Source of the DNA: an uncultured Acidobacteriota bacterium
Lineage (GTDB): Bacteria; Acidobacteriota; Thermoanaerobaculia; Multivoradales; SZUA-115
Direction of reading: 5' to 3'
Assembly: GCA_963805975.1 (NCBI GenBank)
Contig: CAWDVR010000003.1
Location: 224,001 to 288,000 of the forward strand
Length of the DNA stretch: 64,000 bases
In this document: positions 1-64,000 of the stretch, in pieces
Layout: the number at the start of each line of letters is the position of its first letter
Position numbering within the stretch: position 1 is the stretch's first letter
Program-made: the position numbers and the translations under genes
Notes under the pieces: model-generated
Told to the model about the DNA's origin: nothing
What the model saw: only the letters and a program-made list of their open reading frames with translations
Databases searched by the model: none

Positions 1-1
1 G

Positions 2-250
2 GAATTCCTGGCCGGCGTGGGCATCAACGCCCAGGTGGACTGGACCCGGGAGGACACCTGGGAAGCTCACCGAGCCTGGTACGCCTATGCTCTGAAGCGC
101 CGCCGCGGCGCGGTGGGCAAGCGGCCCCTGGCGGACCTGCTGATCGGCGCCTTCGCCAGCCGCCACGAAGGCCTTCTGACCCGCAATCCCACCGACTTCC
201 AGCCCTTCTTCCCGCAGCTCGTGCTGCGTGGTGGCGAGCCGCGTCCCTGA
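2..250 (+). CDS. PIN-domain (VapC-like) protein, 5' end outside window
   Basis: Frame open from window edge; C-terminal PIN signature 'LADLLIGAFASRHEGLLTRNPTDF'. Confidence 0.75.
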   Translation, partial: EFLAGVGINAQVDWTREDTWEAHRAWYAYALKRRRGAVGKRPLADLLIGAFASRHEGLLTRNPTDFQPFFPQLVLRGGEPRP

Positions 251-384
251 AGAGCTCTCCGGCCTCCGGCCGGGCCCGGCGAGCTGTCTAATACCAACTG
301 CCTTCCTCCTCGTCCTGGTACCTGAAGCCCCATTCGCAGGGCCCAGTCAACCGCCCTGAGCGATCGGGGCAGAGGAGGAGTCCC

Positions 385-2271
385 ATGTTTCGTCGCGCCG
401 TACCGTTCGCTCTCTGTAGTCTGTTGCTGACCTCGTTCGGCTGGGCGCAGGAGCGCACCGCACCCGAGATCGTCACCAAGCGGACCCTGCGCCTGCCCCA
501 CACCGGCCGTGAGCTCACTGCGGTCAAGACCTTCGACCCGCAGACCGGCGAGAGCCGGGTGCTGGCCTTCGAGAACGGCGTCGAGGTGAATGCCAAGCAG
601 GCCCTGGCTGCCGAGGACGAGGCGCGCTTCGCCGCCCTCGGCAACCTGCTGCCGTCGCTCGCGAGCCGGCTCGACGACGGCACGACCGGCCGCATCCAGG
701 TGCTGATGCGTCTGGCGATGGAGGAGCCGTTCCTCGACAAGAGCCGCATCCGCTCGGCGGCGGACGAGGCCGGCTTCACCCTGATGGCGCGGGCCGCCGA
801 AGAGCGGCTGGTCGCCCGCGCGGGCGCACTTCTCGACGAGAAGCTCGCGCGGCTGGGTGTGGAGGACGCGCGGGTGCTCTCCCGGAGCGGCCCCTTCGTC
901 GCCGTCGAGCTGCCGGCCGAGGCGGTGCGCCAGCTCTCCCGCGATCGCGGCATCGGTTTCATCGGCCTCTACGGCGAAGAGCGGATCAACGACGCACCGA
1001 CGATCCCGGCGTCGCTGCCCACCACGCGCACCGACTACATGCACTCCTCGGGGAACAAGGGCGCGGGCGTGAAGATCGCGGTGCTCGAGGAGGGGTACCC
1101 CACGCTGCCCATCGCCTGCTTCAACATCGTGGCCCTCCACGACTACAGCCAGCAGACGGATTCGCACCTCACCTTCAGCCCCGGCCTGATCGGCAACCGC
1201 TACAACAACGGCGCCTGCAACGGCACCTGGACGGGCTACGCCCCCGAAGCCTCGGTGGTGATGGCCAACAGCGACAGTTGGGTGGACTCTTTCGAGTGGG
1301 CGAAGAACCAGGGCATCAACGTCGTCACCATGAGCTGGCACACCTTCACGGAGGAGATCAATCCCAATCTTTCGAGCCGCGACATCTTCTTCGACTACTG
1401 GACCACGCAGCCGCCGTATCCGATCGTCTTCACCTCGGCGGGCAACCAGGCGGCGAACGACGCCTATGCCTCCGGCAAGGGCTACAACATCATGGGCGTG
1501 GGCAACGTCCTGAACGACGACGAGGTCGACCGCTGCAACGACAGCATGTCGCCCGACAGCAGCTTCCTCGACCCGGACTCGCCGCACAGCGACCGCGAGG
1601 TGCCGGCGATCGCGTCACCCGGCAGCCTGGTCTCCCTGCTGGGCTCGACCTTCGGCGGTACGAGCGCCGCGACCCCGGTCACGGCCGCGATCACCGCCGA
1701 CCTCCTGTCGCGCAACCCGACGCTCAAGAGCTGGCCGGAAGCGACGCGCGCCATCCTCCTCGCCACCGCCAACTACCAGGGAGCGGACGGACAGAGCTGG
1801 TCGAAGTCGGCAGAGGGCAAGGACGGCACCGGCATGACCAACGCCTACTTCGCCGCGCTGGCCGCGGACACCCGCGAGACCACCACCACGCCACAGTTCC
1901 GTGCCCACGACTACGGCACCCTCTACAACTCGAGCTTCAGCGCCGGCTACCTCACCAAGACTTGGAAGGCGAAGGTCGGCAGCATCCCGTCCCGTGTGCG
2001 CGTGGCGCTGGTGTGGAACAGCAAGGTGGCGGCGACCAACGGCGACCCGTCGTCGAGCGTGCTCGACGCCGATCTCGACCTCATCGTGCAGGCCCCCAAC
2101 GGCACCACGGTGGCGAGCTCCACCTCCTACGACAGCTCCCACGAGTTCGTCGAGTTCGCGCCGACGGTCGCCGGCGACTACACCATCAAGGTGCGGGGCG
2201 TCACCGTGCCCGCCAACTTCACGCGCTACTACGCCGTCGCCTGGACGGCCCACTACGACATCTGCGAGTGA
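385..2271 (+). CDS. Secreted S8 (subtilisin-like) serine peptidase with C-terminal PPC-like domain
   Basis: RBS GAGGAG; signal peptide; motifs KIAVLEEG, DSHLT, SAGN, GGTSAATP; 'DADLDLIV' in C-terminal domain. Confidence 0.85.
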   Translation: MFRRAVPFALCSLLLTSFGWAQERTAPEIVTKRTLRLPHTGRELTAVKTFDPQTGESRVLAFENGVEVNAKQALAAEDEARFAALGNLLPSLASRLDDGTTGRIQVLMRLAMEEPFLDKSRIRSAADEAGFTLMARAAEERLVARAGALLDEKLARLGVEDARVLSRSGPFVAVELPAEAVRQLSRDRGIGFIGLYGEERINDAPTIPASLPTTRTDYMHSSGNKGAGVKIAVLEEGYPTLPIACFNIVALHDYSQQTDSHLTFSPGLIGNRYNNGACNGTWTGYAPEASVVMANSDSWVDSFEWAKNQGINVVTMSWHTFTEEINPNLSSRDIFFDYWTTQPPYPIVFTSAGNQAANDAYASGKGYNIMGVGNVLNDDEVDRCNDSMSPDSSFLDPDSPHSDREVPAIASPGSLVSLLGSTFGGTSAATPVTAAITADLLSRNPTLKSWPEATRAILLATANYQGADGQSWSKSAEGKDGTGMTNAYFAALAADTRETTTTPQFRAHDYGTLYNSSFSAGYLTKTWKAKVGSIPSRVRVALVWNSKVAATNGDPSSSVLDADLDLIVQAPNGTTVASSTSYDSSHEFVEFAPTVAGDYTIKVRGVTVPANFTRYYAVAWTAHYDICE

Positions 2272-2285
2272 GCGGGTGAGACCTT

Positions 2286-2325
2286 CGCGCCGGCTCAGAT
2301 GGCCGGCGCGGGGGCGGTTTTTGTT
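2286..2325 (+). terminator. Probable intrinsic terminator
   Basis: Stem CGCGCCGGC (2286-2294)/GCCGGCGCG (2302-2310) followed by a T-rich tract, just after the peptidase stop. Confidence 0.55.
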
Positions 2326-2350
2326 CACACCTCCAGCTCATCTTTGACCG

Positions 2351-2362
2351 ATGTGGCCACAT
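2351..2362. promoter_or_regulatory. Palindromic operator candidate for TA operon
   Basis: Perfect 12-bp palindrome ATGTGGCCACAT shortly upstream of the antitoxin-remnant ATG. Confidence 0.45.
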
Positions 2363-2379
2363 GAGACTACATTGACGGC

Positions 2380-2470
2380 ATGCGAGCTGTCGGCCTGCGC
2401 GACCTGAAGAACGCTCGCCAAGCCCGGCCTGGCTGCGCAGCTCCTCACCGCTGAACGAGGCGACTCCTGA
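2380..2470 (+). pseudogene. Internally deleted Phd/YefM-family antitoxin
   Basis: N-terminus MRAVGLRDLKN joined out of frame to a C-terminus-like LAKPGLAAQLLTAERGDS*. Confidence 0.6.
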
Positions 2471-2640
2471 TCCTCTACGCCGAATCCAGCGCTGTTCGCA
2501 CTCTCGACGCTATCCACCTGGCCAGCGCAATGCGGCTCCAGGCAGCCCTACCTGAGCTGCACGTCCTGAGCCTGGACCAGCGGATTCGTGACAACGCACG
2601 CCACCTCGGGCTGCGATTGCTTCCCGCCGAGAACGCCTGA
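2467..2640 (+). pseudogene. Internally deleted VapC/PIN toxin
   Basis: (L)ILYAESSAV fused in frame to RTLDAIHLASA...LSLDQRIRDNA; overlaps the antitoxin stop; only 57 aa. Confidence 0.7.
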
Positions 2641-2836
2641 CGCCGCGCTCGTAGCCGCGGAAGCGCAGCCTGAGGTGCCGGCCCGGATTGCCCTCCCCAG
2701 TTCTCCCGCCGGAAGTACGGTGGCGCCTGTCCTGCTGCCTGTGGCTAAAGCCCCCAGCTGTCTGTCAGGCCCCGTCACCGCAGGGGCCAGACTGCGATCG
2801 CCGTGATACCGTCCCGCTGCCTTCAGGACCCCCGCC

Positions 2837-3367
2837 ATGCCCAGCCTTCCCGACCACGCTGACGAGCCCGTAGCCAGTCTCGACCTGGCCGTGCCGCTCG
2901 TTCCTCGGCCCGGCCGGCCGGAAGCGGCGGCGGCGATCTGGCGCTGGCGGGAGGGGCAGGGGCAGGCCACTGGAACGGCGCCCGCGGTGCTGCGCCGCGA
3001 GGGTGCGCTCCGGGCGCTGATCGGCAGCCTGGTGGGCGGAGCGCTCTTCGTCTTCGGGCAGGCCAGCCTGGCCTTCGTGGCGTGGAGCGTCTCCGCGCTC
3101 GTGCTGCTCGCTGCTCTGGCCTCCCCGGCAGGTGCCTACGCTGCCATCGGCCGCGGGCTCGAGGCCTTCGGGCGGCTGGTGGGCCGGCTGCTCGCGGTCC
3201 TGCTGCTGACGCCGGTCTTCTTCCTCTTCTTCGTGCCCTTCGGGCTGCTCTTCCGGCGCGGCCGGCGCGATCGGCTGGAGCGCTGGTTCGACCGCGCGGC
3301 GCCCAGCTACTGGCACTGCCGCGAAGCCGTTCCCAGGACGCGCGAGTCCTACGAGAAGGCCTTCTAG
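2837..3367 (+). CDS. SxtJ-family membrane protein
   Basis: Several TM segments; C-terminal 'PVFFLFFVPFGLLFR..RDRL...SYW...YEKAF'; precedes a carbamoyltransferase. Confidence 0.65.
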   Translation: MPSLPDHADEPVASLDLAVPLVPRPGRPEAAAAIWRWREGQGQATGTAPAVLRREGALRALIGSLVGGALFVFGQASLAFVAWSVSALVLLAALASPAGAYAAIGRGLEAFGRLVGRLLAVLLLTPVFFLFFVPFGLLFRRGRRDRLERWFDRAAPSYWHCREAVPRTRESYEKAF

Positions 3368-3387
3368 CCGGCCGTCGAGATCCGCCC

Positions 3388-5235
3388 ATGAAGATCCTGG
3401 GATTGAGCGCCTACTACCACGACTCGGCCGCCTGCCTGGTAGACGACGGGCTGATCGTGGCCGCGGCGCAAGAAGAGCGGTTCACGCGCAAGAAGCACGA
3501 CGCCGGCTTCCCCGCCAACGCCGTCCGCTACTGCCTGGCCGAGGGCTGCATCGAGAAGGCGGGCCTCGATGCAGTCGTCTTCTACGACAAGCCGATCCTC
3601 AAGTTCCACCGCCTGCTCGAGACCTATCTCTCGGTCGCGCCGCGGGGCCTCGGCCAGTTCCTGTCCGCCGTGCCCTTGTGGCTCAAGGACCGGCTGTGGG
3701 TGGCGCCGGAGATCCAGGCCGCGCTCCAGGCCCTGGGGCTCGAAGAGCCGCCCGCGGTCCGCTTCGCCGAGCACCACGAGTCGCACGCGGCGAGCGCTTT
3801 CTATCCTTCGCCGTTCGAGGAGGCCGCGACGCTGACGCTCGACGGCGTGGGCGAGTGGTCGACCACCACGATCGGCGTCGGCGAGGGCCACCGGCTGCGG
3901 CTGGTCGAGGAGATCCGCTTCCCACACTCGCTGGGGCTGCTCTACTCGGCCTTCACCTACTTCACGGGCTTCCGGGTCAACTCCGGCGAGTACAAGCTGA
4001 TGGGGCTGGCGCCCTACGGCGAGCCGGTCTACCGCGACCGCATCCTCCGGGATCTCGTGGACCTCAAGGCCGACGGCTCCTTCCACCTCGACCTCTCCTA
4101 TTTCGACTATCTCGCCGGCTGGCGGATGACGAGCCGCCGCTTCGAGAAGCTCTTCGGGGGGCCGCCGCGCTCGCCCGAGTCGCCGATCACCCGCCGCGAG
4201 ATGGACCTCGCGCGCTCGGTGCAGGCGGTGACCGAGGAGATCGTGCTCCGCGGCGCGCGTCACGCGCGCCAGGTCACCGGCAAGCGGAACCTGTGCCTCG
4301 CCGGCGGCGTGGCCCTCAACTGCGTGGCCAACGGCGTGCTGCTGCGGGAAGGGGTGTTCGACGAGATCTGGATCCAGCCCGCGGCGGGAGACGCCGGCGG
4401 CGCGGTGGGCGCTGCGCTGGCGTACTACCACCTGGGGCTGGACCACCCGCGGCCAGCACCGGCCAACCGCCGCCGGCCGGGCGGGGACGGCATGCAGGGC
4501 GGCTACCTCGGGCCGGAGTTCTCGAACCCGGCGATCCAGGAGTTCCTCGACGCCAAGGGCTACCCGTACCGCCGGCTCGCTGCCGGGAGCTGGGCCGACG
4601 AGGTCGCCGGCCTGCTCGCGGAGGAGAACGTCGTCGGCCTCGTCCAGGGGCGCATGGAGTTCGGGCCGCGGGCGCTCGGCAACCGCTCGATCCTGGGCGA
4701 CGCGCGCTCGCCCAAGATGCAGTCGGTGATGAACCTGAAGATCAAGCATCGCGAGAGCTTCCGGCCCTTCGCACCGGCGGTGCTCGAGGAGCGGGTGGGG
4801 GACTATTTCGTGCTCGACTGCCCCTCGCCCTACATGCTGCTGGTGGCGGAGGTGCGGCCGGAGCGCTGCCTGCCGCGGCAGGGCGACGAGCGGGATCTGC
4901 CGCTCGTCGAGTGGGTGAACCGGCCGCGCTCGGACGTGCCGGCCATCACCCACGTGGACGGCTCGGCGCGCGTCCAGACCGTGTCGCGCGCCACCAACCC
5001 GCGCTTCCACGCGCTGCTCGAAGCCTTTGCGGCGAAGACCGGCTACGGCGTGCTGATCAACACCAGCTTCAACGTGCGCGGCGAGCCCATCGTCTGCACC
5101 CCCGAGGACGCCTATCGCTGCTTCATGCGCACCGAGATGGACTACCTCGTGCTCGAGGATTTCGTGCTCGCCCGGCGCGAGCAGCCGGGCTGGGAGGAGC
5201 AGGGGAACTGGCGCGAGACGTTCGTGCTGGATTAG
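3388..5235 (+). CDS. O-carbamoyltransferase (NodU/CmcH/SxtI family)
   Basis: MKILGLSAYYHDSAA, EHHESHAASAF, GGVALNCVAN, EFGPRALGNRSIL, NTSFNVRGEPIV. Confidence 0.95.
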   Translation: MKILGLSAYYHDSAACLVDDGLIVAAAQEERFTRKKHDAGFPANAVRYCLAEGCIEKAGLDAVVFYDKPILKFHRLLETYLSVAPRGLGQFLSAVPLWLKDRLWVAPEIQAALQALGLEEPPAVRFAEHHESHAASAFYPSPFEEAATLTLDGVGEWSTTTIGVGEGHRLRLVEEIRFPHSLGLLYSAFTYFTGFRVNSGEYKLMGLAPYGEPVYRDRILRDLVDLKADGSFHLDLSYFDYLAGWRMTSRRFEKLFGGPPRSPESPITRREMDLARSVQAVTEEIVLRGARHARQVTGKRNLCLAGGVALNCVANGVLLREGVFDEIWIQPAAGDAGGAVGAALAYYHLGLDHPRPAPANRRRPGGDGMQGGYLGPEFSNPAIQEFLDAKGYPYRRLAAGSWADEVAGLLAEENVVGLVQGRMEFGPRALGNRSILGDARSPKMQSVMNLKIKHRESFRPFAPAVLEERVGDYFVLDCPSPYMLLVAEVRPERCLPRQGDERDLPLVEWVNRPRSDVPAITHVDGSARVQTVSRATNPRFHALLEAFAAKTGYGVLINTSFNVRGEPIVCTPEDAYRCFMRTEMDYLVLEDFVLARREQPGWEEQGNWRETFVLD

Positions 5236-5245
5236 AGTGGCCGCG

Positions 5246-5410
5246 ATGAGCAAGCTCCGCTACAGCGCCACCCTGGCGAAAGAGTTCCTCGAGTTCGCCC
5301 GCACCCACAAGGCGTACTGGATCGTGCCGCTGCTCCTGGTGCTCGGCCTGGTGGGCATCCTGATCGCCGCCGGCCAGGTCTCGGCGCCGTTCATCTACAC
5401 GATTTTCTAG
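5246..5410 (+). CDS. Small SxtK-like (DUF5989-type) membrane protein, 54 aa, absent from the ORF track
   Basis: MSKLRYSATLAKEFLEFARTHKAYWIVPLLLVLGLVGILIAAGQVSAPFIYTIF; characteristic 'APFIYTIF' end. Confidence 0.8.
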   Translation: MSKLRYSATLAKEFLEFARTHKAYWIVPLLLVLGLVGILIAAGQVSAPFIYTIF

Positions 5411-6321
5411 GCCGGTCCGAGCACCGGCTCCGTTCCGGTGTACGAGCCCGGCAGGTCGCGGGTGTCCTTGGCCGCCACCAGGAAGCGGATGTCGTACTGC
5501 CCCTGCACTGCCGCGAGCGTCGAGCGGTCCACCGGACCGAAACCGCCGGGGTGGAGGTGCGGCTCGACCCTTGCCGCGCAGGTATAGCCCAGGTCGCAGA
5601 GGAAGCTGACCACGGCCCGTGCCTCCGGGGCGCCGTGGAGCTCGACCAGCAGCTTGGGGCGGTGCTCGCGCAGCAGATCCTCGGCGCCCCGGAGCAGCAG
5701 CGCCTCGGCGCCTTCGACATCGATCTTGACCAGCGCCGGCAGCGGCAGATTCAGCTCGCGGATCACGGAATCCAGCCGGCGGCTCGGGACCATCTCGGTC
5801 AGCGGCCCGAGCCCCAGGTTGCGGCGCCCCTCGGCAGGCCGCCCGCCGCTGACCTTGTCGAGCGTGCCGGAGGAAGACTGCCGGTCATCCACCTGGAAGA
5901 GCGCCTCGCCGTCCTCGTCCGAGAGGGCCAAGGGAAGCACCCGCACGCGACGCCCGATCGCACCCAGCTCGAGGTTCCTGGCGAGGAGCGCGCGGTTCTC
6001 CGCCACCGGCTCGAAGGCCACCACCTGGCCGGCCCTCAGCACGCCGGCGAGGTAGCGGCAGTAGAGGCCCAGGTTGGCGCCGGCGTCATAGATCACCTCT
6101 CCCGGGCGAACCATCTGCCGCAGCATGGAGAACGGAAAGTGCTCGGAGACCAGAGGCTCGCGCAGCCAGAAAGAGCGGTTGCGCCGCAGGCGGATGGCGA
6201 AGGGGCCGATGCCCGCGATACGGATGTGGACCCGGAGGTCGGGGATCAGGGCGAGCGCGGCGCGGCCCAGCCGCGGCCGGCTGCGCAGGCGGTAGGCGAG
6301 CGAACGGACGAGTGAGCGCAT
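5407..6321 (-). CDS. FkbM-family methyltransferase
   Basis: YDAGANLG, VAFEP, VKIDVEGAE motifs. Confidence 0.9.
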   Translation of the reverse strand: MRSLVRSLAYRLRSRPRLGRAALALIPDLRVHIRIAGIGPFAIRLRRNRSFWLREPLVSEHFPFSMLRQMVRPGEVIYDAGANLGLYCRYLAGVLRAGQVVAFEPVAENRALLARNLELGAIGRRVRVLPLALSDEDGEALFQVDDRQSSSGTLDKVSGGRPAEGRRNLGLGPLTEMVPSRRLDSVIRELNLPLPALVKIDVEGAEALLLRGAEDLLREHRPKLLVELHGAPEARAVVSFLCDLGYTCAARVEPHLHPGGFGPVDRSTLAAVQGQYDIRFLVAAKDTRDLPGSYTGTEPVLGPA

Positions 6322-6331
6322 CGGCGGGATC

Positions 6332-7423
6332 TCAGCCGCCGGCGAAGATACCCCGGGCCGTGTCCTCACGCCGCACGGGGGCCTGCTGGCGGCGCCGGTT
6401 GAGCGCCGCCCGGGTGCGGCCCTCGCCGGTCCGGTAGAGCTCGAGGCCGCGGTACATGTCGCAGCCGGCGCAGGTGGCGTTGAGGCAGCCCCCGGGCCGG
6501 AACTGCGCCCGCAGCTCGCGCATCAAGGCCCCGGTGTAGATCTCGAGCAGGCTCTGCTCGAGGATCCGGCCGATCGCCAGATCCTCCGCGGCATCCATCG
6601 CCGCCAGGCAGGAGCAGGCGAGCACAGTGCCGTCCGGCAGCACGATCGGCCCGTTGTACAGGTTGACGCAGGGCTCGGTCTTCGACGGCGCCGGCCGCAG
6701 GCGCATTCCCGGCGGCAGCATCTCGCGGGTGATGCGTCCGCCCGCCGACGCGAACGACCAGGTGAAGTCGACCTGCGGACGGTGTTCGAGGATGGGCTGG
6801 AAATCCGGGTCTTTCATCACTTCCTCGAGCGGCCGGTCGGTGCGCAGGCCGATCGAGACGTTGACCGGGTGGCCGAGCCGGGCGTTCTCGCGCACCAGGG
6901 CGGTGACGTTGTCCCGCATGCGCTTGTAGGCCGAGGAGCGGTAGATCCTGCGGTAGCTCGCCTCGTCGAAGCCGGAGGTGCTGATGTTGATGGTGGTCAG
7001 GCCTGAGCCCAGGACCTCCTCGATGCCGTGGCGGTCGGCGAGGATGGCATTGGTGGTGAGAAAGATGCGGTCGATCTCCGGCAAGCTCCGCAAGTGCCGG
7101 ACGCGGCGCAGGAACTGGGGATCGATCAAGGCGTCGCCGACGATCGGCGTCAGCCCCACCGAGCCGCCGCGGAGCGCCACGTACTCTCCCACCGCGCGCT
7201 CGAACACCTCGTCGCTCATCACGGCGGTGGGCCGCTCCTGGAAATGGTACGGGCAGAAGATGCAGTCGGCGTTGCACAGATTGGTGAGCTCGAGGTGGAG
7301 CTCGAAGGGGCGCAGGGCCATCGCCTCGAGCGTCGCCTCCAGGTCGAAGAACAGCGAGCCGTAGACGGCCTCGGCCTTGCGCCGCAGGACGCGGCCGACC
7401 TTGTCGAGGAGAACCTTGCTCAT
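6332..7423 (-). CDS. Radical SAM protein with SPASM/twitch domain
   Basis: ELTNLCNADCIFC (CxxxCxxC); C-terminal Cys set (PC..., ACSC, CAGC). Confidence 0.9.
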   Translation of the reverse strand: MSKVLLDKVGRVLRRKAEAVYGSLFFDLEATLEAMALRPFELHLELTNLCNADCIFCPYHFQERPTAVMSDEVFERAVGEYVALRGGSVGLTPIVGDALIDPQFLRRVRHLRSLPEIDRIFLTTNAILADRHGIEEVLGSGLTTINISTSGFDEASYRRIYRSSAYKRMRDNVTALVRENARLGHPVNVSIGLRTDRPLEEVMKDPDFQPILEHRPQVDFTWSFASAGGRITREMLPPGMRLRPAPSKTEPCVNLYNGPIVLPDGTVLACSCLAAMDAAEDLAIGRILEQSLLEIYTGALMRELRAQFRPGGCLNATCAGCDMYRGLELYRTGEGRTRAALNRRRQQAPVRREDTARGIFAGG

Positions 7424-7466
7424 CGTCGCGCTTTCGAGCGCGCGTCGCCGGGCGCCGGACTGCGGA

Positions 7467-8621
7467 TCAGGCGATCTTCCGTTCCTTCGGAGCCTTGGCG
7501 GCCAGCACGTCGCCGCCGGTCCGGGAGCCGGGGTCACCGCCGCGGAGCATGCGGCCGGCGTTGCGCATCGCCATCACGGCGACGAACTCGAGAGCCACCA
7601 GCAGCAGGCCGAGCGACGCGTTGTGCGTCACCGCCACCACCAGAGACATGGTGCAGAACAGGAACGCCGCGCCGTAGATTGCGCCCACGATGCGTGCCCG
7701 CCGCGCCATGAAGGGCTCGAGCACGTGGTGCAGGTGCTTGCGGTCGGCGCGGAACATGCCGAGGAAGCGCTCCACAAAGAGGCTGTGCGGCCGGTCCAGG
7801 AAGCGCACCAGCATCACCACCAGGGTGTCCATCACCGGCAGGCCGAGAGCGAGGATGGGCACCAGGATGGCGACCGCCGCCGGCGCCTTGAGCGAAGACT
7901 GGACGCTCATCGCCGCCAGCAGGAAGCCCAGGGTGAGCGAGCCCGAGTCGCCCATGAAGATCCGCGCCGGCGCCCAGTTGTGGCGCAGGAAGCCGACGCA
8001 GGCGCCGACCATCGCCGCCATCAGCACCACCACCAGCAGGTTGCCCAGATCGACGGCATAGATCCACAGGCCGGTGGCGATGATCGCGACCACGCCGCCA
8101 GCCAGGCCGTCCAGGCCGTCGAGCAGGTTGATGGCATTGGTGACCCCGACGATCCACAGCAGCGACACCAGCTCGCCGAAGATGCCCAGCTCGACGTTGC
8201 CGAGCCCGGGGATCGAGAGCACCTGGAAGGACCAGCCGATGTGCACCAGGAGGTAGGCGGCGACCAGCTCGACGAGGAACTTCTGGGAGACCGAGACGCC
8301 GGAGATGTCGTCCAGCACGCCGACCAGGAAAACGAGGAGCGTGCCCACGGCGAGCGCCACCAGCTCCGAGCGGCTGACGCCGAAGCTCCAGGCGTTCCAC
8401 TTCACCATCACCACCGCCAGCGCGCCGAGCGCCCAGCCGGCGACGATCGCCGCCCCGCCCAGCCGCGGCACGCCGCGGACCTGGAGCTTGCGCCCGTCCG
8501 GGTAGTCCACGGCCTTGAGCGCCAGGGCCACCCGCACCACGGGCGGCACTAACAGATTGGTGACCAGTCCGGCGATGACCGCCGCGAGGAGAGCGGGAAA
8601 AAAAATGTTCTCGATCGGCAT
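7467..8621 (-). CDS. wecA: Undecaprenyl-phosphate GlcNAc-1-phosphate transferase (MraY/WecA family)
   Basis: [32 protein letters not shown], 'ADRKHLHH'; multi-TM. Confidence 0.85.
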
Positions 8622-8640
8622 TCGCGTGGGTGAGAGCAGT

Positions 8641-9753
8641 CTAGCGTATGTTTTCCGGTGACGCATTCGCGATCGCCTGGAGGGCGTGGGCCACGGCCTC
8701 GGCGTCGCCTATCTCGGCGCGGAAGTAGCGAGCCTCGGGCAGGCCCTGGCGGGCGAGCAGATGGACGTCGGAAGCCGCGCTGCCGATGAAGAGCAGGGGC
8801 CGGCCGGAGGCCACGCAGCCATAGATCTTCGAGGGCAGCACGTAACCCACGAACTCGTCGCGCAGGGTGACGAGATGGGCGTCCGGCGTCACCAGCAGGC
8901 GGGGCAGCTCGGCGAGCGGCACCGGCCGCGAGCGATGAAAGGGTAGACCCTCGGCCGCGAGCATCTCGGCCACGCGGTCCGCCCTGGCGCCGGTGGCGTT
9001 CAACCACAGGCGCACGCGGCCGGAGCCTCGGGTGTGGTGGAGGCGGTAGCCGGCGAGAAAGGTCTCGTGGTCGTGCGCCACTCCGAAGTTGCCGGAGTAG
9101 AGCAGGATCCTGCTGCCCTGGAGCTCCGGGGGTGGCGGCAGCGGCAGGGTGCCGGCGGGGATCGCGACCGGGCTGGGGTCCCGCTTCAAGGTGATCCGTT
9201 CCGCCGGGATGCCGATCGCGAGCAGGCGCCGGCGCTGGTCCTCGCCCAGCACCTCGAAGCCGTCGATCTGGTTGCGGAGCGCGAGCGTCAGCCGGTAGAA
9301 GGCATCGAGGGCTGCCGGCCGGCTCTCTCCCAGCTCGGCCATCAGGCACTCGGGGTGAAAGTCGGTGATGCGGTAGGTGAGCCGCGCGCGGAGAAGAACG
9401 TTGAGCGGCGCCAGCCAGTGCAGCAGAAACGGCGGGCTGCCGGTGAAGAGGATCTCGTCCGCCGCGGCGAGCGCGCGGCGCGCTCGCCACAGCAGGCGGG
9501 CGTTGGTGGCGAGCGTCCAGCGGGCGCGCTCCTTCCAGTCCGCACGGTCGTAGACCGGTGCCCGGAGTCGCAGGGTGGTGAGGCGCCCGTGATCGACCTC
9601 CTCGACCTCTTCCGAGCTCCTGGTCGACGACAGGCCGACGAGCGTCACCTCCTCGCCCACCGCCGCCCGCTGGCGAGCGAACAGCACGCTGTACTGGCCC
9701 ACCGCGCCGAAGTCCGGCGGCAACCAGTCGCAGAGATAGACGAGCTTGTGCAT
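8641..9753 (-). CDS. Glycosyltransferase, GT4/WcaI-like
   Basis: [12 protein letters not shown] and VLPSKIYG motifs. Confidence 0.75.
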
Positions 9754-9840
9754 GGAAAGGAATCGGCCCCCGGTCGGGGACCGATGCTACCGCGAGGAGC
9801 AAGAGGCCAGGGCGTCCAGCGGCAGACGCCAGCGAGGGAT

Positions 9841-10617
9841 TCACCTGGACCGCGAAGCCACGGTCGTGCGCACGTTCAGGAAGACGACCAGCGAGCGAGA
9901 GAGCACCCCGGAGGTGCCGGTCAGCGAGAGCGCGTAGAGGCCAACCGGGGTGGAGCCCGAGGCAGAGACCCGCAGCTCGGAGGAGCCGCCCGGCGCGACG
10001 CTCGTCAGGGTCCACGCCGCCGAGCTGGCGGCCGGCAGGCCAATGACCGCGAGGCTGACCGGTTCGGTGAAGCCGAAGTAGCCGGTGACCGAAACGGTGT
10101 AGCCCACGTTCTCGCCCGGCGAGAAACTCTGCTGCGCGGGTGCCACCGAGAGCTCGAAGTCCGGCGTGCTGACCGCTCCGGTGACGTTGAAGCGGTAGGG
10201 AAGCTGCAGAGAGCTGGCGGTCTCGACGGTCACCTTGCCGTCGAAGGTGCCGGCCGCAGTGCTCTCCAAGCGCACGGAGAAGGGGGTGCTGCCTCCAGCG
10301 GGGATGACGGTCGAGGGCGGGTCTCCGATCTGGCTCCAGCCGGTGCCGCTGACCAGGCGGTCCGGAGAGAGCAGGGTCAGCTCCTGCGGCCCGTCGTTCC
10401 AGATCGTGAACTGGCGCGAAACGGGCACCGAGATGCCGGTGTCGGGGAAGGAGCAGGTGCTGCCCGGGACGACCGGGGAGCCGTCCCAGGCTTGGGTGAC
10501 TCGGATCGTCTGGCCGACGGAGGCAGGCGTGGCGAGAGCGAAGAGCGCGGCCACGCCGCCCAAGAGCAGGACTCTGGCTCGTTTGGGGGCTCGTGTGGGG
10601 ACTCGTGCGTGGCTCAT
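9841..10617 (-). CDS. Secreted Ig-like (choice-of-anchor D-like) protein
   Basis: RBS AGGAG; signal peptide; 'FPDT...SRQFTIWNDG...L', 'APGGSSELRV'; beta-rich. Confidence 0.6.
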   Translation of the reverse strand: MSHARVPTRAPKRARVLLLGGVAALFALATPASVGQTIRVTQAWDGSPVVPGSTCSFPDTGISVPVSRQFTIWNDGPQELTLLSPDRLVSGTGWSQIGDPPSTVIPAGGSTPFSVRLESTAAGTFDGKVTVETASSLQLPYRFNVTGAVSTPDFELSVAPAQQSFSPGENVGYTVSVTGYFGFTEPVSLAVIGLPAASSAAWTLTSVAPGGSSELRVSASGSTPVGLYALSLTGTSGVLSRSLVVFLNVRTTVASRSR

Positions 10618-10755
10618 CAGCGGCCTCTCCTGAAGGTAGGGCCGGGCCGAGGGCGCGAGGGCACCCATGCCGGCCCGGACGGTCTCCATCAAGAGAGGCG
10701 CGAAAGGCGCGAGAGTTCTGTCAGGCGGATCGGGCCGGCTTGCTCGTTCCGGCGA

Positions 10756-11775
10756 TCACCGCTCGGTGAGCATCTCCTGGAGGTAACCGCCCACCTCTTC
10801 GCGCTGCTTGGCGGCGAAGTACCAGTCGATGGTGCGGCGCAGGCCGTCCATGAACTTGACCTGGGGCTCCCAGCCCAGGAGCTCCCGCGCCAGGCGGTTG
10901 CTCGCCACCCGGTTCAGGGGGCCGGTGGGCATGTGGGGCAGAAACTTGATCTCGGCCTCGTGGCCGGTGTAGCGCAGCACCTCGTGGACGGCGTCGATCA
11001 CCCGCGTGCGCTCCTCGGTGCCGAGGTTGACGGCGGTGCCGTCGTCGATCTTCTCGGCGGCGGCCACCATGCCGCTCGCGATGTCGCCGACGTAGGTCCA
11101 GTTGCGCACCTGCGTGCCGTCGCCCCACACCTCGAAGGGATTCTGCTTGACGAAGGCGCGGGCGATCATGGCGATCACCGCGTGGTTCTCCACCCCGCGC
11201 TCGCCGTAGACGGTGAAGAAGCGGCAGGAGGCGGACTTGAGCCCCAGGTCCTTGTAGTAGGCCTGGAGCGTCATCTCGGTCATCAGCTTGGCCCAGCCAT
11301 ACATGTTGTCGGCGTCGTAGGGCGGCCCCGCCATGTCCTCGGTGAGGTAGAGCTCCTGGGTCACGTCCTGCTGCAGGAAGTTGGGGTAGATGCAGCCCGA
11401 GGAGGCGAAGACGAACTTGTCCACCCCGGCCTCGGAGGCCGCCTTGACCAACATGCCGTCCATGGCCAGGTTCTGGGCGCAGGCCGCCTGGTGGAGGTCG
11501 ACGAAGCCGCGCCCGCCGTGGATGGCGGCCAGGTGGAACACCACGTCCATGCCGTCGACCGACTCCTGGGCCACGCCCGGCTGCAGCAGGTCCGCCTGGA
11601 CGAACTCCACCACACCGCTGTCGATGTGGGGCTGGATGTTGGGCAGGCGGCCGCTCGTCAGGTCGTCGACCACGCGGACCCTCGTGGCGCCCTTCTCGAC
11701 CAAGTGGTCGATCAGGTGCGAGCTGATGAACGAGGCGCCGCCGGTGACGAGGACACGCTGGGTCTTCCAGTTCAT
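10756..11775 (-). CDS. NAD-dependent nucleotide-sugar epimerase/dehydratase
   Basis: VTGGASFISSHL, VFHLAA, YGWAK (YxxxK), RNWTYVGD. Confidence 0.9.
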   Translation of the reverse strand: MNWKTQRVLVTGGASFISSHLIDHLVEKGATRVRVVDDLTSGRLPNIQPHIDSGVVEFVQADLLQPGVAQESVDGMDVVFHLAAIHGGRGFVDLHQAACAQNLAMDGMLVKAASEAGVDKFVFASSGCIYPNFLQQDVTQELYLTEDMAGPPYDADNMYGWAKLMTEMTLQAYYKDLGLKSASCRFFTVYGERGVENHAVIAMIARAFVKQNPFEVWGDGTQVRNWTYVGDIASGMVAAAEKIDDGTAVNLGTEERTRVIDAVHEVLRYTGHEAEIKFLPHMPTGPLNRVASNRLARELLGWEPQVKFMDGLRRTIDWYFAAKQREEVGGYLQEMLTER

Positions 11776-11823
11776 GACTGTGGTCTCGAAAAGGTTCAGA
11801 GGTTTTTGAAACCCGCGGAGAGT

Positions 11824-13002
11824 CTAGCCCAACGCCGCGGAGGGCGTCAGCCGGCCCTTGAGCGCCAGCAGCGGCCCCTCGAAGCAGCGGAACGAGAGCG
11901 CCGCCAGCCCTACCGTCAGCCCGATCGCCAGGAAGTAGTAGGCCGGGTAGAAGAGCCAGGCGTTGCCCGTCCACCAGGCGCTGTGCTGGAAGAGCCAGGA
12001 GGTCGCGTAGACCGCGATCATGTGCAGCATGTAGAGGCCGTAGGAGATCTTCCCCAGCCACTCGGCCGCCGGGTTGCCGAGCCGCATCCGCCGCCGCGGG
12101 TTGGCCCCCACCTCGACCACCAGCCAGGTGAAGAGGCCGAGCTGCGCCAGCTCCTCGAGCCACCAGGGCATGGGCCAGAGGTCGACGAAGAAGTACTGCG
12201 CCAGAAACAGCCCCAGCGCCCACTGCAACCAGGGCCGGGTGAAGATCGGCAGCGCCAGGAACGCCTCCCGCCGCGTGTGGAGCGCCCAGGCTGCGAGCGC
12301 GCCGGCGGCCATGAAGTGGAACTTGAGCTGGTCGAAGAACTTCACCGCCCAGTCCAGGTGGAAGGGGTTGAGCCGGTTCACCAGGTAAGCGGCGAAGGAG
12401 ACGGCGAGCACGGCCGCCGCGATCCGCGGCAGCCGGTGGTGCCAGCGCTTCATCACCGGCGCCCAGGCGAGGTAGAACTGCTCCTCGATGCCGATCGACC
12501 AGGTGGGGTTGAGCAGGCCGCCCACGGTGTAGAGGCTGTTCATGAGGTTGGGCAGGAAGAACACGTAGAGGAAGACGGCGAGCGCCGGGTGGTACTCCAC
12601 CGGGTAGGGGATGCCCAGCCAGGGCAGCAGCGCGTTGTAGAAGAAGAGGCCGAAGGCGATGGTGGCGAAGTAGAGCGGCCAGATGCGCACCATGCGCCGC
12701 AGGTAGAAAGCGCGGACGTCGATCGTGCCCTGTCTCTGCTGCTCCGCGAGCAGCAGGTAGGTGATGAGGAAGCCGGAGAGGGTGAAGAAGAAGGACACCG
12801 CCGGCGCGCCGCGGAAGAAGAGAGCGCCGGGGGCCGCGTTCGGCAGGCCCAGGCTCCCCTGGTTCATGGGGATGTGGCCGATGACCACGAACAGCGCGGC
12901 GTAGGCGCGCAGGCTGTCGAGGCCGGGGAAGCGCGTCGTCGCCGTGTCCCTGGGATGGAGCTCCGCGGCGGGCGGCCCGAGCCGAGCATTGGTGGCGGTC
13001 AC
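11824..13002 (-). CDS. Acyltransferase-3 (OafA-like) membrane O-acyltransferase
   Basis: LDSLRA, FFTLSGFLI, RRMVRIWP, WSIGIEEQFY, LGKISYGLY; GTG start overlaps upstream stop. Confidence 0.9.
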   Translation of the reverse strand: MTATNARLGPPAAELHPRDTATTRFPGLDSLRAYAALFVVIGHIPMNQGSLGLPNAAPGALFFRGAPAVSFFFTLSGFLITYLLLAEQQRQGTIDVRAFYLRRMVRIWPLYFATIAFGLFFYNALLPWLGIPYPVEYHPALAVFLYVFFLPNLMNSLYTVGGLLNPTWSIGIEEQFYLAWAPVMKRWHHRLPRIAAAVLAVSFAAYLVNRLNPFHLDWAVKFFDQLKFHFMAAGALAAWALHTRREAFLALPIFTRPWLQWALGLFLAQYFFVDLWPMPWWLEELAQLGLFTWLVVEVGANPRRRMRLGNPAAEWLGKISYGLYMLHMIAVYATSWLFQHSAWWTGNAWLFYPAYYFLAIGLTVGLAALSFRCFEGPLLALKGRLTPSAALG

Positions 13003-13727
13003 GGGCGGACGAAGAGGGCGTCGAGTTGGAGGACCCGCCCGCTCGCGTGGTCGACCAGCGCCGGCTCGGTCGAGAACAGCGAGAAGCCGAGAGCGTCGAG
13101 GCGAGCCACGACCTCCGGCAACAGCGGCGATCCCGTGTAGAGCGGCACCGTGGAGAGCTCGAGCTCCAGGCCGCAGGCGCGTTCGATCGTGCGCGGGGCG
13201 CCGTCGAGGGCCTTGAGCTCGGAGCCTTGCAGGTCCAGTTTCAGGACCAGGCTGCCGGAGATGCTGCGCTCCGCGAGCAGCCCGTCGATCGTCCGTACGG
13301 GTACCCGGAGAGGGACGGTCCTCTGCCAGCCCTCGGTGCCTGAAGCGCCGGAGGCCGTGAAGAGCGAGCTGACCTCGGCGATCTCGCTGGCGTAGAGCGT
13401 CGCCTCGCCGGCCTCCTCGCCGAGCGCGACATTGACGGCGCGCCAGGCGGGATCGTTTCGGCACGCCTCCGCGAGATCCGCGAACGCTCCCGGCAACGGT
13501 TCGACGGAGAGGATCTCGCCACGGTATCCCAGACGGCGGATCTGGCGCGCGTACTGGCCGCGGTTGGCTCCGCCGTCGAGCACGAAGCCCACGGCCAGGT
13601 CGGCGAAGAGCTTGGCCCGCCGCAGCTCGTGCTGCCGCAGATGGCTGTAGGAAACCACGTCGTAGCCGGCGCGACGAAAGAGGCCGCGACAGAAGTCTCG
13701 CGTTGCTGCCCGGGCGCGCTGGATCAT
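12999..13727 (-). CDS. FkbM-family methyltransferase
   Basis: LDGGANRGQY, SVEP, LKLDLQGSE, QLDALF. Confidence 0.9.
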   Translation of the reverse strand: MIQRARAATRDFCRGLFRRAGYDVVSYSHLRQHELRRAKLFADLAVGFVLDGGANRGQYARQIRRLGYRGEILSVEPLPGAFADLAEACRNDPAWRAVNVALGEEAGEATLYASEIAEVSSLFTASGASGTEGWQRTVPLRVPVRTIDGLLAERSISGSLVLKLDLQGSELKALDGAPRTIERACGLELELSTVPLYTGSPLLPEVVARLDALGFSLFSTEPALVDHASGRVLQLDALFVRP

Positions 13728-13768
13728 GATGTGCGGGTGCTCGGGGGTCTGCGGGTGCTCGGGTCCGC

Positions 13769-14659
13769 TCAGCGATAGTGCTCGCGGCAGTAGCGGATCA
13801 CGGCGCGACGACCCTGGAGCTTGTCGTCGAGCTCGGACCGCCGGTCCGGGTAGATCCAACGGCCGAGGCGCAGAAACAGGGCCTCGAGGGAGAGGCGGCC
13901 GGCGACCGCCCACCGTACCAACGTGGGGAAGCGGATCTTGCCATACTTGGTGAGCAGCAACCACCGCGCCTTGTAGAACCGCAGGACCCGATGGCTCGCC
14001 TTCTGCGGCGTGCCGGAGCCCTCGTGGAAGGCGACGGCGCCCGGCAGGATGGCGACCTTCCAGCCCCGCCGCCAGGCGTTCATGCACAGGTCGTGGTCGA
14101 GGTCCAACCAGTCGAGCCTTTCGTCGAAGCCTCCCAGCTCCTCGAAGGCCCGCCGCCGGATCGCCATGGCACAGGTGTAGACACAGAGGCGCTCGCTGCC
14201 GCCGCGAGGGAACCAGCGGAGCCACAGCGCGTGGAGCCTCTGGCCCAGCACCAGCGAAGCCTGGCCGGGCTCGGGCTCCGCGCTGCCGGTCGCGCGGCCG
14301 TGCCGGTCGACGGTGGCAAAGCCCGCGATGGCGAGCTTCGGATCGGCCAGGAAGGCGTCGCGCACCGGCGCCGTGAAGTCGTGGAGGGGGTAGGCGTCGG
14401 AGTCGAAGAGCACCACGAGATCAGTGTCGAGCCCGGCGATGGCGAGGTTCAGCGTCTTGACCAGGCCCAGGTTCGCGCGGTTGACCACCAGCTCGACCCG
14501 CGAGTCGATGGCCGGCGGCCGCGGGATCGTCGAGGCATCGTCGTGGAGCACCACGCGGTCTATGGCTGCGCCCTGGACGAGGACCTTCTCGACACAGCGC
14601 AGAGCGATGTCCCAGGTGTTGTAGTTGGTGACGACGACGCCCAGTGAGAGGGTCTCCAT
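13769..14659 (-). CDS. Glycosyltransferase family 2
   Basis: VVVTNYN, DDAS, FDSD, LGGFDE. Confidence 0.9.
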   Translation of the reverse strand: METLSLGVVVTNYNTWDIALRCVEKVLVQGAAIDRVVLHDDASTIPRPPAIDSRVELVVNRANLGLVKTLNLAIAGLDTDLVVLFDSDAYPLHDFTAPVRDAFLADPKLAIAGFATVDRHGRATGSAEPEPGQASLVLGQRLHALWLRWFPRGGSERLCVYTCAMAIRRRAFEELGGFDERLDWLDLDHDLCMNAWRRGWKVAILPGAVAFHEGSGTPQKASHRVLRFYKARWLLLTKYGKIRFPTLVRWAVAGRLSLEALFLRLGRWIYPDRRSELDDKLQGRRAVIRYCREHYR

Positions 14660-14683
14660 GGCTCGGCCGCGAGCTGATCTGCC

Positions 14684-15493
14684 TCAGCCCGGCGCGCGGC
14701 TCCACTCCCGGACGGCTTCGCTGCGCACCAGGTGGAGAATGGCGCTCGGAAGCTCGGGGTCGGAGAGCTTGGCGAGGTGAAAACCGCGCCAGCCGAGCAG
14801 GACCTCCACCAACCGCTCCAGGGGATAGACGGTGGGGTGGTACTCCAGGGCGACCGCGTCCAGGCGGGCGAGGTCGGCCTCGCCCAGGGCCTCGAGGATG
14901 GCGAGCTCACTGCCTTCGCAGTCGAGCTTGAGCAGGCGCACGCGCTGCGGAAGCGCCGCGAGGAGGGTCGAGATCGAGCGCGTCTCCACCTCCCGGCCGG
15001 CGTCGTAGGCCACGCCCGCCGCGCGGGCGAAGGCCGGCTCCAGGGTGCTCATGCCCCCGCCGTGGGCCGTGGTCTCGAGGAGAGTCGCGCTGCCGTCGCG
15101 GCCGGTGACCGCGGCGCGGTGGGCCGCGATCCTACTTTTGAAACCGTTGCCGGCGATGTTGCGCTCCAGGAGCGCGAAGACGCGCGGCGAGGGCTCGAAG
15201 GCGATCACTCGCGCGCCCCGCCAGGCGAAGTAGCAGGACGCGAAGCCATGGTTGGCGCCGATGTCGAGCACCAGGTCGCCCGGCCGCACCGGCACCATGG
15301 GCACGTCGTAGAGACGGGCGTGGAAGACGTCTCCGAGGATCCGATCGGCACCGTTCAGGCAGCGGAAGGTGAGGTCCGTGGCGCGATCGGTGACCGTGAC
15401 CTCGCGCCGGCCGAAGAACCGCTGCGCCGCCAGCCAGAGCGGGCGGCGGTAGCTCATGGAGCCCTTGGCGAGGCGATAGAGAGCGGCGCGCAT
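14684..15493 (-). CDS. FkbM-family methyltransferase
   Basis: LDIGANHG, IAFEP, LKLDCEGSE. Confidence 0.9.
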   Translation of the reverse strand: MRAALYRLAKGSMSYRRPLWLAAQRFFGRREVTVTDRATDLTFRCLNGADRILGDVFHARLYDVPMVPVRPGDLVLDIGANHGFASCYFAWRGARVIAFEPSPRVFALLERNIAGNGFKSRIAAHRAAVTGRDGSATLLETTAHGGGMSTLEPAFARAAGVAYDAGREVETRSISTLLAALPQRVRLLKLDCEGSELAILEALGEADLARLDAVALEYHPTVYPLERLVEVLLGWRGFHLAKLSDPELPSAILHLVRSEAVREWSRAPG

Positions 15494-15534
15494 CGATAGT
15501 CAGAATAGCAGCAGGATTTGGCCGTCACCGGCCG

Positions 15535-18171
15535 TCAGGCCTGCTCCGCCGCGATGACGTAGCCCACGGGGAGGAACACGTCCTCGTAGCCCGCCGCGCG
15601 CAGCGCCAGGCGGACCCAGCGCTTCACCGGGTTCCGCGACCGCTCGAGGTGGGGCAGGAAGCGCAGCCGTTGGAAGCCGGCGTGGCGTAGCAGGTACTCG
15701 AGCTCGCCCCGGGTGTAGGTGATCTCGGTGGTGGGAGTGGTGCGGGAGAGCTCGAGCGCGTTGGCGCGCTGCCGGCGGATGTGGATCAGCGGCGAGGGGC
15801 TCTCGATCACCACCAGCACGCCGCCGGGTTTGAGCACTCGGCGGATCTCGAGCAGCACCTTGATCGGCGCCAGGGAGTGATGGATGGCGGCGATCAGGAA
15901 AGCGGCGTCGAAGCTGCCGGCCTCGAACGGCACCGCCTCGAAGCTCGAGGCGGCGAAGGTCACCTTGTCGAGGCGGCCCTCGTAGTGGCGGATGACCGCC
16001 GTCCCCACGCGCCGCAGGAACTGCTCGGAGAGATCGAGCGCCACCACCTCCTCGACCGCGTCCAGCTTCGAGAGGAAGGCCGTGGCCCAGCCGCTCCCGG
16101 CGCCGAGGTCGATCACCCGTCCGCGCACCCGCGACGCGATCTCCGGGTCGGCGAGCGCTTGGTGGAAGGCGCGGTGCGCGCCCGGCTCGTGCTGCTCGAC
16201 GACCTTCACCCACGACTCGGCCGCATCGCCGCCCAGCCGCGCCGCCACCTCTTCGGCCGCGCCGGACTCGTAGCCCATCATCTCGCGGTGCTCGGGATCA
16301 TCGGGCGAGGGGACGCGGCCGCGGACGAACCGCGGCCCTGCCCCGGTGCCCGCCGTGTGTTGGCTGCCGGGCCGAGGCTCCCCGACGGTGGCGCCGCCGG
16401 GCGGAGGCACCCGTGTCACCACCACGTCGCCCAGCACCAGGCGGTCCATGCGGGTGCGCAGGAAACAGTCGATCGCCTCTTCCGGGCGGTTGACGATGGG
16501 CTCGTTCTCGTTGAACGAGGTGTTGAGCACCATGGGCACACCGGTCGCCGCCGCGAAGGCCGAGATCAGCCGGTGGTAGCGCGGGTTGGCCTCACGCGAC
16601 ACGGTCTGCAAACGGCCGGTGCCGTCGGCGTGGGTGACGGCGGGGATCGCGGCGCGCTTCTCCGGCCGGATGGGGTAGACCTTGAGCATGAACGGGTCCG
16701 GGTAGTCGAGAGTGAACCAGTCGCCGGTCGCTTCTTCGAGCACCGAGGGCGCGAACGGGCGGAACGACTCGCGGCGCTTGATCTTGCGGTTCAGGATCTC
16801 CTTCATGTCCGGCCGCCGCGGGTCGGCGAGGATCGAGCGGTTGCCGAGCGCCCGCGGCCCCCACTCCGAGCGGCCCTGGTACCAGCCCACCACCTCGCCG
16901 GCGGCGAGCGCCGCGGCGGTCTCGCGCGCCAGGCGCTCCTCGTCGCGGACCGTCGCGACCGTCACCTCGCCCCAGCGGCCGTCGCCGCTCTCGGAACCGG
17001 GGACGCGGTCGACCAGGGCGCGGCGAACCTCCGCCTCGCCGTAGGCCGGGCCCCAGTAGGAGTGCTCCATCACGAAGCCGCGCGGCCGGCCGAGCACGGC
17101 GTGCTCCACGTAGAGCGCCGCGCCGAGCGCCGTGCCGGCGTCGCCGGCCGCGGCCTGCACGTAGATCTCCTTCACGTCCGTCCGGTCGAACAGCTTGCCG
17201 TTGGCGAGCGAGTTGAGCGCGCAGCCGCCGGCGAGCGCCAGCCGCTCGAGGCCGGTCCGCGCCTGGAGCGCGCGCACCAGGGCGAAGAAGCGTTCCTCGT
17301 ACACCTGCTGCAGCGAGGCCGCGAGGTCTTTGTGGCGCTGGGTGAGGTCGTCTTCCCTGCCGCGCGTGGGGCCCAGCAGCTCGGCGAGCGCCGGCGTGTA
17401 GACCAGGCCGAGGGTGGGGGAGCCGTCGTCCCAGCTCATGTCGACGCCCTCGGAGAGGTGGCGGAAGTAGGCGAGATCGAGGCGGAAGGTGCCGTCTTCG
17501 AGCGCCGGCACCACGCGCCGCAGCTCGGCCGCGTACCGGGGCTCCCCGTAGGCGGCGAGGCCCATCACCTTGTACTCGTCGCCAAAGCCCACGAAGCCCA
17601 GGAACTGGGTGATGGCGGTGTAGAAGAGGCCCAGGGAGTGTGGAAAATGGACGCGCTCCAGCACGTCCAGCCGAGGGCCGCGGCCGGTGGCGAGCATGGT
17701 GGAGACGAAGTCCCCGAAGCCGTCGACCGAGAGGCACATGGCCTCTTCGAAGGGCGAGCAGAAGAAGGCCGAGGCGAGGTGGGCCAGGTGGTGCTCGACG
17801 GGGTGGATGGGCGGCATCCTGCCGCCGTCTCCGAAGAGCTCGGCGAGCCGCGACTCGAGCGAGGCCACGGCGGCGAGGTTCCTCGCCCGCCCGGCCGCCC
17901 GGCCGAGGCTCCGCGGATGGGTCAGAGCCAGCCACGCCTTGCGCGCGAGATAGGCCCGCGGCTGGCGCGAGACGGCTACCGCGTCCAAGCCTCCGAGGCC
18001 GGCACCGAGCTCGGCCAGGCAGTGGCGGACGGCCTCCTCGGGAAAGCCCGCCCAGTGCTTCACGCGGCGGAAGCGCTCCTCCTCGACGCCGGTCACGAAG
18101 GCGCCGCCGGCGAGGGCAACCGCGGAGGCGTCGGCGTGGAAGGCGTTGATGCCGAGGATGCGCGTGGTCAT
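15535..18171 (-). CDS. Carbamoyltransferase fused to a class I SAM methyltransferase (878 aa)
   Basis: ILGINAFHADAS, EHHLAHLASAF, GPRALGNRSIL, NTSFNENEP, then linker and IDLGAGSG...SFDAAF...VLKPGG in one frame. Confidence 0.85.
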   Translation of the reverse strand: MTTRILGINAFHADASAVALAGGAFVTGVEEERFRRVKHWAGFPEEAVRHCLAELGAGLGGLDAVAVSRQPRAYLARKAWLALTHPRSLGRAAGRARNLAAVASLESRLAELFGDGGRMPPIHPVEHHLAHLASAFFCSPFEEAMCLSVDGFGDFVSTMLATGRGPRLDVLERVHFPHSLGLFYTAITQFLGFVGFGDEYKVMGLAAYGEPRYAAELRRVVPALEDGTFRLDLAYFRHLSEGVDMSWDDGSPTLGLVYTPALAELLGPTRGREDDLTQRHKDLAASLQQVYEERFFALVRALQARTGLERLALAGGCALNSLANGKLFDRTDVKEIYVQAAAGDAGTALGAALYVEHAVLGRPRGFVMEHSYWGPAYGEAEVRRALVDRVPGSESGDGRWGEVTVATVRDEERLARETAAALAAGEVVGWYQGRSEWGPRALGNRSILADPRRPDMKEILNRKIKRRESFRPFAPSVLEEATGDWFTLDYPDPFMLKVYPIRPEKRAAIPAVTHADGTGRLQTVSREANPRYHRLISAFAAATGVPMVLNTSFNENEPIVNRPEEAIDCFLRTRMDRLVLGDVVVTRVPPPGGATVGEPRPGSQHTAGTGAGPRFVRGRVPSPDDPEHREMMGYESGAAEEVAARLGGDAAESWVKVVEQHEPGAHRAFHQALADPEIASRVRGRVIDLGAGSGWATAFLSKLDAVEEVVALDLSEQFLRRVGTAVIRHYEGRLDKVTFAASSFEAVPFEAGSFDAAFLIAAIHHSLAPIKVLLEIRRVLKPGGVLVVIESPSPLIHIRRQRANALELSRTTPTTEITYTRGELEYLLRHAGFQRLRFLPHLERSRNPVKRWVRLALRAAGYEDVFLPVGYVIAAEQA

Positions 18172-19037
18172 CGCGAGCTGGGGTGCGGGTCTTCCGCCAG
18201 GATCTCCGCCAGCCGCACGTCCACCACCAGGCGGAACCAGAAGGCCTGGAGAAAATGGAAGAGGAAGCCGGTCCTGCCGTCGAGAAAGCCCAGGAGGAAG
18301 ACGTAGCGGTAGACGAAGTAGAGGAACGGGCGCAGGAAGAGTGGCATCCGGTACCAGCGCTCCTTCAGCCACAGCACGCGCTCGTCCGGGGTGCCGAAGA
18401 ACCGGCCCCGCACCTTGAAGGCCAGGCCCTCGCGGCGGCGCTTCGCCTCCTCCTGGGCGAAGGCCTCGGCGTAGCGCAGGTGCTTCTCGAGGTAGAAGAG
18501 GATCGCCTCCTCCTTGCGGTTCCATTCCTCGAGCGGCGCCCGGAGCCTCGCCACCGGCCCGCGCACGTAGACCCGCGTGTCCTGCTCCACCGGGTCGAGC
18601 TCGCCCTTGGCGCGGCGGAAGAGCTTCAACAGGAACTTGCCGCCGTAGCCGCCGAAGCGCAGCCGCTTGCCGCGGAACACCTGCACGCGCCGGATGTAGA
18701 AGCCGTCGGCCGGGATCTCCGGCTGCGCGAAGAGCTCTTCGAGCTCGGCCTTGAGCTCGGGGGTGAGCGCCTGGTCGGCCTCGAGGATCAGCACCCATTC
18801 GTGGCGGATCTCCAGGTGGTCGAGCCCCCACTGAAAGATCCACGGGATGATGCGCCCGTGCTCGTAGGGGAGGTTCACCACCTCGTCGGCATAGCGGCGG
18901 GCGATCTCGACCGTGCCGTCCGTGGACTCGGAGTCGAGCACCAGGATCTGGCCGGCGAAGCCGTGCACGCTGGCGAGCGAGCGGCCGAGGTTCGCTGCTT
19001 CGTTGCGGGTGGTGACGAGGACAGTGACCGGAATCAT
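18168..19037 (-). CDS. Glycosyltransferase family 2
   Basis: MIPVTVLVTTRNE, LDSESTDGT, WVLILEAD, LGFLDG. Confidence 0.9.
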   Translation of the reverse strand: MIPVTVLVTTRNEAANLGRSLASVHGFAGQILVLDSESTDGTVEIARRYADEVVNLPYEHGRIIPWIFQWGLDHLEIRHEWVLILEADQALTPELKAELEELFAQPEIPADGFYIRRVQVFRGKRLRFGGYGGKFLLKLFRRAKGELDPVEQDTRVYVRGPVARLRAPLEEWNRKEEAILFYLEKHLRYAEAFAQEEAKRRREGLAFKVRGRFFGTPDERVLWLKERWYRMPLFLRPFLYFVYRYVFLLGFLDGRTGFLFHFLQAFWFRLVVDVRLAEILAEDPHPSSR

Positions 19038-20171
19038 CGCTTCACGCTGGCGGCGGCGCGAAGGATACCCCGCCAGGTGGCCGCGTAGTCCCAGCGGGCC
19101 AGGATCGCGCGGTTGCTGCGCTCCACCTCCGCGGGCACCAGCCGGGTGAGGCACTGCTCGACCCGCGTCGCGAGCTCGGCCGCGTTGCCGGCCACGTACA
19201 CGAAGCCGTTCTTGCCGGGGTCGATCAGGTCGTGGCCGGCGCCCACCCGCGAGGAGGCGATCACCGGCAGGCCGCAGGCCATGGCCTCGGGCACGGAGAC
19301 CCCCCAGCGCTCCTCGGCCGCGGCGTGCACGAAGAGGTCCGAGGCGGCATAGAGGCTGGGCAGCTCGGCGAAGGGCACGTAGCCGAGGAAGCGCACCCGC
19401 GAGGAGAGCCCGTGCTGCTGCCGCGAACGCTTCGAGGCGCGGCTGGTCGGGGCCGTCCCCGGCCACCGCGAGCCAGGGCCGCTCGCCTTCGTAGAGGAGG
19501 AGCGCGGCGAGCAGGTCCCACGGCGCCTCGCGGGCGTTGAGCTTGGCCACCACCGTCACCACCGGCCCCTCCCCCGGCAGGCCGTGGCGCGCGCGGTAGG
19601 CGCCGCGCTCCCCGGCCGCCAGCGCCGAGCGCTGGCGGAAGCTCTCGACGTCCACGGCGTAGGTGAAGTGCGCGATCCGCTGCGGCTCGATGCCGAAGAA
19701 CGTGAGGTAGCGGCTGCTGAGCGTGCCCACGCCGAAGAAGAGGTCGTAGAGGCGGGTGAGGAGGGCGCGGTAGAGCAGCCGCTTCACCCGCCGGCGGCGC
19801 CAGGAGTCCGCGAACTCCACCGAGTCCAGCCGCAGGCCGGTCGCCACCCCTGCGCGGCGGGCGGCGAGCGCCGCCCCGAGGTAGGCACGATGGGTATAGC
19901 CGTTGGTGATCAGGAGGTCATACTGCTCCCGGGCGAGCTCCTGCTTCCAGAACCGCCGCCGCCCCTGGGCCGGGAGCACGGCGTGGTCGTAGCCACCCAT
20001 CAGGTCGAAGCCCCAGGAGACCCGGCGCCCGAGCTCGGGGTCGAAACGCGCCTCGCCGCTCTCGGCCGTGGTGTAGATCACCCGCAGCCGGTGCTCGGGG
20101 TCGGACGCGGCGAAGCGAAAGAAGGGCACGTCGAACTGCGTAGGCCGCTCGACCAGAAAGCCGATTCGCAT
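19034..20171 (-). pseudogene. GT4 glycosyltransferase with a frameshift near 19420 (pseudogene or sequence error)
   Basis: N-terminal half (to AGDGP...LEAF) and C-terminal half (VRFLGY, EERWGVSVPEAMACGLP) lie in different frames. Confidence 0.8.
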
Positions 20172-20224
20172 GAAGAAGTTAGCTTAACTCAAGGATCGCC
20201 GGCCCGGTAAGACAGGCGCGCAAG

Positions 20225-20827
20225 CTAGGTCCCTGGCGAACTTTCGGGGGGCGCGCTCTCGGGCAGAGGCAGGAAGAGCGATCCCACGTCGATCTCGATC
20301 GCCTCGAACGGCGGGATCGCGGCCCGCTGGCCGTCCGTCCAGGCGCCGAGCCTCACCCAGCGGCCGGACTCTGCCTCCAGGGCCTCGAGGCTGCGCAGAT
20401 CGGTGTCGATCAACCAGTAGAAGGGTACGCCGCCTGCGAGGTAGAGGTCGGCCTTGGTCAGCCGGTCGCGGCGAGCGCTGCTCGGCGAGAGGACTTCGCA
20501 GACCCAGTCCGGCGCCAGCTCGATCGGCCGCTCCTGCGGCAGCTCCGGCAGCCGCGAGCGCCGCCAGCCGGCGAGGTCCGGGCTCACGATGTCGTGCGGG
20601 CCGAAGGCGATGTCCGGCTCGATCACGATCCACCAGCCGCCGGGCCCGCTCTCACCGAGGTCGAATGGCGGCGTCAACCGGGAAGTGAGGACGGCCTGGG
20701 AGCGCCCGTGCGGTGGCCGGGGCCGCGGCATCAAGGAAAGCTCGCCGTGGATCACCTCGGCCTTGAGGCTCTCGGGAGCGGCGAGGATGTCCTGCCAGCC
20801 GGCGGGTCGTCGGAGCGGCTCGGCCAT
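20225..20827 (-). CDS. Uma2 (DUF820) family endonuclease
   Basis: AEVIHGEL, SPDLAGW, APDWVCEVLSPS, YWLID. Confidence 0.9.
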   Translation of the reverse strand: MAEPLRRPAGWQDILAAPESLKAEVIHGELSLMPRPRPPHGRSQAVLTSRLTPPFDLGESGPGGWWIVIEPDIAFGPHDIVSPDLAGWRRSRLPELPQERPIELAPDWVCEVLSPSSARRDRLTKADLYLAGGVPFYWLIDTDLRSLEALEAESGRWVRLGAWTDGQRAAIPPFEAIEIDVGSLFLPLPESAPPESSPGT

Positions 20828-20886
20828 GGGGGAAGGATACGATAAGGAACGCAGGCCGCGAACCAGACCCGAGGAGGAGGAGTGAG

Positions 20887-21114
20887 ATGAAAGAGCTTCG
20901 CGACAAGGACACCGGCAAGACCATTGGCTCGATCACCGAGGCGCAGCTTCAGTTCCTGGTCCAGCAGCTCGAGGAGGAGTCGCCGGAAGACCAGGACTAC
21001 TACCTGAACCGCGCCACCCTGGACCTCTTCGTCGAGCAGGGGATCGACCCGCAGCTCCTCGAGCTTCTCCGCACCGCCATGGGCGATCGCGAGGAGATGG
21101 AGATCGCCTGGTAG
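20887..21114 (+). CDS. Small acidic conserved hypothetical protein
   Basis: Strong RBS GAGGAGG; 'QFLVQQLEEESPEDQDYYLN' motif; 75 aa. Confidence 0.75.
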   Translation: MKELRDKDTGKTIGSITEAQLQFLVQQLEEESPEDQDYYLNRATLDLFVEQGIDPQLLELLRTAMGDREEMEIAW

Positions 21115-21267
21115 CGGGCTTGGGGCGGCTTCGAGCGCGGCCCCTGCCCAGGGCGTGCTACCCTACGAAAATAAACCGGATCATCGCCTGAGACCGAGCC
21201 AGCCGCGGCAGGAACCGGCTGGCGTTCGTCGTGGCCCGGCTCGGCGGGCGAGAACAGGAGGAGCGCG

Positions 21268-22968
21268 ATGCTCGAAGCTCGACGTCTGCTCGCCGCCGCC
21301 TTGACCCTCGCCTGTATCGCCGCCTGCTCGAGGAGGGAGGCCCCCCCTCCGCCGGCTGCGGAGACTCCTCCGGCACCGGCCGCGGCCCTGGCGTGCGACA
21401 CGGCCACCACTCCGCCGCCGGACTCCAACTTCCCGGCCGGGTTCGACTACCCGCAGCAGACCGCGAGCTGGGTAACGGCCCGAGAAGGCGACCGCATGCG
21501 GACCCACGGCTGGTGCCTGTTCGCGGGCCTCAACCAGCAGGCGCAAGCGAACGCCGAGTTCAACTGGCAGGCGTGGAAGACCTCGACCCAGGTCTTCCCC
21601 TACCAGTACAACCCGTGGCCGCTCCAGGGCGGGGGGCTCACTCAGCGGCCCGCGTCGCTCAATGCCAAGAACGCCGCCAACGCGAGCACCGCAGGCCCCA
21701 ACCCGATCAACATCCCGAATCCTCCGGTCTACCCGCTGAACGCGGCGATCCTCGGCAACCCGGCCTACAAGCAGTGCCTGATGCCGGCCGGCTGTACGAC
21801 GAACTGTGCGCTGCGCGACGGTGAAAGCTTTGAGAACAACGGCGACATCATGGTCGCCGGCGTGATCTACAACGACGCCGCGGCGGCCAACATCCAGAGC
21901 TCGAGCCTGTTCGACGCCGGCGTGCTCAATAGCGAGCTGCCCTTGCAGCCGACCGACCGCTCGAACTCGATCGGCCTCTTCCCACCGGCTTCGATCGTGC
22001 TCAAGACGATGATGTGGCCGGTGGCCAGGGGCGGCTTCACCGTCTTGCCGGTCTGGGACTGGGAGGCGCACCTGCCGGGCTCCGCGGACGACGGCAAGTA
22101 TGCGGGCTACGAAATGAAGGCGATGTGGACGCGGGCGGTGGCCATCACCGACCTGCCCAACCCCACGCCGCCGCCCGCGGTGAAGTTCCTCCACGGGGTG
22201 CTGAACAGCGACGGTACTCCCTTGGGCCCGAACACCTACGACAACACCCACCAGACGAGCCCGCCCGCCTTCACCGTGGCCTCGGTCCGAGACTTCTACC
22301 ATCGCCAGTACCAGCAGGCAGACCTCGACGCGCTGTCGGCCTGCGACCGCGCGATCCTCGACGCCTCGGCCTACTGGACCTACGACCGCGCCTTCGAGGC
22401 TGGCGACTACTTGGTGCTGATGGCCACGCACATTCTGACCAAGGAGCAGCCGGACTGGACCTTCCAGTCCGTGTGGTGGCACCCGGACGCCAAGGCTTGC
22501 CCGGATAGCCTGCGTTTCTGCGGCGATCGCCCCACCAACCTCGCCGACACCACTTTCCAGAACTACATGCTGACCACCACCTACGGCCAGGCCCAGAAAC
22601 AGACCAACCCGCCCAAGGACAACTACTACGCCCCGGCCGGGACGCTGGGTGCCGTCTGGCCGGTGGCCTACAACCCCTACATCGAGCTGGCGGCGGCGCA
22701 CCCGATCACCACCAACTGCATGAACTGCCACCACCGTGCCGCCTGGCCGCCGCGCGCCGAGCTCGACAAACCGGACGAAGGGCGCACCTCGGCCTACCTG
22801 CAGGCGGCCCCGCCCAACCCGAACGCGCTCGAGCTGTTCGACTCCGGCAACCAGGTCTTCAACGGCCTGTTGATGCTCGATTCGATGTGGGCGGTGAGCG
22901 ACCGCGCGGCCTACCGCGATGCGCAGGCGGCCGCGCAGGCTGCCCGAGCGAAAGAGCCGAAGCCCTAG
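21268..22968 (+). CDS. Lipoprotein with a single C-terminal CxxCH (putative c-type cytochrome)
   Basis: RBS AGGAGG; lipobox-like IAAC; TNCMNCH near the C-terminus. Confidence 0.7.
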   Translation: MLEARRLLAAALTLACIAACSRREAPPPPAAETPPAPAAALACDTATTPPPDSNFPAGFDYPQQTASWVTAREGDRMRTHGWCLFAGLNQQAQANAEFNWQAWKTSTQVFPYQYNPWPLQGGGLTQRPASLNAKNAANASTAGPNPINIPNPPVYPLNAAILGNPAYKQCLMPAGCTTNCALRDGESFENNGDIMVAGVIYNDAAAANIQSSSLFDAGVLNSELPLQPTDRSNSIGLFPPASIVLKTMMWPVARGGFTVLPVWDWEAHLPGSADDGKYAGYEMKAMWTRAVAITDLPNPTPPPAVKFLHGVLNSDGTPLGPNTYDNTHQTSPPAFTVASVRDFYHRQYQQADLDALSACDRAILDASAYWTYDRAFEAGDYLVLMATHILTKEQPDWTFQSVWWHPDAKACPDSLRFCGDRPTNLADTTFQNYMLTTTYGQAQKQTNPPKDNYYAPAGTLGAVWPVAYNPYIELAAAHPITTNCMNCHHRAAWPPRAELDKPDEGRTSAYLQAAPPNPNALELFDSGNQVFNGLLMLDSMWAVSDRAAYRDAQAAAQAARAKEPKP

Positions 22969-22986
22969 CTCTGTCTGGGCCGGCCG

Positions 22987-25443
22987 CTAGCGCGGCGGGT
23001 CCTCGTGGCCTTCGCGATCCTCGGGCTCCTGGCGATCGCGGTCCTCGTCGCCGCCGAAGATCTTGCGCAGCCAGCGGCGCACGCCGCGGCCGTCGCGGCG
23101 CTCGCTCGAGGGCTGGGAGCCCAGGCCCTCGATCTCGCCGCGCGGGCCGCCCAGCCAGCCGCGGTGGAGCACGCAGTAGGTGGTGGGCTCCTGGCCGCGG
23201 GCGTAGATCTCGGTCACCACCTCGGGGCAGTCGTCGGTGGCGAGCTCGCCGGAGGCGGGATCGATCACCGCGCTGACGATGCCCGCCGGCGCGGCGAAGC
23301 CCGGGTAGCCGGCGGCGGGCCGCACGGCGCGGGTGAAGCGCGCCCAGATCGGCAGCGCGGCGCGCGAGCCCGACATGCGGGTGGCGGTGTTGTCGTCGTA
23401 GCCCACCCAGACCACGGTGGTGCGGTTGGGGGAGAAGCCGCCGAACCAACTGTCGCGGCGGCTGTTGGAGGTGCCGGTCTTGCCCGCCAGCGGGTCGCCA
23501 AGGCCGGCCTGCCGCACGCCGGCGGCGGTGCCGTGGTCGACCACGCCCTGGAGGATCGAGGTCAGCAGGTAGGCCGTCTGCTTGGAGATCACCTTCTCCG
23601 GCGCCGGCAGCGGTTCGCCCTCGACCGGCCGGCCCGCGGCGTCGAAGACCGCGTTGACCGTGTGCACCGGCGGCCGCACGCCGCCCGCGGCGACGGTGGA
23701 GTAGACCGCGGCGAGCTCCACCGGCGAGACCTCGAAAGCGCCCAGCGCGAGCGCCGGGTAGGGCTCCAGCGGGGCGGTGATCCCCATGCCGCGAGCGGTG
23801 GTCACGATCTCTTCGAGCCCGGTCTCGAGCGCCACGCGGGCGGTGGGGATGTTGAGGCTCTTCTCCATCGCGGCACGCACCGTCACCCAGCCGGCGTACT
23901 CGTCGTCGTCGTTCTGCGGCGTCCAGGTGCGGCCGCCGACCGAGACGGTGAGCGGCGCGTCCTCCACCATCGTCGACGGCGTCACCACCCGGCGCTCGAT
24001 CGCCGTCGCATAGACCACGGGCTTGAAGGCGCTCCCCGCCTGGCGCCGGGCCTGGCCGGCGCGGTCGAACTGCGAGGCGCCGTACTCGCGCCCGCCCACG
24101 TAGGCGAGCACCGAGCCGTCGCGGGGGTCGACGGAGACCAGCGCCGCCTGCAGCGGGCTCACCGTCTTGGCGTTCTTCTGCCAGCCCTTCTCGAGCGCGG
24201 CGAGACCCCATCCCACCGCCTCCTCCGCCGCCTTCTGATCGGCGAGCGAGAGGGTCGAGAGGATGGTGTAGCCCTGGTCCGGCAGCTCGGAGAGGCCGAA
24301 GCGGGCCGCGGTCTCGGCGGCCACGGCGTCGGCGAAGTAGGGCGCGCGGCGGCGCAGAGGCGGCTGCGACGCGACGTTCAGGTGCTCGATCCGCGCCGCG
24401 GCGATCGCCGCCGCGTCGGCGGTCTTCAGCACCTCCAGGCGGTCGAGGACGTGGTTGCGGCGCTCGACCGCCTTCTCGGGATGGGTGAGCGGCGAGTAGT
24501 TGCCCGGCGCCGGGATCAGGCCGGCCAGGGTCGCGGCCTCGGCCAGGGTGAGATCGGAGACGTCCTTGCCGAAGTAGGCGCGCGCCGCGGCGCCCATGCC
24601 ATGGAGGTTGGCGCCGCCCGCCGCGCCCATGTAGATCTCGTTCAGGTAGGCCTCGAGAATTTGGGTCTTCTTGTATCGGAGCTCGACGCAGAAGGCGATG
24701 ACGCTCTCCTGGAGCTTGCGGCCCAGGGAGCGCTCGTGCGTGAGGTAGAGGTTCTTGACCAGCTGCTGGGTGAGGGTGCTGCCCCCCTGGCGGAGCTCGC
24801 CGCCCTTGAGGTTCACCCACAGGGCACGGAGCGTGCCCTTGGCCGAGACCCCGGCGTGGCGAAAGAAGCTCGCGTCCTCGGCCGCCAGCACCGCCTGCAC
24901 CAGCACGTCCGGCGTCTCCTCGAGCAGGAGCGGCCGGCGCTCGCGGACCTCCTCGCCGTAGTAGGAGGCGATCAAGGGTGGCTCGAGCGGGGCCGCCTCG
25001 ACCTGCTGCCCGCCGACGACGAGGCGGCGCACGCGGCGGTCGTCGAGGTGGGCCTCGAGCAGCTCTCCTCCGACCCACCCGGCCGGGGTGGGGAAGCTGC
25101 GCAGGAAGATCTCGGCCTTCTCCGGGGTCAGGCGGAAGCGTCCCTGGCGGACCGGCCCGGCCGGCGGCGCCTGGTGGTAGCCGACGCTCTCGAGGTGCCG
25201 CGCGAGGTTCTTGGAGTCGAGGTAGCCGCCCTGGGAGAGCACCACCGAGCGGCCGTAGAGGCGGGAGGGCTGCTGGCGCCGGGTCTCGGCAAATTGGCCG
25301 GAGAGCTGCCAGAAAGGCCGCAGCCACCAGAAGAGGAGCAGGAGGAGGCCCGCGGAGCCCGTCCCCAAAGTGAGCAGAATCTTGCGCTTGAGGCTCGCCG
25401 CCCGCCAATAGGCGCGCAGGCGGCGCCAACCTGTGAATCCCAT
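22987..25443 (-). CDS. mrcB: Penicillin-binding protein 1B (transglycosylase/transpeptidase)
   Basis: N-terminal TM, UB2H-like region, AAED..F, GGSTLTQQLVKN, SAFK (SxxK), SLN, KTGT. Confidence 0.88.
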   Translation of the reverse strand: MGFTGWRRLRAYWRAASLKRKILLTLGTGSAGLLLLLFWWLRPFWQLSGQFAETRRQQPSRLYGRSVVLSQGGYLDSKNLARHLESVGYHQAPPAGPVRQGRFRLTPEKAEIFLRSFPTPAGWVGGELLEAHLDDRRVRRLVVGGQQVEAAPLEPPLIASYYGEEVRERRPLLLEETPDVLVQAVLAAEDASFFRHAGVSAKGTLRALWVNLKGGELRQGGSTLTQQLVKNLYLTHERSLGRKLQESVIAFCVELRYKKTQILEAYLNEIYMGAAGGANLHGMGAAARAYFGKDVSDLTLAEAATLAGLIPAPGNYSPLTHPEKAVERRNHVLDRLEVLKTADAAAIAAARIEHLNVASQPPLRRRAPYFADAVAAETAARFGLSELPDQGYTILSTLSLADQKAAEEAVGWGLAALEKGWQKNAKTVSPLQAALVSVDPRDGSVLAYVGGREYGASQFDRAGQARRQAGSAFKPVVYATAIERRVVTPSTMVEDAPLTVSVGGRTWTPQNDDDEYAGWVTVRAAMEKSLNIPTARVALETGLEEIVTTARGMGITAPLEPYPALALGAFEVSPVELAAVYSTVAAGGVRPPVHTVNAVFDAAGRPVEGEPLPAPEKVISKQTAYLLTSILQGVVDHGTAAGVRQAGLGDPLAGKTGTSNSRRDSWFGGFSPNRTTVVWVGYDDNTATRMSGSRAALPIWARFTRAVRPAAGYPGFAAPAGIVSAVIDPASGELATDDCPEVVTEIYARGQEPTTYCVLHRGWLGGPRGEIEGLGSQPSSERRDGRGVRRWLRKIFGGDEDRDRQEPEDREGHEDPPR

Positions 25444-25506
25444 GCTTTCGCCCTGAAGCAAAACCCTGGCCCGGAAGCGGGTGGGCACCTTGATATCCTC
25501 GCTCCG

Positions 25507-27458
<1,952 letters not shown>

Positions 27459-27462
<4 letters not shown>

Positions 27463-29219
27463 AACCTTCCCTGCACGAGGCGCCGCGTCTCGGGGGCGCG
27501 GAGGATCTGTGGCACCTCGAGCGGCCGCAGGCCGGCGATCTGCTCGACCACGTGCTCGGCAGACATCATCGCCCCTTCCTGCCAGCCCGGCAGGGTCGAG
27601 ACCTGGTCGCCCACCACGTAGAAGCGCCCGTCGGGCGACAGCAGCTCGGCGTAGGCCTTGCGGTCGTCCGCGTCGTCCTCCCACTCGGCCCAGCCGCCGC
27701 GCTGGAAGGGCACGTTCTGCCAGGCGATCGAGAGCCCCAGCTCATGGGGCACGACGCCCGGCTCGGCGAACTCCGGATGGAGCTTGAGCGCGCCCTTGCG
27801 CGCCTCGACCAGCCGCTCCTCGAGGCTCATCTTGCCCAGGCGGACGGCGTTGTCGTCGTAGTTGTAGGTACCGGTGAGCGTGCCCTTCGCCGTGAAGTAG
27901 TCGTTCGAGGGGTACCACATCTGGGTGATGAGGTCGTCGATCCAACTGATGCCGCCGTAGATCTGGTTCTTGTCGTCCTCCCAGAACCGCCGGTTGGCCT
28001 GCCAGCCGACCTTGCAGGTGGGAGCGAACTTGCCGTGGGCCACGGCCCAGGCGAAGGGCTCGGAGAAGTTGACGGGGATCTCCTGCAGCACGGGCAGCGG
28101 GATGTTGCTGATGCAGAAGTCGGCGCGCCGGCTGCAGCGCTCGCCGCCGAACTCGTCGCGGAAGAACACCTCGACGCCGTCGTCCGCGAGCTTGATCTCT
28201 TCCACCACCGAGCGGTACTGGACGAGCGAGCCCACCTGCCGCTTGAAGCCCTCGACGATCTGGTCCATGCCGCCCACCGGCTGGAAGAGCGTCGCCTGCC
28301 ACTCGTAGTCCACCGGCTGGTAGAAGCGGTGCTGCCAGAACTGCGACTTCAAGAGCTCGCCGAGCGCGAGCGGCGTCTCCGGCGTGCAAGCCGTGTAGAC
28401 GGTGAGCGGGTGCTCGCAGCCCGCGCGGGTGGAGCCCGCGTAGGCGAAGCAGGCCGGGCACTGGCCGGCGCAGGTGAGGCAGCCGTCGCAGCTCTTGCCG
28501 CAGGTCGCGCAGGCGGTGTGGTCCTCCGAGCACTTCGTGCACGCCTTGCTCTCGCCCAGGTCGCCGAAGACCTTGAGCAGGCAGAGCAGGCGGTCGCGGT
28601 CGCCCTCGTCGAGCTCCTGGTCGAGCGCGCCCTTGCGCACCGCCTTCGCGAGCAGCTCCGCCACGTAGCCGCGGGTGTCGTTGGCGATCTGGCGATTGAT
28701 CTGGCGCTGGCCGCCCCAGGCGTCGCCGGTCTGGAAGAGGTTGGCGGTGGTCTCCATCACGTAGACCTCGAGCGGCACCCCCAGCTCGTGGCAGTAGTGC
28801 AGCACCCGCCGGTGGTGGTAGGGCAGCCGCCCCGGCCCCATGTTGAGGTAGAGCCCGCGGTCGAACTCGCACCGCTGCCGGGTGACGCCGTGCTCCTTGC
28901 TCTGCTCGGTGATCACGCTTCCCTGGCGGGCGGTCAGGCTGCGGCCGCCGGCGCGGTTGTGGGCCTCCAGGATCTCGCACTGGTAGCCGGCGCGGGTGAG
29001 CTCGTAGGCGGCCGTCAGGCCGCCGATGCCGGCGCCCAGGATCAGTACCTTCTGGCCGGCGCCGGAGCCGGCGGCGAGGCGCGGGGTGCCGGCCCAGGCC
29101 CCCGGCAGGTTGATGAGGCCGAGAGCGGTCATGGTCTCGTAGACCGCCGCGGCGCCGCCCGCCCGGCCGACCATCTCGAGGAACTTCCGCCGCGTGGTGC
29201 CGCCTGTCCACTCGCGCAT
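27459..29219 (-). CDS. Tat-exported flavin monoamine/L-amino-acid oxidase with Cys-rich insert
   Basis: TRRKFL twin-Arg signal; GAGIGG; EAHNRAGGR; GWQEGA; RBS GAGGAGG. Confidence 0.88.
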
Positions 29220-29410
29220 GATCCCCTCCTCGGCAGGCGCGAAGCTTCCCGGGAGGGGAAACGGCGCTCTCGCCGTCGACGTCCACTGAACCGATCGAAT
29301 TTCGGGCAGTGTATCGCGGAAGGGAATGCACGGATCAGGAAAGGTCGCGCCCGGCGACGGGGTCCAGAACCCGGCCGCCGGAAGCGTTTGTAGCGTCGAC
29401 CAACCCGGTG

Positions 29411-29890
29411 CTAGGGCGTGGAGATCAGCTCCACCAACCAGCCACTGCCCGCGCCACCCTCTCCAGCCTTTGCCGCTTGGACCAGCCTCACGGTGCAGTT
29501 GACGTCGGTGATGGGCTCCGAGCTCTCGAGCACCGCACCGGTCTTCGTTCCGTTGTCGGCGTAGAAAGTCACCACCGAACCAGCGGTCCAGGTGAGGGGG
29601 CAGGGGCTGAAGCTCATGGCTGGCAGGTTGTAGCGCTCTCCGGAATTGATCGAGCAGGCACCATTGCGCGCACCCCGTACGCCGTAGAGGACGAGCGCCA
29701 GGCCGGCCAGAACCAGCCCGAAGCAGAAGAGGGTGAGGTTCCCTCGCTGGCCCGTCTCCATCAGGAGGCAGGTCGCCCCGGCCAGCTCCATCAGCGCACC
29801 GGTGATCACGATCCCGGTGGCGATCGGGGGCGGGGGCGGGTGGGTCACACTCCAATCGGCAGGGGTCGAGCTACCGTTTCCAACAGGCAT
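29411..29890 (-). CDS. Hypothetical membrane protein
   Basis: Strong RBS AGGAGGAG; one or two hydrophobic segments; no recognised motif. Confidence 0.55.
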   Translation of the reverse strand: MPVGNGSSTPADWSVTHPPPPPIATGIVITGALMELAGATCLLMETGQRGNLTLFCFGLVLAGLALVLYGVRGARNGACSINSGERYNLPAMSFSPCPLTWTAGSVVTFYADNGTKTGAVLESSEPITDVNCTVRLVQAAKAGEGGAGSGWLVELISTP

Positions 29891-30025
29891 GATTTCTCCT
29901 CCTTCGCTTCAGAAAAACGCTGATCGATAAGGGTCAACAGACATCAATCTCCATCACCTGCGTCCGAACCTGCGCCGCCGATGAGGGCATTGTGCCGATT
30001 ACTGTCTCTTGTAACCGCTTCAACG

Positions 30026-32770
30026 TTACCTTGAGACGCCGGTCAGCACGAATCCCGCCCAGTCTTCGGGCCGGACGTGGGCGCCGTCCTGCAAGAGGTC
30101 GAGCTTGGCCTGGCGCAGCGCCTCGGCGGCATCGCCGTTGGCCAGGAGGTGCGAATAGAAACGCTTCATGAGCACCGCCGACGGCACGTCCTGGACGTTC
30201 CAAAGGCTGACCAGCAGGCGGCGGGCGCCGGCGTAGAAGAAGCCTCGCGTCAGTCCGACGAAACCCTCGCCCTTGATCGGCTTGCCGCGCCCCGAGCTGC
30301 AAGCCGAGAGCACTACCAGCTCGGCTTCCAGCTCGAGGTTGAAGATCTCCCCGAGCTGCAGGACCCCGTCCTCCGCCGAGGGCAGCCCCTGAGAGAGCAC
30401 CAGCCCGAAGTGGTCGGGGTCGGTCTCGTCGGTGAAGGCGTGGGCGGCGAAGTGTAGATAGCGGGTGCCTTTGATCTGCGGGTTGGCCTTGACGTTCTCC
30501 TCGCGCGCGTCTCGGCCCAGGTAGACGGAGGTGGGGCGCGGCGCGAACAGCCCGGCGATCGACTCCACCTCGTCGCGCGAGGCCGCGAGCCTGTCCAGCC
30601 GGAAGCGCCCGTCACGGTCGAAGAGGCCGCGCTCCGGGCCTCCGGGAGAGGGGGCGAGGGCCGCGGACGGCGAGGGCACCGGATAGCTGGGATCGCCGAA
30701 GCCCACGAAGACGGGCTGGCCCGGATCGGCAGGCCCCGGTTTCGCGGCCCGCTGTCGCGCGGGTCGGGACGCCTGGCCCGCCAGCACGGTGGCGGACGGG
30801 GCGTAGCTCACCGTCCAGCGCTCGACCAGGTACCGGGGCGAGCCCGCGGCCGTGACCTCCGTGACCAGGGCCTCGAAAGGAAAAGAGAAGAGAACGTCGT
30901 CGGGAACGACGATCAGCCGCTCGACCCGCTCGAGCGCCTCTGTGGCCCGTGCCGGGAGCAGGGACTGATAGAGCTCGCCGGCGAGGATCGCGTACTGCTC
31001 CGGGGCCGTCCGATCGTCGAGCAGAGCGTCGAGCGCCGCCTGCACCCGGCGGCGCAGGTCCCCGGTGCGGCCCAGGTCGTAGGTCTCGAGCCCGCTGCTG
31101 CGCAACAGGAAGAGATACGCGTGCTCCTCGCCCAACGCGTACTCGAGGAGCGCGCTGTCCTTGTCCAAGGCCAGCCGTTTCTCGATCTGCGCCAGGCCGA
31201 GCGGTTCCGGGTACCGGACCTCGGCGTAGCGGGCGTTGCTCTCGCGGATCGCGGAGGCCAGCGCACGCCGTTGCGCTTCGAGCTCGTCCAGGTCCGCTCG
31301 CACCGCCTGCACCTCGGCCCGCGGCGCGCCGGCCCCGCGTTTGCTCAGCCAGAGCGCCTGCGCCCCGGATCGTTGCTGCTCGAGCCGGCGCTCCTGCTCC
31401 TTGAGCTCCGGTGAGACGCCGCTCTCGACGTCGACCTGCGCCTCGGCGAGCAGCCCGAGAAGGCCCCGCGCCCGCGCGCGCTCACTCTCTTCGAGCGCTC
31501 TCGCCCACGCACCCCGGCCCATCAGCAGATCGATGTACTCGTCGAAGTAGCGGCGCAGGAAGGCCACCTGCGTGGCGCGGGTCTCGGGGTCCGGCGCGCT
31601 GCGGTTGGCCGACTCGAACAGATCCAGCGCCCGCCGCATCTCGGCCTCGGCGGCGGCCTTGTTCCCCAGGTCCCGCAGCACGCGTGCCGAGCGCGCCAGG
31701 AGGAAGGCTTCGAGGCCGGGGTCCTGGGCGCGCTCGACCGCGGGCCGGGCCTCGTCGAGGCTCACCCGCGCCGCGCCCAAGTCGCCCGCCAGGCGGAGGG
31801 TCTCCGCCAGCTCGCCGGCCGAGAGGATCTCGCCGGCGGAGTCCTCGAGCGCCTGTCGCTGGCGCATCGCCTCGCGCAGGGTGGCCTGGGCGTCGGCCAG
31901 CTTGCCCTGGTCGCGCTGCGCAACCCCCAGCGCGTGCAGCACGGAAGCCTTGGAGGACGGGCTCGACAACCCTGCCGAGAGATCACGGGCCCTGGTGAAG
32001 TGCTCCAGGGCCCGGCCCGGCTGGCCCGCCTGCCTCTCGAGCCAGCCCAGCGCGACCAGAATTTCCACCTGCAAGCCGGTCTGCCCGAGCCTTTCGAGGC
32101 GACCCAGGGCCGTTTGGAAGCGTTCCCGCGCCTCCTCGAAGCGGCCGAGAGAAAACTCCAGGTTGCCCCAGTTGTAGCCTACGTGAGCTATCAGATCCTC
32201 GTTGTCGGCGCTCTCCGCCCGCTCCGCTGCGTCTCGGTAGTAGCGCTCGGCATCCTTGGCTCGGCCCAGCCGGTACGCGTTGGCACCCAGCCCGTTGAGC
32301 GCGCCCCCCTCTTCCTCGGCCAGGCCGGCCGCCTTACAGTCCTCCAGGGCCTCGAGCCACCAGCGAGCCGCCTCCTCGGAGCGTTCGTGGTTTCGGAGCA
32401 GCGTCCCGATCCGGTTCTTCGCCTTGCACCCCCCGGCCCGATCGGAGGACCGCCCGGCGACCTCCAGGGCGTGCCGGTAGATCTGCTCGGCTTCGCTGTA
32501 CTGGCGTTCCCTCTGGTGGGCGATACCCTGTCCCAGGAGGCCTTCGATCTGGAGGGAGTGGTCGCTCGTCTGCCGAGCGGCTTCGGCGGCTGCCTCGTAG
32601 AGACCAATCGCCGTCGCGTTATCGCCCTTGTCGAGAACCTTTCTGGCCGCCGCCAGCAGGGTCGCGGCCGGGCGCGGGTCTTCCGGCGGCGAGCAGGCCG
32701 CCAGGGCTCCCGAGAGCAGGAGAAGGCTCCACACCACGGCTCCCGGCTGGGGTCGAAACCTTAGATTCAT
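30026..32770 (-). CDS. TPR-CHAT (caspase-like) protease with lipoprotein-type signal
   Basis: LLSGALAAC lipobox; TPR repeats; IVVPDDVL; LHFAAH (His) and LVVLSAC (Cys); VSLWNV; DWAGFVL. Confidence 0.9.
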   Translation of the reverse strand: MNLRFRPQPGAVVWSLLLLSGALAACSPPEDPRPAATLLAAARKVLDKGDNATAIGLYEAAAEAARQTSDHSLQIEGLLGQGIAHQRERQYSEAEQIYRHALEVAGRSSDRAGGCKAKNRIGTLLRNHERSEEAARWWLEALEDCKAAGLAEEEGGALNGLGANAYRLGRAKDAERYYRDAAERAESADNEDLIAHVGYNWGNLEFSLGRFEEARERFQTALGRLERLGQTGLQVEILVALGWLERQAGQPGRALEHFTRARDLSAGLSSPSSKASVLHALGVAQRDQGKLADAQATLREAMRQRQALEDSAGEILSAGELAETLRLAGDLGAARVSLDEARPAVERAQDPGLEAFLLARSARVLRDLGNKAAAEAEMRRALDLFESANRSAPDPETRATQVAFLRRYFDEYIDLLMGRGAWARALEESERARARGLLGLLAEAQVDVESGVSPELKEQERRLEQQRSGAQALWLSKRGAGAPRAEVQAVRADLDELEAQRRALASAIRESNARYAEVRYPEPLGLAQIEKRLALDKDSALLEYALGEEHAYLFLLRSSGLETYDLGRTGDLRRRVQAALDALLDDRTAPEQYAILAGELYQSLLPARATEALERVERLIVVPDDVLFSFPFEALVTEVTAAGSPRYLVERWTVSYAPSATVLAGQASRPARQRAAKPGPADPGQPVFVGFGDPSYPVPSPSAALAPSPGGPERGLFDRDGRFRLDRLAASRDEVESIAGLFAPRPTSVYLGRDAREENVKANPQIKGTRYLHFAAHAFTDETDPDHFGLVLSQGLPSAEDGVLQLGEIFNLELEAELVVLSACSSGRGKPIKGEGFVGLTRGFFYAGARRLLVSLWNVQDVPSAVLMKRFYSHLLANGDAAEALRQAKLDLLQDGAHVRPEDWAGFVLTGVSR

Positions 32771-32907
32771 GGCTATCGTCTTCTGCCCTCACTCTACTGC
32801 ATCCAAAGGCCTGCCCCGCTGCCCGTCACCGGGGCGTAACCGCCTTTCTCCGTTTGACTTCCCGCCGCCTCTCGGAGAGCATCGCGAACCAGAGGAGCGC
32901 TCCCAAC

Positions 32908-33453
32908 GTGCGGACCGAAGAGGCGAAGCTCATCACCAGCTTCCTGGCCGGCGAGGCCGAGGCGGTGTCCCAGATCGACGGCTGGATCCGGCAGGCGGCC
33001 TCGCCGTTTCGCCGGCGCCTGGCCGACCATTGGGACGACGCGCTCCAGGACGTTCGCCTGGAGGCCACCCGCCTGCTCAAGGACCAGCGCTTCCGGGGCG
33101 AGTCCAGCCTCAAGACCTATCTCTGGCGCGTGACCTCGAACGCCTGCGTGGACCGGGTGCGCGGCCAGCGCAAGGTGCAGTGGGAGGACATCGAGGCGGT
33201 CGACCAGCGTGGCGAGGGAGCGCGGGCGAAGGCGGCCGAGCGCGGGCGCGCGGGCGAGGCCAAGGATCTGGCGCTGCGCGTGCTGGCCGAGATGTCCGAC
33301 GAATGCCGCCAGCTCTGGCGGATGCTCTTCGAAGGCCTTTCCTATCAGCAGATGAGCCAGAGCCTGGGGGTCGCCGAGGGAGCGCTCCGGGTGCGGGTGC
33401 TGCGCTGCCGCCGCAAAGCCCTGGTGGTGCGCGAGGGTCTCCTGGGCCAATAG
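32908..33453 (+). CDS. ECF sigma factor
   Basis: RBS GAGGAG and GTG start; DALQDV, FRGESSLKTYLWRV..N.CVD; region 4 'LSYQQMSQSLGVAEGALRVRVLR'. Confidence 0.88.
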   Translation: MRTEEAKLITSFLAGEAEAVSQIDGWIRQAASPFRRRLADHWDDALQDVRLEATRLLKDQRFRGESSLKTYLWRVTSNACVDRVRGQRKVQWEDIEAVDQRGEGARAKAAERGRAGEAKDLALRVLAEMSDECRQLWRMLFEGLSYQQMSQSLGVAEGALRVRVLRCRRKALVVREGLLGQ

Positions 33454-33515
33454 CCCCGCCGCTGGTAACGATTGCGGGCGGGGGTGGCCTAAGCTGTCGG
33501 AGAGGTGAGAACCAC

Positions 33516-34328
33516 ATGAACTGCGACAATGCAATGGAATTGCTGCCCTGGAGGGCCAACGGCAGCCTGGCCGAGGTCGAGAGGCGGGAGCTGGACGAGC
33601 ACCTGAGCGGCTGCCCGGCCTGCCAGCGGGAGATGGCCGAGACGCGGCTCGCGGCCGAGATCTACGCTGCGCACCCGACCGCCGACCAGCTCTACGACCT
33701 GGTCGCCGGCAAGGCTGCACCGTCCGGGAGCGAGCTGATCGAGCGGCACGTGGCCTCCTGCTCCACCTGTGCCGAGGAGCTGTCGATGATCCGCGACAGC
33801 CAGGGCCTGCTGGCCGACGCCGAGGAACGTGACCGGCGCCGGGAGGGCTCGGTGGTCCGCGGCCCCTGGGGCGTGCGGAGCCTCGCGCCGGCGCGGAGCT
33901 GGGTGCCGCTCGCCCTGGCGGCGGCCATGGCGCTCGCCGTGCTGGGCCCGGTGGTGGTCTGGGTGAGCAGCCACTCGGGCTGGGGAACGCCGGCCGTGAT
34001 GGCGGCGAAGACCGTGGACCTGCCGGTCCAGATCCTGCGCGGGGGCGAGCCCGAGCCCGCCACGCCGCCCGTGATCCGCCGCGGTGATGGTCCGCTCGTG
34101 CTCCACCTCCACAACCAGGGCTGGGACCTGGCGCCGGGGGTCACCGTGGAGCTGATCGACGAGGCGGAACGGCTGACGCTCGTGCCGCAGGAGCAGGTCG
34201 AGCAGGGCCCGGGCGCGGTCCGGGTGCGCATCGACGCCGGGAAGCTCCCTCTGGGGCTCGTCACGGTGAGCGTGCTCGACGCCGAGCGCCAGCCGCGCGG
34301 CGAGGCCAGTTTCCGCGTCGAGCGGTAG
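33516..34328 (+). CDS. Membrane anti-sigma factor with two zf-HC2 zinc motifs
   Basis: HLSGCPAC and HVASCSTC, one TM helix, extracytoplasmic C-terminal domain; follows the ECF sigma. Confidence 0.85.
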   Translation: MNCDNAMELLPWRANGSLAEVERRELDEHLSGCPACQREMAETRLAAEIYAAHPTADQLYDLVAGKAAPSGSELIERHVASCSTCAEELSMIRDSQGLLADAEERDRRREGSVVRGPWGVRSLAPARSWVPLALAAAMALAVLGPVVVWVSSHSGWGTPAVMAAKTVDLPVQILRGGEPEPATPPVIRRGDGPLVLHLHNQGWDLAPGVTVELIDEAERLTLVPQEQVEQGPGAVRVRIDAGKLPLGLVTVSVLDAERQPRGEASFRVER

Positions 34329-34339
34329 GCAGCTCCAGA

Positions 34340-34355
34340 TTGGCATGGGGATTGC
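34340..34355 (+). promoter_or_regulatory. Sigma-54 (-24/-12) promoter candidate
   Basis: TTGGCATGGGGATTGC has GG-N10-GC spacing and is close to the TGGCAC-N5-TTGC consensus; 72 bp upstream of the next ATG. Confidence 0.6.
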
Positions 34356-34427
34356 CCTTGGCGGGGCTGTCCCCACTCGATCCTCGAGAGGGAACGTGCA
34401 TCGTTTCGACTCACGAGGAGGCTCCCC

Positions 34428-35630
34428 ATGCCAGCCCACCGCCTCATTCTTCGCGCGGCCCTCTGTGCCACCTTCGCCGCGCTCTCTGCCTGGCCCGCCA
34501 CGGCGGTCACCTGCGGCCTGGACCGTGTTCCCGGCGCCACCCTGCTGGTGCCCTACTTCGAGCTCGACACCACCAACCCCAACTCGTTGACGACGCTCCT
34601 CTCGATCAACAACGCCGACCAGACCGGCACCATCGTGCAGGTGACGCTGTGGAGCGACCTCGCGGTGCAGGTGGTCAGCTTCAACATCTACCTCTCGGGC
34701 TACGACGTCCAGACCATCAACCTGAGCGACATCGTGGTCCGCGGCGTGTTCCCGGTCACCGACCCGCCGGCTTCCTACACGAGCTGCCCCGCGACCCTGC
34801 CGGTCTTCCCGTCGATCTACCCGCCCATGGTCCCGTACCTCCGGGACGCGCTCACCGGCCAGAGCGTGGTCTACCCCGGCTCCGTGAACCCGGTGCAGGT
34901 CGGCGTCGACCACGGAGACGCGATGGCGCGCGGCTTCATCACCGTGGACGCCACCAACGCCTGCTCTTCGGACACCGCCAGCGATCCGGGCTACTGGGGG
35001 ATCGGCGGCACCGGCGTGCCCAGCAACCGCAACATCCTGTGGGGCGACTACTTCTACCTCGATCCCGCGAACGACTTCTCCCAGGGCTTCAACATGGTGC
35101 AGCTCGAGGCCGACGGCACCCTGGGCGCCGCCGACTACACCTTCTACCGCCGCTTCTCCGGCGGGGCCGACCAGCGCGAGCCTCTCGCCACCAACCACGC
35201 GGTGCGCTACGTTTCGGGCGGTGCGTTCAGCGGCGGCACCGAGATCTACTACTGGCGCGACCCCAAGCGCACGGTCACCCCGTTCACCCCCGGGACCCTG
35301 CCGGCGCCCTTCCCGCTGGGCAGCCTCGAGACCCTGATCTTCGACGAATCGGAGAGCTCGGCCACCTCGCTCGCCACCCCGTTCCCCTACGCCTCGGGCA
35401 AGGTGGTGGTGGGCACGGACCTGCCGGTGCCCTTCAATTTCGGCTGGATCCTCTTCAACATGAACACGCCGGTGGCCGGCAGCCAGGTTCCCTTCGAGCC
35501 CGTCGCCCAGAGCGCGCTGGCCTACACCTTCCGCGCCTTCGGGCGGTTCGCGATCGGTGTCGACTCGACCACGCTGGACAGCGCCTGTGACGCGGACCTG
35601 GGGCCCTTCCCCATGCCGCCGCAGCCGTAG
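34428..35630 (+). CDS. Secreted hypothetical protein
   Basis: RBS GAGGAGG; signal peptide; 'TCGLDRVPGATLLVPYFE', 'NILWGDYFY'; four Cys in the mature part. Confidence 0.8.
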   Translation: MPAHRLILRAALCATFAALSAWPATAVTCGLDRVPGATLLVPYFELDTTNPNSLTTLLSINNADQTGTIVQVTLWSDLAVQVVSFNIYLSGYDVQTINLSDIVVRGVFPVTDPPASYTSCPATLPVFPSIYPPMVPYLRDALTGQSVVYPGSVNPVQVGVDHGDAMARGFITVDATNACSSDTASDPGYWGIGGTGVPSNRNILWGDYFYLDPANDFSQGFNMVQLEADGTLGAADYTFYRRFSGGADQREPLATNHAVRYVSGGAFSGGTEIYYWRDPKRTVTPFTPGTLPAPFPLGSLETLIFDESESSATSLATPFPYASGKVVVGTDLPVPFNFGWILFNMNTPVAGSQVPFEPVAQSALAYTFRAFGRFAIGVDSTTLDSACDADLGPFPMPPQP

Positions 35631-35664
35631 GAGCCTGGCACCGGTCCAGGCTGAGCGCTCGAAC

Positions 35665-35694
35665 CCGGCCGGAAAATGGCGGCGTTCCGGCCGG
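35665..35694. terminator. Hairpin between convergent genes
   Basis: CCGGCCGGAA/TTCCGGCCGG 10-bp stem; no clear U-tract. Confidence 0.4.
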
Positions 35695-35723
35695 CAACAT
35701 CTTCCCGCTGCCCTGAACCGGCC

Positions 35724-38700
35724 TCAGACCCCGAAGTACCGCGCGTCCGGGTGCTGGAAGACCAGTGCCGAGACGCTGGCCTCGGGGTCCATCATGTCGC
35801 CCTCGGTGAGGTGGACCCCGATCTCCTCCGGCTGGAGCGCGGCGAAGAGCGCCCGCTGGCCGCCCAGGTCCGGGCAGGCCGGGTAGCCGAAGCTGTAGCG
35901 CTTGCCGCGGTAGCGGGCCGAGAAGAGGTCCCGCACGGCGAGCTCCGGCGGGTCCGGGAAGCCCCAGGCCGCACGCAGCCGCTGGTGCACCAGCTCGGCC
36001 GCGGCCTCGGCGGTCTCGAGCGCCAGCGCCGCGAAGACGTGGCTCTTCAGGTACTCGCCGGCGTGCTTCAGCTCCTCGACGCGCTGGCGCACCTCGTGCC
36101 CGGCGCTGGTCACGAAGAGGGCCACGTGGTCGCCGGGGAGCAGATAGTCCGTCAGGCAGAGGCCGCCGGGCTTGGCCTGCCGGGGCAGGTCCCAGGTGGC
36201 GGCCGGGGAGCCGCTCGCCGGATCGAGAAGGATCAGCCGGTCGCCTTCCGTCACGGCCGGGAAGAACCGCCACACGCCCACCGCAGGCATGGCACCGCGA
36301 CGCGCGAACTCCTTCACCTCCTCGACCACGGCGTGGATCTTCTCGAACTTGGGGTCGTGGCGCGCCGCCATCGCCTCGACCGAGCCGGTGAGGCCGAGGT
36401 GTTTGCCGTAGAACATCTTGGGGTTGACGTAGGGCCACACCTCGTCGGGGAGGAAGCGCTCGACGACGCGCTCGAGGTGCGGCGGCGGCGGCACCGGTAG
36501 GTCCCGGCGCACTGTCGGCGGTGCCGGCAGGCCCTCCTCCTCGCTCGCCACGGCGCTCTCCGGCGCCACCTGGTCGGCGGTGATCAGCTCCGCCACCTCC
36601 TCCTCGAGCGTCGGGCGCTGGTGCGGGTCGATGATCCGCTCCACCAGCTTCAGGCCGCTCATCGCGTCCTTGGCGTAGGTGCAGAGGCCGGTGTAGGCGG
36701 CGGCGATCTTGCGGTGCGTGAAGCGGCGGGTGAGGGCCGCGCCGCCGACGATCAAGGGCACGTCGATGCCCACCGCTGCCAGGTCGCCGGCGGTCGCCAC
36801 CATCTGCTGCGCGCTCTTGACCAGCAGGCCGGAGAGCCCCACCACGTCCGGCTTCTCGCCGGCGATGGCCTGGATCAACTGCTCGGAGGGGACCTTGATG
36901 CCGAGGTTCACCACCGTGAAGCCGTTGTTGGTGAGGATGATGTCCACCAGGTTCTTGCCGATGTCGTGGACGTCGCCCTTCACCGTGGCGAGGATCACCT
37001 TGCCGCGCGAGGTATCGGCGCCCTCGACGTGCTGCATGTGCGGCTCGAGGTACGCCACCGCGGCCTTCATCACCTCGGCGCTCTGCAGCACCTCGGCGAC
37101 GATGAGCTGGTTGGCGTTGAACAGCCGGCCCACCTCCGCCATGCCGGCCATCAGCGGGCCGTTGATGATGGCGAGCGGCTCGGGGTAGGCCGGATCGGCG
37201 AGCGCGGTCTCCGAGTCCTCGGTCAGGCCTTCCTTGCTGCCTTCCACCACCGCCCGCGACAACCGCTCGGCGAGCGGCAGCTTGGCGCGGTCGCTCGCCT
37301 TGTTGACGACTCCCCGGCCGCGGAAATGCTCGGTGAAGGCGGCCACCGCCTGATCGCCGGCCGCCACGTCGCCGGGCGGCAAGAAGATCAGGGTCTCGGC
37401 GAGGCGCCGCTCCTCCTCGGGGATCTCCGGGTAGCGGGCCAGGCGCTCGGTGTTGACGATGGCCGCGTCCAACCCGGCCCGCGTCGCGTGGTAGAGGAAG
37501 ACCGAGTTCAGCACCTCGCGGCCCGCGGCGGGCAGGCCGAACGAGACGTTCGAGACCCCGAGGATGGTGCGGGTGCCCGGCAGCTCTTCCTTGAGGCGCC
37601 GCACGCCCTCGACGGTCATCGCCGCCGAGCCCAGGTAGGTGGCGTCGCCGGTGCCGCAGGGAAAGACCAGCGCGTCCCACCAGATGTCCTCGGGCGCGAT
37701 GCCGAAGCGGCCGGTCAAGAGCTCGAAGGAGCGGTGCGCCACCTCGAGCTTGCGCTCCACGGAGACCGCCATGCCGGTCTCGTCGATGCAGCCCACCACC
37801 AGGGCGGCGCCGAAACGCCGGGCGAGCGGCGCCACGCGCTCGAAGCGGGAGAGGCCGTCCTCGAGGTTGATCGAGTTGAGCACCGCCTTGCCCTGGCAGA
37901 AGGTGAGCGCCCGCTCCATCACCGCGGCGTCGGTCGAGTCGATCATCAGCGGCGCCTTCACCACCCGCACCAGGCGGTCGAGGAAGGCTTCCATCATCCC
38001 CATCTCGTCGCGGTCCGGGTCCTGGAGGCAGACGTCGAGGATCTGGCCGCCCGCCTTCACCTGGGCGCGGCCCACCTCGGCAGCGGCCTCGTAGTCGCCG
38101 GCGACCATCAGGCGCTTGAATTTGGCGCTGCCGAGCACGTTGGTGCGCTCGCCCACCAGCAACGGCCGGTTGTCGGGCGTCAGCTCTACGGCCTCGATGC
38201 CGGAGACCAGGGCGCGGTGGTGCGCGGGCACCGGCCGCGGGCGGCGGCCGGCGACCATCTCGGCGAGCGCCGCGATGTGCGCCCGGGTGGTGCCGCAGCA
38301 GCCGCCCACCAGGTTCAGCCAGCCGGCATCGGCGAAGCGCCCCAGCACCTCGGCAACGTGCTCGGGGCCCTCGGTGTAGCGGCCGTCCTCGTCCGGCAGG
38401 CCGGCGTTGGGCACGCAGGCGACGCGGCTGCGGCAGAGCTCGGAGAGGGTGCGCACGTGGTCCGCCATAAGGTCCGGGCCGGTGGCGCAGTTGAGGCCCA
38501 CGTAGAGCAGGTCGGCGTGCAGAAGGGACACCGCGAGTGCTTCGGCGTCCTGCCCGGCGAGCATCGTGCCGGTGGGCTCGATGGTGGCCGACACCGCGAC
38601 CGGCAGCCGCCAGCCGGCGTCGGCGAACGCGGTCTCGAGGCCGAGGAGCGCCGCCTTGACGTTCCTCGTGTCCTGGCTGGTCTCGATCAGCAGGTAGTCC

Positions 38701-39221
38701 GCGCCGCCGGCCATCAGCCCCAGGGCCTGGACGTAGAAGTGCTTCTGCAGCTCCTCGAAAGTGATGCCGCCGGTGACCGAGATCGCCTTGGTGGTCGGGC
38801 CCAGCGAGCCGCAGACGAAACGGGGTTTCCCGGGGGTCACGAAGCGCGCGCAAGCCTCGCGGGCGAGCGCCGCGGACAGCCGGTTGAGCTCGAAGGCGTG
38901 GTCCTCGAGGCCGTACTCGGCGAGCACCAGCGGCGTGCCGCCGAAGCTGTTGGTCTCGACCACGTCGGCGCCGGCGGCGAGGTAAGTCTCGGAAACGCCT
39001 CGCACCACGTCCGGCCGCGTGCGGCAGAGGTTCTCGTTGCAGCCCTCGAGCTCCGGCCCGCCGAAGTCCACGGCCGTCAGGTTCGCGTCCTGGAGGGCCG
39101 TGCCCGTGGCGCCGTCCAGGAGCAGGATGCGCTCCGCGAGCGCCGCTTCGAGCGCCGCCGTCCTCGTTTCGAGGTCGGGCGGGCGCGGTGGTGGAGTGGG
39201 ATGGAAGATCGATTCGTCCAC
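35724..39221 (-). CDS. metH: Cobalamin-dependent methionine synthase
   Basis: LDGATGT, GLNCATG, GGCCGT, GERTN, GDVHDIGKN (B12 binding), RYSFGYPACPD. Confidence 0.95.
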   Translation of the reverse strand: MDESIFHPTPPPRPPDLETRTAALEAALAERILLLDGATGTALQDANLTAVDFGGPELEGCNENLCRTRPDVVRGVSETYLAAGADVVETNSFGGTPLVLAEYGLEDHAFELNRLSAALAREACARFVTPGKPRFVCGSLGPTTKAISVTGGITFEELQKHFYVQALGLMAGGADYLLIETSQDTRNVKAALLGLETAFADAGWRLPVAVSATIEPTGTMLAGQDAEALAVSLLHADLLYVGLNCATGPDLMADHVRTLSELCRSRVACVPNAGLPDEDGRYTEGPEHVAEVLGRFADAGWLNLVGGCCGTTRAHIAALAEMVAGRRPRPVPAHHRALVSGIEAVELTPDNRPLLVGERTNVLGSAKFKRLMVAGDYEAAAEVGRAQVKAGGQILDVCLQDPDRDEMGMMEAFLDRLVRVVKAPLMIDSTDAAVMERALTFCQGKAVLNSINLEDGLSRFERVAPLARRFGAALVVGCIDETGMAVSVERKLEVAHRSFELLTGRFGIAPEDIWWDALVFPCGTGDATYLGSAAMTVEGVRRLKEELPGTRTILGVSNVSFGLPAAGREVLNSVFLYHATRAGLDAAIVNTERLARYPEIPEEERRLAETLIFLPPGDVAAGDQAVAAFTEHFRGRGVVNKASDRAKLPLAERLSRAVVEGSKEGLTEDSETALADPAYPEPLAIINGPLMAGMAEVGRLFNANQLIVAEVLQSAEVMKAAVAYLEPHMQHVEGADTSRGKVILATVKGDVHDIGKNLVDIILTNNGFTVVNLGIKVPSEQLIQAIAGEKPDVVGLSGLLVKSAQQMVATAGDLAAVGIDVPLIVGGAALTRRFTHRKIAAAYTGLCTYAKDAMSGLKLVERIIDPHQRPTLEEEVAELITADQVAPESAVASEEEGLPAPPTVRRDLPVPPPPHLERVVERFLPDEVWPYVNPKMFYGKHLGLTGSVEAMAARHDPKFEKIHAVVEEVKEFARRGAMPAVGVWRFFPAVTEGDRLILLDPASGSPAATWDLPRQAKPGGLCLTDYLLPGDHVALFVTSAGHEVRQRVEELKHAGEYLKSHVFAALALETAEAAAELVHQRLRAAWGFPDPPELAVRDLFSARYRGKRYSFGYPACPDLGGQRALFAALQPEEIGVHLTEGDMMDPEASVSALVFQHPDARYFGV

Positions 39222-39260
39222 GGATGAAGCCCCTTCCTCGCGGCCAGCGATGTGGCCAGC

Positions 39261-39294
39261 AACAAAAAACCCGCCTCGCACCACGAGACGGGCT
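39261..39294 (-). terminator. Intrinsic terminator in the metH leader
   Basis: Minus strand GCCCGUCUCG-UGGUG-CGAGGCGGG followed by UUUUUU. Confidence 0.85.
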
Positions 39295-39319
39295 TCGCTG
39301 GAGCCGCCAAAGGGCTCAA

Positions 39320-39455
39320 CGGACACTTGGTTGTCGCCTCGGGTTCCGGCGACCACATCCTCGGCCCGAGATCGTCTCGGGAGCCGAAAGGGCACCTTGG
39401 GTGTCCGCCCAGGTTGCCGAGCCCGGCGCCATGCACCGGACCGCTCGTAATGCAA
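39320..39455 (-). ncRNA. SAM riboswitch, SAM-I/IV variant architecture
   Basis: Core GCAU...GAG, P3 GGCAACC/GGUGCC, P4 hairpin, GAUG closing P1, P5 GUCGCC/GGCGAC; L3 CGGACAC complementary to 3' GUGUCCG; upstream of metH. Confidence 0.85.
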
Positions 39456-39520
39456 GAGGAAGGGTAGGGGAAGGGGCGGGTGGGTGTCAACCTGATCCCT
39501 CCCCCGGGCAGGAGGGGCGT

Positions 39521-42499
39521 CTACGGCATCCGCACCGCTCGCGCTCCGCAGCCGGGGCCGTAGATCACTGCGTTGGCGAAGAGGCGCGCGGTGCCGTAGG
39601 CCGTGCCGCGGTAGACGGGGTCGCCGGCGAAGAGGATCACCTGGCCGTGGCCGAGGCGCTCGCGGGTGAGGTAGGCGGAGTTGGCGAGGCGCTCGGCGGC
39701 CTCGGGCCAGAGGAGGCCCGAGAGGCGGAGCGTCAGCTCGGCGTTGCCGGGCACGGCGCTCCAGCCGAAGGCGCGCCAGCGGGGCGGCGCCGAGGCAGCC
39801 GCCGGGGAGGGCGAGCGCTCCCGGGCGCTCTCGCGCGGCGGCAGCGCCCGGGCCACGCCGAGCCGCACCGGCACCTGGACCGGCGACTTGGCGAGCAGCA
39901 CCGGTCCCTGCCCCACGAAGATCGGCAGCGTCGCCCCGGTGCCGACCGTCAGCCAGTGCTCGGTGTCCACCCGACCGGCGAGGATCGCGCCCTGTGGCAG
40001 GAAGCGCTCGGCGTAGGCCTCACGCCGACCCAGCTCGGCCCTGTCGATCTCAATGGGGTCGGCCTTTTCCGCTTCCAATCCTTCGACGCCCTCCCAGGGC
40101 ATCTTCGCGTGCGTGCCCACGGCCTGCCGCCGCACCATCTCGCGGCGGCTCTCCTCCTCGGAAGGGAGACCGGGTGCATCGCGCCAGGAGCTCAGGAGGT
40201 CCGCACGGTAGGTGCCTAGGTCGGCCACGACATCCGCCAGCTGACGAGTGGAGGAGATCTGCGCCTTTTCGTTCGCCACCCGGCCCGCGGCCTGGCCCAC
40301 CGCGACCAGGGTGCCACCGTTCTCCACCCAGGCCTTCACGGCCTTGGCGGCGCCCTCGTCGAGCTCGGTGCCGGGGGCCAGCACCAGCACGTTGTAGCGC
40401 CGGAGGTCGACATCGCCGAGATCGTCGCCGGCCAGCAGCGAGATCGGCAGCCCGAGCTCGCGGTCGAGCGTGAACCACAGCGCTCCGTGCTCGTTCACGT
40501 CCGCCTTGCCGTAGCCCACGAGCGCCACGCGCGGCCGCTCCAGCAGCACGAAGTGATCGCCTCCCAGGTCCGCCAGGTCGCCGGCCCCCAGGCCGGTCGA
40601 GACGCCGTGCGGCGCCAGGCCGAGTGGCACCGCCAAGGTTCTGAGGCGCGCACCCAGGTTCCCGGCGCGCTCCCGGTTGTCGTCCCGGGAGACGACCAGC
40701 GAACCGCGGCCGAAGCCCTGGCCGTCGAGCGTGAAGGCCTCGTCCGCCAGGCGCACGCGCACCTCGTCACCCAGGAGCTTCGCGGCGAGGGCCACGGAGG
40801 CGTCGTCGGCGCCGTCGAACACCCAGGCTACCGGCTCGCCGCGGAGAGGCTTGTCGGGCGCGCTCGGGTAAGCCGCGAGCTTGGTGAGCTCCGCGGCGGT
40901 GGTCTTCCCGGCGAGAGCGGGCGCGAGCTCGCTGTCGATCTCGAAGGCGTCGAGCCCGTAGAGGAGCGGCATGCTCCAGCCGCTCACGTCGTAGAGCAGC
41001 GTCTGGCGCCCGGCCACCAGCGCCGCGCGCTCCTTGGCGAGCACGTCGTCCGGCAGCGGCAGGTCGAAGTCGAAGGAGGCGCGGAGCAGACCGCCCTCCG
41101 GCTGCCGGCCGGCGATCAACAGCGTGCCCGCCGGCAGCTCCACCTCGCGCCGCTGGCCGAAAGGGTCGCGGGCACTGAGCTTGGTGGCCCTGTCCAGCCG
41201 CTGGATCTCGCCGCCCAGCCGCTCGGCGGCCTCGGCGAAGCGGCGCAGGCGCGAGGCGTTGCCGTTCGGCACGATCGCCAGCGTGCGGCCGGCGAGCGGG
41301 CCGTCGTCCGCGATCACACCGCGCCGCCAGCGCGCGAAGTCGCGGGCGATCTCCACGCGATTCGTTTCCAGGGAGCGCACGTTGGCCCAGGCCGCGGCCA
41401 CCTGGTGCGCCACCGACTCGTGGTAGGACATGAGCTGCCCGTTCTCGAGCCGCACACTGCCGGCGGTGATGCCCGCCTGCTCGTGCAGGATGCCGATCGC
41501 GCCGCGGAAAGTGCCGAAAGAGTCCGAGTAGCCGGGGAACCACCAGTCCGCCCACTCGCCGGTGTAGTAGCGCCAGCCCTTCTGGTCGAAGGCCGCGGCC
41601 TCGTCGAGCCCGAAGCGGTCCCACCAGCGCTTGGCGGGCTCGGGCAGGTACGGATTGAAGGGCGGCCGGGGCGGGTAGAAGAGGAAGGTGCTGTCGAGCC
41701 CCATCTCGTGCACGTCGAGGAAGAACAGCGGGTGCCAGCCGGCGAGCGCCGCCAGCCGGCCGCGGGTCTCGGGTTGGGTGGCGAAGATCCAGTCGCGGTT
41801 GAGGTCGAAGCCGTAGTGGTTGGTCCGCCCCCACGGCCAGGAGCCCTGCTGCAGGATGGACTGGCCGTCCGACACCGGGGTGGCACCGCTGGTCTCGCGC
41901 ACGCGCGCCAGGTAGCGGTCCCGGCCGTCCGGGTTCTGGAGCGGATCGATGAACACCACCAGGTGCTCGAGGAGCGCCTCGACTGCCGGCTCGCGGCTCG
42001 CGACCAGCCGGTCCGCCAGCACCAGCGCCGCGTCGGCCCCGGAGATCTCGTCACCGTGGATCGAGAACGCGAGCCAGGCCACCGCCGGCAGCTCGCTTGC
42101 CAGCCGCTCGGCCTCGTTGGCGGTGGAGCGGCGCGCGTCCGCGACCTTCTCCCAGCCCTGCCGGATCTCCTCCAGGCGGGCGAGGTTCGCGGGCGACGAG
42201 ATCGCCAGGTGGTAGAGCGTGCGCCCCTCCCAGGTCTCGCCGTGCTCGAAGAGGCGGGCGCGCGGGTTCTTGGCCCAGGCTTCGAGGCAGCGCTCGATCT
42301 CGCCGTGCGTGGCGGCGCGCTCGCCGGCCGGGAAGCCGAGCAGCGTGCCGAGCTCGGGAACCGTGGTGTCGCGCGCTCCGCCGGAGAAGTAGGACACGGG
42401 AGCCGGCGCCTGCGCGCCGCCGGGCAGTGGGGCGAGTGCCAAGAGCGCGAGGCCCAGGGACCAGGAGCGAGCGGCGTGCAGGAGAGATCGACGGAGCAA
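39521..42499 (-). CDS. Secreted M14 zinc carboxypeptidase-family protein
   Basis: Signal peptide; SIHGDE, NPDG, DLNRD, DVHEM motifs. Confidence 0.88.
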   Translation of the reverse strand: MLRRSLLHAARSWSLGLALLALAPLPGGAQAPAPVSYFSGGARDTTVPELGTLLGFPAGERAATHGEIERCLEAWAKNPRARLFEHGETWEGRTLYHLAISSPANLARLEEIRQGWEKVADARRSTANEAERLASELPAVAWLAFSIHGDEISGADAALVLADRLVASREPAVEALLEHLVVFIDPLQNPDGRDRYLARVRETSGATPVSDGQSILQQGSWPWGRTNHYGFDLNRDWIFATQPETRGRLAALAGWHPLFFLDVHEMGLDSTFLFYPPRPPFNPYLPEPAKRWWDRFGLDEAAAFDQKGWRYYTGEWADWWFPGYSDSFGTFRGAIGILHEQAGITAGSVRLENGQLMSYHESVAHQVAAAWANVRSLETNRVEIARDFARWRRGVIADDGPLAGRTLAIVPNGNASRLRRFAEAAERLGGEIQRLDRATKLSARDPFGQRREVELPAGTLLIAGRQPEGGLLRASFDFDLPLPDDVLAKERAALVAGRQTLLYDVSGWSMPLLYGLDAFEIDSELAPALAGKTTAAELTKLAAYPSAPDKPLRGEPVAWVFDGADDASVALAAKLLGDEVRVRLADEAFTLDGQGFGRGSLVVSRDDNRERAGNLGARLRTLAVPLGLAPHGVSTGLGAGDLADLGGDHFVLLERPRVALVGYGKADVNEHGALWFTLDRELGLPISLLAGDDLGDVDLRRYNVLVLAPGTELDEGAAKAVKAWVENGGTLVAVGQAAGRVANEKAQISSTRQLADVVADLGTYRADLLSSWRDAPGLPSEEESRREMVRRQAVGTHAKMPWEGVEGLEAEKADPIEIDRAELGRREAYAERFLPQGAILAGRVDTEHWLTVGTGATLPIFVGQGPVLLAKSPVQVPVRLGVARALPPRESARERSPSPAAASAPPRWRAFGWSAVPGNAELTLRLSGLLWPEAAERLANSAYLTRERLGHGQVILFAGDPVYRGTAYGTARLFANAVIYGPGCGARAVRMP

Positions 42500-42539
42500 G
42501 GCAACCTCCCGAGAAGAGTGCGGCGGGTTCGCGGCAAGC

Positions 42540-43490
42540 CTACAGCTTCAGCCGCTCGAGCAGGCGGGTGACCACCGAGGAGTCCTGCATGACGTAGAAG
42601 TGGATCGAGGGCGTGCCTTTGTCCAGCAGCTCGCGCACCTGCGCGAGGGTCCACTCGATGCCCACTTCCTTGACCTGCTCGGGCTTGGCGGCGTGTACCG
42701 CGTCGGCGAGCTGCCAGGGGATCTCGGCGTAGAAGTTGCGCGGGATCGAGGTGAGCTGCTTCGCGCCGGTCAAGATCTTCAAGCCGGGGATGATGGGCAC
42801 CGTGATGCCCTCCGCGCGGCAGAGCTCGACGTAGCGGAAGTAGTGCGCGTTGTCGAAGAACATCTGGGTCACGAGGTAATCCGCGCCGGCGTCGACTTTC
42901 TCTTTCGCACGGCGGATCTCGGTCTTCAAGTTCGGGCACTCGAAGTGCTTTTCCGGATAGCCGCCGGCGCCGACACAGAAGTGCGTGGGCTCGGCGTTGA
43001 GCAGGTCGGCCTCCAGGTACTTGCCGTGGTTCATGTCGGAGATCTGGCGCACCAGGTCGGCGGCGAACGCGTTGGCGCTCCGGCCACCGGTCAGCGGCTT
43101 CTGGTAGCCGCTGTCGTCGCCGCGCACCGCGAGCACGTTGTCGATGCCCAGGAAGTTGAGCTCGATCAGGAAGTCCTCGGTCTCCTCGCGGGTGAAGCCC
43201 TGGCAGAGGATGTGGGGCACGGCATCGACGTTGTACTTGTTCTGGATCAGGGCGCAGACGCCGATCGTTCCCGGCCGCTTGCGCTTGACCCGGCGCTGGA
43301 TGCCGCCGGGAGTCTCTTCGAAGACCACCTCGGCCGCGTGACTGGTGATGTCGATGAACGGCGGGCGCCAGGGCATCAGGTTGTCGATCACCGACAGCAG
43401 CGCCTGCACGTGGCCGCCGCGTAGCGGCGGGATGATCTCGAAGCTGATCAGCGGGCCCGTCGCCCGCGCCAGGTGCTCGGTCACTTTCAT
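42540..43490 (-). CDS. metF: 5,10-methylenetetrahydrofolate reductase
   Basis: ISFEIIPP, LAVRGD, GYPEKH, KVDAGADYLVTQMFFDN, IHFY. Confidence 0.93.
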   Translation of the reverse strand: MKVTEHLARATGPLISFEIIPPLRGGHVQALLSVIDNLMPWRPPFIDITSHAAEVVFEETPGGIQRRVKRKRPGTIGVCALIQNKYNVDAVPHILCQGFTREETEDFLIELNFLGIDNVLAVRGDDSGYQKPLTGGRSANAFAADLVRQISDMNHGKYLEADLLNAEPTHFCVGAGGYPEKHFECPNLKTEIRRAKEKVDAGADYLVTQMFFDNAHYFRYVELCRAEGITVPIIPGLKILTGAKQLTSIPRNFYAEIPWQLADAVHAAKPEQVKEVGIEWTLAQVRELLDKGTPSIHFYVMQDSSVVTRLLERLKL

Positions 43491-43496
43491 CGCGTG

Positions 43497-43554
43497 CCCT
43501 CGTAGCGCCGTCCTCGCAGCGGCGCCCTCTCGCAGCGCCGCCCTCGTAGCGGCG
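43497..43554. repeat. Four tandem 14-16 bp direct repeats
   Basis: CCCTCGTAGCGCCG / TCCTCGCAGCGGCG / CCCTCTCGCAGCGCCG / CCCTCGTAGCGGCG between divergent metF and the sugar transferase. Confidence 0.7.
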
Positions 43555-43592
43555 GGAGTATAGGCGATGGGCCTTGCTACACTGCCGCCGCC

Positions 43593-44999
43593 GTGAACCG
43601 CCTGACGCCCGCTCCCACCGCCTGGCGCCTGCTGCGCCTGGTGGGCGATCTCGGTGCCGCCGCGGGCGCCTTCTACCTCTCGTTCCTGGCCCGCATCCAC
43701 TTCACGATCCCGCTCACCGCCTTCCCCCTGCCGGCCTCGCGCCTGCGCTTCTTCGAGCGCGAGTGGTGGACGGTGGTGGTCGCCCAGGCGCTGGTCCTCT
43801 ACTTCTTCGGCTTCTACGACCCGCCCCGCGAGTCGCGCGGTCCGGAGGGCACGCGCCGGCTGCTCGCCGCGGTGGCGCTCCAGGGCCTGGGGCTCGCCGG
43901 CTATTACTTCCTCACCGACCGCCAGTTCCCGCGCTCGGTGCTGGTGCTGTTCGTGGTCTTCAACTTCCTCCTCGTCCTCACCTGGCGGAGCGCCGTCGGC
44001 CGCCTCTACCGCGCGCCGCGCCGGCGGGTGGCGATCGTCGGCTGCGGCCCGGCGGCGCGCGAGCTGGCGGCGAAGATCGCCGGCTTCGACGGCCAGGACG
44101 TGCTGGTGGTGGGCTTCGTGCCGGCCCCGGACGAAACGTTCGCGCCGCCGGCGGAGGGCGACGGCGCAGCTCTCGGCCCCTCGCTGGGAACGGTCGAGGA
44201 GCTGCCCGCGCTCCTCGCCGCGGGCACCATCGACGACATCATCCTCGCCGCCGGCGCCCGCGCCTGGCAGACGCGGCTCCTCGACCAGCTCGCCACCCAG
44301 CGGCTGGCGCGGAGCAACGTGCTGCTGCTTCCCGGGCCGATCGAGAGCCTGATCGGCCGCATGCGCTACCGCTGGGTGGACGACGTGCCGCTGATCGAGG
44401 TGGTGCGCCAGTCGGAGTGGCAGGTGAACCGGCCGCTGAAGCGGCTGCTGGACCTGGTGGGCGCCAGCCTGCTGCTGATCGCCTCCGTGCCGCTCCTGCT
44501 GCTCGCCGCGCTGCTGATCGCCCTGGCCTCCGGGCTGCCCGTCTTCTACCGCCAGGAGCGGCTGGGGCTCGGGAGGAAGCCGTTCACGGTGTGGAAGCTG
44601 CGCACCATGAAGCTGAACGCCGAGCGCGACACCGGCGAGGTGCTGGCGGCGCCCGGCGACCCACGGCTGACGGCGGTGGGGGCCTGGCTGCGGCGGCTGC
44701 GGCTCGACGAGCTGCCGCAGCTCGTGAACGTGCTCGCCGGCTCGATGAGCCTGGTGGGGCCGCGGCCGGAGCGGCCGGGCTTCGCCGAGCGGTTCCTGAC
44801 CGAGGTGCCGGGCTACGCCGAGCGCTTCTCGGTGCCGCCCGGGCTCACCGGGCTCGCGCAGGTGAACGGCGACTACCACTCGACGCCGGAGAACAAGCTG
44901 CGCTACGACCTGGCCTACATCGCCAACTGGAGCCCGTGGCTGGACCTCGCGATCCTGTTCCGCACGGTGAAGATCGTGCTGACGTCGCGCGGGACTTAG
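43593..44999 (+). CDS. Priming undecaprenyl-phosphate sugar-phosphate transferase (WcaJ/WbaP family)
   Basis: N-terminal TMs; KRLLD, KLRTM, RLDELPQL, SLVGPRPE, PGLTGLAQV. Confidence 0.93.
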   Translation: MNRLTPAPTAWRLLRLVGDLGAAAGAFYLSFLARIHFTIPLTAFPLPASRLRFFEREWWTVVVAQALVLYFFGFYDPPRESRGPEGTRRLLAAVALQGLGLAGYYFLTDRQFPRSVLVLFVVFNFLLVLTWRSAVGRLYRAPRRRVAIVGCGPAARELAAKIAGFDGQDVLVVGFVPAPDETFAPPAEGDGAALGPSLGTVEELPALLAAGTIDDIILAAGARAWQTRLLDQLATQRLARSNVLLLPGPIESLIGRMRYRWVDDVPLIEVVRQSEWQVNRPLKRLLDLVGASLLLIASVPLLLLAALLIALASGLPVFYRQERLGLGRKPFTVWKLRTMKLNAERDTGEVLAAPGDPRLTAVGAWLRRLRLDELPQLVNVLAGSMSLVGPRPERPGFAERFLTEVPGYAERFSVPPGLTGLAQVNGDYHSTPENKLRYDLAYIANWSPWLDLAILFRTVKIVLTSRGT

Positions 45000-45448
45000 G
45001 GCCGGAGCTCCGCCGGGATCTCGCGGGCCAGCAGCGGATCGAGCTTGAACGCGGCCGCGAAGCTCTTCTTCGCCTCCTCGCGCTGCCCCGCCTGAAACTG
45101 TGCGCGGCCCAGGTTGAGGTAGGTCTCCGGCCGCTGCTCCAGGCGGTTGGCCGCCTGGTAGGACTCGATCGCCGCCTCCGGCGAGCCCAGCAGGTAGTAG
45201 ACGCTGCCGATGGCGATCGGGATGCCCACCTCCACCGGGTCGCGCTGCTCGGCGCGGCGCAGCAGGTCGAGGTTGGCGCGCAGCAGGCCGCTGCCCGTCT
45301 TTCCCATGCGTGCGGCGTAGAGGCTCGCGGTCTCCGCCCGCTGCAGCGCTACCGCGGCAACGATGCGGTCCGCCGAGCGGTCCACCTGCCACGCGAGCGC
45401 GGCGGCGAGCGCCGCGAGCGCTAGCCAGCTCGCCAGCCGGCCGCTCAC
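44996..45448 (-). CDS. Small membrane-anchored TPR protein
   Basis: GTG overlapping the upstream TGA; hydrophobic N-terminus; TPR-like 'ETYLNLGRAQF...AFKLDP'. Confidence 0.75.
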   Translation of the reverse strand: MSGRLASWLALAALAAALAWQVDRSADRIVAAVALQRAETASLYAARMGKTGSGLLRANLDLLRRAEQRDPVEVGIPIAIGSVYYLLGSPEAAIESYQAANRLEQRPETYLNLGRAQFQAGQREEAKKSFAAAFKLDPLLAREIPAELRP

Positions 45449-46824
45449 GCCGGCACCTCGGCCCGGGAACGGCGGGCGGCGGCGAAGATCCAGGCGAGCA
45501 GCAGGAGCCCCGGCACCGCGGTCAGGGCGATGCGGAACGGGAAGAAGGCGAGCGACATCACGGCGTACGCGGTCACTCCCGCCCAGGCCACGGCTGCGTC
45601 GTGGGTCGAGCGATCGCCCTCGCGGCCCGGCAGCCGGCGCAATTGCCGCACCAGCACGTAGAGCGCCCAGGCCAGGGCGGCGAGGCCCGGCAGGCCCCAC
45701 TCCGCCGCCGTCTCCACGTACTCGTTGTGGGCGTTGGCGAAGATCACGTTCTCCTGCGAGCGGAAGAACTTGACGCCCTGGTCCACCAGGGCCAGGCGCG
45801 CCGTGCCGAACGCGGCGCGGTAGGCGCCGTGCCCGACGCCCGCGAGCGGGTGCTCCTCGAGCATCCACAGGGCGGTTCGCCAGCCGTCGAGCCGGCCGGT
45901 CAGGACGCTGTTGAGGTCGCCCTTCCACGCGGCCGAGAGCTTCCCCGTCACCCGCAGCCGGAGCGGCGCCAGGACGAGGACCAGGACCACGCCCACCGCG
46001 GCGATGGTGCCGGCGATGGCGATCGCCCGGCGGCGCGGCAGGAGGATGCCCCAGAAGACCACGCTGCCGGCGGCGAGCGCGATGAGCGCGGTGAGGCTCT
46101 GGGTGATGGCCACGGTGTAGAGGCCGAGCGCGATCGCCGCCAGGTACCACCAGCGGAAGCGATGGCGTGCGGCGAGCGCCGCCTGCGCCACCAGGCAGGG
46201 CAGCACCCAGAAGGCGCCGAGGTCGCCGGGGTTGCCGGCCAGCGCGGTGACCCCCAGCCGGTTCGCTTCCAGGCCACGGGCGAACTGCAGCGGCTCCCAG
46301 AGGTCGTGGTACTGGAGCACGGCGAGGAGCGACATCAGGATCGCCGGCACCACGAGGAAGTCCAGCAGCCGTCGCAGGCGCTCGGCGGAGAGCCCCAGGC
46401 TCCAGCCGGCGAGCGCCGCGGCGCCGATCCAGAGGTCGGCCAGGCCTTCCCGCACATGCAGTGGATGATCGGTGAACGCGAGGCCCAGGGTGGCGACGGC
46501 CAGGAGCGGAACGAGCGCCCGGAGAACCGGGATCTCCGCCAGCTCGCGCCAGCGGATCGTCGGTACGGAACGCAGCTTCCAGGCGAGCGGCAGCAGGGTG
46601 AGGAGGGCCACCGTCGAGGCGAGGAGCAGCTTCGGCAGCCGGAACGCCTCCTTGGCCGCGTGCCAGATGACGAACGGCAGGGCGAGGAGGAGGAGGCCGA
46701 GCAGGATCTCGGAGAGCCGCTCCGCCTTGCTCACCGCCGTGGACGATGCGGAGGCAGGGCGTTTGGGGGCGGTTCGTTTCGGCGGCACGGGAGATCGAGC
46801 TTCGGAAGCGTGGCGGCGGCCCAT
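45445..46824 (-). CDS. O-antigen ligase (Wzy_C) family protein
   Basis: Multi-TM; GNP, 'GR...W...HPLAGVGHG', AHNEY. Confidence 0.88.
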   Translation of the reverse strand: MGRRHASEARSPVPPKRTAPKRPASASSTAVSKAERLSEILLGLLLLALPFVIWHAAKEAFRLPKLLLASTVALLTLLPLAWKLRSVPTIRWRELAEIPVLRALVPLLAVATLGLAFTDHPLHVREGLADLWIGAAALAGWSLGLSAERLRRLLDFLVVPAILMSLLAVLQYHDLWEPLQFARGLEANRLGVTALAGNPGDLGAFWVLPCLVAQAALAARHRFRWWYLAAIALGLYTVAITQSLTALIALAAGSVVFWGILLPRRRAIAIAGTIAAVGVVLVLVLAPLRLRVTGKLSAAWKGDLNSVLTGRLDGWRTALWMLEEHPLAGVGHGAYRAAFGTARLALVDQGVKFFRSQENVIFANAHNEYVETAAEWGLPGLAALAWALYVLVRQLRRLPGREGDRSTHDAAVAWAGVTAYAVMSLAFFPFRIALTAVPGLLLLAWIFAAARRSRAEVPA

Positions 46825-46842
46825 CGAGCAGCGAGCAGTCTA

Positions 46843-48057
46843 TCAGCCGCGTAGGCGCACCGAGATCGCGCTCCTCGCGTAGGAGAGAGCCCGCCGCACC
46901 AGGTCGAACGGCCGCGCCAGGCGCCGCGCGGCGCGGTTCCAGGGGCCGCGCGGCGGGCCGTAGATCGCTTCGAGCTCGGCACCGCTCGGAAAGACCGCAT
47001 GGCGCAGCGAACGGCCCAGGGCCATCGCTTTGGGCTGGTCGGAGAGCGGCCGGGCGATCATCTCGAAACGGAGAGCGCGGGCGTAGCTCTCGTCGAGCAC
47101 GCCGGCCAGGAAGTGGTGCAGCAGCGCCGCTTCGCCGCTCTCGGCGATCGGCTCGGCGAGCACCGTGAGGTCGCCGGCCGCCAGCCGCCGGCAGAGGCTT
47201 GCCAGGGCGGCGACCTCGGGCTCTTCGACCTCCGCCGCGGCGAGGCGCCCGGCTTGCGCCAGCAGGTCGCCGTTGTCCTCGAGACCCAGATCCAGCCAGT
47301 CGCCCACCAGCCGGAGCGCCGGGTAGGCGTGGGGCGCGAAACCGTGCTGCACCAGGCCGTGGACCAGGGCGTGGGCCGCCAGCACGGCGGGCGCGGGGAA
47401 GAAGCAGGAGCCCGGGAGCCCGGGAGCGGGGCGGAGGAGGCCCGCCGCGGCGAGACCCGGTGCCGTGGCCGAGCCCGCCCCTTTCTCGAGCCGCACGCCG
47501 AGCACCAGGCGGTGAATCTCGACGGCTCCGCCCTGGGGTGCCACGAGCGCCGGCAACTGGTGCTCCATCTCCGGCGTCCGGCTGGCGGTGTAGCCGCGGA
47601 GGACGAGGGCCTGCTGGAGGTCCCGAGCCCGACTCGGCGCCACCAGCACGTCGAGGTCTGCCGCCGGGCGGCTGCCTTCGGCCAGCACGCCGGAGAGCTC
47701 CAGCGCGAAGTACTTGAGGAAGACGAGCGGCAGCTCGAGCTCCGCCGCGGCGATGGCCACCTCTTCGGCCGCCGCGCCCAGGCAGAGCTGCGTGGCGACG
47801 GTGGCGAAGCGGTCGCGGCGGAAGAGCTCGGCCTCCCCGGCGCCGACCTCCGCCGCGAGCCGCTCGGTCTCGGCACGGCTCGCGATCCGTGGCGAGAGCC
47901 CGAGCCGGGCCGCGAGCGCATGCGCGCCGGCGACCGGGATCGCCACGTCCGGCAGCGGCTTCTCCGGCGGCCCGAAGGCCCGCACCAGGCACCAGGCGAG
48001 CGCCGGCCCGGCCTCGACTGCCGGCGGCCGGAAGCGCACGCCTGACTTGGGCCGCAT
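46843..48057 (-). CDS. Nucleotidyltransferase-family protein (NTP_transf_5-like)
   Basis: 'FLKY..L...RPAADLDVLV', VEIH, LVH..H motifs. Confidence 0.75.
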   Translation of the reverse strand: MRPKSGVRFRPPAVEAGPALAWCLVRAFGPPEKPLPDVAIPVAGAHALAARLGLSPRIASRAETERLAAEVGAGEAELFRRDRFATVATQLCLGAAAEEVAIAAAELELPLVFLKYFALELSGVLAEGSRPAADLDVLVAPSRARDLQQALVLRGYTASRTPEMEHQLPALVAPQGGAVEIHRLVLGVRLEKGAGSATAPGLAAAGLLRPAPGLPGSCFFPAPAVLAAHALVHGLVQHGFAPHAYPALRLVGDWLDLGLEDNGDLLAQAGRLAAAEVEEPEVAALASLCRRLAAGDLTVLAEPIAESGEAALLHHFLAGVLDESYARALRFEMIARPLSDQPKAMALGRSLRHAVFPSGAELEAIYGPPRGPWNRAARRLARPFDLVRRALSYARSAISVRLRG

Positions 48058-48120
48058 GATGGTCAGGATAGCGCGAGGGTGATCGACAAGGCCCGGCTCA
48101 AGAGGTCAGCGAGACAGCGT

Positions 48121-48267
48121 CCGGATGGATTCCCGCTTTCGCGGGAATGACGAAAGGAAGCCAACCCCTGTCATTCCCGCGAAAGTGGGAATCCATCCCA
48201 GGCTACGCCGATCGAGTGGACGGACTTCGCCTGCCTGTCATTCCCGCGAAAGCGGGAATCCATCCGG
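48121..48267. repeat. Three REP-like palindromic repeats
   Basis: GTCATTCCCGCGAAAGYGGGAATCCATCC at 48170 and 48237, inverted copy at 48121-48151. Confidence 0.85.
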
Positions 48268-48314
48268 CGTGCCGGCGACCACGATGCTCCGGGCCGATGG
48301 GTTATGGTCGCCGT

Positions 48315-49964
48315 GTGAACCTCGCGTTCCGCCTCGCCGTCGCCCTGGTGGCCCTGCTCGCCGCGGCCGGCGCCGGCGCCCGCTACTCCGCCTTTCGGGA
48401 CGAGCGCGAGGCCCTGCTCGCCAGGGCGCGCCCGCTCGCCCAGCAGGCGGCGACACGCGACGTCCTCGCCGGCCTGCGCAGCGAGCCGAGCCTCGCCGCG
48501 GCCCGGGCGCGGGTGGCTCGCGCCCTGGTCGCCGAGGTGCTGCGCCCCGGAGCCCGCGATGCGGCGGGTCTCGCGGCCGACCTCGCCCGGCTCGAGCTGG
48601 CGCAGTCGCTCTCCACCCAGGCCCTGGCCCGGGAGCCGGCGAGCTGGGAGGCCCACCTGGCTCTGGGAGCCTCCACCTACCTGAGCTGGTCCCTCGCCCA
48701 GGACAACCGCCTGTTCGTCGAGACCCGCGCCTGGGAGAAGCCGCTCGAACGGGCGCAGGAGCTGGCTCCCGGGCGCCAGGAACCGGCCCGATTCCTGTCC
48801 CTCGCCTACCTCGAGCTGTGGCGGGTGCTGCCGCCCTGGAAGCGCGACGAGGCCCGGAAGCTCATCCGCCAGGGCCTCGGCGACCCGGCGACCTTCGACC
48901 GCCTGATCGAGCCCTGGCTCGAGGTCTCCTCCCACGAAGGGCCGGAGGCCCGCGAGGCGGCCCTCGCCCTGGTGCCGCCCGAGCCCTTCGCCTGGCAGCG
49001 GCTCGAGCGCCTGTTCGCGGTCCGGGGCGACTGGCCGGCCTTTGCCGGGAGCGCTGCCCGGCTCGAAGAGGCGCTCCTCGGCGACCTCGACCGGCAGGTG
49101 ACGGCAGCCGAGGCGCGGCTCGAGGCGGGCGAGCTCGCCGCGGCGCGCGCCGGGCTGCTCGCGGCCCTGGCGCAGATGCCGGTCGACGGCCGCTTCGCGC
49201 CCCTCTTCGCCCGCGCCATGCAGCGGCTCCCGGCCGGCCCCTTCGATGCCGCCACGCTGCCGGCGCTCGAAGCCTGGCTGGACTGGGCGCTCGATCTCTG
49301 CGCCGACCGCGACTGCCCGCTGCCCCCCGCCGTGCTCGGCCGGCTCGCGCGCGGCTGCCAGCCGCGCGAGCCGCCGGCCGCCGCGCTCGCCGCGCTCGCG
49401 AGTGGCGACTGGGCCGGCGCCGAGCGCATCGAACGCCAGGCCGCGGGCGCTGCACAGTCGGATTGGGCGCCCTACCGGCTCGCCAAGGCCCGGCATCTCG
49501 CAGCGGCCGGCGACGCGGCCGGGGCCGAGGCGGCGCTCGAAGCCTTGCCGCAGTGGGCGCGGAGCGGGCCCGGCTACTGGACGGCGCGGCTCGCCGTGGC
49601 GCGCCGGCTCTCCGACCCGCCGGCGACCGCCGAAGCCGAGACCCAGCTCGCCTTCCTCGCGACCGACAAGCTCCCCGCCGCGGCCTGGCAGTGCCGCGGC
49701 GCGTCCTGCGTTCTCGAGCTTTCGGTGGCAGGAAAGGCGAGCGGGCTGCGCATCGCCCTCGCCGCCGTCGCGCCGGCCGGGGCCGCCCTCGAGGCGCGGA
49801 TCGACGGCAGCTCCGCCGGCACCTTCGCCCTCTCCCCCGCCGCCACCGAGATCCTGATCCCGGCAGCCCTCGGCCCCGGCCCGCACCGGCTGGATCTCGA
49901 GGCCCTGGCCGGCACCAGCGTCGAGCCGGGAGAGGTGGAGGTGGTGCGCTCGATCGGTTCGTGA
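48315..49964 (+). CDS. Membrane-anchored helical-repeat (TPR-like) hypothetical protein
   Basis: GTG start, hydrophobic N-terminus, Ala/Leu-rich helices, beta-rich C-terminal domain. Confidence 0.6.
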   Translation: MNLAFRLAVALVALLAAAGAGARYSAFRDEREALLARARPLAQQAATRDVLAGLRSEPSLAAARARVARALVAEVLRPGARDAAGLAADLARLELAQSLSTQALAREPASWEAHLALGASTYLSWSLAQDNRLFVETRAWEKPLERAQELAPGRQEPARFLSLAYLELWRVLPPWKRDEARKLIRQGLGDPATFDRLIEPWLEVSSHEGPEAREAALALVPPEPFAWQRLERLFAVRGDWPAFAGSAARLEEALLGDLDRQVTAAEARLEAGELAAARAGLLAALAQMPVDGRFAPLFARAMQRLPAGPFDAATLPALEAWLDWALDLCADRDCPLPPAVLGRLARGCQPREPPAAALAALASGDWAGAERIERQAAGAAQSDWAPYRLAKARHLAAAGDAAGAEAALEALPQWARSGPGYWTARLAVARRLSDPPATAEAETQLAFLATDKLPAAAWQCRGASCVLELSVAGKASGLRIALAAVAPAGAALEARIDGSSAGTFALSPAATEILIPAALGPGPHRLDLEALAGTSVEPGEVEVVRSIGS

Positions 49965-50047
49965 CCGCCGGCGATCTCGATCGAAGTCGGTTTGCGCGGA
50001 GGAATGGCGCATCACTCTATGGAGGACCGACGAGAAAGGGACCCCAT

Positions 50048-50290
50048 ATGAGCGAGCTGGATTGCCTACTTCAAGACGTGCAGCAGAACCCTCGGCTCCT
50101 GGACGGTTTGAGGAGTCGGCTCGGCGACACCAACGATCTGCGGCGCTGGGCCCACGAGCAGGGCTACGAGCTCGACGAAGGGGAGGTGGCCGTGCTCCGG
50201 GAGAACGGCCGGGAGCTCTCGGACGAGGAGATCGACCAGGCGGCGGCCGGAGCATGGGCACCGACGCCATCGGCCGGCGACACCCAGTAG
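50048..50290 (+). CDS. Nif11-like leader RiPP precursor (80 aa)
   Basis: Helical leader ...AHEQGY...ELSDEEIDQAAAG, then core AWAPTPSAGDTQ. Confidence 0.75.
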   Translation: MSELDCLLQDVQQNPRLLDGLRSRLGDTNDLRRWAHEQGYELDEGEVAVLRENGRELSDEEIDQAAAGAWAPTPSAGDTQ

Positions 50291-50316
50291 CGGCAGCGGA
50301 GCCCGGAGCCACGGCG

Positions 50317-50556
50317 TTGAGCTACTCGCGCTGGCTCGACGTCGCCTCCCCCCACCTCAACGAGCCGCTCCTCGGGGCCTCGGAGGTCGCCCGCCTGAAG
50401 GCGCTGGCCCGCTCTCTGCCGGCGACTTGCCAGGGCGTCCTCGAGGCCCGCCTCGCACACGGATCGCCGGCGGTCGATCTCGCCGTGCAGGTGGCGTCAG
50501 GTAGATCTTCGTCTTGGGCTCTCGATCCGGTCCGCAGAGCACCTTCACGTGGCTGA
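50317..50556 (+). pseudogene. Truncated N-terminus of a putative RiPP maturase
   Basis: Protein-like SYSRWLDVASPHL...LARSLP...VLEARL...VDLAVQV that becomes unconvincing after about 50495 and stops. Confidence 0.45.
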
Positions 50557-50647
50557 GGCCGCGAACGCACCTGGTACTGAACTCGGGCGCGGTAGCACTT
50601 CGCCCTCGCCTGCGACGACCGCCAGAGCGGCGGCCTGGGCCATCGGG

Positions 50648-50869
50648 CTAGCGGCCGAACTGGTAGAGGAGAGGCCGATAGAGCGGCTCGGGGATTGGCT
50701 TGCCCTGCTCGCGAGCCGTCTCGAGCCACGCCCCCTTGGCCAGCTCGACCTCCGCCAGAGCTGCCTCAGGGGTGTCCCCAAAGGCAGAGCAGAAGGCGAG
50801 GTCGGGGATGTCGGCGACGTAGCACCGATCCTCGTCGCTCCAGAAAATGTTGATGTGGTAGTCCTTCAA
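50648..50869 (-). CDS. hicB: HicB-family antitoxin (short form)
   Basis: YVADIPDL..CSAFGDTPEAAL...W...G.PIPEP. Confidence 0.9.
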   Translation of the reverse strand: MKDYHINIFWSDEDRCYVADIPDLAFCSAFGDTPEAALAEVELAKGAWLETAREQGKPIPEPLYRPLLYQFGR

Positions 50870-51123
50870 GGCTCGTCCTCCAAGCGGAGATTGTAACGCT
50901 CCACCAACCGGAGAAACTGCCGGACCTGATAAGGCTTGGCCTCGCCGCGATCGGGTTGGAGGTTGAGCATCTCGGGGATGGTTGGATGGAAGAAAGTCTG
51001 ATGACTGCCGCGAGACCGACCCGGTCGAAACCCAAATGCCTCGATCAGACCGAGCAGCTCCGCGAAGCCGACGTTCTGGAGGTGGCCTTGGAGCAGGCGA
51101 CGAAGCAGCCGCCGGCGATTCAC
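50866..51123 (-). CDS. hicA: HicA-family toxin
   Basis: FGF...RGSH..F.HP, AKPYQVRQ; overlaps hicB start. Confidence 0.88.
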   Translation of the reverse strand: MNRRRLLRRLLQGHLQNVGFAELLGLIEAFGFRPGRSRGSHQTFFHPTIPEMLNLQPDRGEAKPYQVRQFLRLVERYNLRLEDEP

Positions 51124-51142
51124 AGAGAAGCTCCTCGACGGA

Positions 51143-52519
51143 TCATGATTCTTCCGTGCGCTCCTCCACCCGCGCCCCGCACGCCGCGCCCACGACGACC
51201 GCCAGGGTCAGGGCGTTGGCGGGCATGGTGAGGCCGAAGTCGAAGAGCTCGTGCAGGCCGACCGCGGTGAGGGCGCCGCAGGCGGCCAGGGCCGCGGCGC
51301 GATCCTCGGAGCGGGCGCCGCGGGTGAGCACCCGGTAGAGGCGCCTGGCGAGCGCCGCGAGCCCCAGGAGGAGGAGCGCCAGGCCGGCGACCCCGGCGGT
51401 CACCAGCAGCTCCAGCCAGTCGCTGTGCGCGTGCCACCAGGCGCCGGTGACGGCCGGCGGCTGCACCGCGGGAAAACCCTCGCGGAAGGTGCCGAGGCCG
51501 GTGCCGAGAACGGGGAAGCGCTGCCACAGCTCGAGCGAGCCGCCGTAGACCGCGAGCCGGCCGGCGACCCCGCCCACGGACGAAGGCGCGAGCCAGCGCT
51601 CGAAGCCCTGCCGCACGCCGAGGGTGAGCAACAGGGCGAGGCCGGCCGCGCCGAGGCCCAGGCCCAGGAGCGCCGGCCGCAGGCTCCGCCGGCTGGCTGC
51701 CAGGATGCCGGCCTGCGCCATGGTGCCGAGGACCGCCGCCGCCATACCCGCCCGCGAGCCGGTGAAGGCGAGGCAGGCGAAGAGCGCCGCCCAGAGCAGG
51801 AGCGGTGGCCCGGCCAGCAGCACCTTGGATTCGATTCGCACCTCGTAGCGCGCCCGGCGCAGCGCCCACCAGGCGAGGGCGAAGGCGGCGGCGAGCGCGA
51901 TCTCGAGGTAGGTCGCGAGGTGGTTGGGGTTGACGAAGGTGCCGCGCATCCGGGTGGCGTCGCTCTCCACCGCGATGCCCCAGATGGACCGCGAGACGGC
52001 AAACCAGCCGCGCAGCGCATGCAGCAGCTCGCAGCCCACCCCGAGCGCCAGGGCCAGGGTGAGGAGGCGCCGCGGGCCACGGTGCGAACCGGCGAGGCCG
52101 GCGGCGGCGAGCGCGGCGGCCACGGCCAAGAAGCTCACCGCCACGGCGCGCGAGACGCCGGGGGCGAGCGACAGGGTGAGGGCGGGCGGCACCACTTCGA
52201 GCGGCATCACGGCGGCGGTCCGCTCGGCGAGGCGGAGATGCTCGGGTGAGAGCTTCTCGACCAGGCCACGCGGCCAGGCGAGCGATTGCAGGGCCCCCAG
52301 GAGCGCCAGGGCCACAAGCGCCGCCGCCGGCCAGGCGATGGTTCTCCAGGCCGCGGTCTCACGCGCCGTGAGCGCGCCGGCGGCGAAGGCGAGGAGCGCC
52401 AGCGCGGCGAGCGACGCGGTAGCCCAGGGCACCACGCCACCGAAAGGCAGAGGGGCGAGCACCAGGAGCAAAGCCAGGAGACCGGCGCTCAGCCAGCCCT
52501 CTCCGCGGCCGGGACTCAT
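51143..52519 (-). CDS. O-antigen ligase (Wzy_C) family protein
   Basis: GTFVNPNHLA, TGSRAG, GTGLGTF, HAHSDWLE. Confidence 0.9.
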   Translation of the reverse strand: MSPGRGEGWLSAGLLALLLVLAPLPFGGVVPWATASLAALALLAFAAGALTARETAAWRTIAWPAAALVALALLGALQSLAWPRGLVEKLSPEHLRLAERTAAVMPLEVVPPALTLSLAPGVSRAVAVSFLAVAAALAAAGLAGSHRGPRRLLTLALALGVGCELLHALRGWFAVSRSIWGIAVESDATRMRGTFVNPNHLATYLEIALAAAFALAWWALRRARYEVRIESKVLLAGPPLLLWAALFACLAFTGSRAGMAAAVLGTMAQAGILAASRRSLRPALLGLGLGAAGLALLLTLGVRQGFERWLAPSSVGGVAGRLAVYGGSLELWQRFPVLGTGLGTFREGFPAVQPPAVTGAWWHAHSDWLELLVTAGVAGLALLLLGLAALARRLYRVLTRGARSEDRAAALAACGALTAVGLHELFDFGLTMPANALTLAVVVGAACGARVEERTEES

Positions 52520-52534
52520 GGGAGATCGCGTATC

Positions 52535-53866
52535 ATGGCGCCCCGCATGCGTCTCGCGTCCCTCTCGTGCCGGGCTCCGCTCCTCGCTCTGGCCCTCGGC
52601 CTGGCCGCTGCTCCCCCTGCGTTCGCGCAATTTGCGCAGTATACGCCGCCGGGAGGCGTAGCCGACGAGCCCGGAACCCGCAAGGAGAACATGGAAAAGG
52701 CGATCGAGGCGGCCCGCTGGCACCTCGGCCCCCTGCGCGTGGAGCCGTGGTTCGGGCTGCGCGAGATCGGCTACGTCGACGATGCCGCTCCGCAGGCAGA
52801 CGGTACCGGCGGCCAGGACGGGCAGTTCACCGCCACCGGCGGCGCCGGTCTCAAGACCTACCTCCCGATGGGCCCCAAGGTGGTGCTGGCGGCGCATTTC
52901 CTGCCCGAGTACGTCTGGGCCGAGGAAGAAGAGATGCGGCGCACCACCGGCCGCTTCGGCGCCGGCTTCTTCGGCTTCTTCAACCGGCTGACGGTCGAGG
53001 CGACGGCGACCCGCACCGAGCAGCTCGCGGTGGTGACGCCGGAGGTGCTGCGCCGCACCGACAGCCGCGCCGACCAGGCCGCGGGCTCGCTCGAGCTCAA
53101 CGTGCTGCGCTCACTCTACGTCTTCGCCGGCTCGACCTTGACGCGGGTGGAGAACCAGGTCGATGCGGCGGACGACCCCCAGCTCGCCCTCCTCTCGCGC
53201 CTCGACCGCGAGGAGCAGGTGACCCGCGCCGGGCTGCGCCTCAAGACCCGCCGCGGCTGGCGGATCGGCGCCGGCTTCGAGCGCTCCGACGTCGACTTCG
53301 AGCGCGAGGCGGGCGAGGGTCCATCCTCGGCGGACCGCTCCAACTCGGGCACCGCGCCGGTGCTCGAGCTGGTGCGCGTGGAGGGCAAGATCGAGGCGGC
53401 GGTCGACGTCGCCTGGCGCTCGCTCGAACCCAAGGGTGACGCGCCGTTCGTGCCGTTCGACGGTGTGACCGGCAGCCTGCGGCTGGGCTGGGGCTCCGGC
53501 GGCAGGCTGACGCCGGCGGTCTACGCCGCTCGCAACCTGGTCTATGCCCTGGACCCCGACTACTCCTATCTCGAGAGCGACCGCTACGGGCTGTCGCTCG
53601 CGCTGCGGCTCGGCCACCGCACGCAGCTCGTGGCGTTCGCCGAAACCGGGACCGACGACTACCAGCCCACCGACCTCGCTCCGCCGAGGAGCGACGACCA
53701 GCTCGCCTACGGCATCACGGCGGCGCTCGACCTGGGCCGCTCGCTGCGCTTCTCGTTCGGCTGGAGCCGGGAGGAGTACGACTCGAACGTCGCCGCCGGC
53801 GACCGCGACCTGACGGTCCTGCGCGGCGGGGTGACGCTCGGCCGCGGCGTGTCACCCTGGTACTGA
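52535..53866 (+). CDS. Outer-membrane beta-barrel associated with polysaccharide export
   Basis: Signal peptide (AFA-Q), amphipathic beta-strands, aromatic C-terminus; directly upstream of wza. Confidence 0.7.
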   Translation: MAPRMRLASLSCRAPLLALALGLAAAPPAFAQFAQYTPPGGVADEPGTRKENMEKAIEAARWHLGPLRVEPWFGLREIGYVDDAAPQADGTGGQDGQFTATGGAGLKTYLPMGPKVVLAAHFLPEYVWAEEEEMRRTTGRFGAGFFGFFNRLTVEATATRTEQLAVVTPEVLRRTDSRADQAAGSLELNVLRSLYVFAGSTLTRVENQVDAADDPQLALLSRLDREEQVTRAGLRLKTRRGWRIGAGFERSDVDFEREAGEGPSSADRSNSGTAPVLELVRVEGKIEAAVDVAWRSLEPKGDAPFVPFDGVTGSLRLGWGSGGRLTPAVYAARNLVYALDPDYSYLESDRYGLSLALRLGHRTQLVAFAETGTDDYQPTDLAPPRSDDQLAYGITAALDLGRSLRFSFGWSREEYDSNVAAGDRDLTVLRGGVTLGRGVSPWY

Positions 53867-53913
53867 GGGCGGCGGTACCGAGGGCGGCGTGGGGCCGTGG
53901 TAAACTCAACGCT

Positions 53914-54759
53914 GTGAGGAATATAGGTTCCAGTCTATTCTTTATCTGCGCGCTCTTCTGCCTGACCTCACGCGCCGGGGCCCAAGGGCCGGCCGGCTCG
54001 CGCTACCAGGTCGGGCCCAGGGACCTGATCGAGGTCAAGGTGCTCGGCGTCGAGGAGCTCAACGGTGAGCTGCGGGTCTCCGAGGACGGCAAGATCAACC
54101 TGCCCCTGATCGGCGACGTAGAGGTAGCGGGGCTCACCGATGCCGAGATCCGCCTCAAGATCAAGACCCTGCTCGAGTCCAAGTACCTCCAGGACCAGGC
54201 GGCGGCGGTGTCGGTGCTGATCAAGGAGTTCCGTTCGCGGCCGATCTCGGTGATCGGCGCGGTCCAGCATCCGGGGCCGCTGTCCTTTCCCGGGCGCTGG
54301 ACCTTGATCGAGGCGCTGACCACCGCCGGCGGCGTGCTGGCCGATCACGGCAACGCCGTGCACGTGCTGCGGCGCTCGGAGAACGGCCTCACCGACCAGG
54401 TGGAGATCGCCCTCGACGCGCTGCTGCTGCGGGCGGACCCGCGCGCCAACATCCCGATCTTCGCCAACGACCTGATCAACGTGCCGGCGGCGGTCTCCAT
54501 CACCGTGTTCATCGTCGGCGAGGTGCGGGCCCCCGGCGCGCTCGCCTTCAAGAGCACCGAGCGCATCACCGTGCTGACCGCGCTGGCGCGCGCCGGCGGC
54601 CTCACCGACCGCGCGGCGCGCACCGTGGTCATCCGCCGTCAGGGCAAGGGCGGCGAGGAGGAGATCACCGTCGACGCCAAGCGTATCCTCGGCGGCAAGG
54701 AACCCGACGTCGAGCTGCAGCAGGGAGACGTCGTGGTGGTGAAGGAGGCTTTCTTTTGA
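53914..54759 (+). CDS. wza: Polysaccharide export protein (OPX/Wza, Poly_export + SLBB)
   Basis: YQVGPRD, DGKINLPLIG, AGLT, GEVRAPG, LQQGDVVVV. Confidence 0.88.
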   Translation: MRNIGSSLFFICALFCLTSRAGAQGPAGSRYQVGPRDLIEVKVLGVEELNGELRVSEDGKINLPLIGDVEVAGLTDAEIRLKIKTLLESKYLQDQAAAVSVLIKEFRSRPISVIGAVQHPGPLSFPGRWTLIEALTTAGGVLADHGNAVHVLRRSENGLTDQVEIALDALLLRADPRANIPIFANDLINVPAAVSITVFIVGEVRAPGALAFKSTERITVLTALARAGGLTDRAARTVVIRRQGKGGEEEITVDAKRILGGKEPDVELQQGDVVVVKEAFF

Positions 54760-57116
54760 GCAACCTGGTGCCGCGCGAGAGCCGCGTTCCGACCTACTCC
54801 CCGCCGCCCCCGGCGGTGGCGCCCGAGGCCTCGTTCGATCCCTTCGGCGCGGACGCCCCCGGCGGGTCCGAGGCGAGCTCGTTCCGCATCGCCGACTACC
54901 TGCAGATCCTCAAGCGCCGCTGGCGCCTGGTGGTGGCCATCGTGGCGCTGTCGCTCGCCGGCGCGGCGGTGCGCTACTCGATCACGCCGCGCGAGTACCG
55001 CGCCGAGACCCAGATCCAGATCGAGCGCCGCAGCCTGAGCTCTCTCGCCAGCAGCCAGAACAACACCAACGCCTGGCTCGAGAGCTGGTGGAACCTCGAG
55101 TACTACCCGACGCAGTACCGGCTGCTGCAGAGCCGCGGTCTCGCCGAGCGCGTGGTCAAGAACCTGCGCCTGGCCGACGACCCGGAGTTCAACCGCGGCG
55201 GGCCACGGCTCTCCGGGGGCGGCCCCGACGCGCCCACGGCGGCGGACGACGAGGCCGTGCTCGGCGCTCTCGCCGGTCAGCTCCTGGGCGGGCTCGAGGT
55301 CACCCCGATCGGCGGCACGCAACTGGTCGCGATCTCCTACCGCTCGCAGAGCCCGCGCCTGGCGGCGTCGGTGGCCAACGGCTTCGCCGAGGCCTTCATC
55401 GAGTGGGGCATCGAGGGCCGGAGCGAGACCGTGGGCCGCGCCTCGAGCTTCCTCGAGAAGCAGATCGGCACGCTCAAGGACGAGATCGGCGCCAAGGAGA
55501 ACAAGCTCCGCGAGCTGTCGCGGAGCTCCGGGCTGATCAACATCGGACCGGAGTCCAACCCCACCGAAGACCGTCTCGCCAGCCTCAACCAGGACTATGC
55601 CAAGGCCAAGGCGGAGCGCATCGTCAAGGAGGCCCGCTACCGCGAGCTGACCTCGTCGCGCGACGAGGCGGTCGCCGGCGCGGTGTCGAACACGCTGGTC
55701 GCGGGGTTGCGCGCCGAGCTGCTGCGGCTGCGCCAGGAGTACGAGGCCAAGCTCAAGACCTACCGCCCCGAATACAAGGACATGGTGACCCTCAAGGGCA
55801 CCATCGACGAGCAGGAGCAGGCGTTGAACGACGCCGTCCGCGACGTGGTGACCAAGGCACGCGACGCCGCGTACTCCGACTACCAGACGGCGCTGCGCAC
55901 CGAGCAGAACTTCTCGCGCGAGCTGACGGTGGCGCAGAACGAGAGCCTTTCCCAGAACTCGGCCGCCGTCGACTACTCCAACATGGTGAGCGAGATCGGG
56001 ACCCTGCGCGACACGCTCAACGACTTGCAGAAGAAACAGTCCGAGACCAGCGTCACCTCGAACCTCCAGGAGACCCGCGAGTCCAACGTGCACGTGGTCG
56101 ACCGCGCCCTGATGCCGGGCGGCCCGTTCCGGCCCTCGCTCCGGCGCGAGCTCACGCTCGGCCTGATGCTGGGTTTCGTGATCGGTATCGGCCTCGTCTT
56201 CCTGCTCGAGTTCCTGGACCGCTCGATCAAGGACCCGGCCGACCTCGAGAAGCTGACCGGCCTGCCCACCCTGGCCGTGATCCCGGACTCCGCCGACGGC
56301 CTGGGCACCGGCAAGGGCTCCTACGGCTATGGCTACGGCTACGGAGCCAGGCCCGGCAAGGCCAAGAAGGGCCGCTGGCTCGAGAAGCGCACGGAGGAGG
56401 ACATCGCCATCGAGCTCCTGCCGCACGCGCGGCCGCGGCTCGCCATCGCCGAGGCGTACCGTTCGCTGCGCACCGCGCTCCTGCTGTCCTCCGCCGAGGT
56501 CTTGCAGGTCATCACCGTCACCTCGGCCGAGAGCGGCGAGGGCAAGACCACCACCGCGGTCAACGTGGCGGTGGTGATGGCGCAGCTCGGCCGCCGCGTG
56601 CTGCTGATCGACGGTGACTTGAGGAAGCCCCGGCTGCACGAGATCTTCCAGGTCTCGAACCGCTTCGGGGTGACCAACCTGCTGACCGGCGGCGGCAAGA
56701 TCGAAGAGGTCTTCCTGCGCACCGCCGTGCCCAACCTCTACGTCATCCCCGCCGGGCCGTGCCCGCCCAACCCGGCGGAGCTCCTGGCCTCCGAGCGTAT
56801 GCGCGACTTCCTGCACCAGGTGCGCGGCACCTTCGAGTTCGTGGTCATCGACTCGCCGCCGGCGCTCGCCGTCACCGACGCCACCCTGATCGGCCACCTG
56901 GTCGACGGCGTGCTGCTCTGCTTCGCCGCCGGCAAGGTGCCGCGTGAAGAGATCCGCGCCTGCCACGACCGGCTGGTGCGCAACGAGGTGCGGATCCTGG
57001 GCACGGTGCTCAACCGCTACCGCAGCAACCAGGGCCGCTACGGCAAGCGCTACCAGCGCTACGAGACCTACGCCTCCGAGAACCCCGAGGAGGCGGCCAC
57101 CGACTCCGCCGCATGA
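54756..57116 (+). CDS. wzc: Polysaccharide co-polymerase/BY tyrosine kinase
   Basis: Two TMs, coiled coil, AEAYRSLRT, GEGKT, IDGDLRKP, IDSPP, Tyr-rich tail. Confidence 0.92.
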   Translation: MSNLVPRESRVPTYSPPPPAVAPEASFDPFGADAPGGSEASSFRIADYLQILKRRWRLVVAIVALSLAGAAVRYSITPREYRAETQIQIERRSLSSLASSQNNTNAWLESWWNLEYYPTQYRLLQSRGLAERVVKNLRLADDPEFNRGGPRLSGGGPDAPTAADDEAVLGALAGQLLGGLEVTPIGGTQLVAISYRSQSPRLAASVANGFAEAFIEWGIEGRSETVGRASSFLEKQIGTLKDEIGAKENKLRELSRSSGLINIGPESNPTEDRLASLNQDYAKAKAERIVKEARYRELTSSRDEAVAGAVSNTLVAGLRAELLRLRQEYEAKLKTYRPEYKDMVTLKGTIDEQEQALNDAVRDVVTKARDAAYSDYQTALRTEQNFSRELTVAQNESLSQNSAAVDYSNMVSEIGTLRDTLNDLQKKQSETSVTSNLQETRESNVHVVDRALMPGGPFRPSLRRELTLGLMLGFVIGIGLVFLLEFLDRSIKDPADLEKLTGLPTLAVIPDSADGLGTGKGSYGYGYGYGARPGKAKKGRWLEKRTEEDIAIELLPHARPRLAIAEAYRSLRTALLLSSAEVLQVITVTSAESGEGKTTTAVNVAVVMAQLGRRVLLIDGDLRKPRLHEIFQVSNRFGVTNLLTGGGKIEEVFLRTAVPNLYVIPAGPCPPNPAELLASERMRDFLHQVRGTFEFVVIDSPPALAVTDATLIGHLVDGVLLCFAAGKVPREEIRACHDRLVRNEVRILGTVLNRYRSNQGRYGKRYQRYETYASENPEEAATDSAA

Positions 57117-57853
57117 TGACCGATCTGCACTGCCACATCCTGCCCGGCGTCGACGACGGGCCCTGGCACATGGAGGAGTCGATCGCCATGTGCCGGCTGG
57201 CCGAGGCCCAGGGCTGCGGCGTGCTGGTGGCGACCCCCCACCAGCGGCACCCGACCTTCTGGAACGACGACCGTGCCCGGCTGGAAGCCCTCGCCGCGGA
57301 ACTGCAGGCGCGGCTCGGCGAGTCGCCGCGGGTGCTCCTCGGCGCCGAGATCCGCGTCGACAGCGGTCTCGTGGCCGCGGTCGACGAGCTGCCCGGCGGC
57401 AGCGTCCTGCCCCTCGCCGGCTCGCGCTATCTGCTGATCGAGCTCAACCGTCACGAACAGGTGGGCGACCCCGCGGAGCTGGTCCACGAGCTCGCGGTCG
57501 CGGGCTGGCAGCCGATCGTCGCCCATCCGGAGCACTACCCCTGGCTGCTCGCCCAACCGCGGTTGATGGAGCGTCTGCTCTCGCTGGGCGCGCTCTTCCA
57601 GATCACCGCCGCCAGCTTGCTCGGGAGCTTCGGCCGCCGGGCGCAGCTCGCCTGCCGCAACCTGCTCGACGCCGGCTGGGTCCACTTCGTGGCGAGCGAC
57701 GCGCACGGCATCGACCGCCGGCCGCCGGGCCTCGCCGCCGCCTACGCCGCTCTCGCCCAGGGCTGGGGCGAGGACACCGCCCGTGCCCTGACCAGCGGCA
57801 ACCCCGGCGCCGTGATCGAGAACCGCTCCCTCACCCATCCGGTCTATGCCTGA
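57113..57853 (+). CDS. CpsB/CapC PHP-type protein tyrosine phosphatase
   Basis: DLHCHILPGVDDG, ATPH, AHPE, ASDAH. Confidence 0.92.
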   Translation: MMTDLHCHILPGVDDGPWHMEESIAMCRLAEAQGCGVLVATPHQRHPTFWNDDRARLEALAAELQARLGESPRVLLGAEIRVDSGLVAAVDELPGGSVLPLAGSRYLLIELNRHEQVGDPAELVHELAVAGWQPIVAHPEHYPWLLAQPRLMERLLSLGALFQITAASLLGSFGRRAQLACRNLLDAGWVHFVASDAHGIDRRPPGLAAAYAALAQGWGEDTARALTSGNPGAVIENRSLTHPVYA

Positions 57854-59387
57854 CGCTGGCATCCTCGTCAGTCCAGGCCCGCCTGGCATCCCGGGTCCGC
57901 GTGTCATCCTGAGCGCAGCGAAGGATCTGGGCGGGCTCTCCCGCGCCCAGGCCCGCCGCCTCGCGCGCACCGCTCTCCTCTTCGCCCTGGCCTTCGGCCC
58001 TGCCACCCTCGCCGCGCCGCAGGCCGGCCCTGCTACGGCGGCGGCCATCGACCCGTTCTACTCCGGCCTCCTCGCCGACGGCATGCAGAGCTTCGAGGAC
58101 CAGCAGTTCGCCGAAGCGGCCAAGAGCCTGCGCATCGCCTGCTTCGGCATGCTCGAGCACCCGGTGAAGCTCGGCGCCTGCCTCGCGCGGCTGGGGCTCG
58201 CCCAGGCCGAGAGCGGAGACCGCAACGCCTTCAACGACACCTTTCGCCGGCTGGCGGTGGTCGAGGAGCGCTTCCAGGGCTACCGCCAGGCCGAGCTGCC
58301 TGCCGCCCTGCGCGCCGGCTACGAGAAGTGGCTGGTGCGCTGGATCCCCGAGCTGCAGCTCGCCTCGGTCCCGGCCTTCGCGCCGCTCGCCGAGCGCCGC
58401 ATCGCCGCCAAGCTCCGCCGGCTGCCGCCCAAGGAGCGCCGGGCCGGGATCGACGAGCTGCTGCGGGACCAGCCGGCCAACCCTCGCTGGCTCGTGCTCA
58501 AGGCCGATCTCGAGATCGAGGAGGGCAGGATCGACCTCGGGCTGGCCTCGATCGACGCCGCGCTCGCCGCCGATCCCGCCAACGTCGAGGCCCGCTGCCT
58601 CAAGGGCTTCGCCGCTTCGGTGAAGGGAGACTGCGCCAAGGCCGTGGAGGAGCTGGCGGTGTGCGAGGCCGCGCGCCAGGACGCGAGCTTTGCCGAGGCG
58701 CTGCTCTCCTGCCAGGTCAAGCTCGGCCAGTGGAGCGGCGCTGCGGAGACACTCGCCGCCCTGCCCGAGGACCTCGCGGAGGACCGCCGCTTCGAGAAGC
58801 TCGCGCGGCAGGTGGAGAGGAACCGTGGCGCGCCTCCCCCTCCGGCCGGCTCCTCGAGCCGCACCGAGGCGGCCACGCCGGACCCGGCACCGGAAACCCA
58901 GGCCCCTCCGCCGTCGCAACCACCTCCCGAGGCACCCCCGAGCTCCACCCCGCCCGCCCGCGAGGAGCCGGTCCCGGCAGCGCCGCCACCCAGGCCGGCG
59001 CTCGGCGAGGAGGAGAGCCGCAAGCTCGTCGAGCTGCGCCAGCGCGTGGCCAGGGTGCAGTACAGCGGCGAGCTCGACGAGCCGTTCCGGCAGGCGGTAG
59101 AGATCGCCGACGCCCACCCCGAGGCACGCGAAGCGCAGTTCCTGGCCGGCGAGATCGCCTACCGTGCCTCGCGCTGGCAGGAGGCCGTGTCCTACTTCCG
59201 CCGCGGCGGCGACCCCGGCGAAGAGCGCCCCGTGCTGCTCTTCTACCTCGCCGTCGCCCTCTACGAGAGCGGCAACCGCGAGGCCGCCGCCGCCACCCTC
59301 ACCCGCGGCCTGCCCAGGCTCGAGAAGACCCCGCTCGTCGAAGGCTACCGGGAGAAGATCCTGGGGACGGGCAAGGTGGACGGCTAG
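57846..59387 (+). CDS. Secreted TPR protein with Pro/Ser/Thr-rich linker
   Basis: Hydrophobic segment, TPR helices, low-complexity linker at about 58830-59000. Confidence 0.75.
   Translation: MPDAGILVSPGPPGIPGPRVILSAAKDLGGLSRAQARRLARTALLFALAFGPATLAAPQAGPATAAAIDPFYSGLLADGMQSFEDQQFAEAAKSLRIACFGMLEHPVKLGACLARLGLAQAESGDRNAFNDTFRRLAVVEERFQGYRQAELPAALRAGYEKWLVRWIPELQLASVPAFAPLAERRIAAKLRRLPPKERRAGIDELLRDQPANPRWLVLKADLEIEEGRIDLGLASIDAALAADPANVEARCLKGFAASVKGDCAKAVEELAVCEAARQDASFAEALLSCQVKLGQWSGAAETLAALPEDLAEDRRFEKLARQVERNRGAPPPPAGSSSRTEAATPDPAPETQAPPPSQPPPEAPPSSTPPAREEPVPAAPPPRPALGEEESRKLVELRQRVARVQYSGELDEPFRQAVEIADAHPEAREAQFLAGEIAYRASRWQEAVSYFRRGGDPGEERPVLLFYLAVALYESGNREAAAATLTRGLPRLEKTPLVEGYREKILGTGKVDG
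57903..57929 (+). repeat. REP-like palindrome inside a CDS
   Basis: GTCATCCTGAGCGCAGCGAAGGATCTG (ATCCT/AGGAT stem), reading VILSAAKDL. Confidence 0.6.
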
Positions 59388-59480
59388 AAGCTGCTCCGAG
59401 TTTCAGCCTGCTTCTCAGTGCTCGGGATCGCGAGGCGGAGCGCCTGATAGAGTTTGAGCAGCCAACATGGAGACACGCCC

Positions 59481-59705
59481 ATGGCACCTTCAGCCCAAGC
59501 TCTCTTGCAGCAGGCTCTACATTTATCCTCCAACGACCGTGCTGAGCTGGTCGAAGGCCTTATCGTCAGCCTCGACAAGCCAGACCCCTCGCTGGATGCC
59601 CTGTGGCTCAAGGAAGCTGAGAGCCGACTGGCTGCCTATCGCTCGGGGGAGCTGGGCGCGGTGGACGCTGAGCAGGTCTTCGCTGAGCTGGGAAAGCAGG
59701 TTTGA
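59481..59705 (+). CDS. Addiction-module antitoxin
   Basis: ALHLS..DRAEL...SLD...W.KEAE.RL..YRSG; overlaps toxin start. Confidence 0.85.
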   Translation: MAPSAQALLQQALHLSSNDRAELVEGLIVSLDKPDPSLDALWLKEAESRLAAYRSGELGAVDAEQVFAELGKQV

Positions 59706-59995
59706 AGTCGAGGTTCTTGCTCCCGGCTCGCCGCGAGCTCCAGGAGGCAGTTCACTACTACAACCTCCAGCGTGTGCGCCTCGGCGACGAGTTTCGAGAC
59801 GAAGCCTTCGAGACAGTTAGGCGCATTGAAGACTTTCCTCTCGCGTGGCAACCCCTGGGCGGTGCCATTCGGCGCTGTCAGATGAGGCGTTTCCCGTATG
59901 GCATCATCTACGAACCCTCTGGGCTTGCGATCGTGGTGATCGCAGTGGCGCATCTCCATCGGGAGCCCGAGTACTGGCGCTCTCGGGTTCTGTAG
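59702..59995 (+). CDS. RelE/ParE-family toxin
   Basis: ARREL.EA..YY, LGDEF, RFPYGIIY, IAVAH..REP.YW. Confidence 0.88.
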   Translation: MKSRFLLPARRELQEAVHYYNLQRVRLGDEFRDEAFETVRRIEDFPLAWQPLGGAIRRCQMRRFPYGIIYEPSGLAIVVIAVAHLHREPEYWRSRVL

Positions 59996-60087
59996 GACGC
60001 AGCGTGGTCTTGGCGTACTTGTGCTCTCGCCTTGACACCTCCGCGTCTGAAGCCCACAATGTGTGCTTGTTCAGGAGGAGCGAAAAC

Positions 60088-60729
60088 ATGCGAGGTTCAG
60101 CTATTTCCGCGTTGGCGCTCTGCACCCTCGCAGTTGCCGCGCAAGCTCAGACGCCGATCGTGATGGTCGAGAAGGCCGCCTGTGTGCCCACCGAGGCCAA
60201 CGGCGTGATCAACGCGACCATCCAGCAGGAGATCGGCGGGGTCGAGCCGCGCCTCTATTTCCGCTGGGACCAGCACGGCGCCATGTACTGGGTGGACCTC
60301 TTCGCCGAGGGCGCCGGCAAGTACTGGGCGATCCCCGCCAAGCCCGAGCCGCGCAACGAGGAGATCGAGTACTACGTGGCGCTGGTCGATCCCGCGGGCA
60401 AGACGGTAGCGCGATCCGAGACCCAGCTCTCCCCGGTGCGCGACGACTGCGCGGTGGACATGACCGCCAAGCAGTTCGGCGTCGCCAACAACCTGACGGT
60501 CGGCGAGACCGTGCCCGCGCAGCAGGGCCGCCGCGTGCTCGGCTTCCTGTGCGACGGGGTGGTGACGCGGGTCAACTTCGAGGGCATCATGCGCCCGGAC
60601 GAGATCTGCCGCGGCTGCGTGGTGCCGTTCTTCACCAAGGAAGCGTACCTGGCCCCGGCGGCGATCGGCGCCGTGACCACGGTGATCATCGAGCCGCCGC
60701 CCCCGGAGACCTCGAAGTCCCGGCCGTGA
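60088..60729 (+). CDS. Secreted hypothetical protein
   Basis: RBS AGGAGG; signal peptide (AQA-Q); Ig-like 'IEYYV'; five Cys in the mature part. Confidence 0.75.
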   Translation: MRGSAISALALCTLAVAAQAQTPIVMVEKAACVPTEANGVINATIQQEIGGVEPRLYFRWDQHGAMYWVDLFAEGAGKYWAIPAKPEPRNEEIEYYVALVDPAGKTVARSETQLSPVRDDCAVDMTAKQFGVANNLTVGETVPAQQGRRVLGFLCDGVVTRVNFEGIMRPDEICRGCVVPFFTKEAYLAPAAIGAVTTVIIEPPPPETSKSRP

Positions 60730-60920
60730 TCTTGCTTCGTGCGCTGGGGTCTCCCACGCACTCCTCACGATTCAGCTTCGTCCCAGCCTCTCGACGCCTT
60801 CTGACCCGCTCCGTGGCGGGATCGGCAGGGCGCCGCCGTTACTCCCTCTAGGACGCAGGCTCGGCCGCATGGGGCGGCTCTCCTTCCGAGCCCCGGCGAT
60901 CCGGTTCGAGGAGAGATCTC

Positions 60921-62474
60921 ATGTCCCTGATCGAGAGGGTTCCGAGGGCGGCGAGGGTCGTTCCCTCGGTGGCAATCCTGCTGTTGCTGGGCGGCGGAAG
61001 CGCCGGCGCCCAGTTCCTGGCGCCCAGCCCGCAAGTGGTGATCCACACCGCGTTCCGCTACCAGCTCGCGGAAGGCGGAGACTGGTTCGGCCTGGCGATG
61101 GCCAGCGGCGACTTCAACGGCGACGGCCGGGACGACCTGGCGATCGCCGCACCTGGCGAGGACGAGGGCCCGGCACTCGACGCCGGTGCCGTGAGCGTGG
61201 CGCTCGGCACGCCGAACGGCCTGCGCTTCGACATCACTCCCACGCTGCTCCACACCTGGAACGGCTCACCGGACGTCGAGGGTGGCGACCTGTTCGGCGA
61301 GGCCCTGGCGAGCGGGGACTTCGACGGCGACGGCTTCGACGACTTGGCCGTGGGCGTTCAAGGCGACGACTCCGCGGCGGCCAACAGCGGCGTGGTCAAC
61401 GTCTACTACGGCGGCACCGGCAATATTGGGGACGCCCGCATCCAGGAGATCGCCCAGGGCCGGGACGGGATGGCGGGCGAGCGCGAGGAGCGCGACTGGT
61501 TCGGCAGCGAGCTCGCGGTGGGCGACTTCAACGGCGACTCGTACGCCGACCTCGCGATCGGGGTGCCCGGCGAGGGGATCGGCACCTGGTCGGCCGAGGG
61601 CAAGGGTGCGGTCCAGGTACTCTACGGCTCGCCCGCGGGGCTCGTCGTCGCCTTCGACAACTTCTTCCACCAGGAGGGCCTGACGGACGGCGGCGACTCG
61701 GAGCCGGTGGACTCGTTCGGCTCGGCGCTCGCAGCCGGAGACTTCGACGGCGACGGCTACGACGACCTCGCCGTGGGCGTCCCCAACGAGGACGTGGACG
61801 GGATCAGCAACTGCGGCGCCGTCAATGTGATCTACGGCGCGATCGGCGGCCTCGACCGCCAGCGCTCGAAGTTCTTCTGGCAGAACAGCAGCCCGACCCT
61901 GGGCGGCGCCGAGTCTGGCGACATGTTCGCGCGGAGCCTGGCGGCGGGCGACATCAACGGCGACGGCCGCGACGACCTGGCGGTGGGCGTGCCCTACGAG
62001 GACCTGGAGAACCTCGCCGAGGCCGGGGCGGTCAGCATCCTCTGGGGTGCGGCGGGCGGGCTGACGGCCACCGGCGGCCTGTTCCTGCACCAGGGGTCGC
62101 CGGGCGTGACAGACGCCAGCGAGGCCCAGGACTACTTCGGTGGGGAGGTGGTGCTGCGAGACTTCGACCGCGACGGCAGGGCGGAGCTCTTCGTGGGCAT
62201 CTGGGGCGAGAACGGCACTGGGGCCTACCAGCGGTTCTCGGGCAGCGCCGCGGGCCTGGTGCTCTCCACCAGCCTGCTGCGCTTCCAGCCGGGGCAGGGA
62301 GCCCAGGAAGCCGGCGACCAGTTCGGCATGGCGATCGAGCTCGGGGACTTCGACGGCAACGGCCGGCAGGACCTGGCCGTCGCCGCGCCCTCGGAGAACC
62401 TGGCCCACATCCAGAAAGCCGGCCAGGTCGATGTCACCTACAGCGCTCCGCCGCAGGTGATCGGGTTCCAGTAG
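60921..62474 (+). CDS. Secreted FG-GAP (integrin alpha-like) beta-propeller protein
   Basis: About seven FG...GDFxGDGxxDLAxGxP repeats. Confidence 0.92.
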   Translation: MSLIERVPRAARVVPSVAILLLLGGGSAGAQFLAPSPQVVIHTAFRYQLAEGGDWFGLAMASGDFNGDGRDDLAIAAPGEDEGPALDAGAVSVALGTPNGLRFDITPTLLHTWNGSPDVEGGDLFGEALASGDFDGDGFDDLAVGVQGDDSAAANSGVVNVYYGGTGNIGDARIQEIAQGRDGMAGEREERDWFGSELAVGDFNGDSYADLAIGVPGEGIGTWSAEGKGAVQVLYGSPAGLVVAFDNFFHQEGLTDGGDSEPVDSFGSALAAGDFDGDGYDDLAVGVPNEDVDGISNCGAVNVIYGAIGGLDRQRSKFFWQNSSPTLGGAESGDMFARSLAAGDINGDGRDDLAVGVPYEDLENLAEAGAVSILWGAAGGLTATGGLFLHQGSPGVTDASEAQDYFGGEVVLRDFDRDGRAELFVGIWGENGTGAYQRFSGSAAGLVLSTSLLRFQPGQGAQEAGDQFGMAIELGDFDGNGRQDLAVAAPSENLAHIQKAGQVDVTYSAPPQVIGFQ

Positions 62475-62547
62475 GCGGGGGCCCGCCAACTCCTGCCATA
62501 ATCGTCGTGAGCGGGTTCTGAGCAAGGAGCGCCCCGTCCATGACCCT

Positions 62548-63672
62548 GTGACCTCCGCCGATCTCGTGCTGGTCTCTGCCGGCCTCGAGCTCGACGGCGG
62601 CGGCCGAGCCGCGGCCGGGCGCCTGCTGGTCGAGAGCGCCACGCGCTGGGCCGACTCCAGCTCCCGCCGCCTCGCGGTTTTCCACCTCGGGAGCGAGGCG
62701 CCGCTCGACCCCGGCATCCCCGTCCGTCATTTCCACGGCTCGCAGCGGGCTCTGGCTACCGCGCTCTGGCGGTTGCAGTGGCGGCGGCGATCGGTCACCT
62801 CACGCCCGGCCCTGCTCTTCGACCTGCTCGGCCCGGCGCGGGCGCAGGCCTTTCTGCCGCGGCGGCTCGTCTCGCCCTACGCCGTGATGCTGCTCGGCAT
62901 CGAGGTCTGGCGGCCGCTCTCCTGGACGCGCCGCAGGGCCCTCGCGGGCGCGAGCCTTCGCCTCGCCATCTCCCGCGCCACGCTGGAACGCGCCCGGCCG
63001 TTCCTGCCGCCTCGGGCCCGCGAGGCCCACGTCCTGCACCTGGCGCTCGAGGACCGCCCCGCGAGCGGCGTGCCCGACGCGGGCCTCCTGGCCCGGGTCG
63101 GCGAAGGGTTTCTCCTCCTCGTGGGGCGGATGACGGCGAGCGAGCGCTACAAGGGCCACGACGAGCTGCTCGCGGCTCTGCCGCTCCTCGCCGAACGCTG
63201 CCGGGCCGCGGGCCTGCCCCCGCCCCGGCTGGTGGTGGCAGGCGACGGCGACGACCGGCCGCGGCTCGAGGAGAAGGCGCGGGCGCTGGGCGTGGCGGCC
63301 TCCGTGACCTTCACCGGCTTCGTGTCCGAAGCGACGCTCGCCGAGCTCCACCGGCGCGCCGCGGCGCTGGTGATGGTCTCTCGCGGCGAGGGCTTCGGGC
63401 TCGTCTACCTCGAGGCGATGCGCGCGGCGAAGCCCTGCGTGGCGGCGCGCGGTGGGGCCGCGGAGGAAGTGATCGCCGACGGCGAGACCGGCCTGCTGGT
63501 GGCGGCGGGAGTGGAGGAGGAGCTGGTCTCGGCCCTTTCGTGCCTGCTCGCCGACCCCGCTCTCGCCCGGCGGCTGGGGGAAGCGGGCCGCCGGCGATTC
63601 GACGAGCGCTTCAGCCACGAGGCCTTCGACCGGCGGCTCGCGGCCCATCTCGACGCGTTGACCGGCGCCTGA
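62548..63672 (+). CDS. Glycosyltransferase family 4
   Basis: VGRM...YKGHD, AGDGDD, EGFGLVYLEAM. Confidence 0.92.
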   Translation: MTSADLVLVSAGLELDGGGRAAAGRLLVESATRWADSSSRRLAVFHLGSEAPLDPGIPVRHFHGSQRALATALWRLQWRRRSVTSRPALLFDLLGPARAQAFLPRRLVSPYAVMLLGIEVWRPLSWTRRRALAGASLRLAISRATLERARPFLPPRAREAHVLHLALEDRPASGVPDAGLLARVGEGFLLLVGRMTASERYKGHDELLAALPLLAERCRAAGLPPPRLVVAGDGDDRPRLEEKARALGVAASVTFTGFVSEATLAELHRRAAALVMVSRGEGFGLVYLEAMRAAKPCVAARGGAAEEVIADGETGLLVAAGVEEELVSALSCLLADPALARRLGEAGRRRFDERFSHEAFDRRLAAHLDALTGA

Positions 63673-63677
63673 CGATC

Positions 63678-64000
63678 ATGTGCGGCATCAACGGCATCCT
63701 GCGCCTTTCGGACGCCGCCCCGGCGATCGACGACGCGAAGCTCCTGGCCTGCCGCGACGCGATGGCGGCACGCGGACCGGACGGCGCCGGGGCTTGGCGC
63801 TCGGGCGACGGCCGCGTGGCGCTCGGCCACCGGCGGCTCTCGGTCCTCGACCTCTCGCCGGCCGGCGCCCAACCGATGACCTCGGCCTGCGGGCGCTTCA
63901 CGATCGTGATCAACGGCGAGATCTACAACTTCCGTGCCCTGCGCGCCGAGCTCGCGGCGGCCGGCCAGACCTTTCGCAGCGAGAGCGACACCGAGGTGGT
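63678..64000 (+). CDS. asnB: Asparagine synthase-like glutamine amidotransferase, partial
   Basis: MCGING, RGPD, LGHRRLS, QPM, NGEIYNF, SDTEV; runs off the window. Confidence 0.9.
   Translation, partial: MCGINGILRLSDAAPAIDDAKLLACRDAMAARGPDGAGAWRSGDGRVALGHRRLSVLDLSPAGAQPMTSACGRFTIVINGEIYNFRALRAELAAAGQTFRSESDTEV

Follow-up and report, generated by a model that had tools for sequence, protein, structure and literature searches.

An exported TPR-CHAT protein encoded beside an ECF sigma/anti-sigma pair in Acidobacteriota is a candidate site-1 protease

The closest described system is the DdvA-DdvS pair of Myxococcus xanthus (PMC11506125, PMC6061681; PDB 8ROT, 8RW5, 8RLZ): an ECF sigma factor and a single chain, DdvA, in which a zinc-type anti-sigma domain is followed by one transmembrane helix (TM) and an extracytoplasmic TPR-CHAT part with catalytic His and Cys. 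In the accessible parts of PMC11506125 CHAT is proposed to be the site-1 enzyme of the anti-sigma and RseP to act as second step. The first proposal was untestable there without the signal, which is given as unknown; CHAT autoproteolysis was not seen on Mx4 infection. In the cryo-EM structure the segment V129-G133 lies nearest the catalytic dyad, and the same parts of the paper record DdvA-like proteins from Myxococcota and one Comamonas only.

Three other systems share elements of this logic. In type III-E craspase (Csx29/Csx30/CASP-sigma) a TPR-CHAT protein cuts a sigma-holding protein and the sigma factor is released (bioRxiv 2023.06.23.546230, in part); Csx29 is cytoplasmic, is RNA-activated through Cas7-11 and cuts after Met or Leu. 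In actinobacterial ECF54, CHAT/TPR genes are conserved beside the ECF gene and proteolytic control has been proposed (PMC7826278, PMC8999054, available sections), and among the numbered ECF groups (Casas-Pastor 2021; PMC7826278) the consulted tables list CHAT domains under ECF54 only, counting the best 2 of 5 matches. RseA-type regulated intramembrane proteolysis (RIP) uses a single-pass anti-sigma cut by DegS and then RseP (PMC11506125, in part).

The window, a 64,000-nt stretch of DNA from an uncultured Acidobacteriota bacterium, carries a divergent arrangement of a CHAT gene and an ECF sigma/anti-sigma pair (Table 1). We find it probable, by a modest margin of belief, that the exported TPR-CHAT protein is the site-1 protease of this anti-sigma, freeing the sigma factor for a predicted regulon that takes in secreted proteins and contractile injection systems.

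Table 1. Features of the CHAT-ECF-anti-sigma locus (positions in the window)
Feature	Position	Strand	Basis
TPR-CHAT caspase-like protease, predicted lipoprotein, 914 aa	30026..32770	-	ORF, Pfam CHAT and TPRs
Signal peptide and lipobox LAA-C26 (Cys codon 32693-32695)	32693..32770	-	sequence
Catalytic His777 codon	30440..30442	-	invariant in 16/16 syntenic and 128/128 aligned CHATs
Catalytic Cys824 codon	30299..30301	-	invariant in 16/16 syntenic and 128/128 aligned CHATs
ECF sigma factor, 181 aa from GTG 32908	32908..33453	+	TIGR02937 match
Predicted housekeeping promoter of ECF gene, TTGACT-17 nt-GAGCAT	32854..32882	+	pattern in 11/14 divergent loci
Predicted housekeeping -10 box of CHAT gene, TAGAGT	32791..32796	-	weak short motif; -10-like hexamer on CHAT strand in 10/14 divergent loci
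Predicted ECF-type promoter before anti-sigma gene, GTAAC-N17-GCCTAAG	33465..33493	+	17/23 related loci
Anti-sigma, 270 aa: two ZAS-type motifs, one TM, Ig-like extracytoplasmic domain	33516..34328	+	
Arg175-Gly176, predicted CHAT cleavage/docking site, loop after first outer-domain strand	34038..34043	+	
Second predicted ECF-type promoter, overlapping CHAT stop and facing small output gene, GTAAC-N18-GACAGT	30000..30029	-	
Small output gene, 159 aa, no family match	29411..29890	-	
Secreted-looking protein, 400 aa, no family match	34428..35630	+	

The earlier note had described a CHAT protease with intact His/Cys motifs and a lipoprotein signal, and both features were recovered. Pfam CHAT (PF12770) covers residues 596-911 (E 1.8e-67; 228 bits, cut-off 24) and TPR_12 matches the N-terminal repeats, which places the protein in the CHAT/TPR-CHAT family. 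Nine TPR-like helix pairs are followed by a helical linker and the CHAT domain, where the dyad lies in the motifs HFAAH777 and LSAC824. The lipobox sits after a hydrophobic stretch, and the N-termini of 15 syntenic CHAT orthologues, judged by eye, are signal-like; the protein is probably periplasmic. Its fold matches include DdvA, Csx29 (second) and separase, and DdvA is the best solved CHAT match by sequence as well as by fold. Glu734 and Trp857 are unchanged in all 128 aligned CHATs, and Asp861 in 126 of them; by analogy these three residues appear to occupy positions like those of the acidic and aromatic S1 residues in clan CD proteases with Arg specificity (PMC4357240, in part).

The sigma factor matches TIGR02937 with 62.7 bits (cut-off 42.9) and is the single copy of its type in the genome (E<=1e-20). 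Its GTG start is preceded by an AGAGGAG ribosome site. The start chosen by the ORF finder, TTG 32854, was rejected, as this TTG is the -35 box of the conserved promoter; with the GTG start the 137-bp divergent gap given earlier is correct. The anti-sigma has the described layout: the HxxxCxxC motifs fall at residues 29 and 78, the single TM spans about 130-150, and the outer domain measures 120 aa.

Like DdvA, the window anti-sigma has an N-terminal HxxxCxxC domain and a single TM and is encoded after the ECF gene; its profile match to the DdvA N-terminus (8RLZ) is weak (E 0.028). It differs from DdvA in the tandem N-terminal domain and the Ig-like outer domain, and protease and anti-sigma are separate genes on opposite strands. 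Six fused ZAS-TM-TPR-CHAT proteins adjoin an ECF gene in five genomes belonging to the same class; one of them matches DdvA residues 3-291 over its N-terminal 317 aa (E 5e-10). Judged from the sequences, the window system is a split form of Myxococcus DdvA. It was not assigned to the DdvA type itself: the genes are separate, the promoter motif is GTAAC-N17/18-GCCT rather than GTAAn16CGT, and no CBASS or CRISPR genes adjoin the locus. Membership in the craspase module was likewise rejected, the CHAT protein having an export signal and PADLOC craspase models giving, among 8 locus proteins, no Cas7-11/Csx30/Csx31-type match and nothing beyond generic TPR. ECF54 was set aside in view of the anti-sigma, which ECF54 lacks, and of the relatives, which are named Acidobacteriota/Thermoanaerobaculia and not to the Actinobacteria to which ECF54 is confined.

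Of 20 anti-sigma orthologues only 13 keep both HxxxCxxC motifs intact, and 3 keep neither; tandem zinc binding is therefore not the conserved feature, and it was dropped as an essential one. The conserved position is Arg175, the only invariant column among 62 outer domains (62/62) with a mean identity of 20% and likewise the only one among the database representatives (131/131), most of the aligned sequences having been retrieved with profiles that include the Arg. The following residue is Gly or Ser in 56/62, and Arg175 falls in a loop of the structure model. Against Pfam the outer domain gave no convincing family, with nothing for the copy in the window and four isolated weak hits across the 62, and its structural matches are generic beta-sandwiches (TM ~0.5). 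The outer-domain profile matches about 4,800 clusters (50% identity), of which a part are unrelated repeat proteins. A prediction of the complex of CHAT residues 36-914 with the outer domain, run without controls, scored 0.00 and was weighed neither for nor against the model. In the fused proteins a linker Arg is invariant (8/8) and aligns, weakly (E 0.015), with DdvA V129-G133; the DdvA residue opposite it is Met, and an Arg-Ser lies six residues further on.

Arg175 might instead be a structural residue of the Ig domain; the genes would then be linked because cassettes for envelope signalling move together, and CHAT and anti-sigma would stand in no direct relation. GC-rich proteins commonly contain R-G/S, and its presence after the TM does not discriminate between CHAT-adjacent anti-sigmas (61/61) and others (22/25); the Arg persists where CHAT is locally absent (orthologues L022, L026 and L027) and in L113 and L125. 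This explanation is nevertheless very improbable to us: anti-sigmas with other outer folds, and the fused proteins too, carry an Arg motif in a similar position, and linkage persists despite varying gene order. Where no CHAT is adjacent, cleavage may occur in trans; the genomes of L022, L026 and L027 are rich in CHAT genes.

The invariant Arg is accounted for equally well if the loop is a pseudo-substrate docked in the CHAT active site, CHAT acting as a co-sensor or lid complexed with the anti-sigma; once a signal releases it, the sigma factor would come free through another protease or a change of conformation. Gingipain offers a precedent for an Arg loop that inhibits from within the S1 pocket, but the same Arg is eventually cut (PMC4357240, available text). 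DdvA, according to the accessible parts of PMC11506125, has a TPR-CHAT part that sterically blocks RseP and catalytic mutants that equal wild type at rest. A lid would not need the His and Cys that are invariant in the syntenic CHATs, however, and the small residue after the Arg fits a scissile bond; we regard the docking model as unlikely and favour CHAT as the cleaving enzyme.

Synteny across genomes, the check asked for in the earlier note, was largely kept. CHAT adjoins the sigma/anti-sigma pair in 15 of 20 orthologous loci, and in 37 of 40 further loci of the class whose match covers the outer domain, as against 3 of 20 matching the N-terminal part only. Within the genome, 11 of the 51 ECF genes have a CHAT domain no more than 3.1 kb away (about 1 expected), and the order of the genes differs among these loci. 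From these comparisons the three genes are a conserved module. In a quick tree the 11 CHAT-linked sigma factors of the genome did not form one supported clade; five of them did, without the window sigma. A single-protein locus scan with the anti-sigma found one locus.

Both the CHAT and the sigma gene have predicted housekeeping promoters, and predicted ECF-type promoters stand before the anti-sigma and output genes; CHAT therefore looks like a trigger rather than an output. No ECF-type promoter was found upstream of CHAT in the 14 divergent loci, and CHAT as a sigma-induced output was rejected on this ground. The predicted housekeeping promoter distinguishes the window sigma from DdvS, whose promoter motif is GTAAn16CGT; the GTAA -35 element is shared, and the window -10 element is GCCT instead of CGT. 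A scan with the E. coli consensus gave 0 sites and did not detect the predicted housekeeping promoter of the ECF gene. The promoter before the anti-sigma gene is the sole ECF-type motif of its kind beside any of the 51 ECF genes. Directly past the CHAT stop, GTAAC was present in 13/13 divergent relatives and in 0/5 loci of other arrangement. The output protein facing it has a Pro-rich N-terminus, two hydrophobic segments and a Cys-containing beta domain, and similar small proteins occupy the same place in 8 of the 13. These promoters and this fourth linked gene had been overlooked in the first description of the locus. The gene for the 400-aa protein is possibly read through from the anti-sigma promoter; it is absent at the corresponding place of the same-genus locus L021, and on contig C2 a paralogue is preceded by an ECF-type promoter of its own.

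In a spacing test of GTAAC-GCCT, spacers 17/18 gave 17 intergenic sites and every other spacer at most 2. True versus control spacing stood at 192:96 across the 18 genomes that carry a close orthologue of the sigma and at 127:126 in the remaining 23. We infer that the sigma factor probably uses GTAAC-N17/18-GCCT. Further copies of the predicted promoter precede genes for secreted proteins and each of the two contractile-injection (eCIS) loci, and its targets are in part common to relatives, although only 7 of the 16 sheath loci in genomes that have a close sigma carry the strict promoter. These dispersed predicted targets, with no adjoining CBASS/CRISPR, set the system apart from DdvA-DdvS.

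CHAT could also be an exported processing or effector protease acting on the sigma factor's cargo (the small output protein, secreted proteins, other proteases), with sigma freed by ordinary DegS/RseP-type proteolysis. CHAT genes are indeed numerous, with 22 matches in about 20 genes in this genome, about half without a neighbouring ECF, and up to 44 matches in relatives; a CHAT activating another protease is known from SAVED-CHAT (bioRxiv 2023.06.23.546230, in part), and five of the 20 orthologous loci lack an adjacent CHAT. Two of these five, however, have lost the Arg-bearing domain altogether. CHAT is fused to anti-sigma and not to cargo, cargo varies while the anti-sigma Arg is constant, and the promoter pattern does not suit an output, which leaves a cargo protease quite improbable.

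If CHAT is the site-1 protease, a presumed envelope or outside signal would activate it through the TPR or N-terminal region, and activated CHAT would cut the anti-sigma after Arg175, stripping the first strand from the Ig domain and leaving a stub of about 25 residues. RseP, present in the genome (TIGR00054, 304 bits, cut-off 147.55) as the site-2 protease of RIP-regulated ECF systems, would then cut the membrane helix; the candidate for the first cut differs from DegS in being a dedicated cysteine protease with a caspase fold, whose gene lies next to that of each sigma. The freed sigma factor would transcribe the predicted regulon, and re-synthesis of the anti-sigma from its own ECF promoter would reset the switch. 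The trans-envelope circuit of the earlier note is partly supported by linkage, export signal, dyad, juxtamembrane Arg, promoter logic and RseP. Its claim to be undescribed was overstated: the same logic has been proposed for fused DdvA (PMC11506125, in part), which is closer than craspase. The literature searched, with most subscription journals outside it, returned known systems only and no description of a split CHAT/anti-sigma system.

Enzyme and substrate are separate soluble pieces here and the bond is named; the system therefore allows a direct test of CHAT as site-1 enzyme. If true, the proposal would explain what the exported TPR-CHATs, a greatly expanded family in Acidobacteriota, do there, and would offer a candidate for the regulator and inducing switch of their contractile injection systems. 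More speculatively, and we think this doubtful, exported TPR-CHATs of Acidobacteriota may form a large family of caspase-like receptors outside the cytoplasm, each with its own cue and cutting a portable Arg-Gly loop on a membrane anti-sigma. The window system would then act as master switch for an attack programme, made up of two contractile injection systems, subtilases, an astacin and lectin-like secreted proteins and set off by prey or competitor contact, not by phage.

Neighbours of the locus encode an amine oxidase, an ABC-F protein and what we take to be a methionine synthase-like protein.

The three open reading frames (Table) encode a TPR-CHAT protein with the dyad H777/C824, an ECF sigma factor and an anti-sigma factor, and agree with the description in the earlier note. 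The lipoprotein signal ascribed there to CHAT is present (a positively charged N-terminus, then a hydrophobic stretch ending in LAA-C26), and the 137-bp intergenic gap is correct when sigma begins at GTG 32908. Contig C3, from which the window comes, belongs to a 5.36 Mb genome with 70% GC (G000). The sigma is 87% identical to the sigma of a Thermoanaerobaculia bacterium record, and several relatives of CHAT with organism names belong to Acidobacteriota; Thermoanaerobaculia is therefore very probably the class of the host. In the model of CHAT (pLDDT 89) nine helix pairs and a long helical linker precede the CHAT domain; the best fold matches were DdvA, Csx29 and separase.

In Myxococcus xanthus DdvA, anti-sigma and TPR-CHAT form one protein, whereas in the window protease and anti-sigma are separate genes. 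According to the available part of PMC11506125, its authors proposed CHAT autoproteolysis as the site-1 step and showed RseP-dependent loss of truncated DdvA; CHAT cleavage of DdvA was not observed by them. An RseP gene is present in G000. One fused Thermoanaerobaculia protein aligned with DdvA 3-291, and from this alignment the module is best read as a split form of DdvA and its sigma factor, DdvS. No description of a split CHAT/anti-sigma system was found in the literature searched. To call the system a candidate for an undescribed one, as the earlier note did, goes too far, since this logic has been proposed for the fused DdvA; the module is new as a variant, and its candidate cleavage site is directly testable. 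Full DdvA-like fusions (ZAS-TM-TPR-CHAT, ~1,050-1,150 aa) of the class adjoin ECF genes at L146-L151 (genomes G042, G096, G065, G075 and G090), outside the Myxococcota/Comamonas range given for DdvA in the part of the literature available.

G000 has 22 CHAT matches in about 20 genes, and 51 ECF genes (50 of 57 sigma-family matches plus one from gene calling; the seven dropped were primary-sigma-like or partial). A CHAT domain lies within 3.1 kb of 11 of the 51, the next nearest being 6.2 and 17.5 kb away. The 11 linked loci have a single-TM anti-sigma, and most of their CHATs carry an N-terminal hydrophobic signal. Among relatives, the anti-sigma was matched in 33 of 41 genomes. The synteny, which the earlier note had proposed to quantify, proved conserved: CHAT is adjacent at 15 of the 20 best foreign loci, 12 of these 15 being divergent as in the window. 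A class-wide anti-sigma profile search gave matches in 49 of 151 genomes, from which 76 places were fetched. CHAT was found within 3.3 kb in 37 of 40 loci whose match spans the Ig-like outer domain, and in 3 of 20 matching the N-terminal part alone; the remaining 16 comprised six single-chain ZAS-TM-TPR-CHAT proteins beside an ECF gene, three loci with an adjacent CHAT and seven with none. By a crude export check, 44 of 60 linked CHAT frames have an N-terminal hydrophobic stretch vs 28 of 107 other long frames. Because kin are not independent, the linkage figures are counts, not tests; by our own estimate about one linked ECF gene would be expected by chance. A coincidental pairing of CHAT and anti-sigma seems improbable.

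The predicted cleavage or docking site, Arg175-Gly176, lies in the outer domain, for which the model (pLDDT 90) gives an Ig-like sandwich; Arg175 sits in the loop that follows its first strand. Both residues are at least 90% conserved across 25 full anti-sigmas; Arg175 is the only invariant column among 62 outer domains and is kept in all 131 short representatives from the best 150 matches (4,789 clusters at E<=1e-10). The other ten anti-sigmas of G000 with a linked CHAT, chosen by position, carry R-G or R-S (nine) or R-D (one) at about the same point when read by eye, also under different outer folds. The linker of the fused proteins has an invariant Arg that aligns with DdvA V129-G133, and the available part of PMC11506125 places V129-P140 nearest the dyad in the structure. 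CHAT conserves Glu734, Trp857 and Asp861, which would suit a P1 Arg if MALT1 and gingipain are a guide (PMC4357240, in the part available). Several observations count against an Arg cleavage site: DdvA has Met at the position of the linker Arg, R-G/S occurs anywhere past the TM in 22 of 25 unlinked anti-sigmas as well as in 61 of 61 CHAT-linked ones, CHAT-less orthologues with the Ig domain retain the Arg, and profile-based selection of the aligned sequences favours the motif. A docking role, with Arg175 conserved yet uncleaved, is an unlikely alternative.

In the window and in 17 of 23 related loci the anti-sigma is preceded by GTAAC-N16/18-GCCT or GACT. In all 13 divergent relatives the CHAT stop is followed by GTAAC, ahead of a small gene. 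The DdvS promoter is GTAAn16CGT (PMC6061681, in the part available). Upstream of sigma, 11 of the 14 divergent loci keep TTGAC-17-xAxxxT, and in none of the 14 did an ECF-type promoter face CHAT or sigma. From this placement CHAT and sigma appear to be made in advance, and anti-sigma and cargo to be induced; a circuit triggered by CHAT and reset by newly made anti-sigma would be expected to look like this. That CHAT acts instead on the cargo we consider rather improbable.

Of the 51 ECF loci, that of this sigma alone has the GTAAC/GCCT motif beside it. Across the genome, GTAAC...GCCT[AG] is commonest at spacers 17 and 18, with 17 intergenic sites vs at most two at each of 18 other spacers; a relaxed pattern has 41 intergenic sites, some by chance. 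Among 35 proteins scanned from 20 fetched stretches, the predicted targets include two subtilases, an astacin, tachylectin and laminin-G proteins, an acyl-carrier/ketosynthase pair and a polyprenyl synthase, as well as genes for sheath, tube, Pvc16 and baseplate from two contractile injection system (eCIS) loci. Motif outnumbered control spacing twofold (192:96) in the 18 genomes that have a close orthologue of the sigma (157:90 excluding the own genus), vs 127:126, no excess, in the other 23. Ten of 53 motif sites in three relatives precede homologues of predicted targets, two of the ten being the anti-sigma itself. At 7 of 16 loci in close-sigma genomes (G000 twice, four other genera) the strict motif lies before the sheath gene or the first gene of the eCIS locus, vs none of 14 in other genomes; relaxing it adds one locus to the former and two from genomes that carry a distant relative of the sigma. 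On these promoter counts the eCIS link, which is wholly a prediction, holds for some of the lineage and is not universal.

We lean towards the following course as most likely: a signal would activate CHAT, which would cut the anti-sigma after Arg175; RseP would then act and free the sigma, which would transcribe genes for secreted proteins and eCIS. N-terminal domains vary among orthologous CHATs, which suggests diverse ligands.

Several neighbouring features were noted. The next gene downstream of the small output gene encodes a flavin amine oxidase whose N-terminus is Tat-like and which has a Cys-rich insert with several CxxC; it is absent at the same place in L021, a relative's locus. Two surface-polysaccharide clusters (carbamoyltransferase-, glycosyltransferase- and Wza/Wzc-like, by eye) flank the region. 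RiPP-precursor-like short ORFs occur in the window, L025 and L215, the last behind an ECF-type promoter. At L023 the sigma is present in two tandem copies, the second with its own ECF-type promoter, followed by one double-motif anti-sigma. The CHAT-less anti-sigma orthologues of L036, L039 and L127 have a short tail with a 'DGFESG' motif instead of the Ig domain, without the Arg-Gly loop. P0168 (801 aa; NTPase-like, TM, pentapeptide repeats) also ends in this Arg-Gly Ig domain, which suggests that other receptors may bear it as a portable module open to CHAT cleavage.

Elsewhere in G000, long genes taken as Ser/Thr kinase-like adjoin 16 ECF genes, 12 of them in one strongly supported clade, and three closely related tandem ECF genes lack an evident anti-sigma. 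Two CHAT domains are each spread over a pair of reading frames, through a frameshift or an assembly error. A family of proteins of 290-370 aa starting with an 'xxLRIYFxGLIAFVP'-like strand is encoded immediately behind four CHAT genes; the N-termini of these CHATs are similar to the DdvA linker/scaffold. Secreted-looking proteins with caspase-like starts (peptidase C14-type, by eye) flank some CHATs, hinting at exported protease cascades. In a relative (L203, G001), a sigma from the CHAT-linked clade has in front of it an ECF-type promoter that matches this sigma's pattern, and modules may form a cascade.

Table. Positions of the module genes and of other features (C, contigs of G000; L, fetched loci)
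Feature	Sequence	Position	Strand
CHAT	window	30026..32770	-
ECF sigma	window	32908..33453	+
Anti-sigma	window	33516..34328	+
Small output gene	window	29411..29890	-
Flavin amine oxidase	window	27459-29219	-
Surface-polysaccharide cluster	window	3388-19396	
Surface-polysaccharide cluster	window	43593-63669	
RiPP-precursor-like ORF	window	50078-50287	+
RiPP-precursor-like ORF	L025	920-1111	
Tandem sigma copies and anti-sigma	L023	7233-8508	
Three tandem ECF genes	C1	1249506-1251212	
Split CHAT domain	C3	12746-13559	
Split CHAT domain	C6	55536-56355	
'xxLRIYFxGLIAFVP'-like protein	C2	108678-109763	
'xxLRIYFxGLIAFVP'-like protein	C2	359356-360372	
'xxLRIYFxGLIAFVP'-like protein	C3	2913-4028	
'xxLRIYFxGLIAFVP'-like protein	C1	227727-228596	
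C14-type protein	C3	609-2909	
C14-type protein	C3	28486-30510	
C14-type protein	C3	33737-35854
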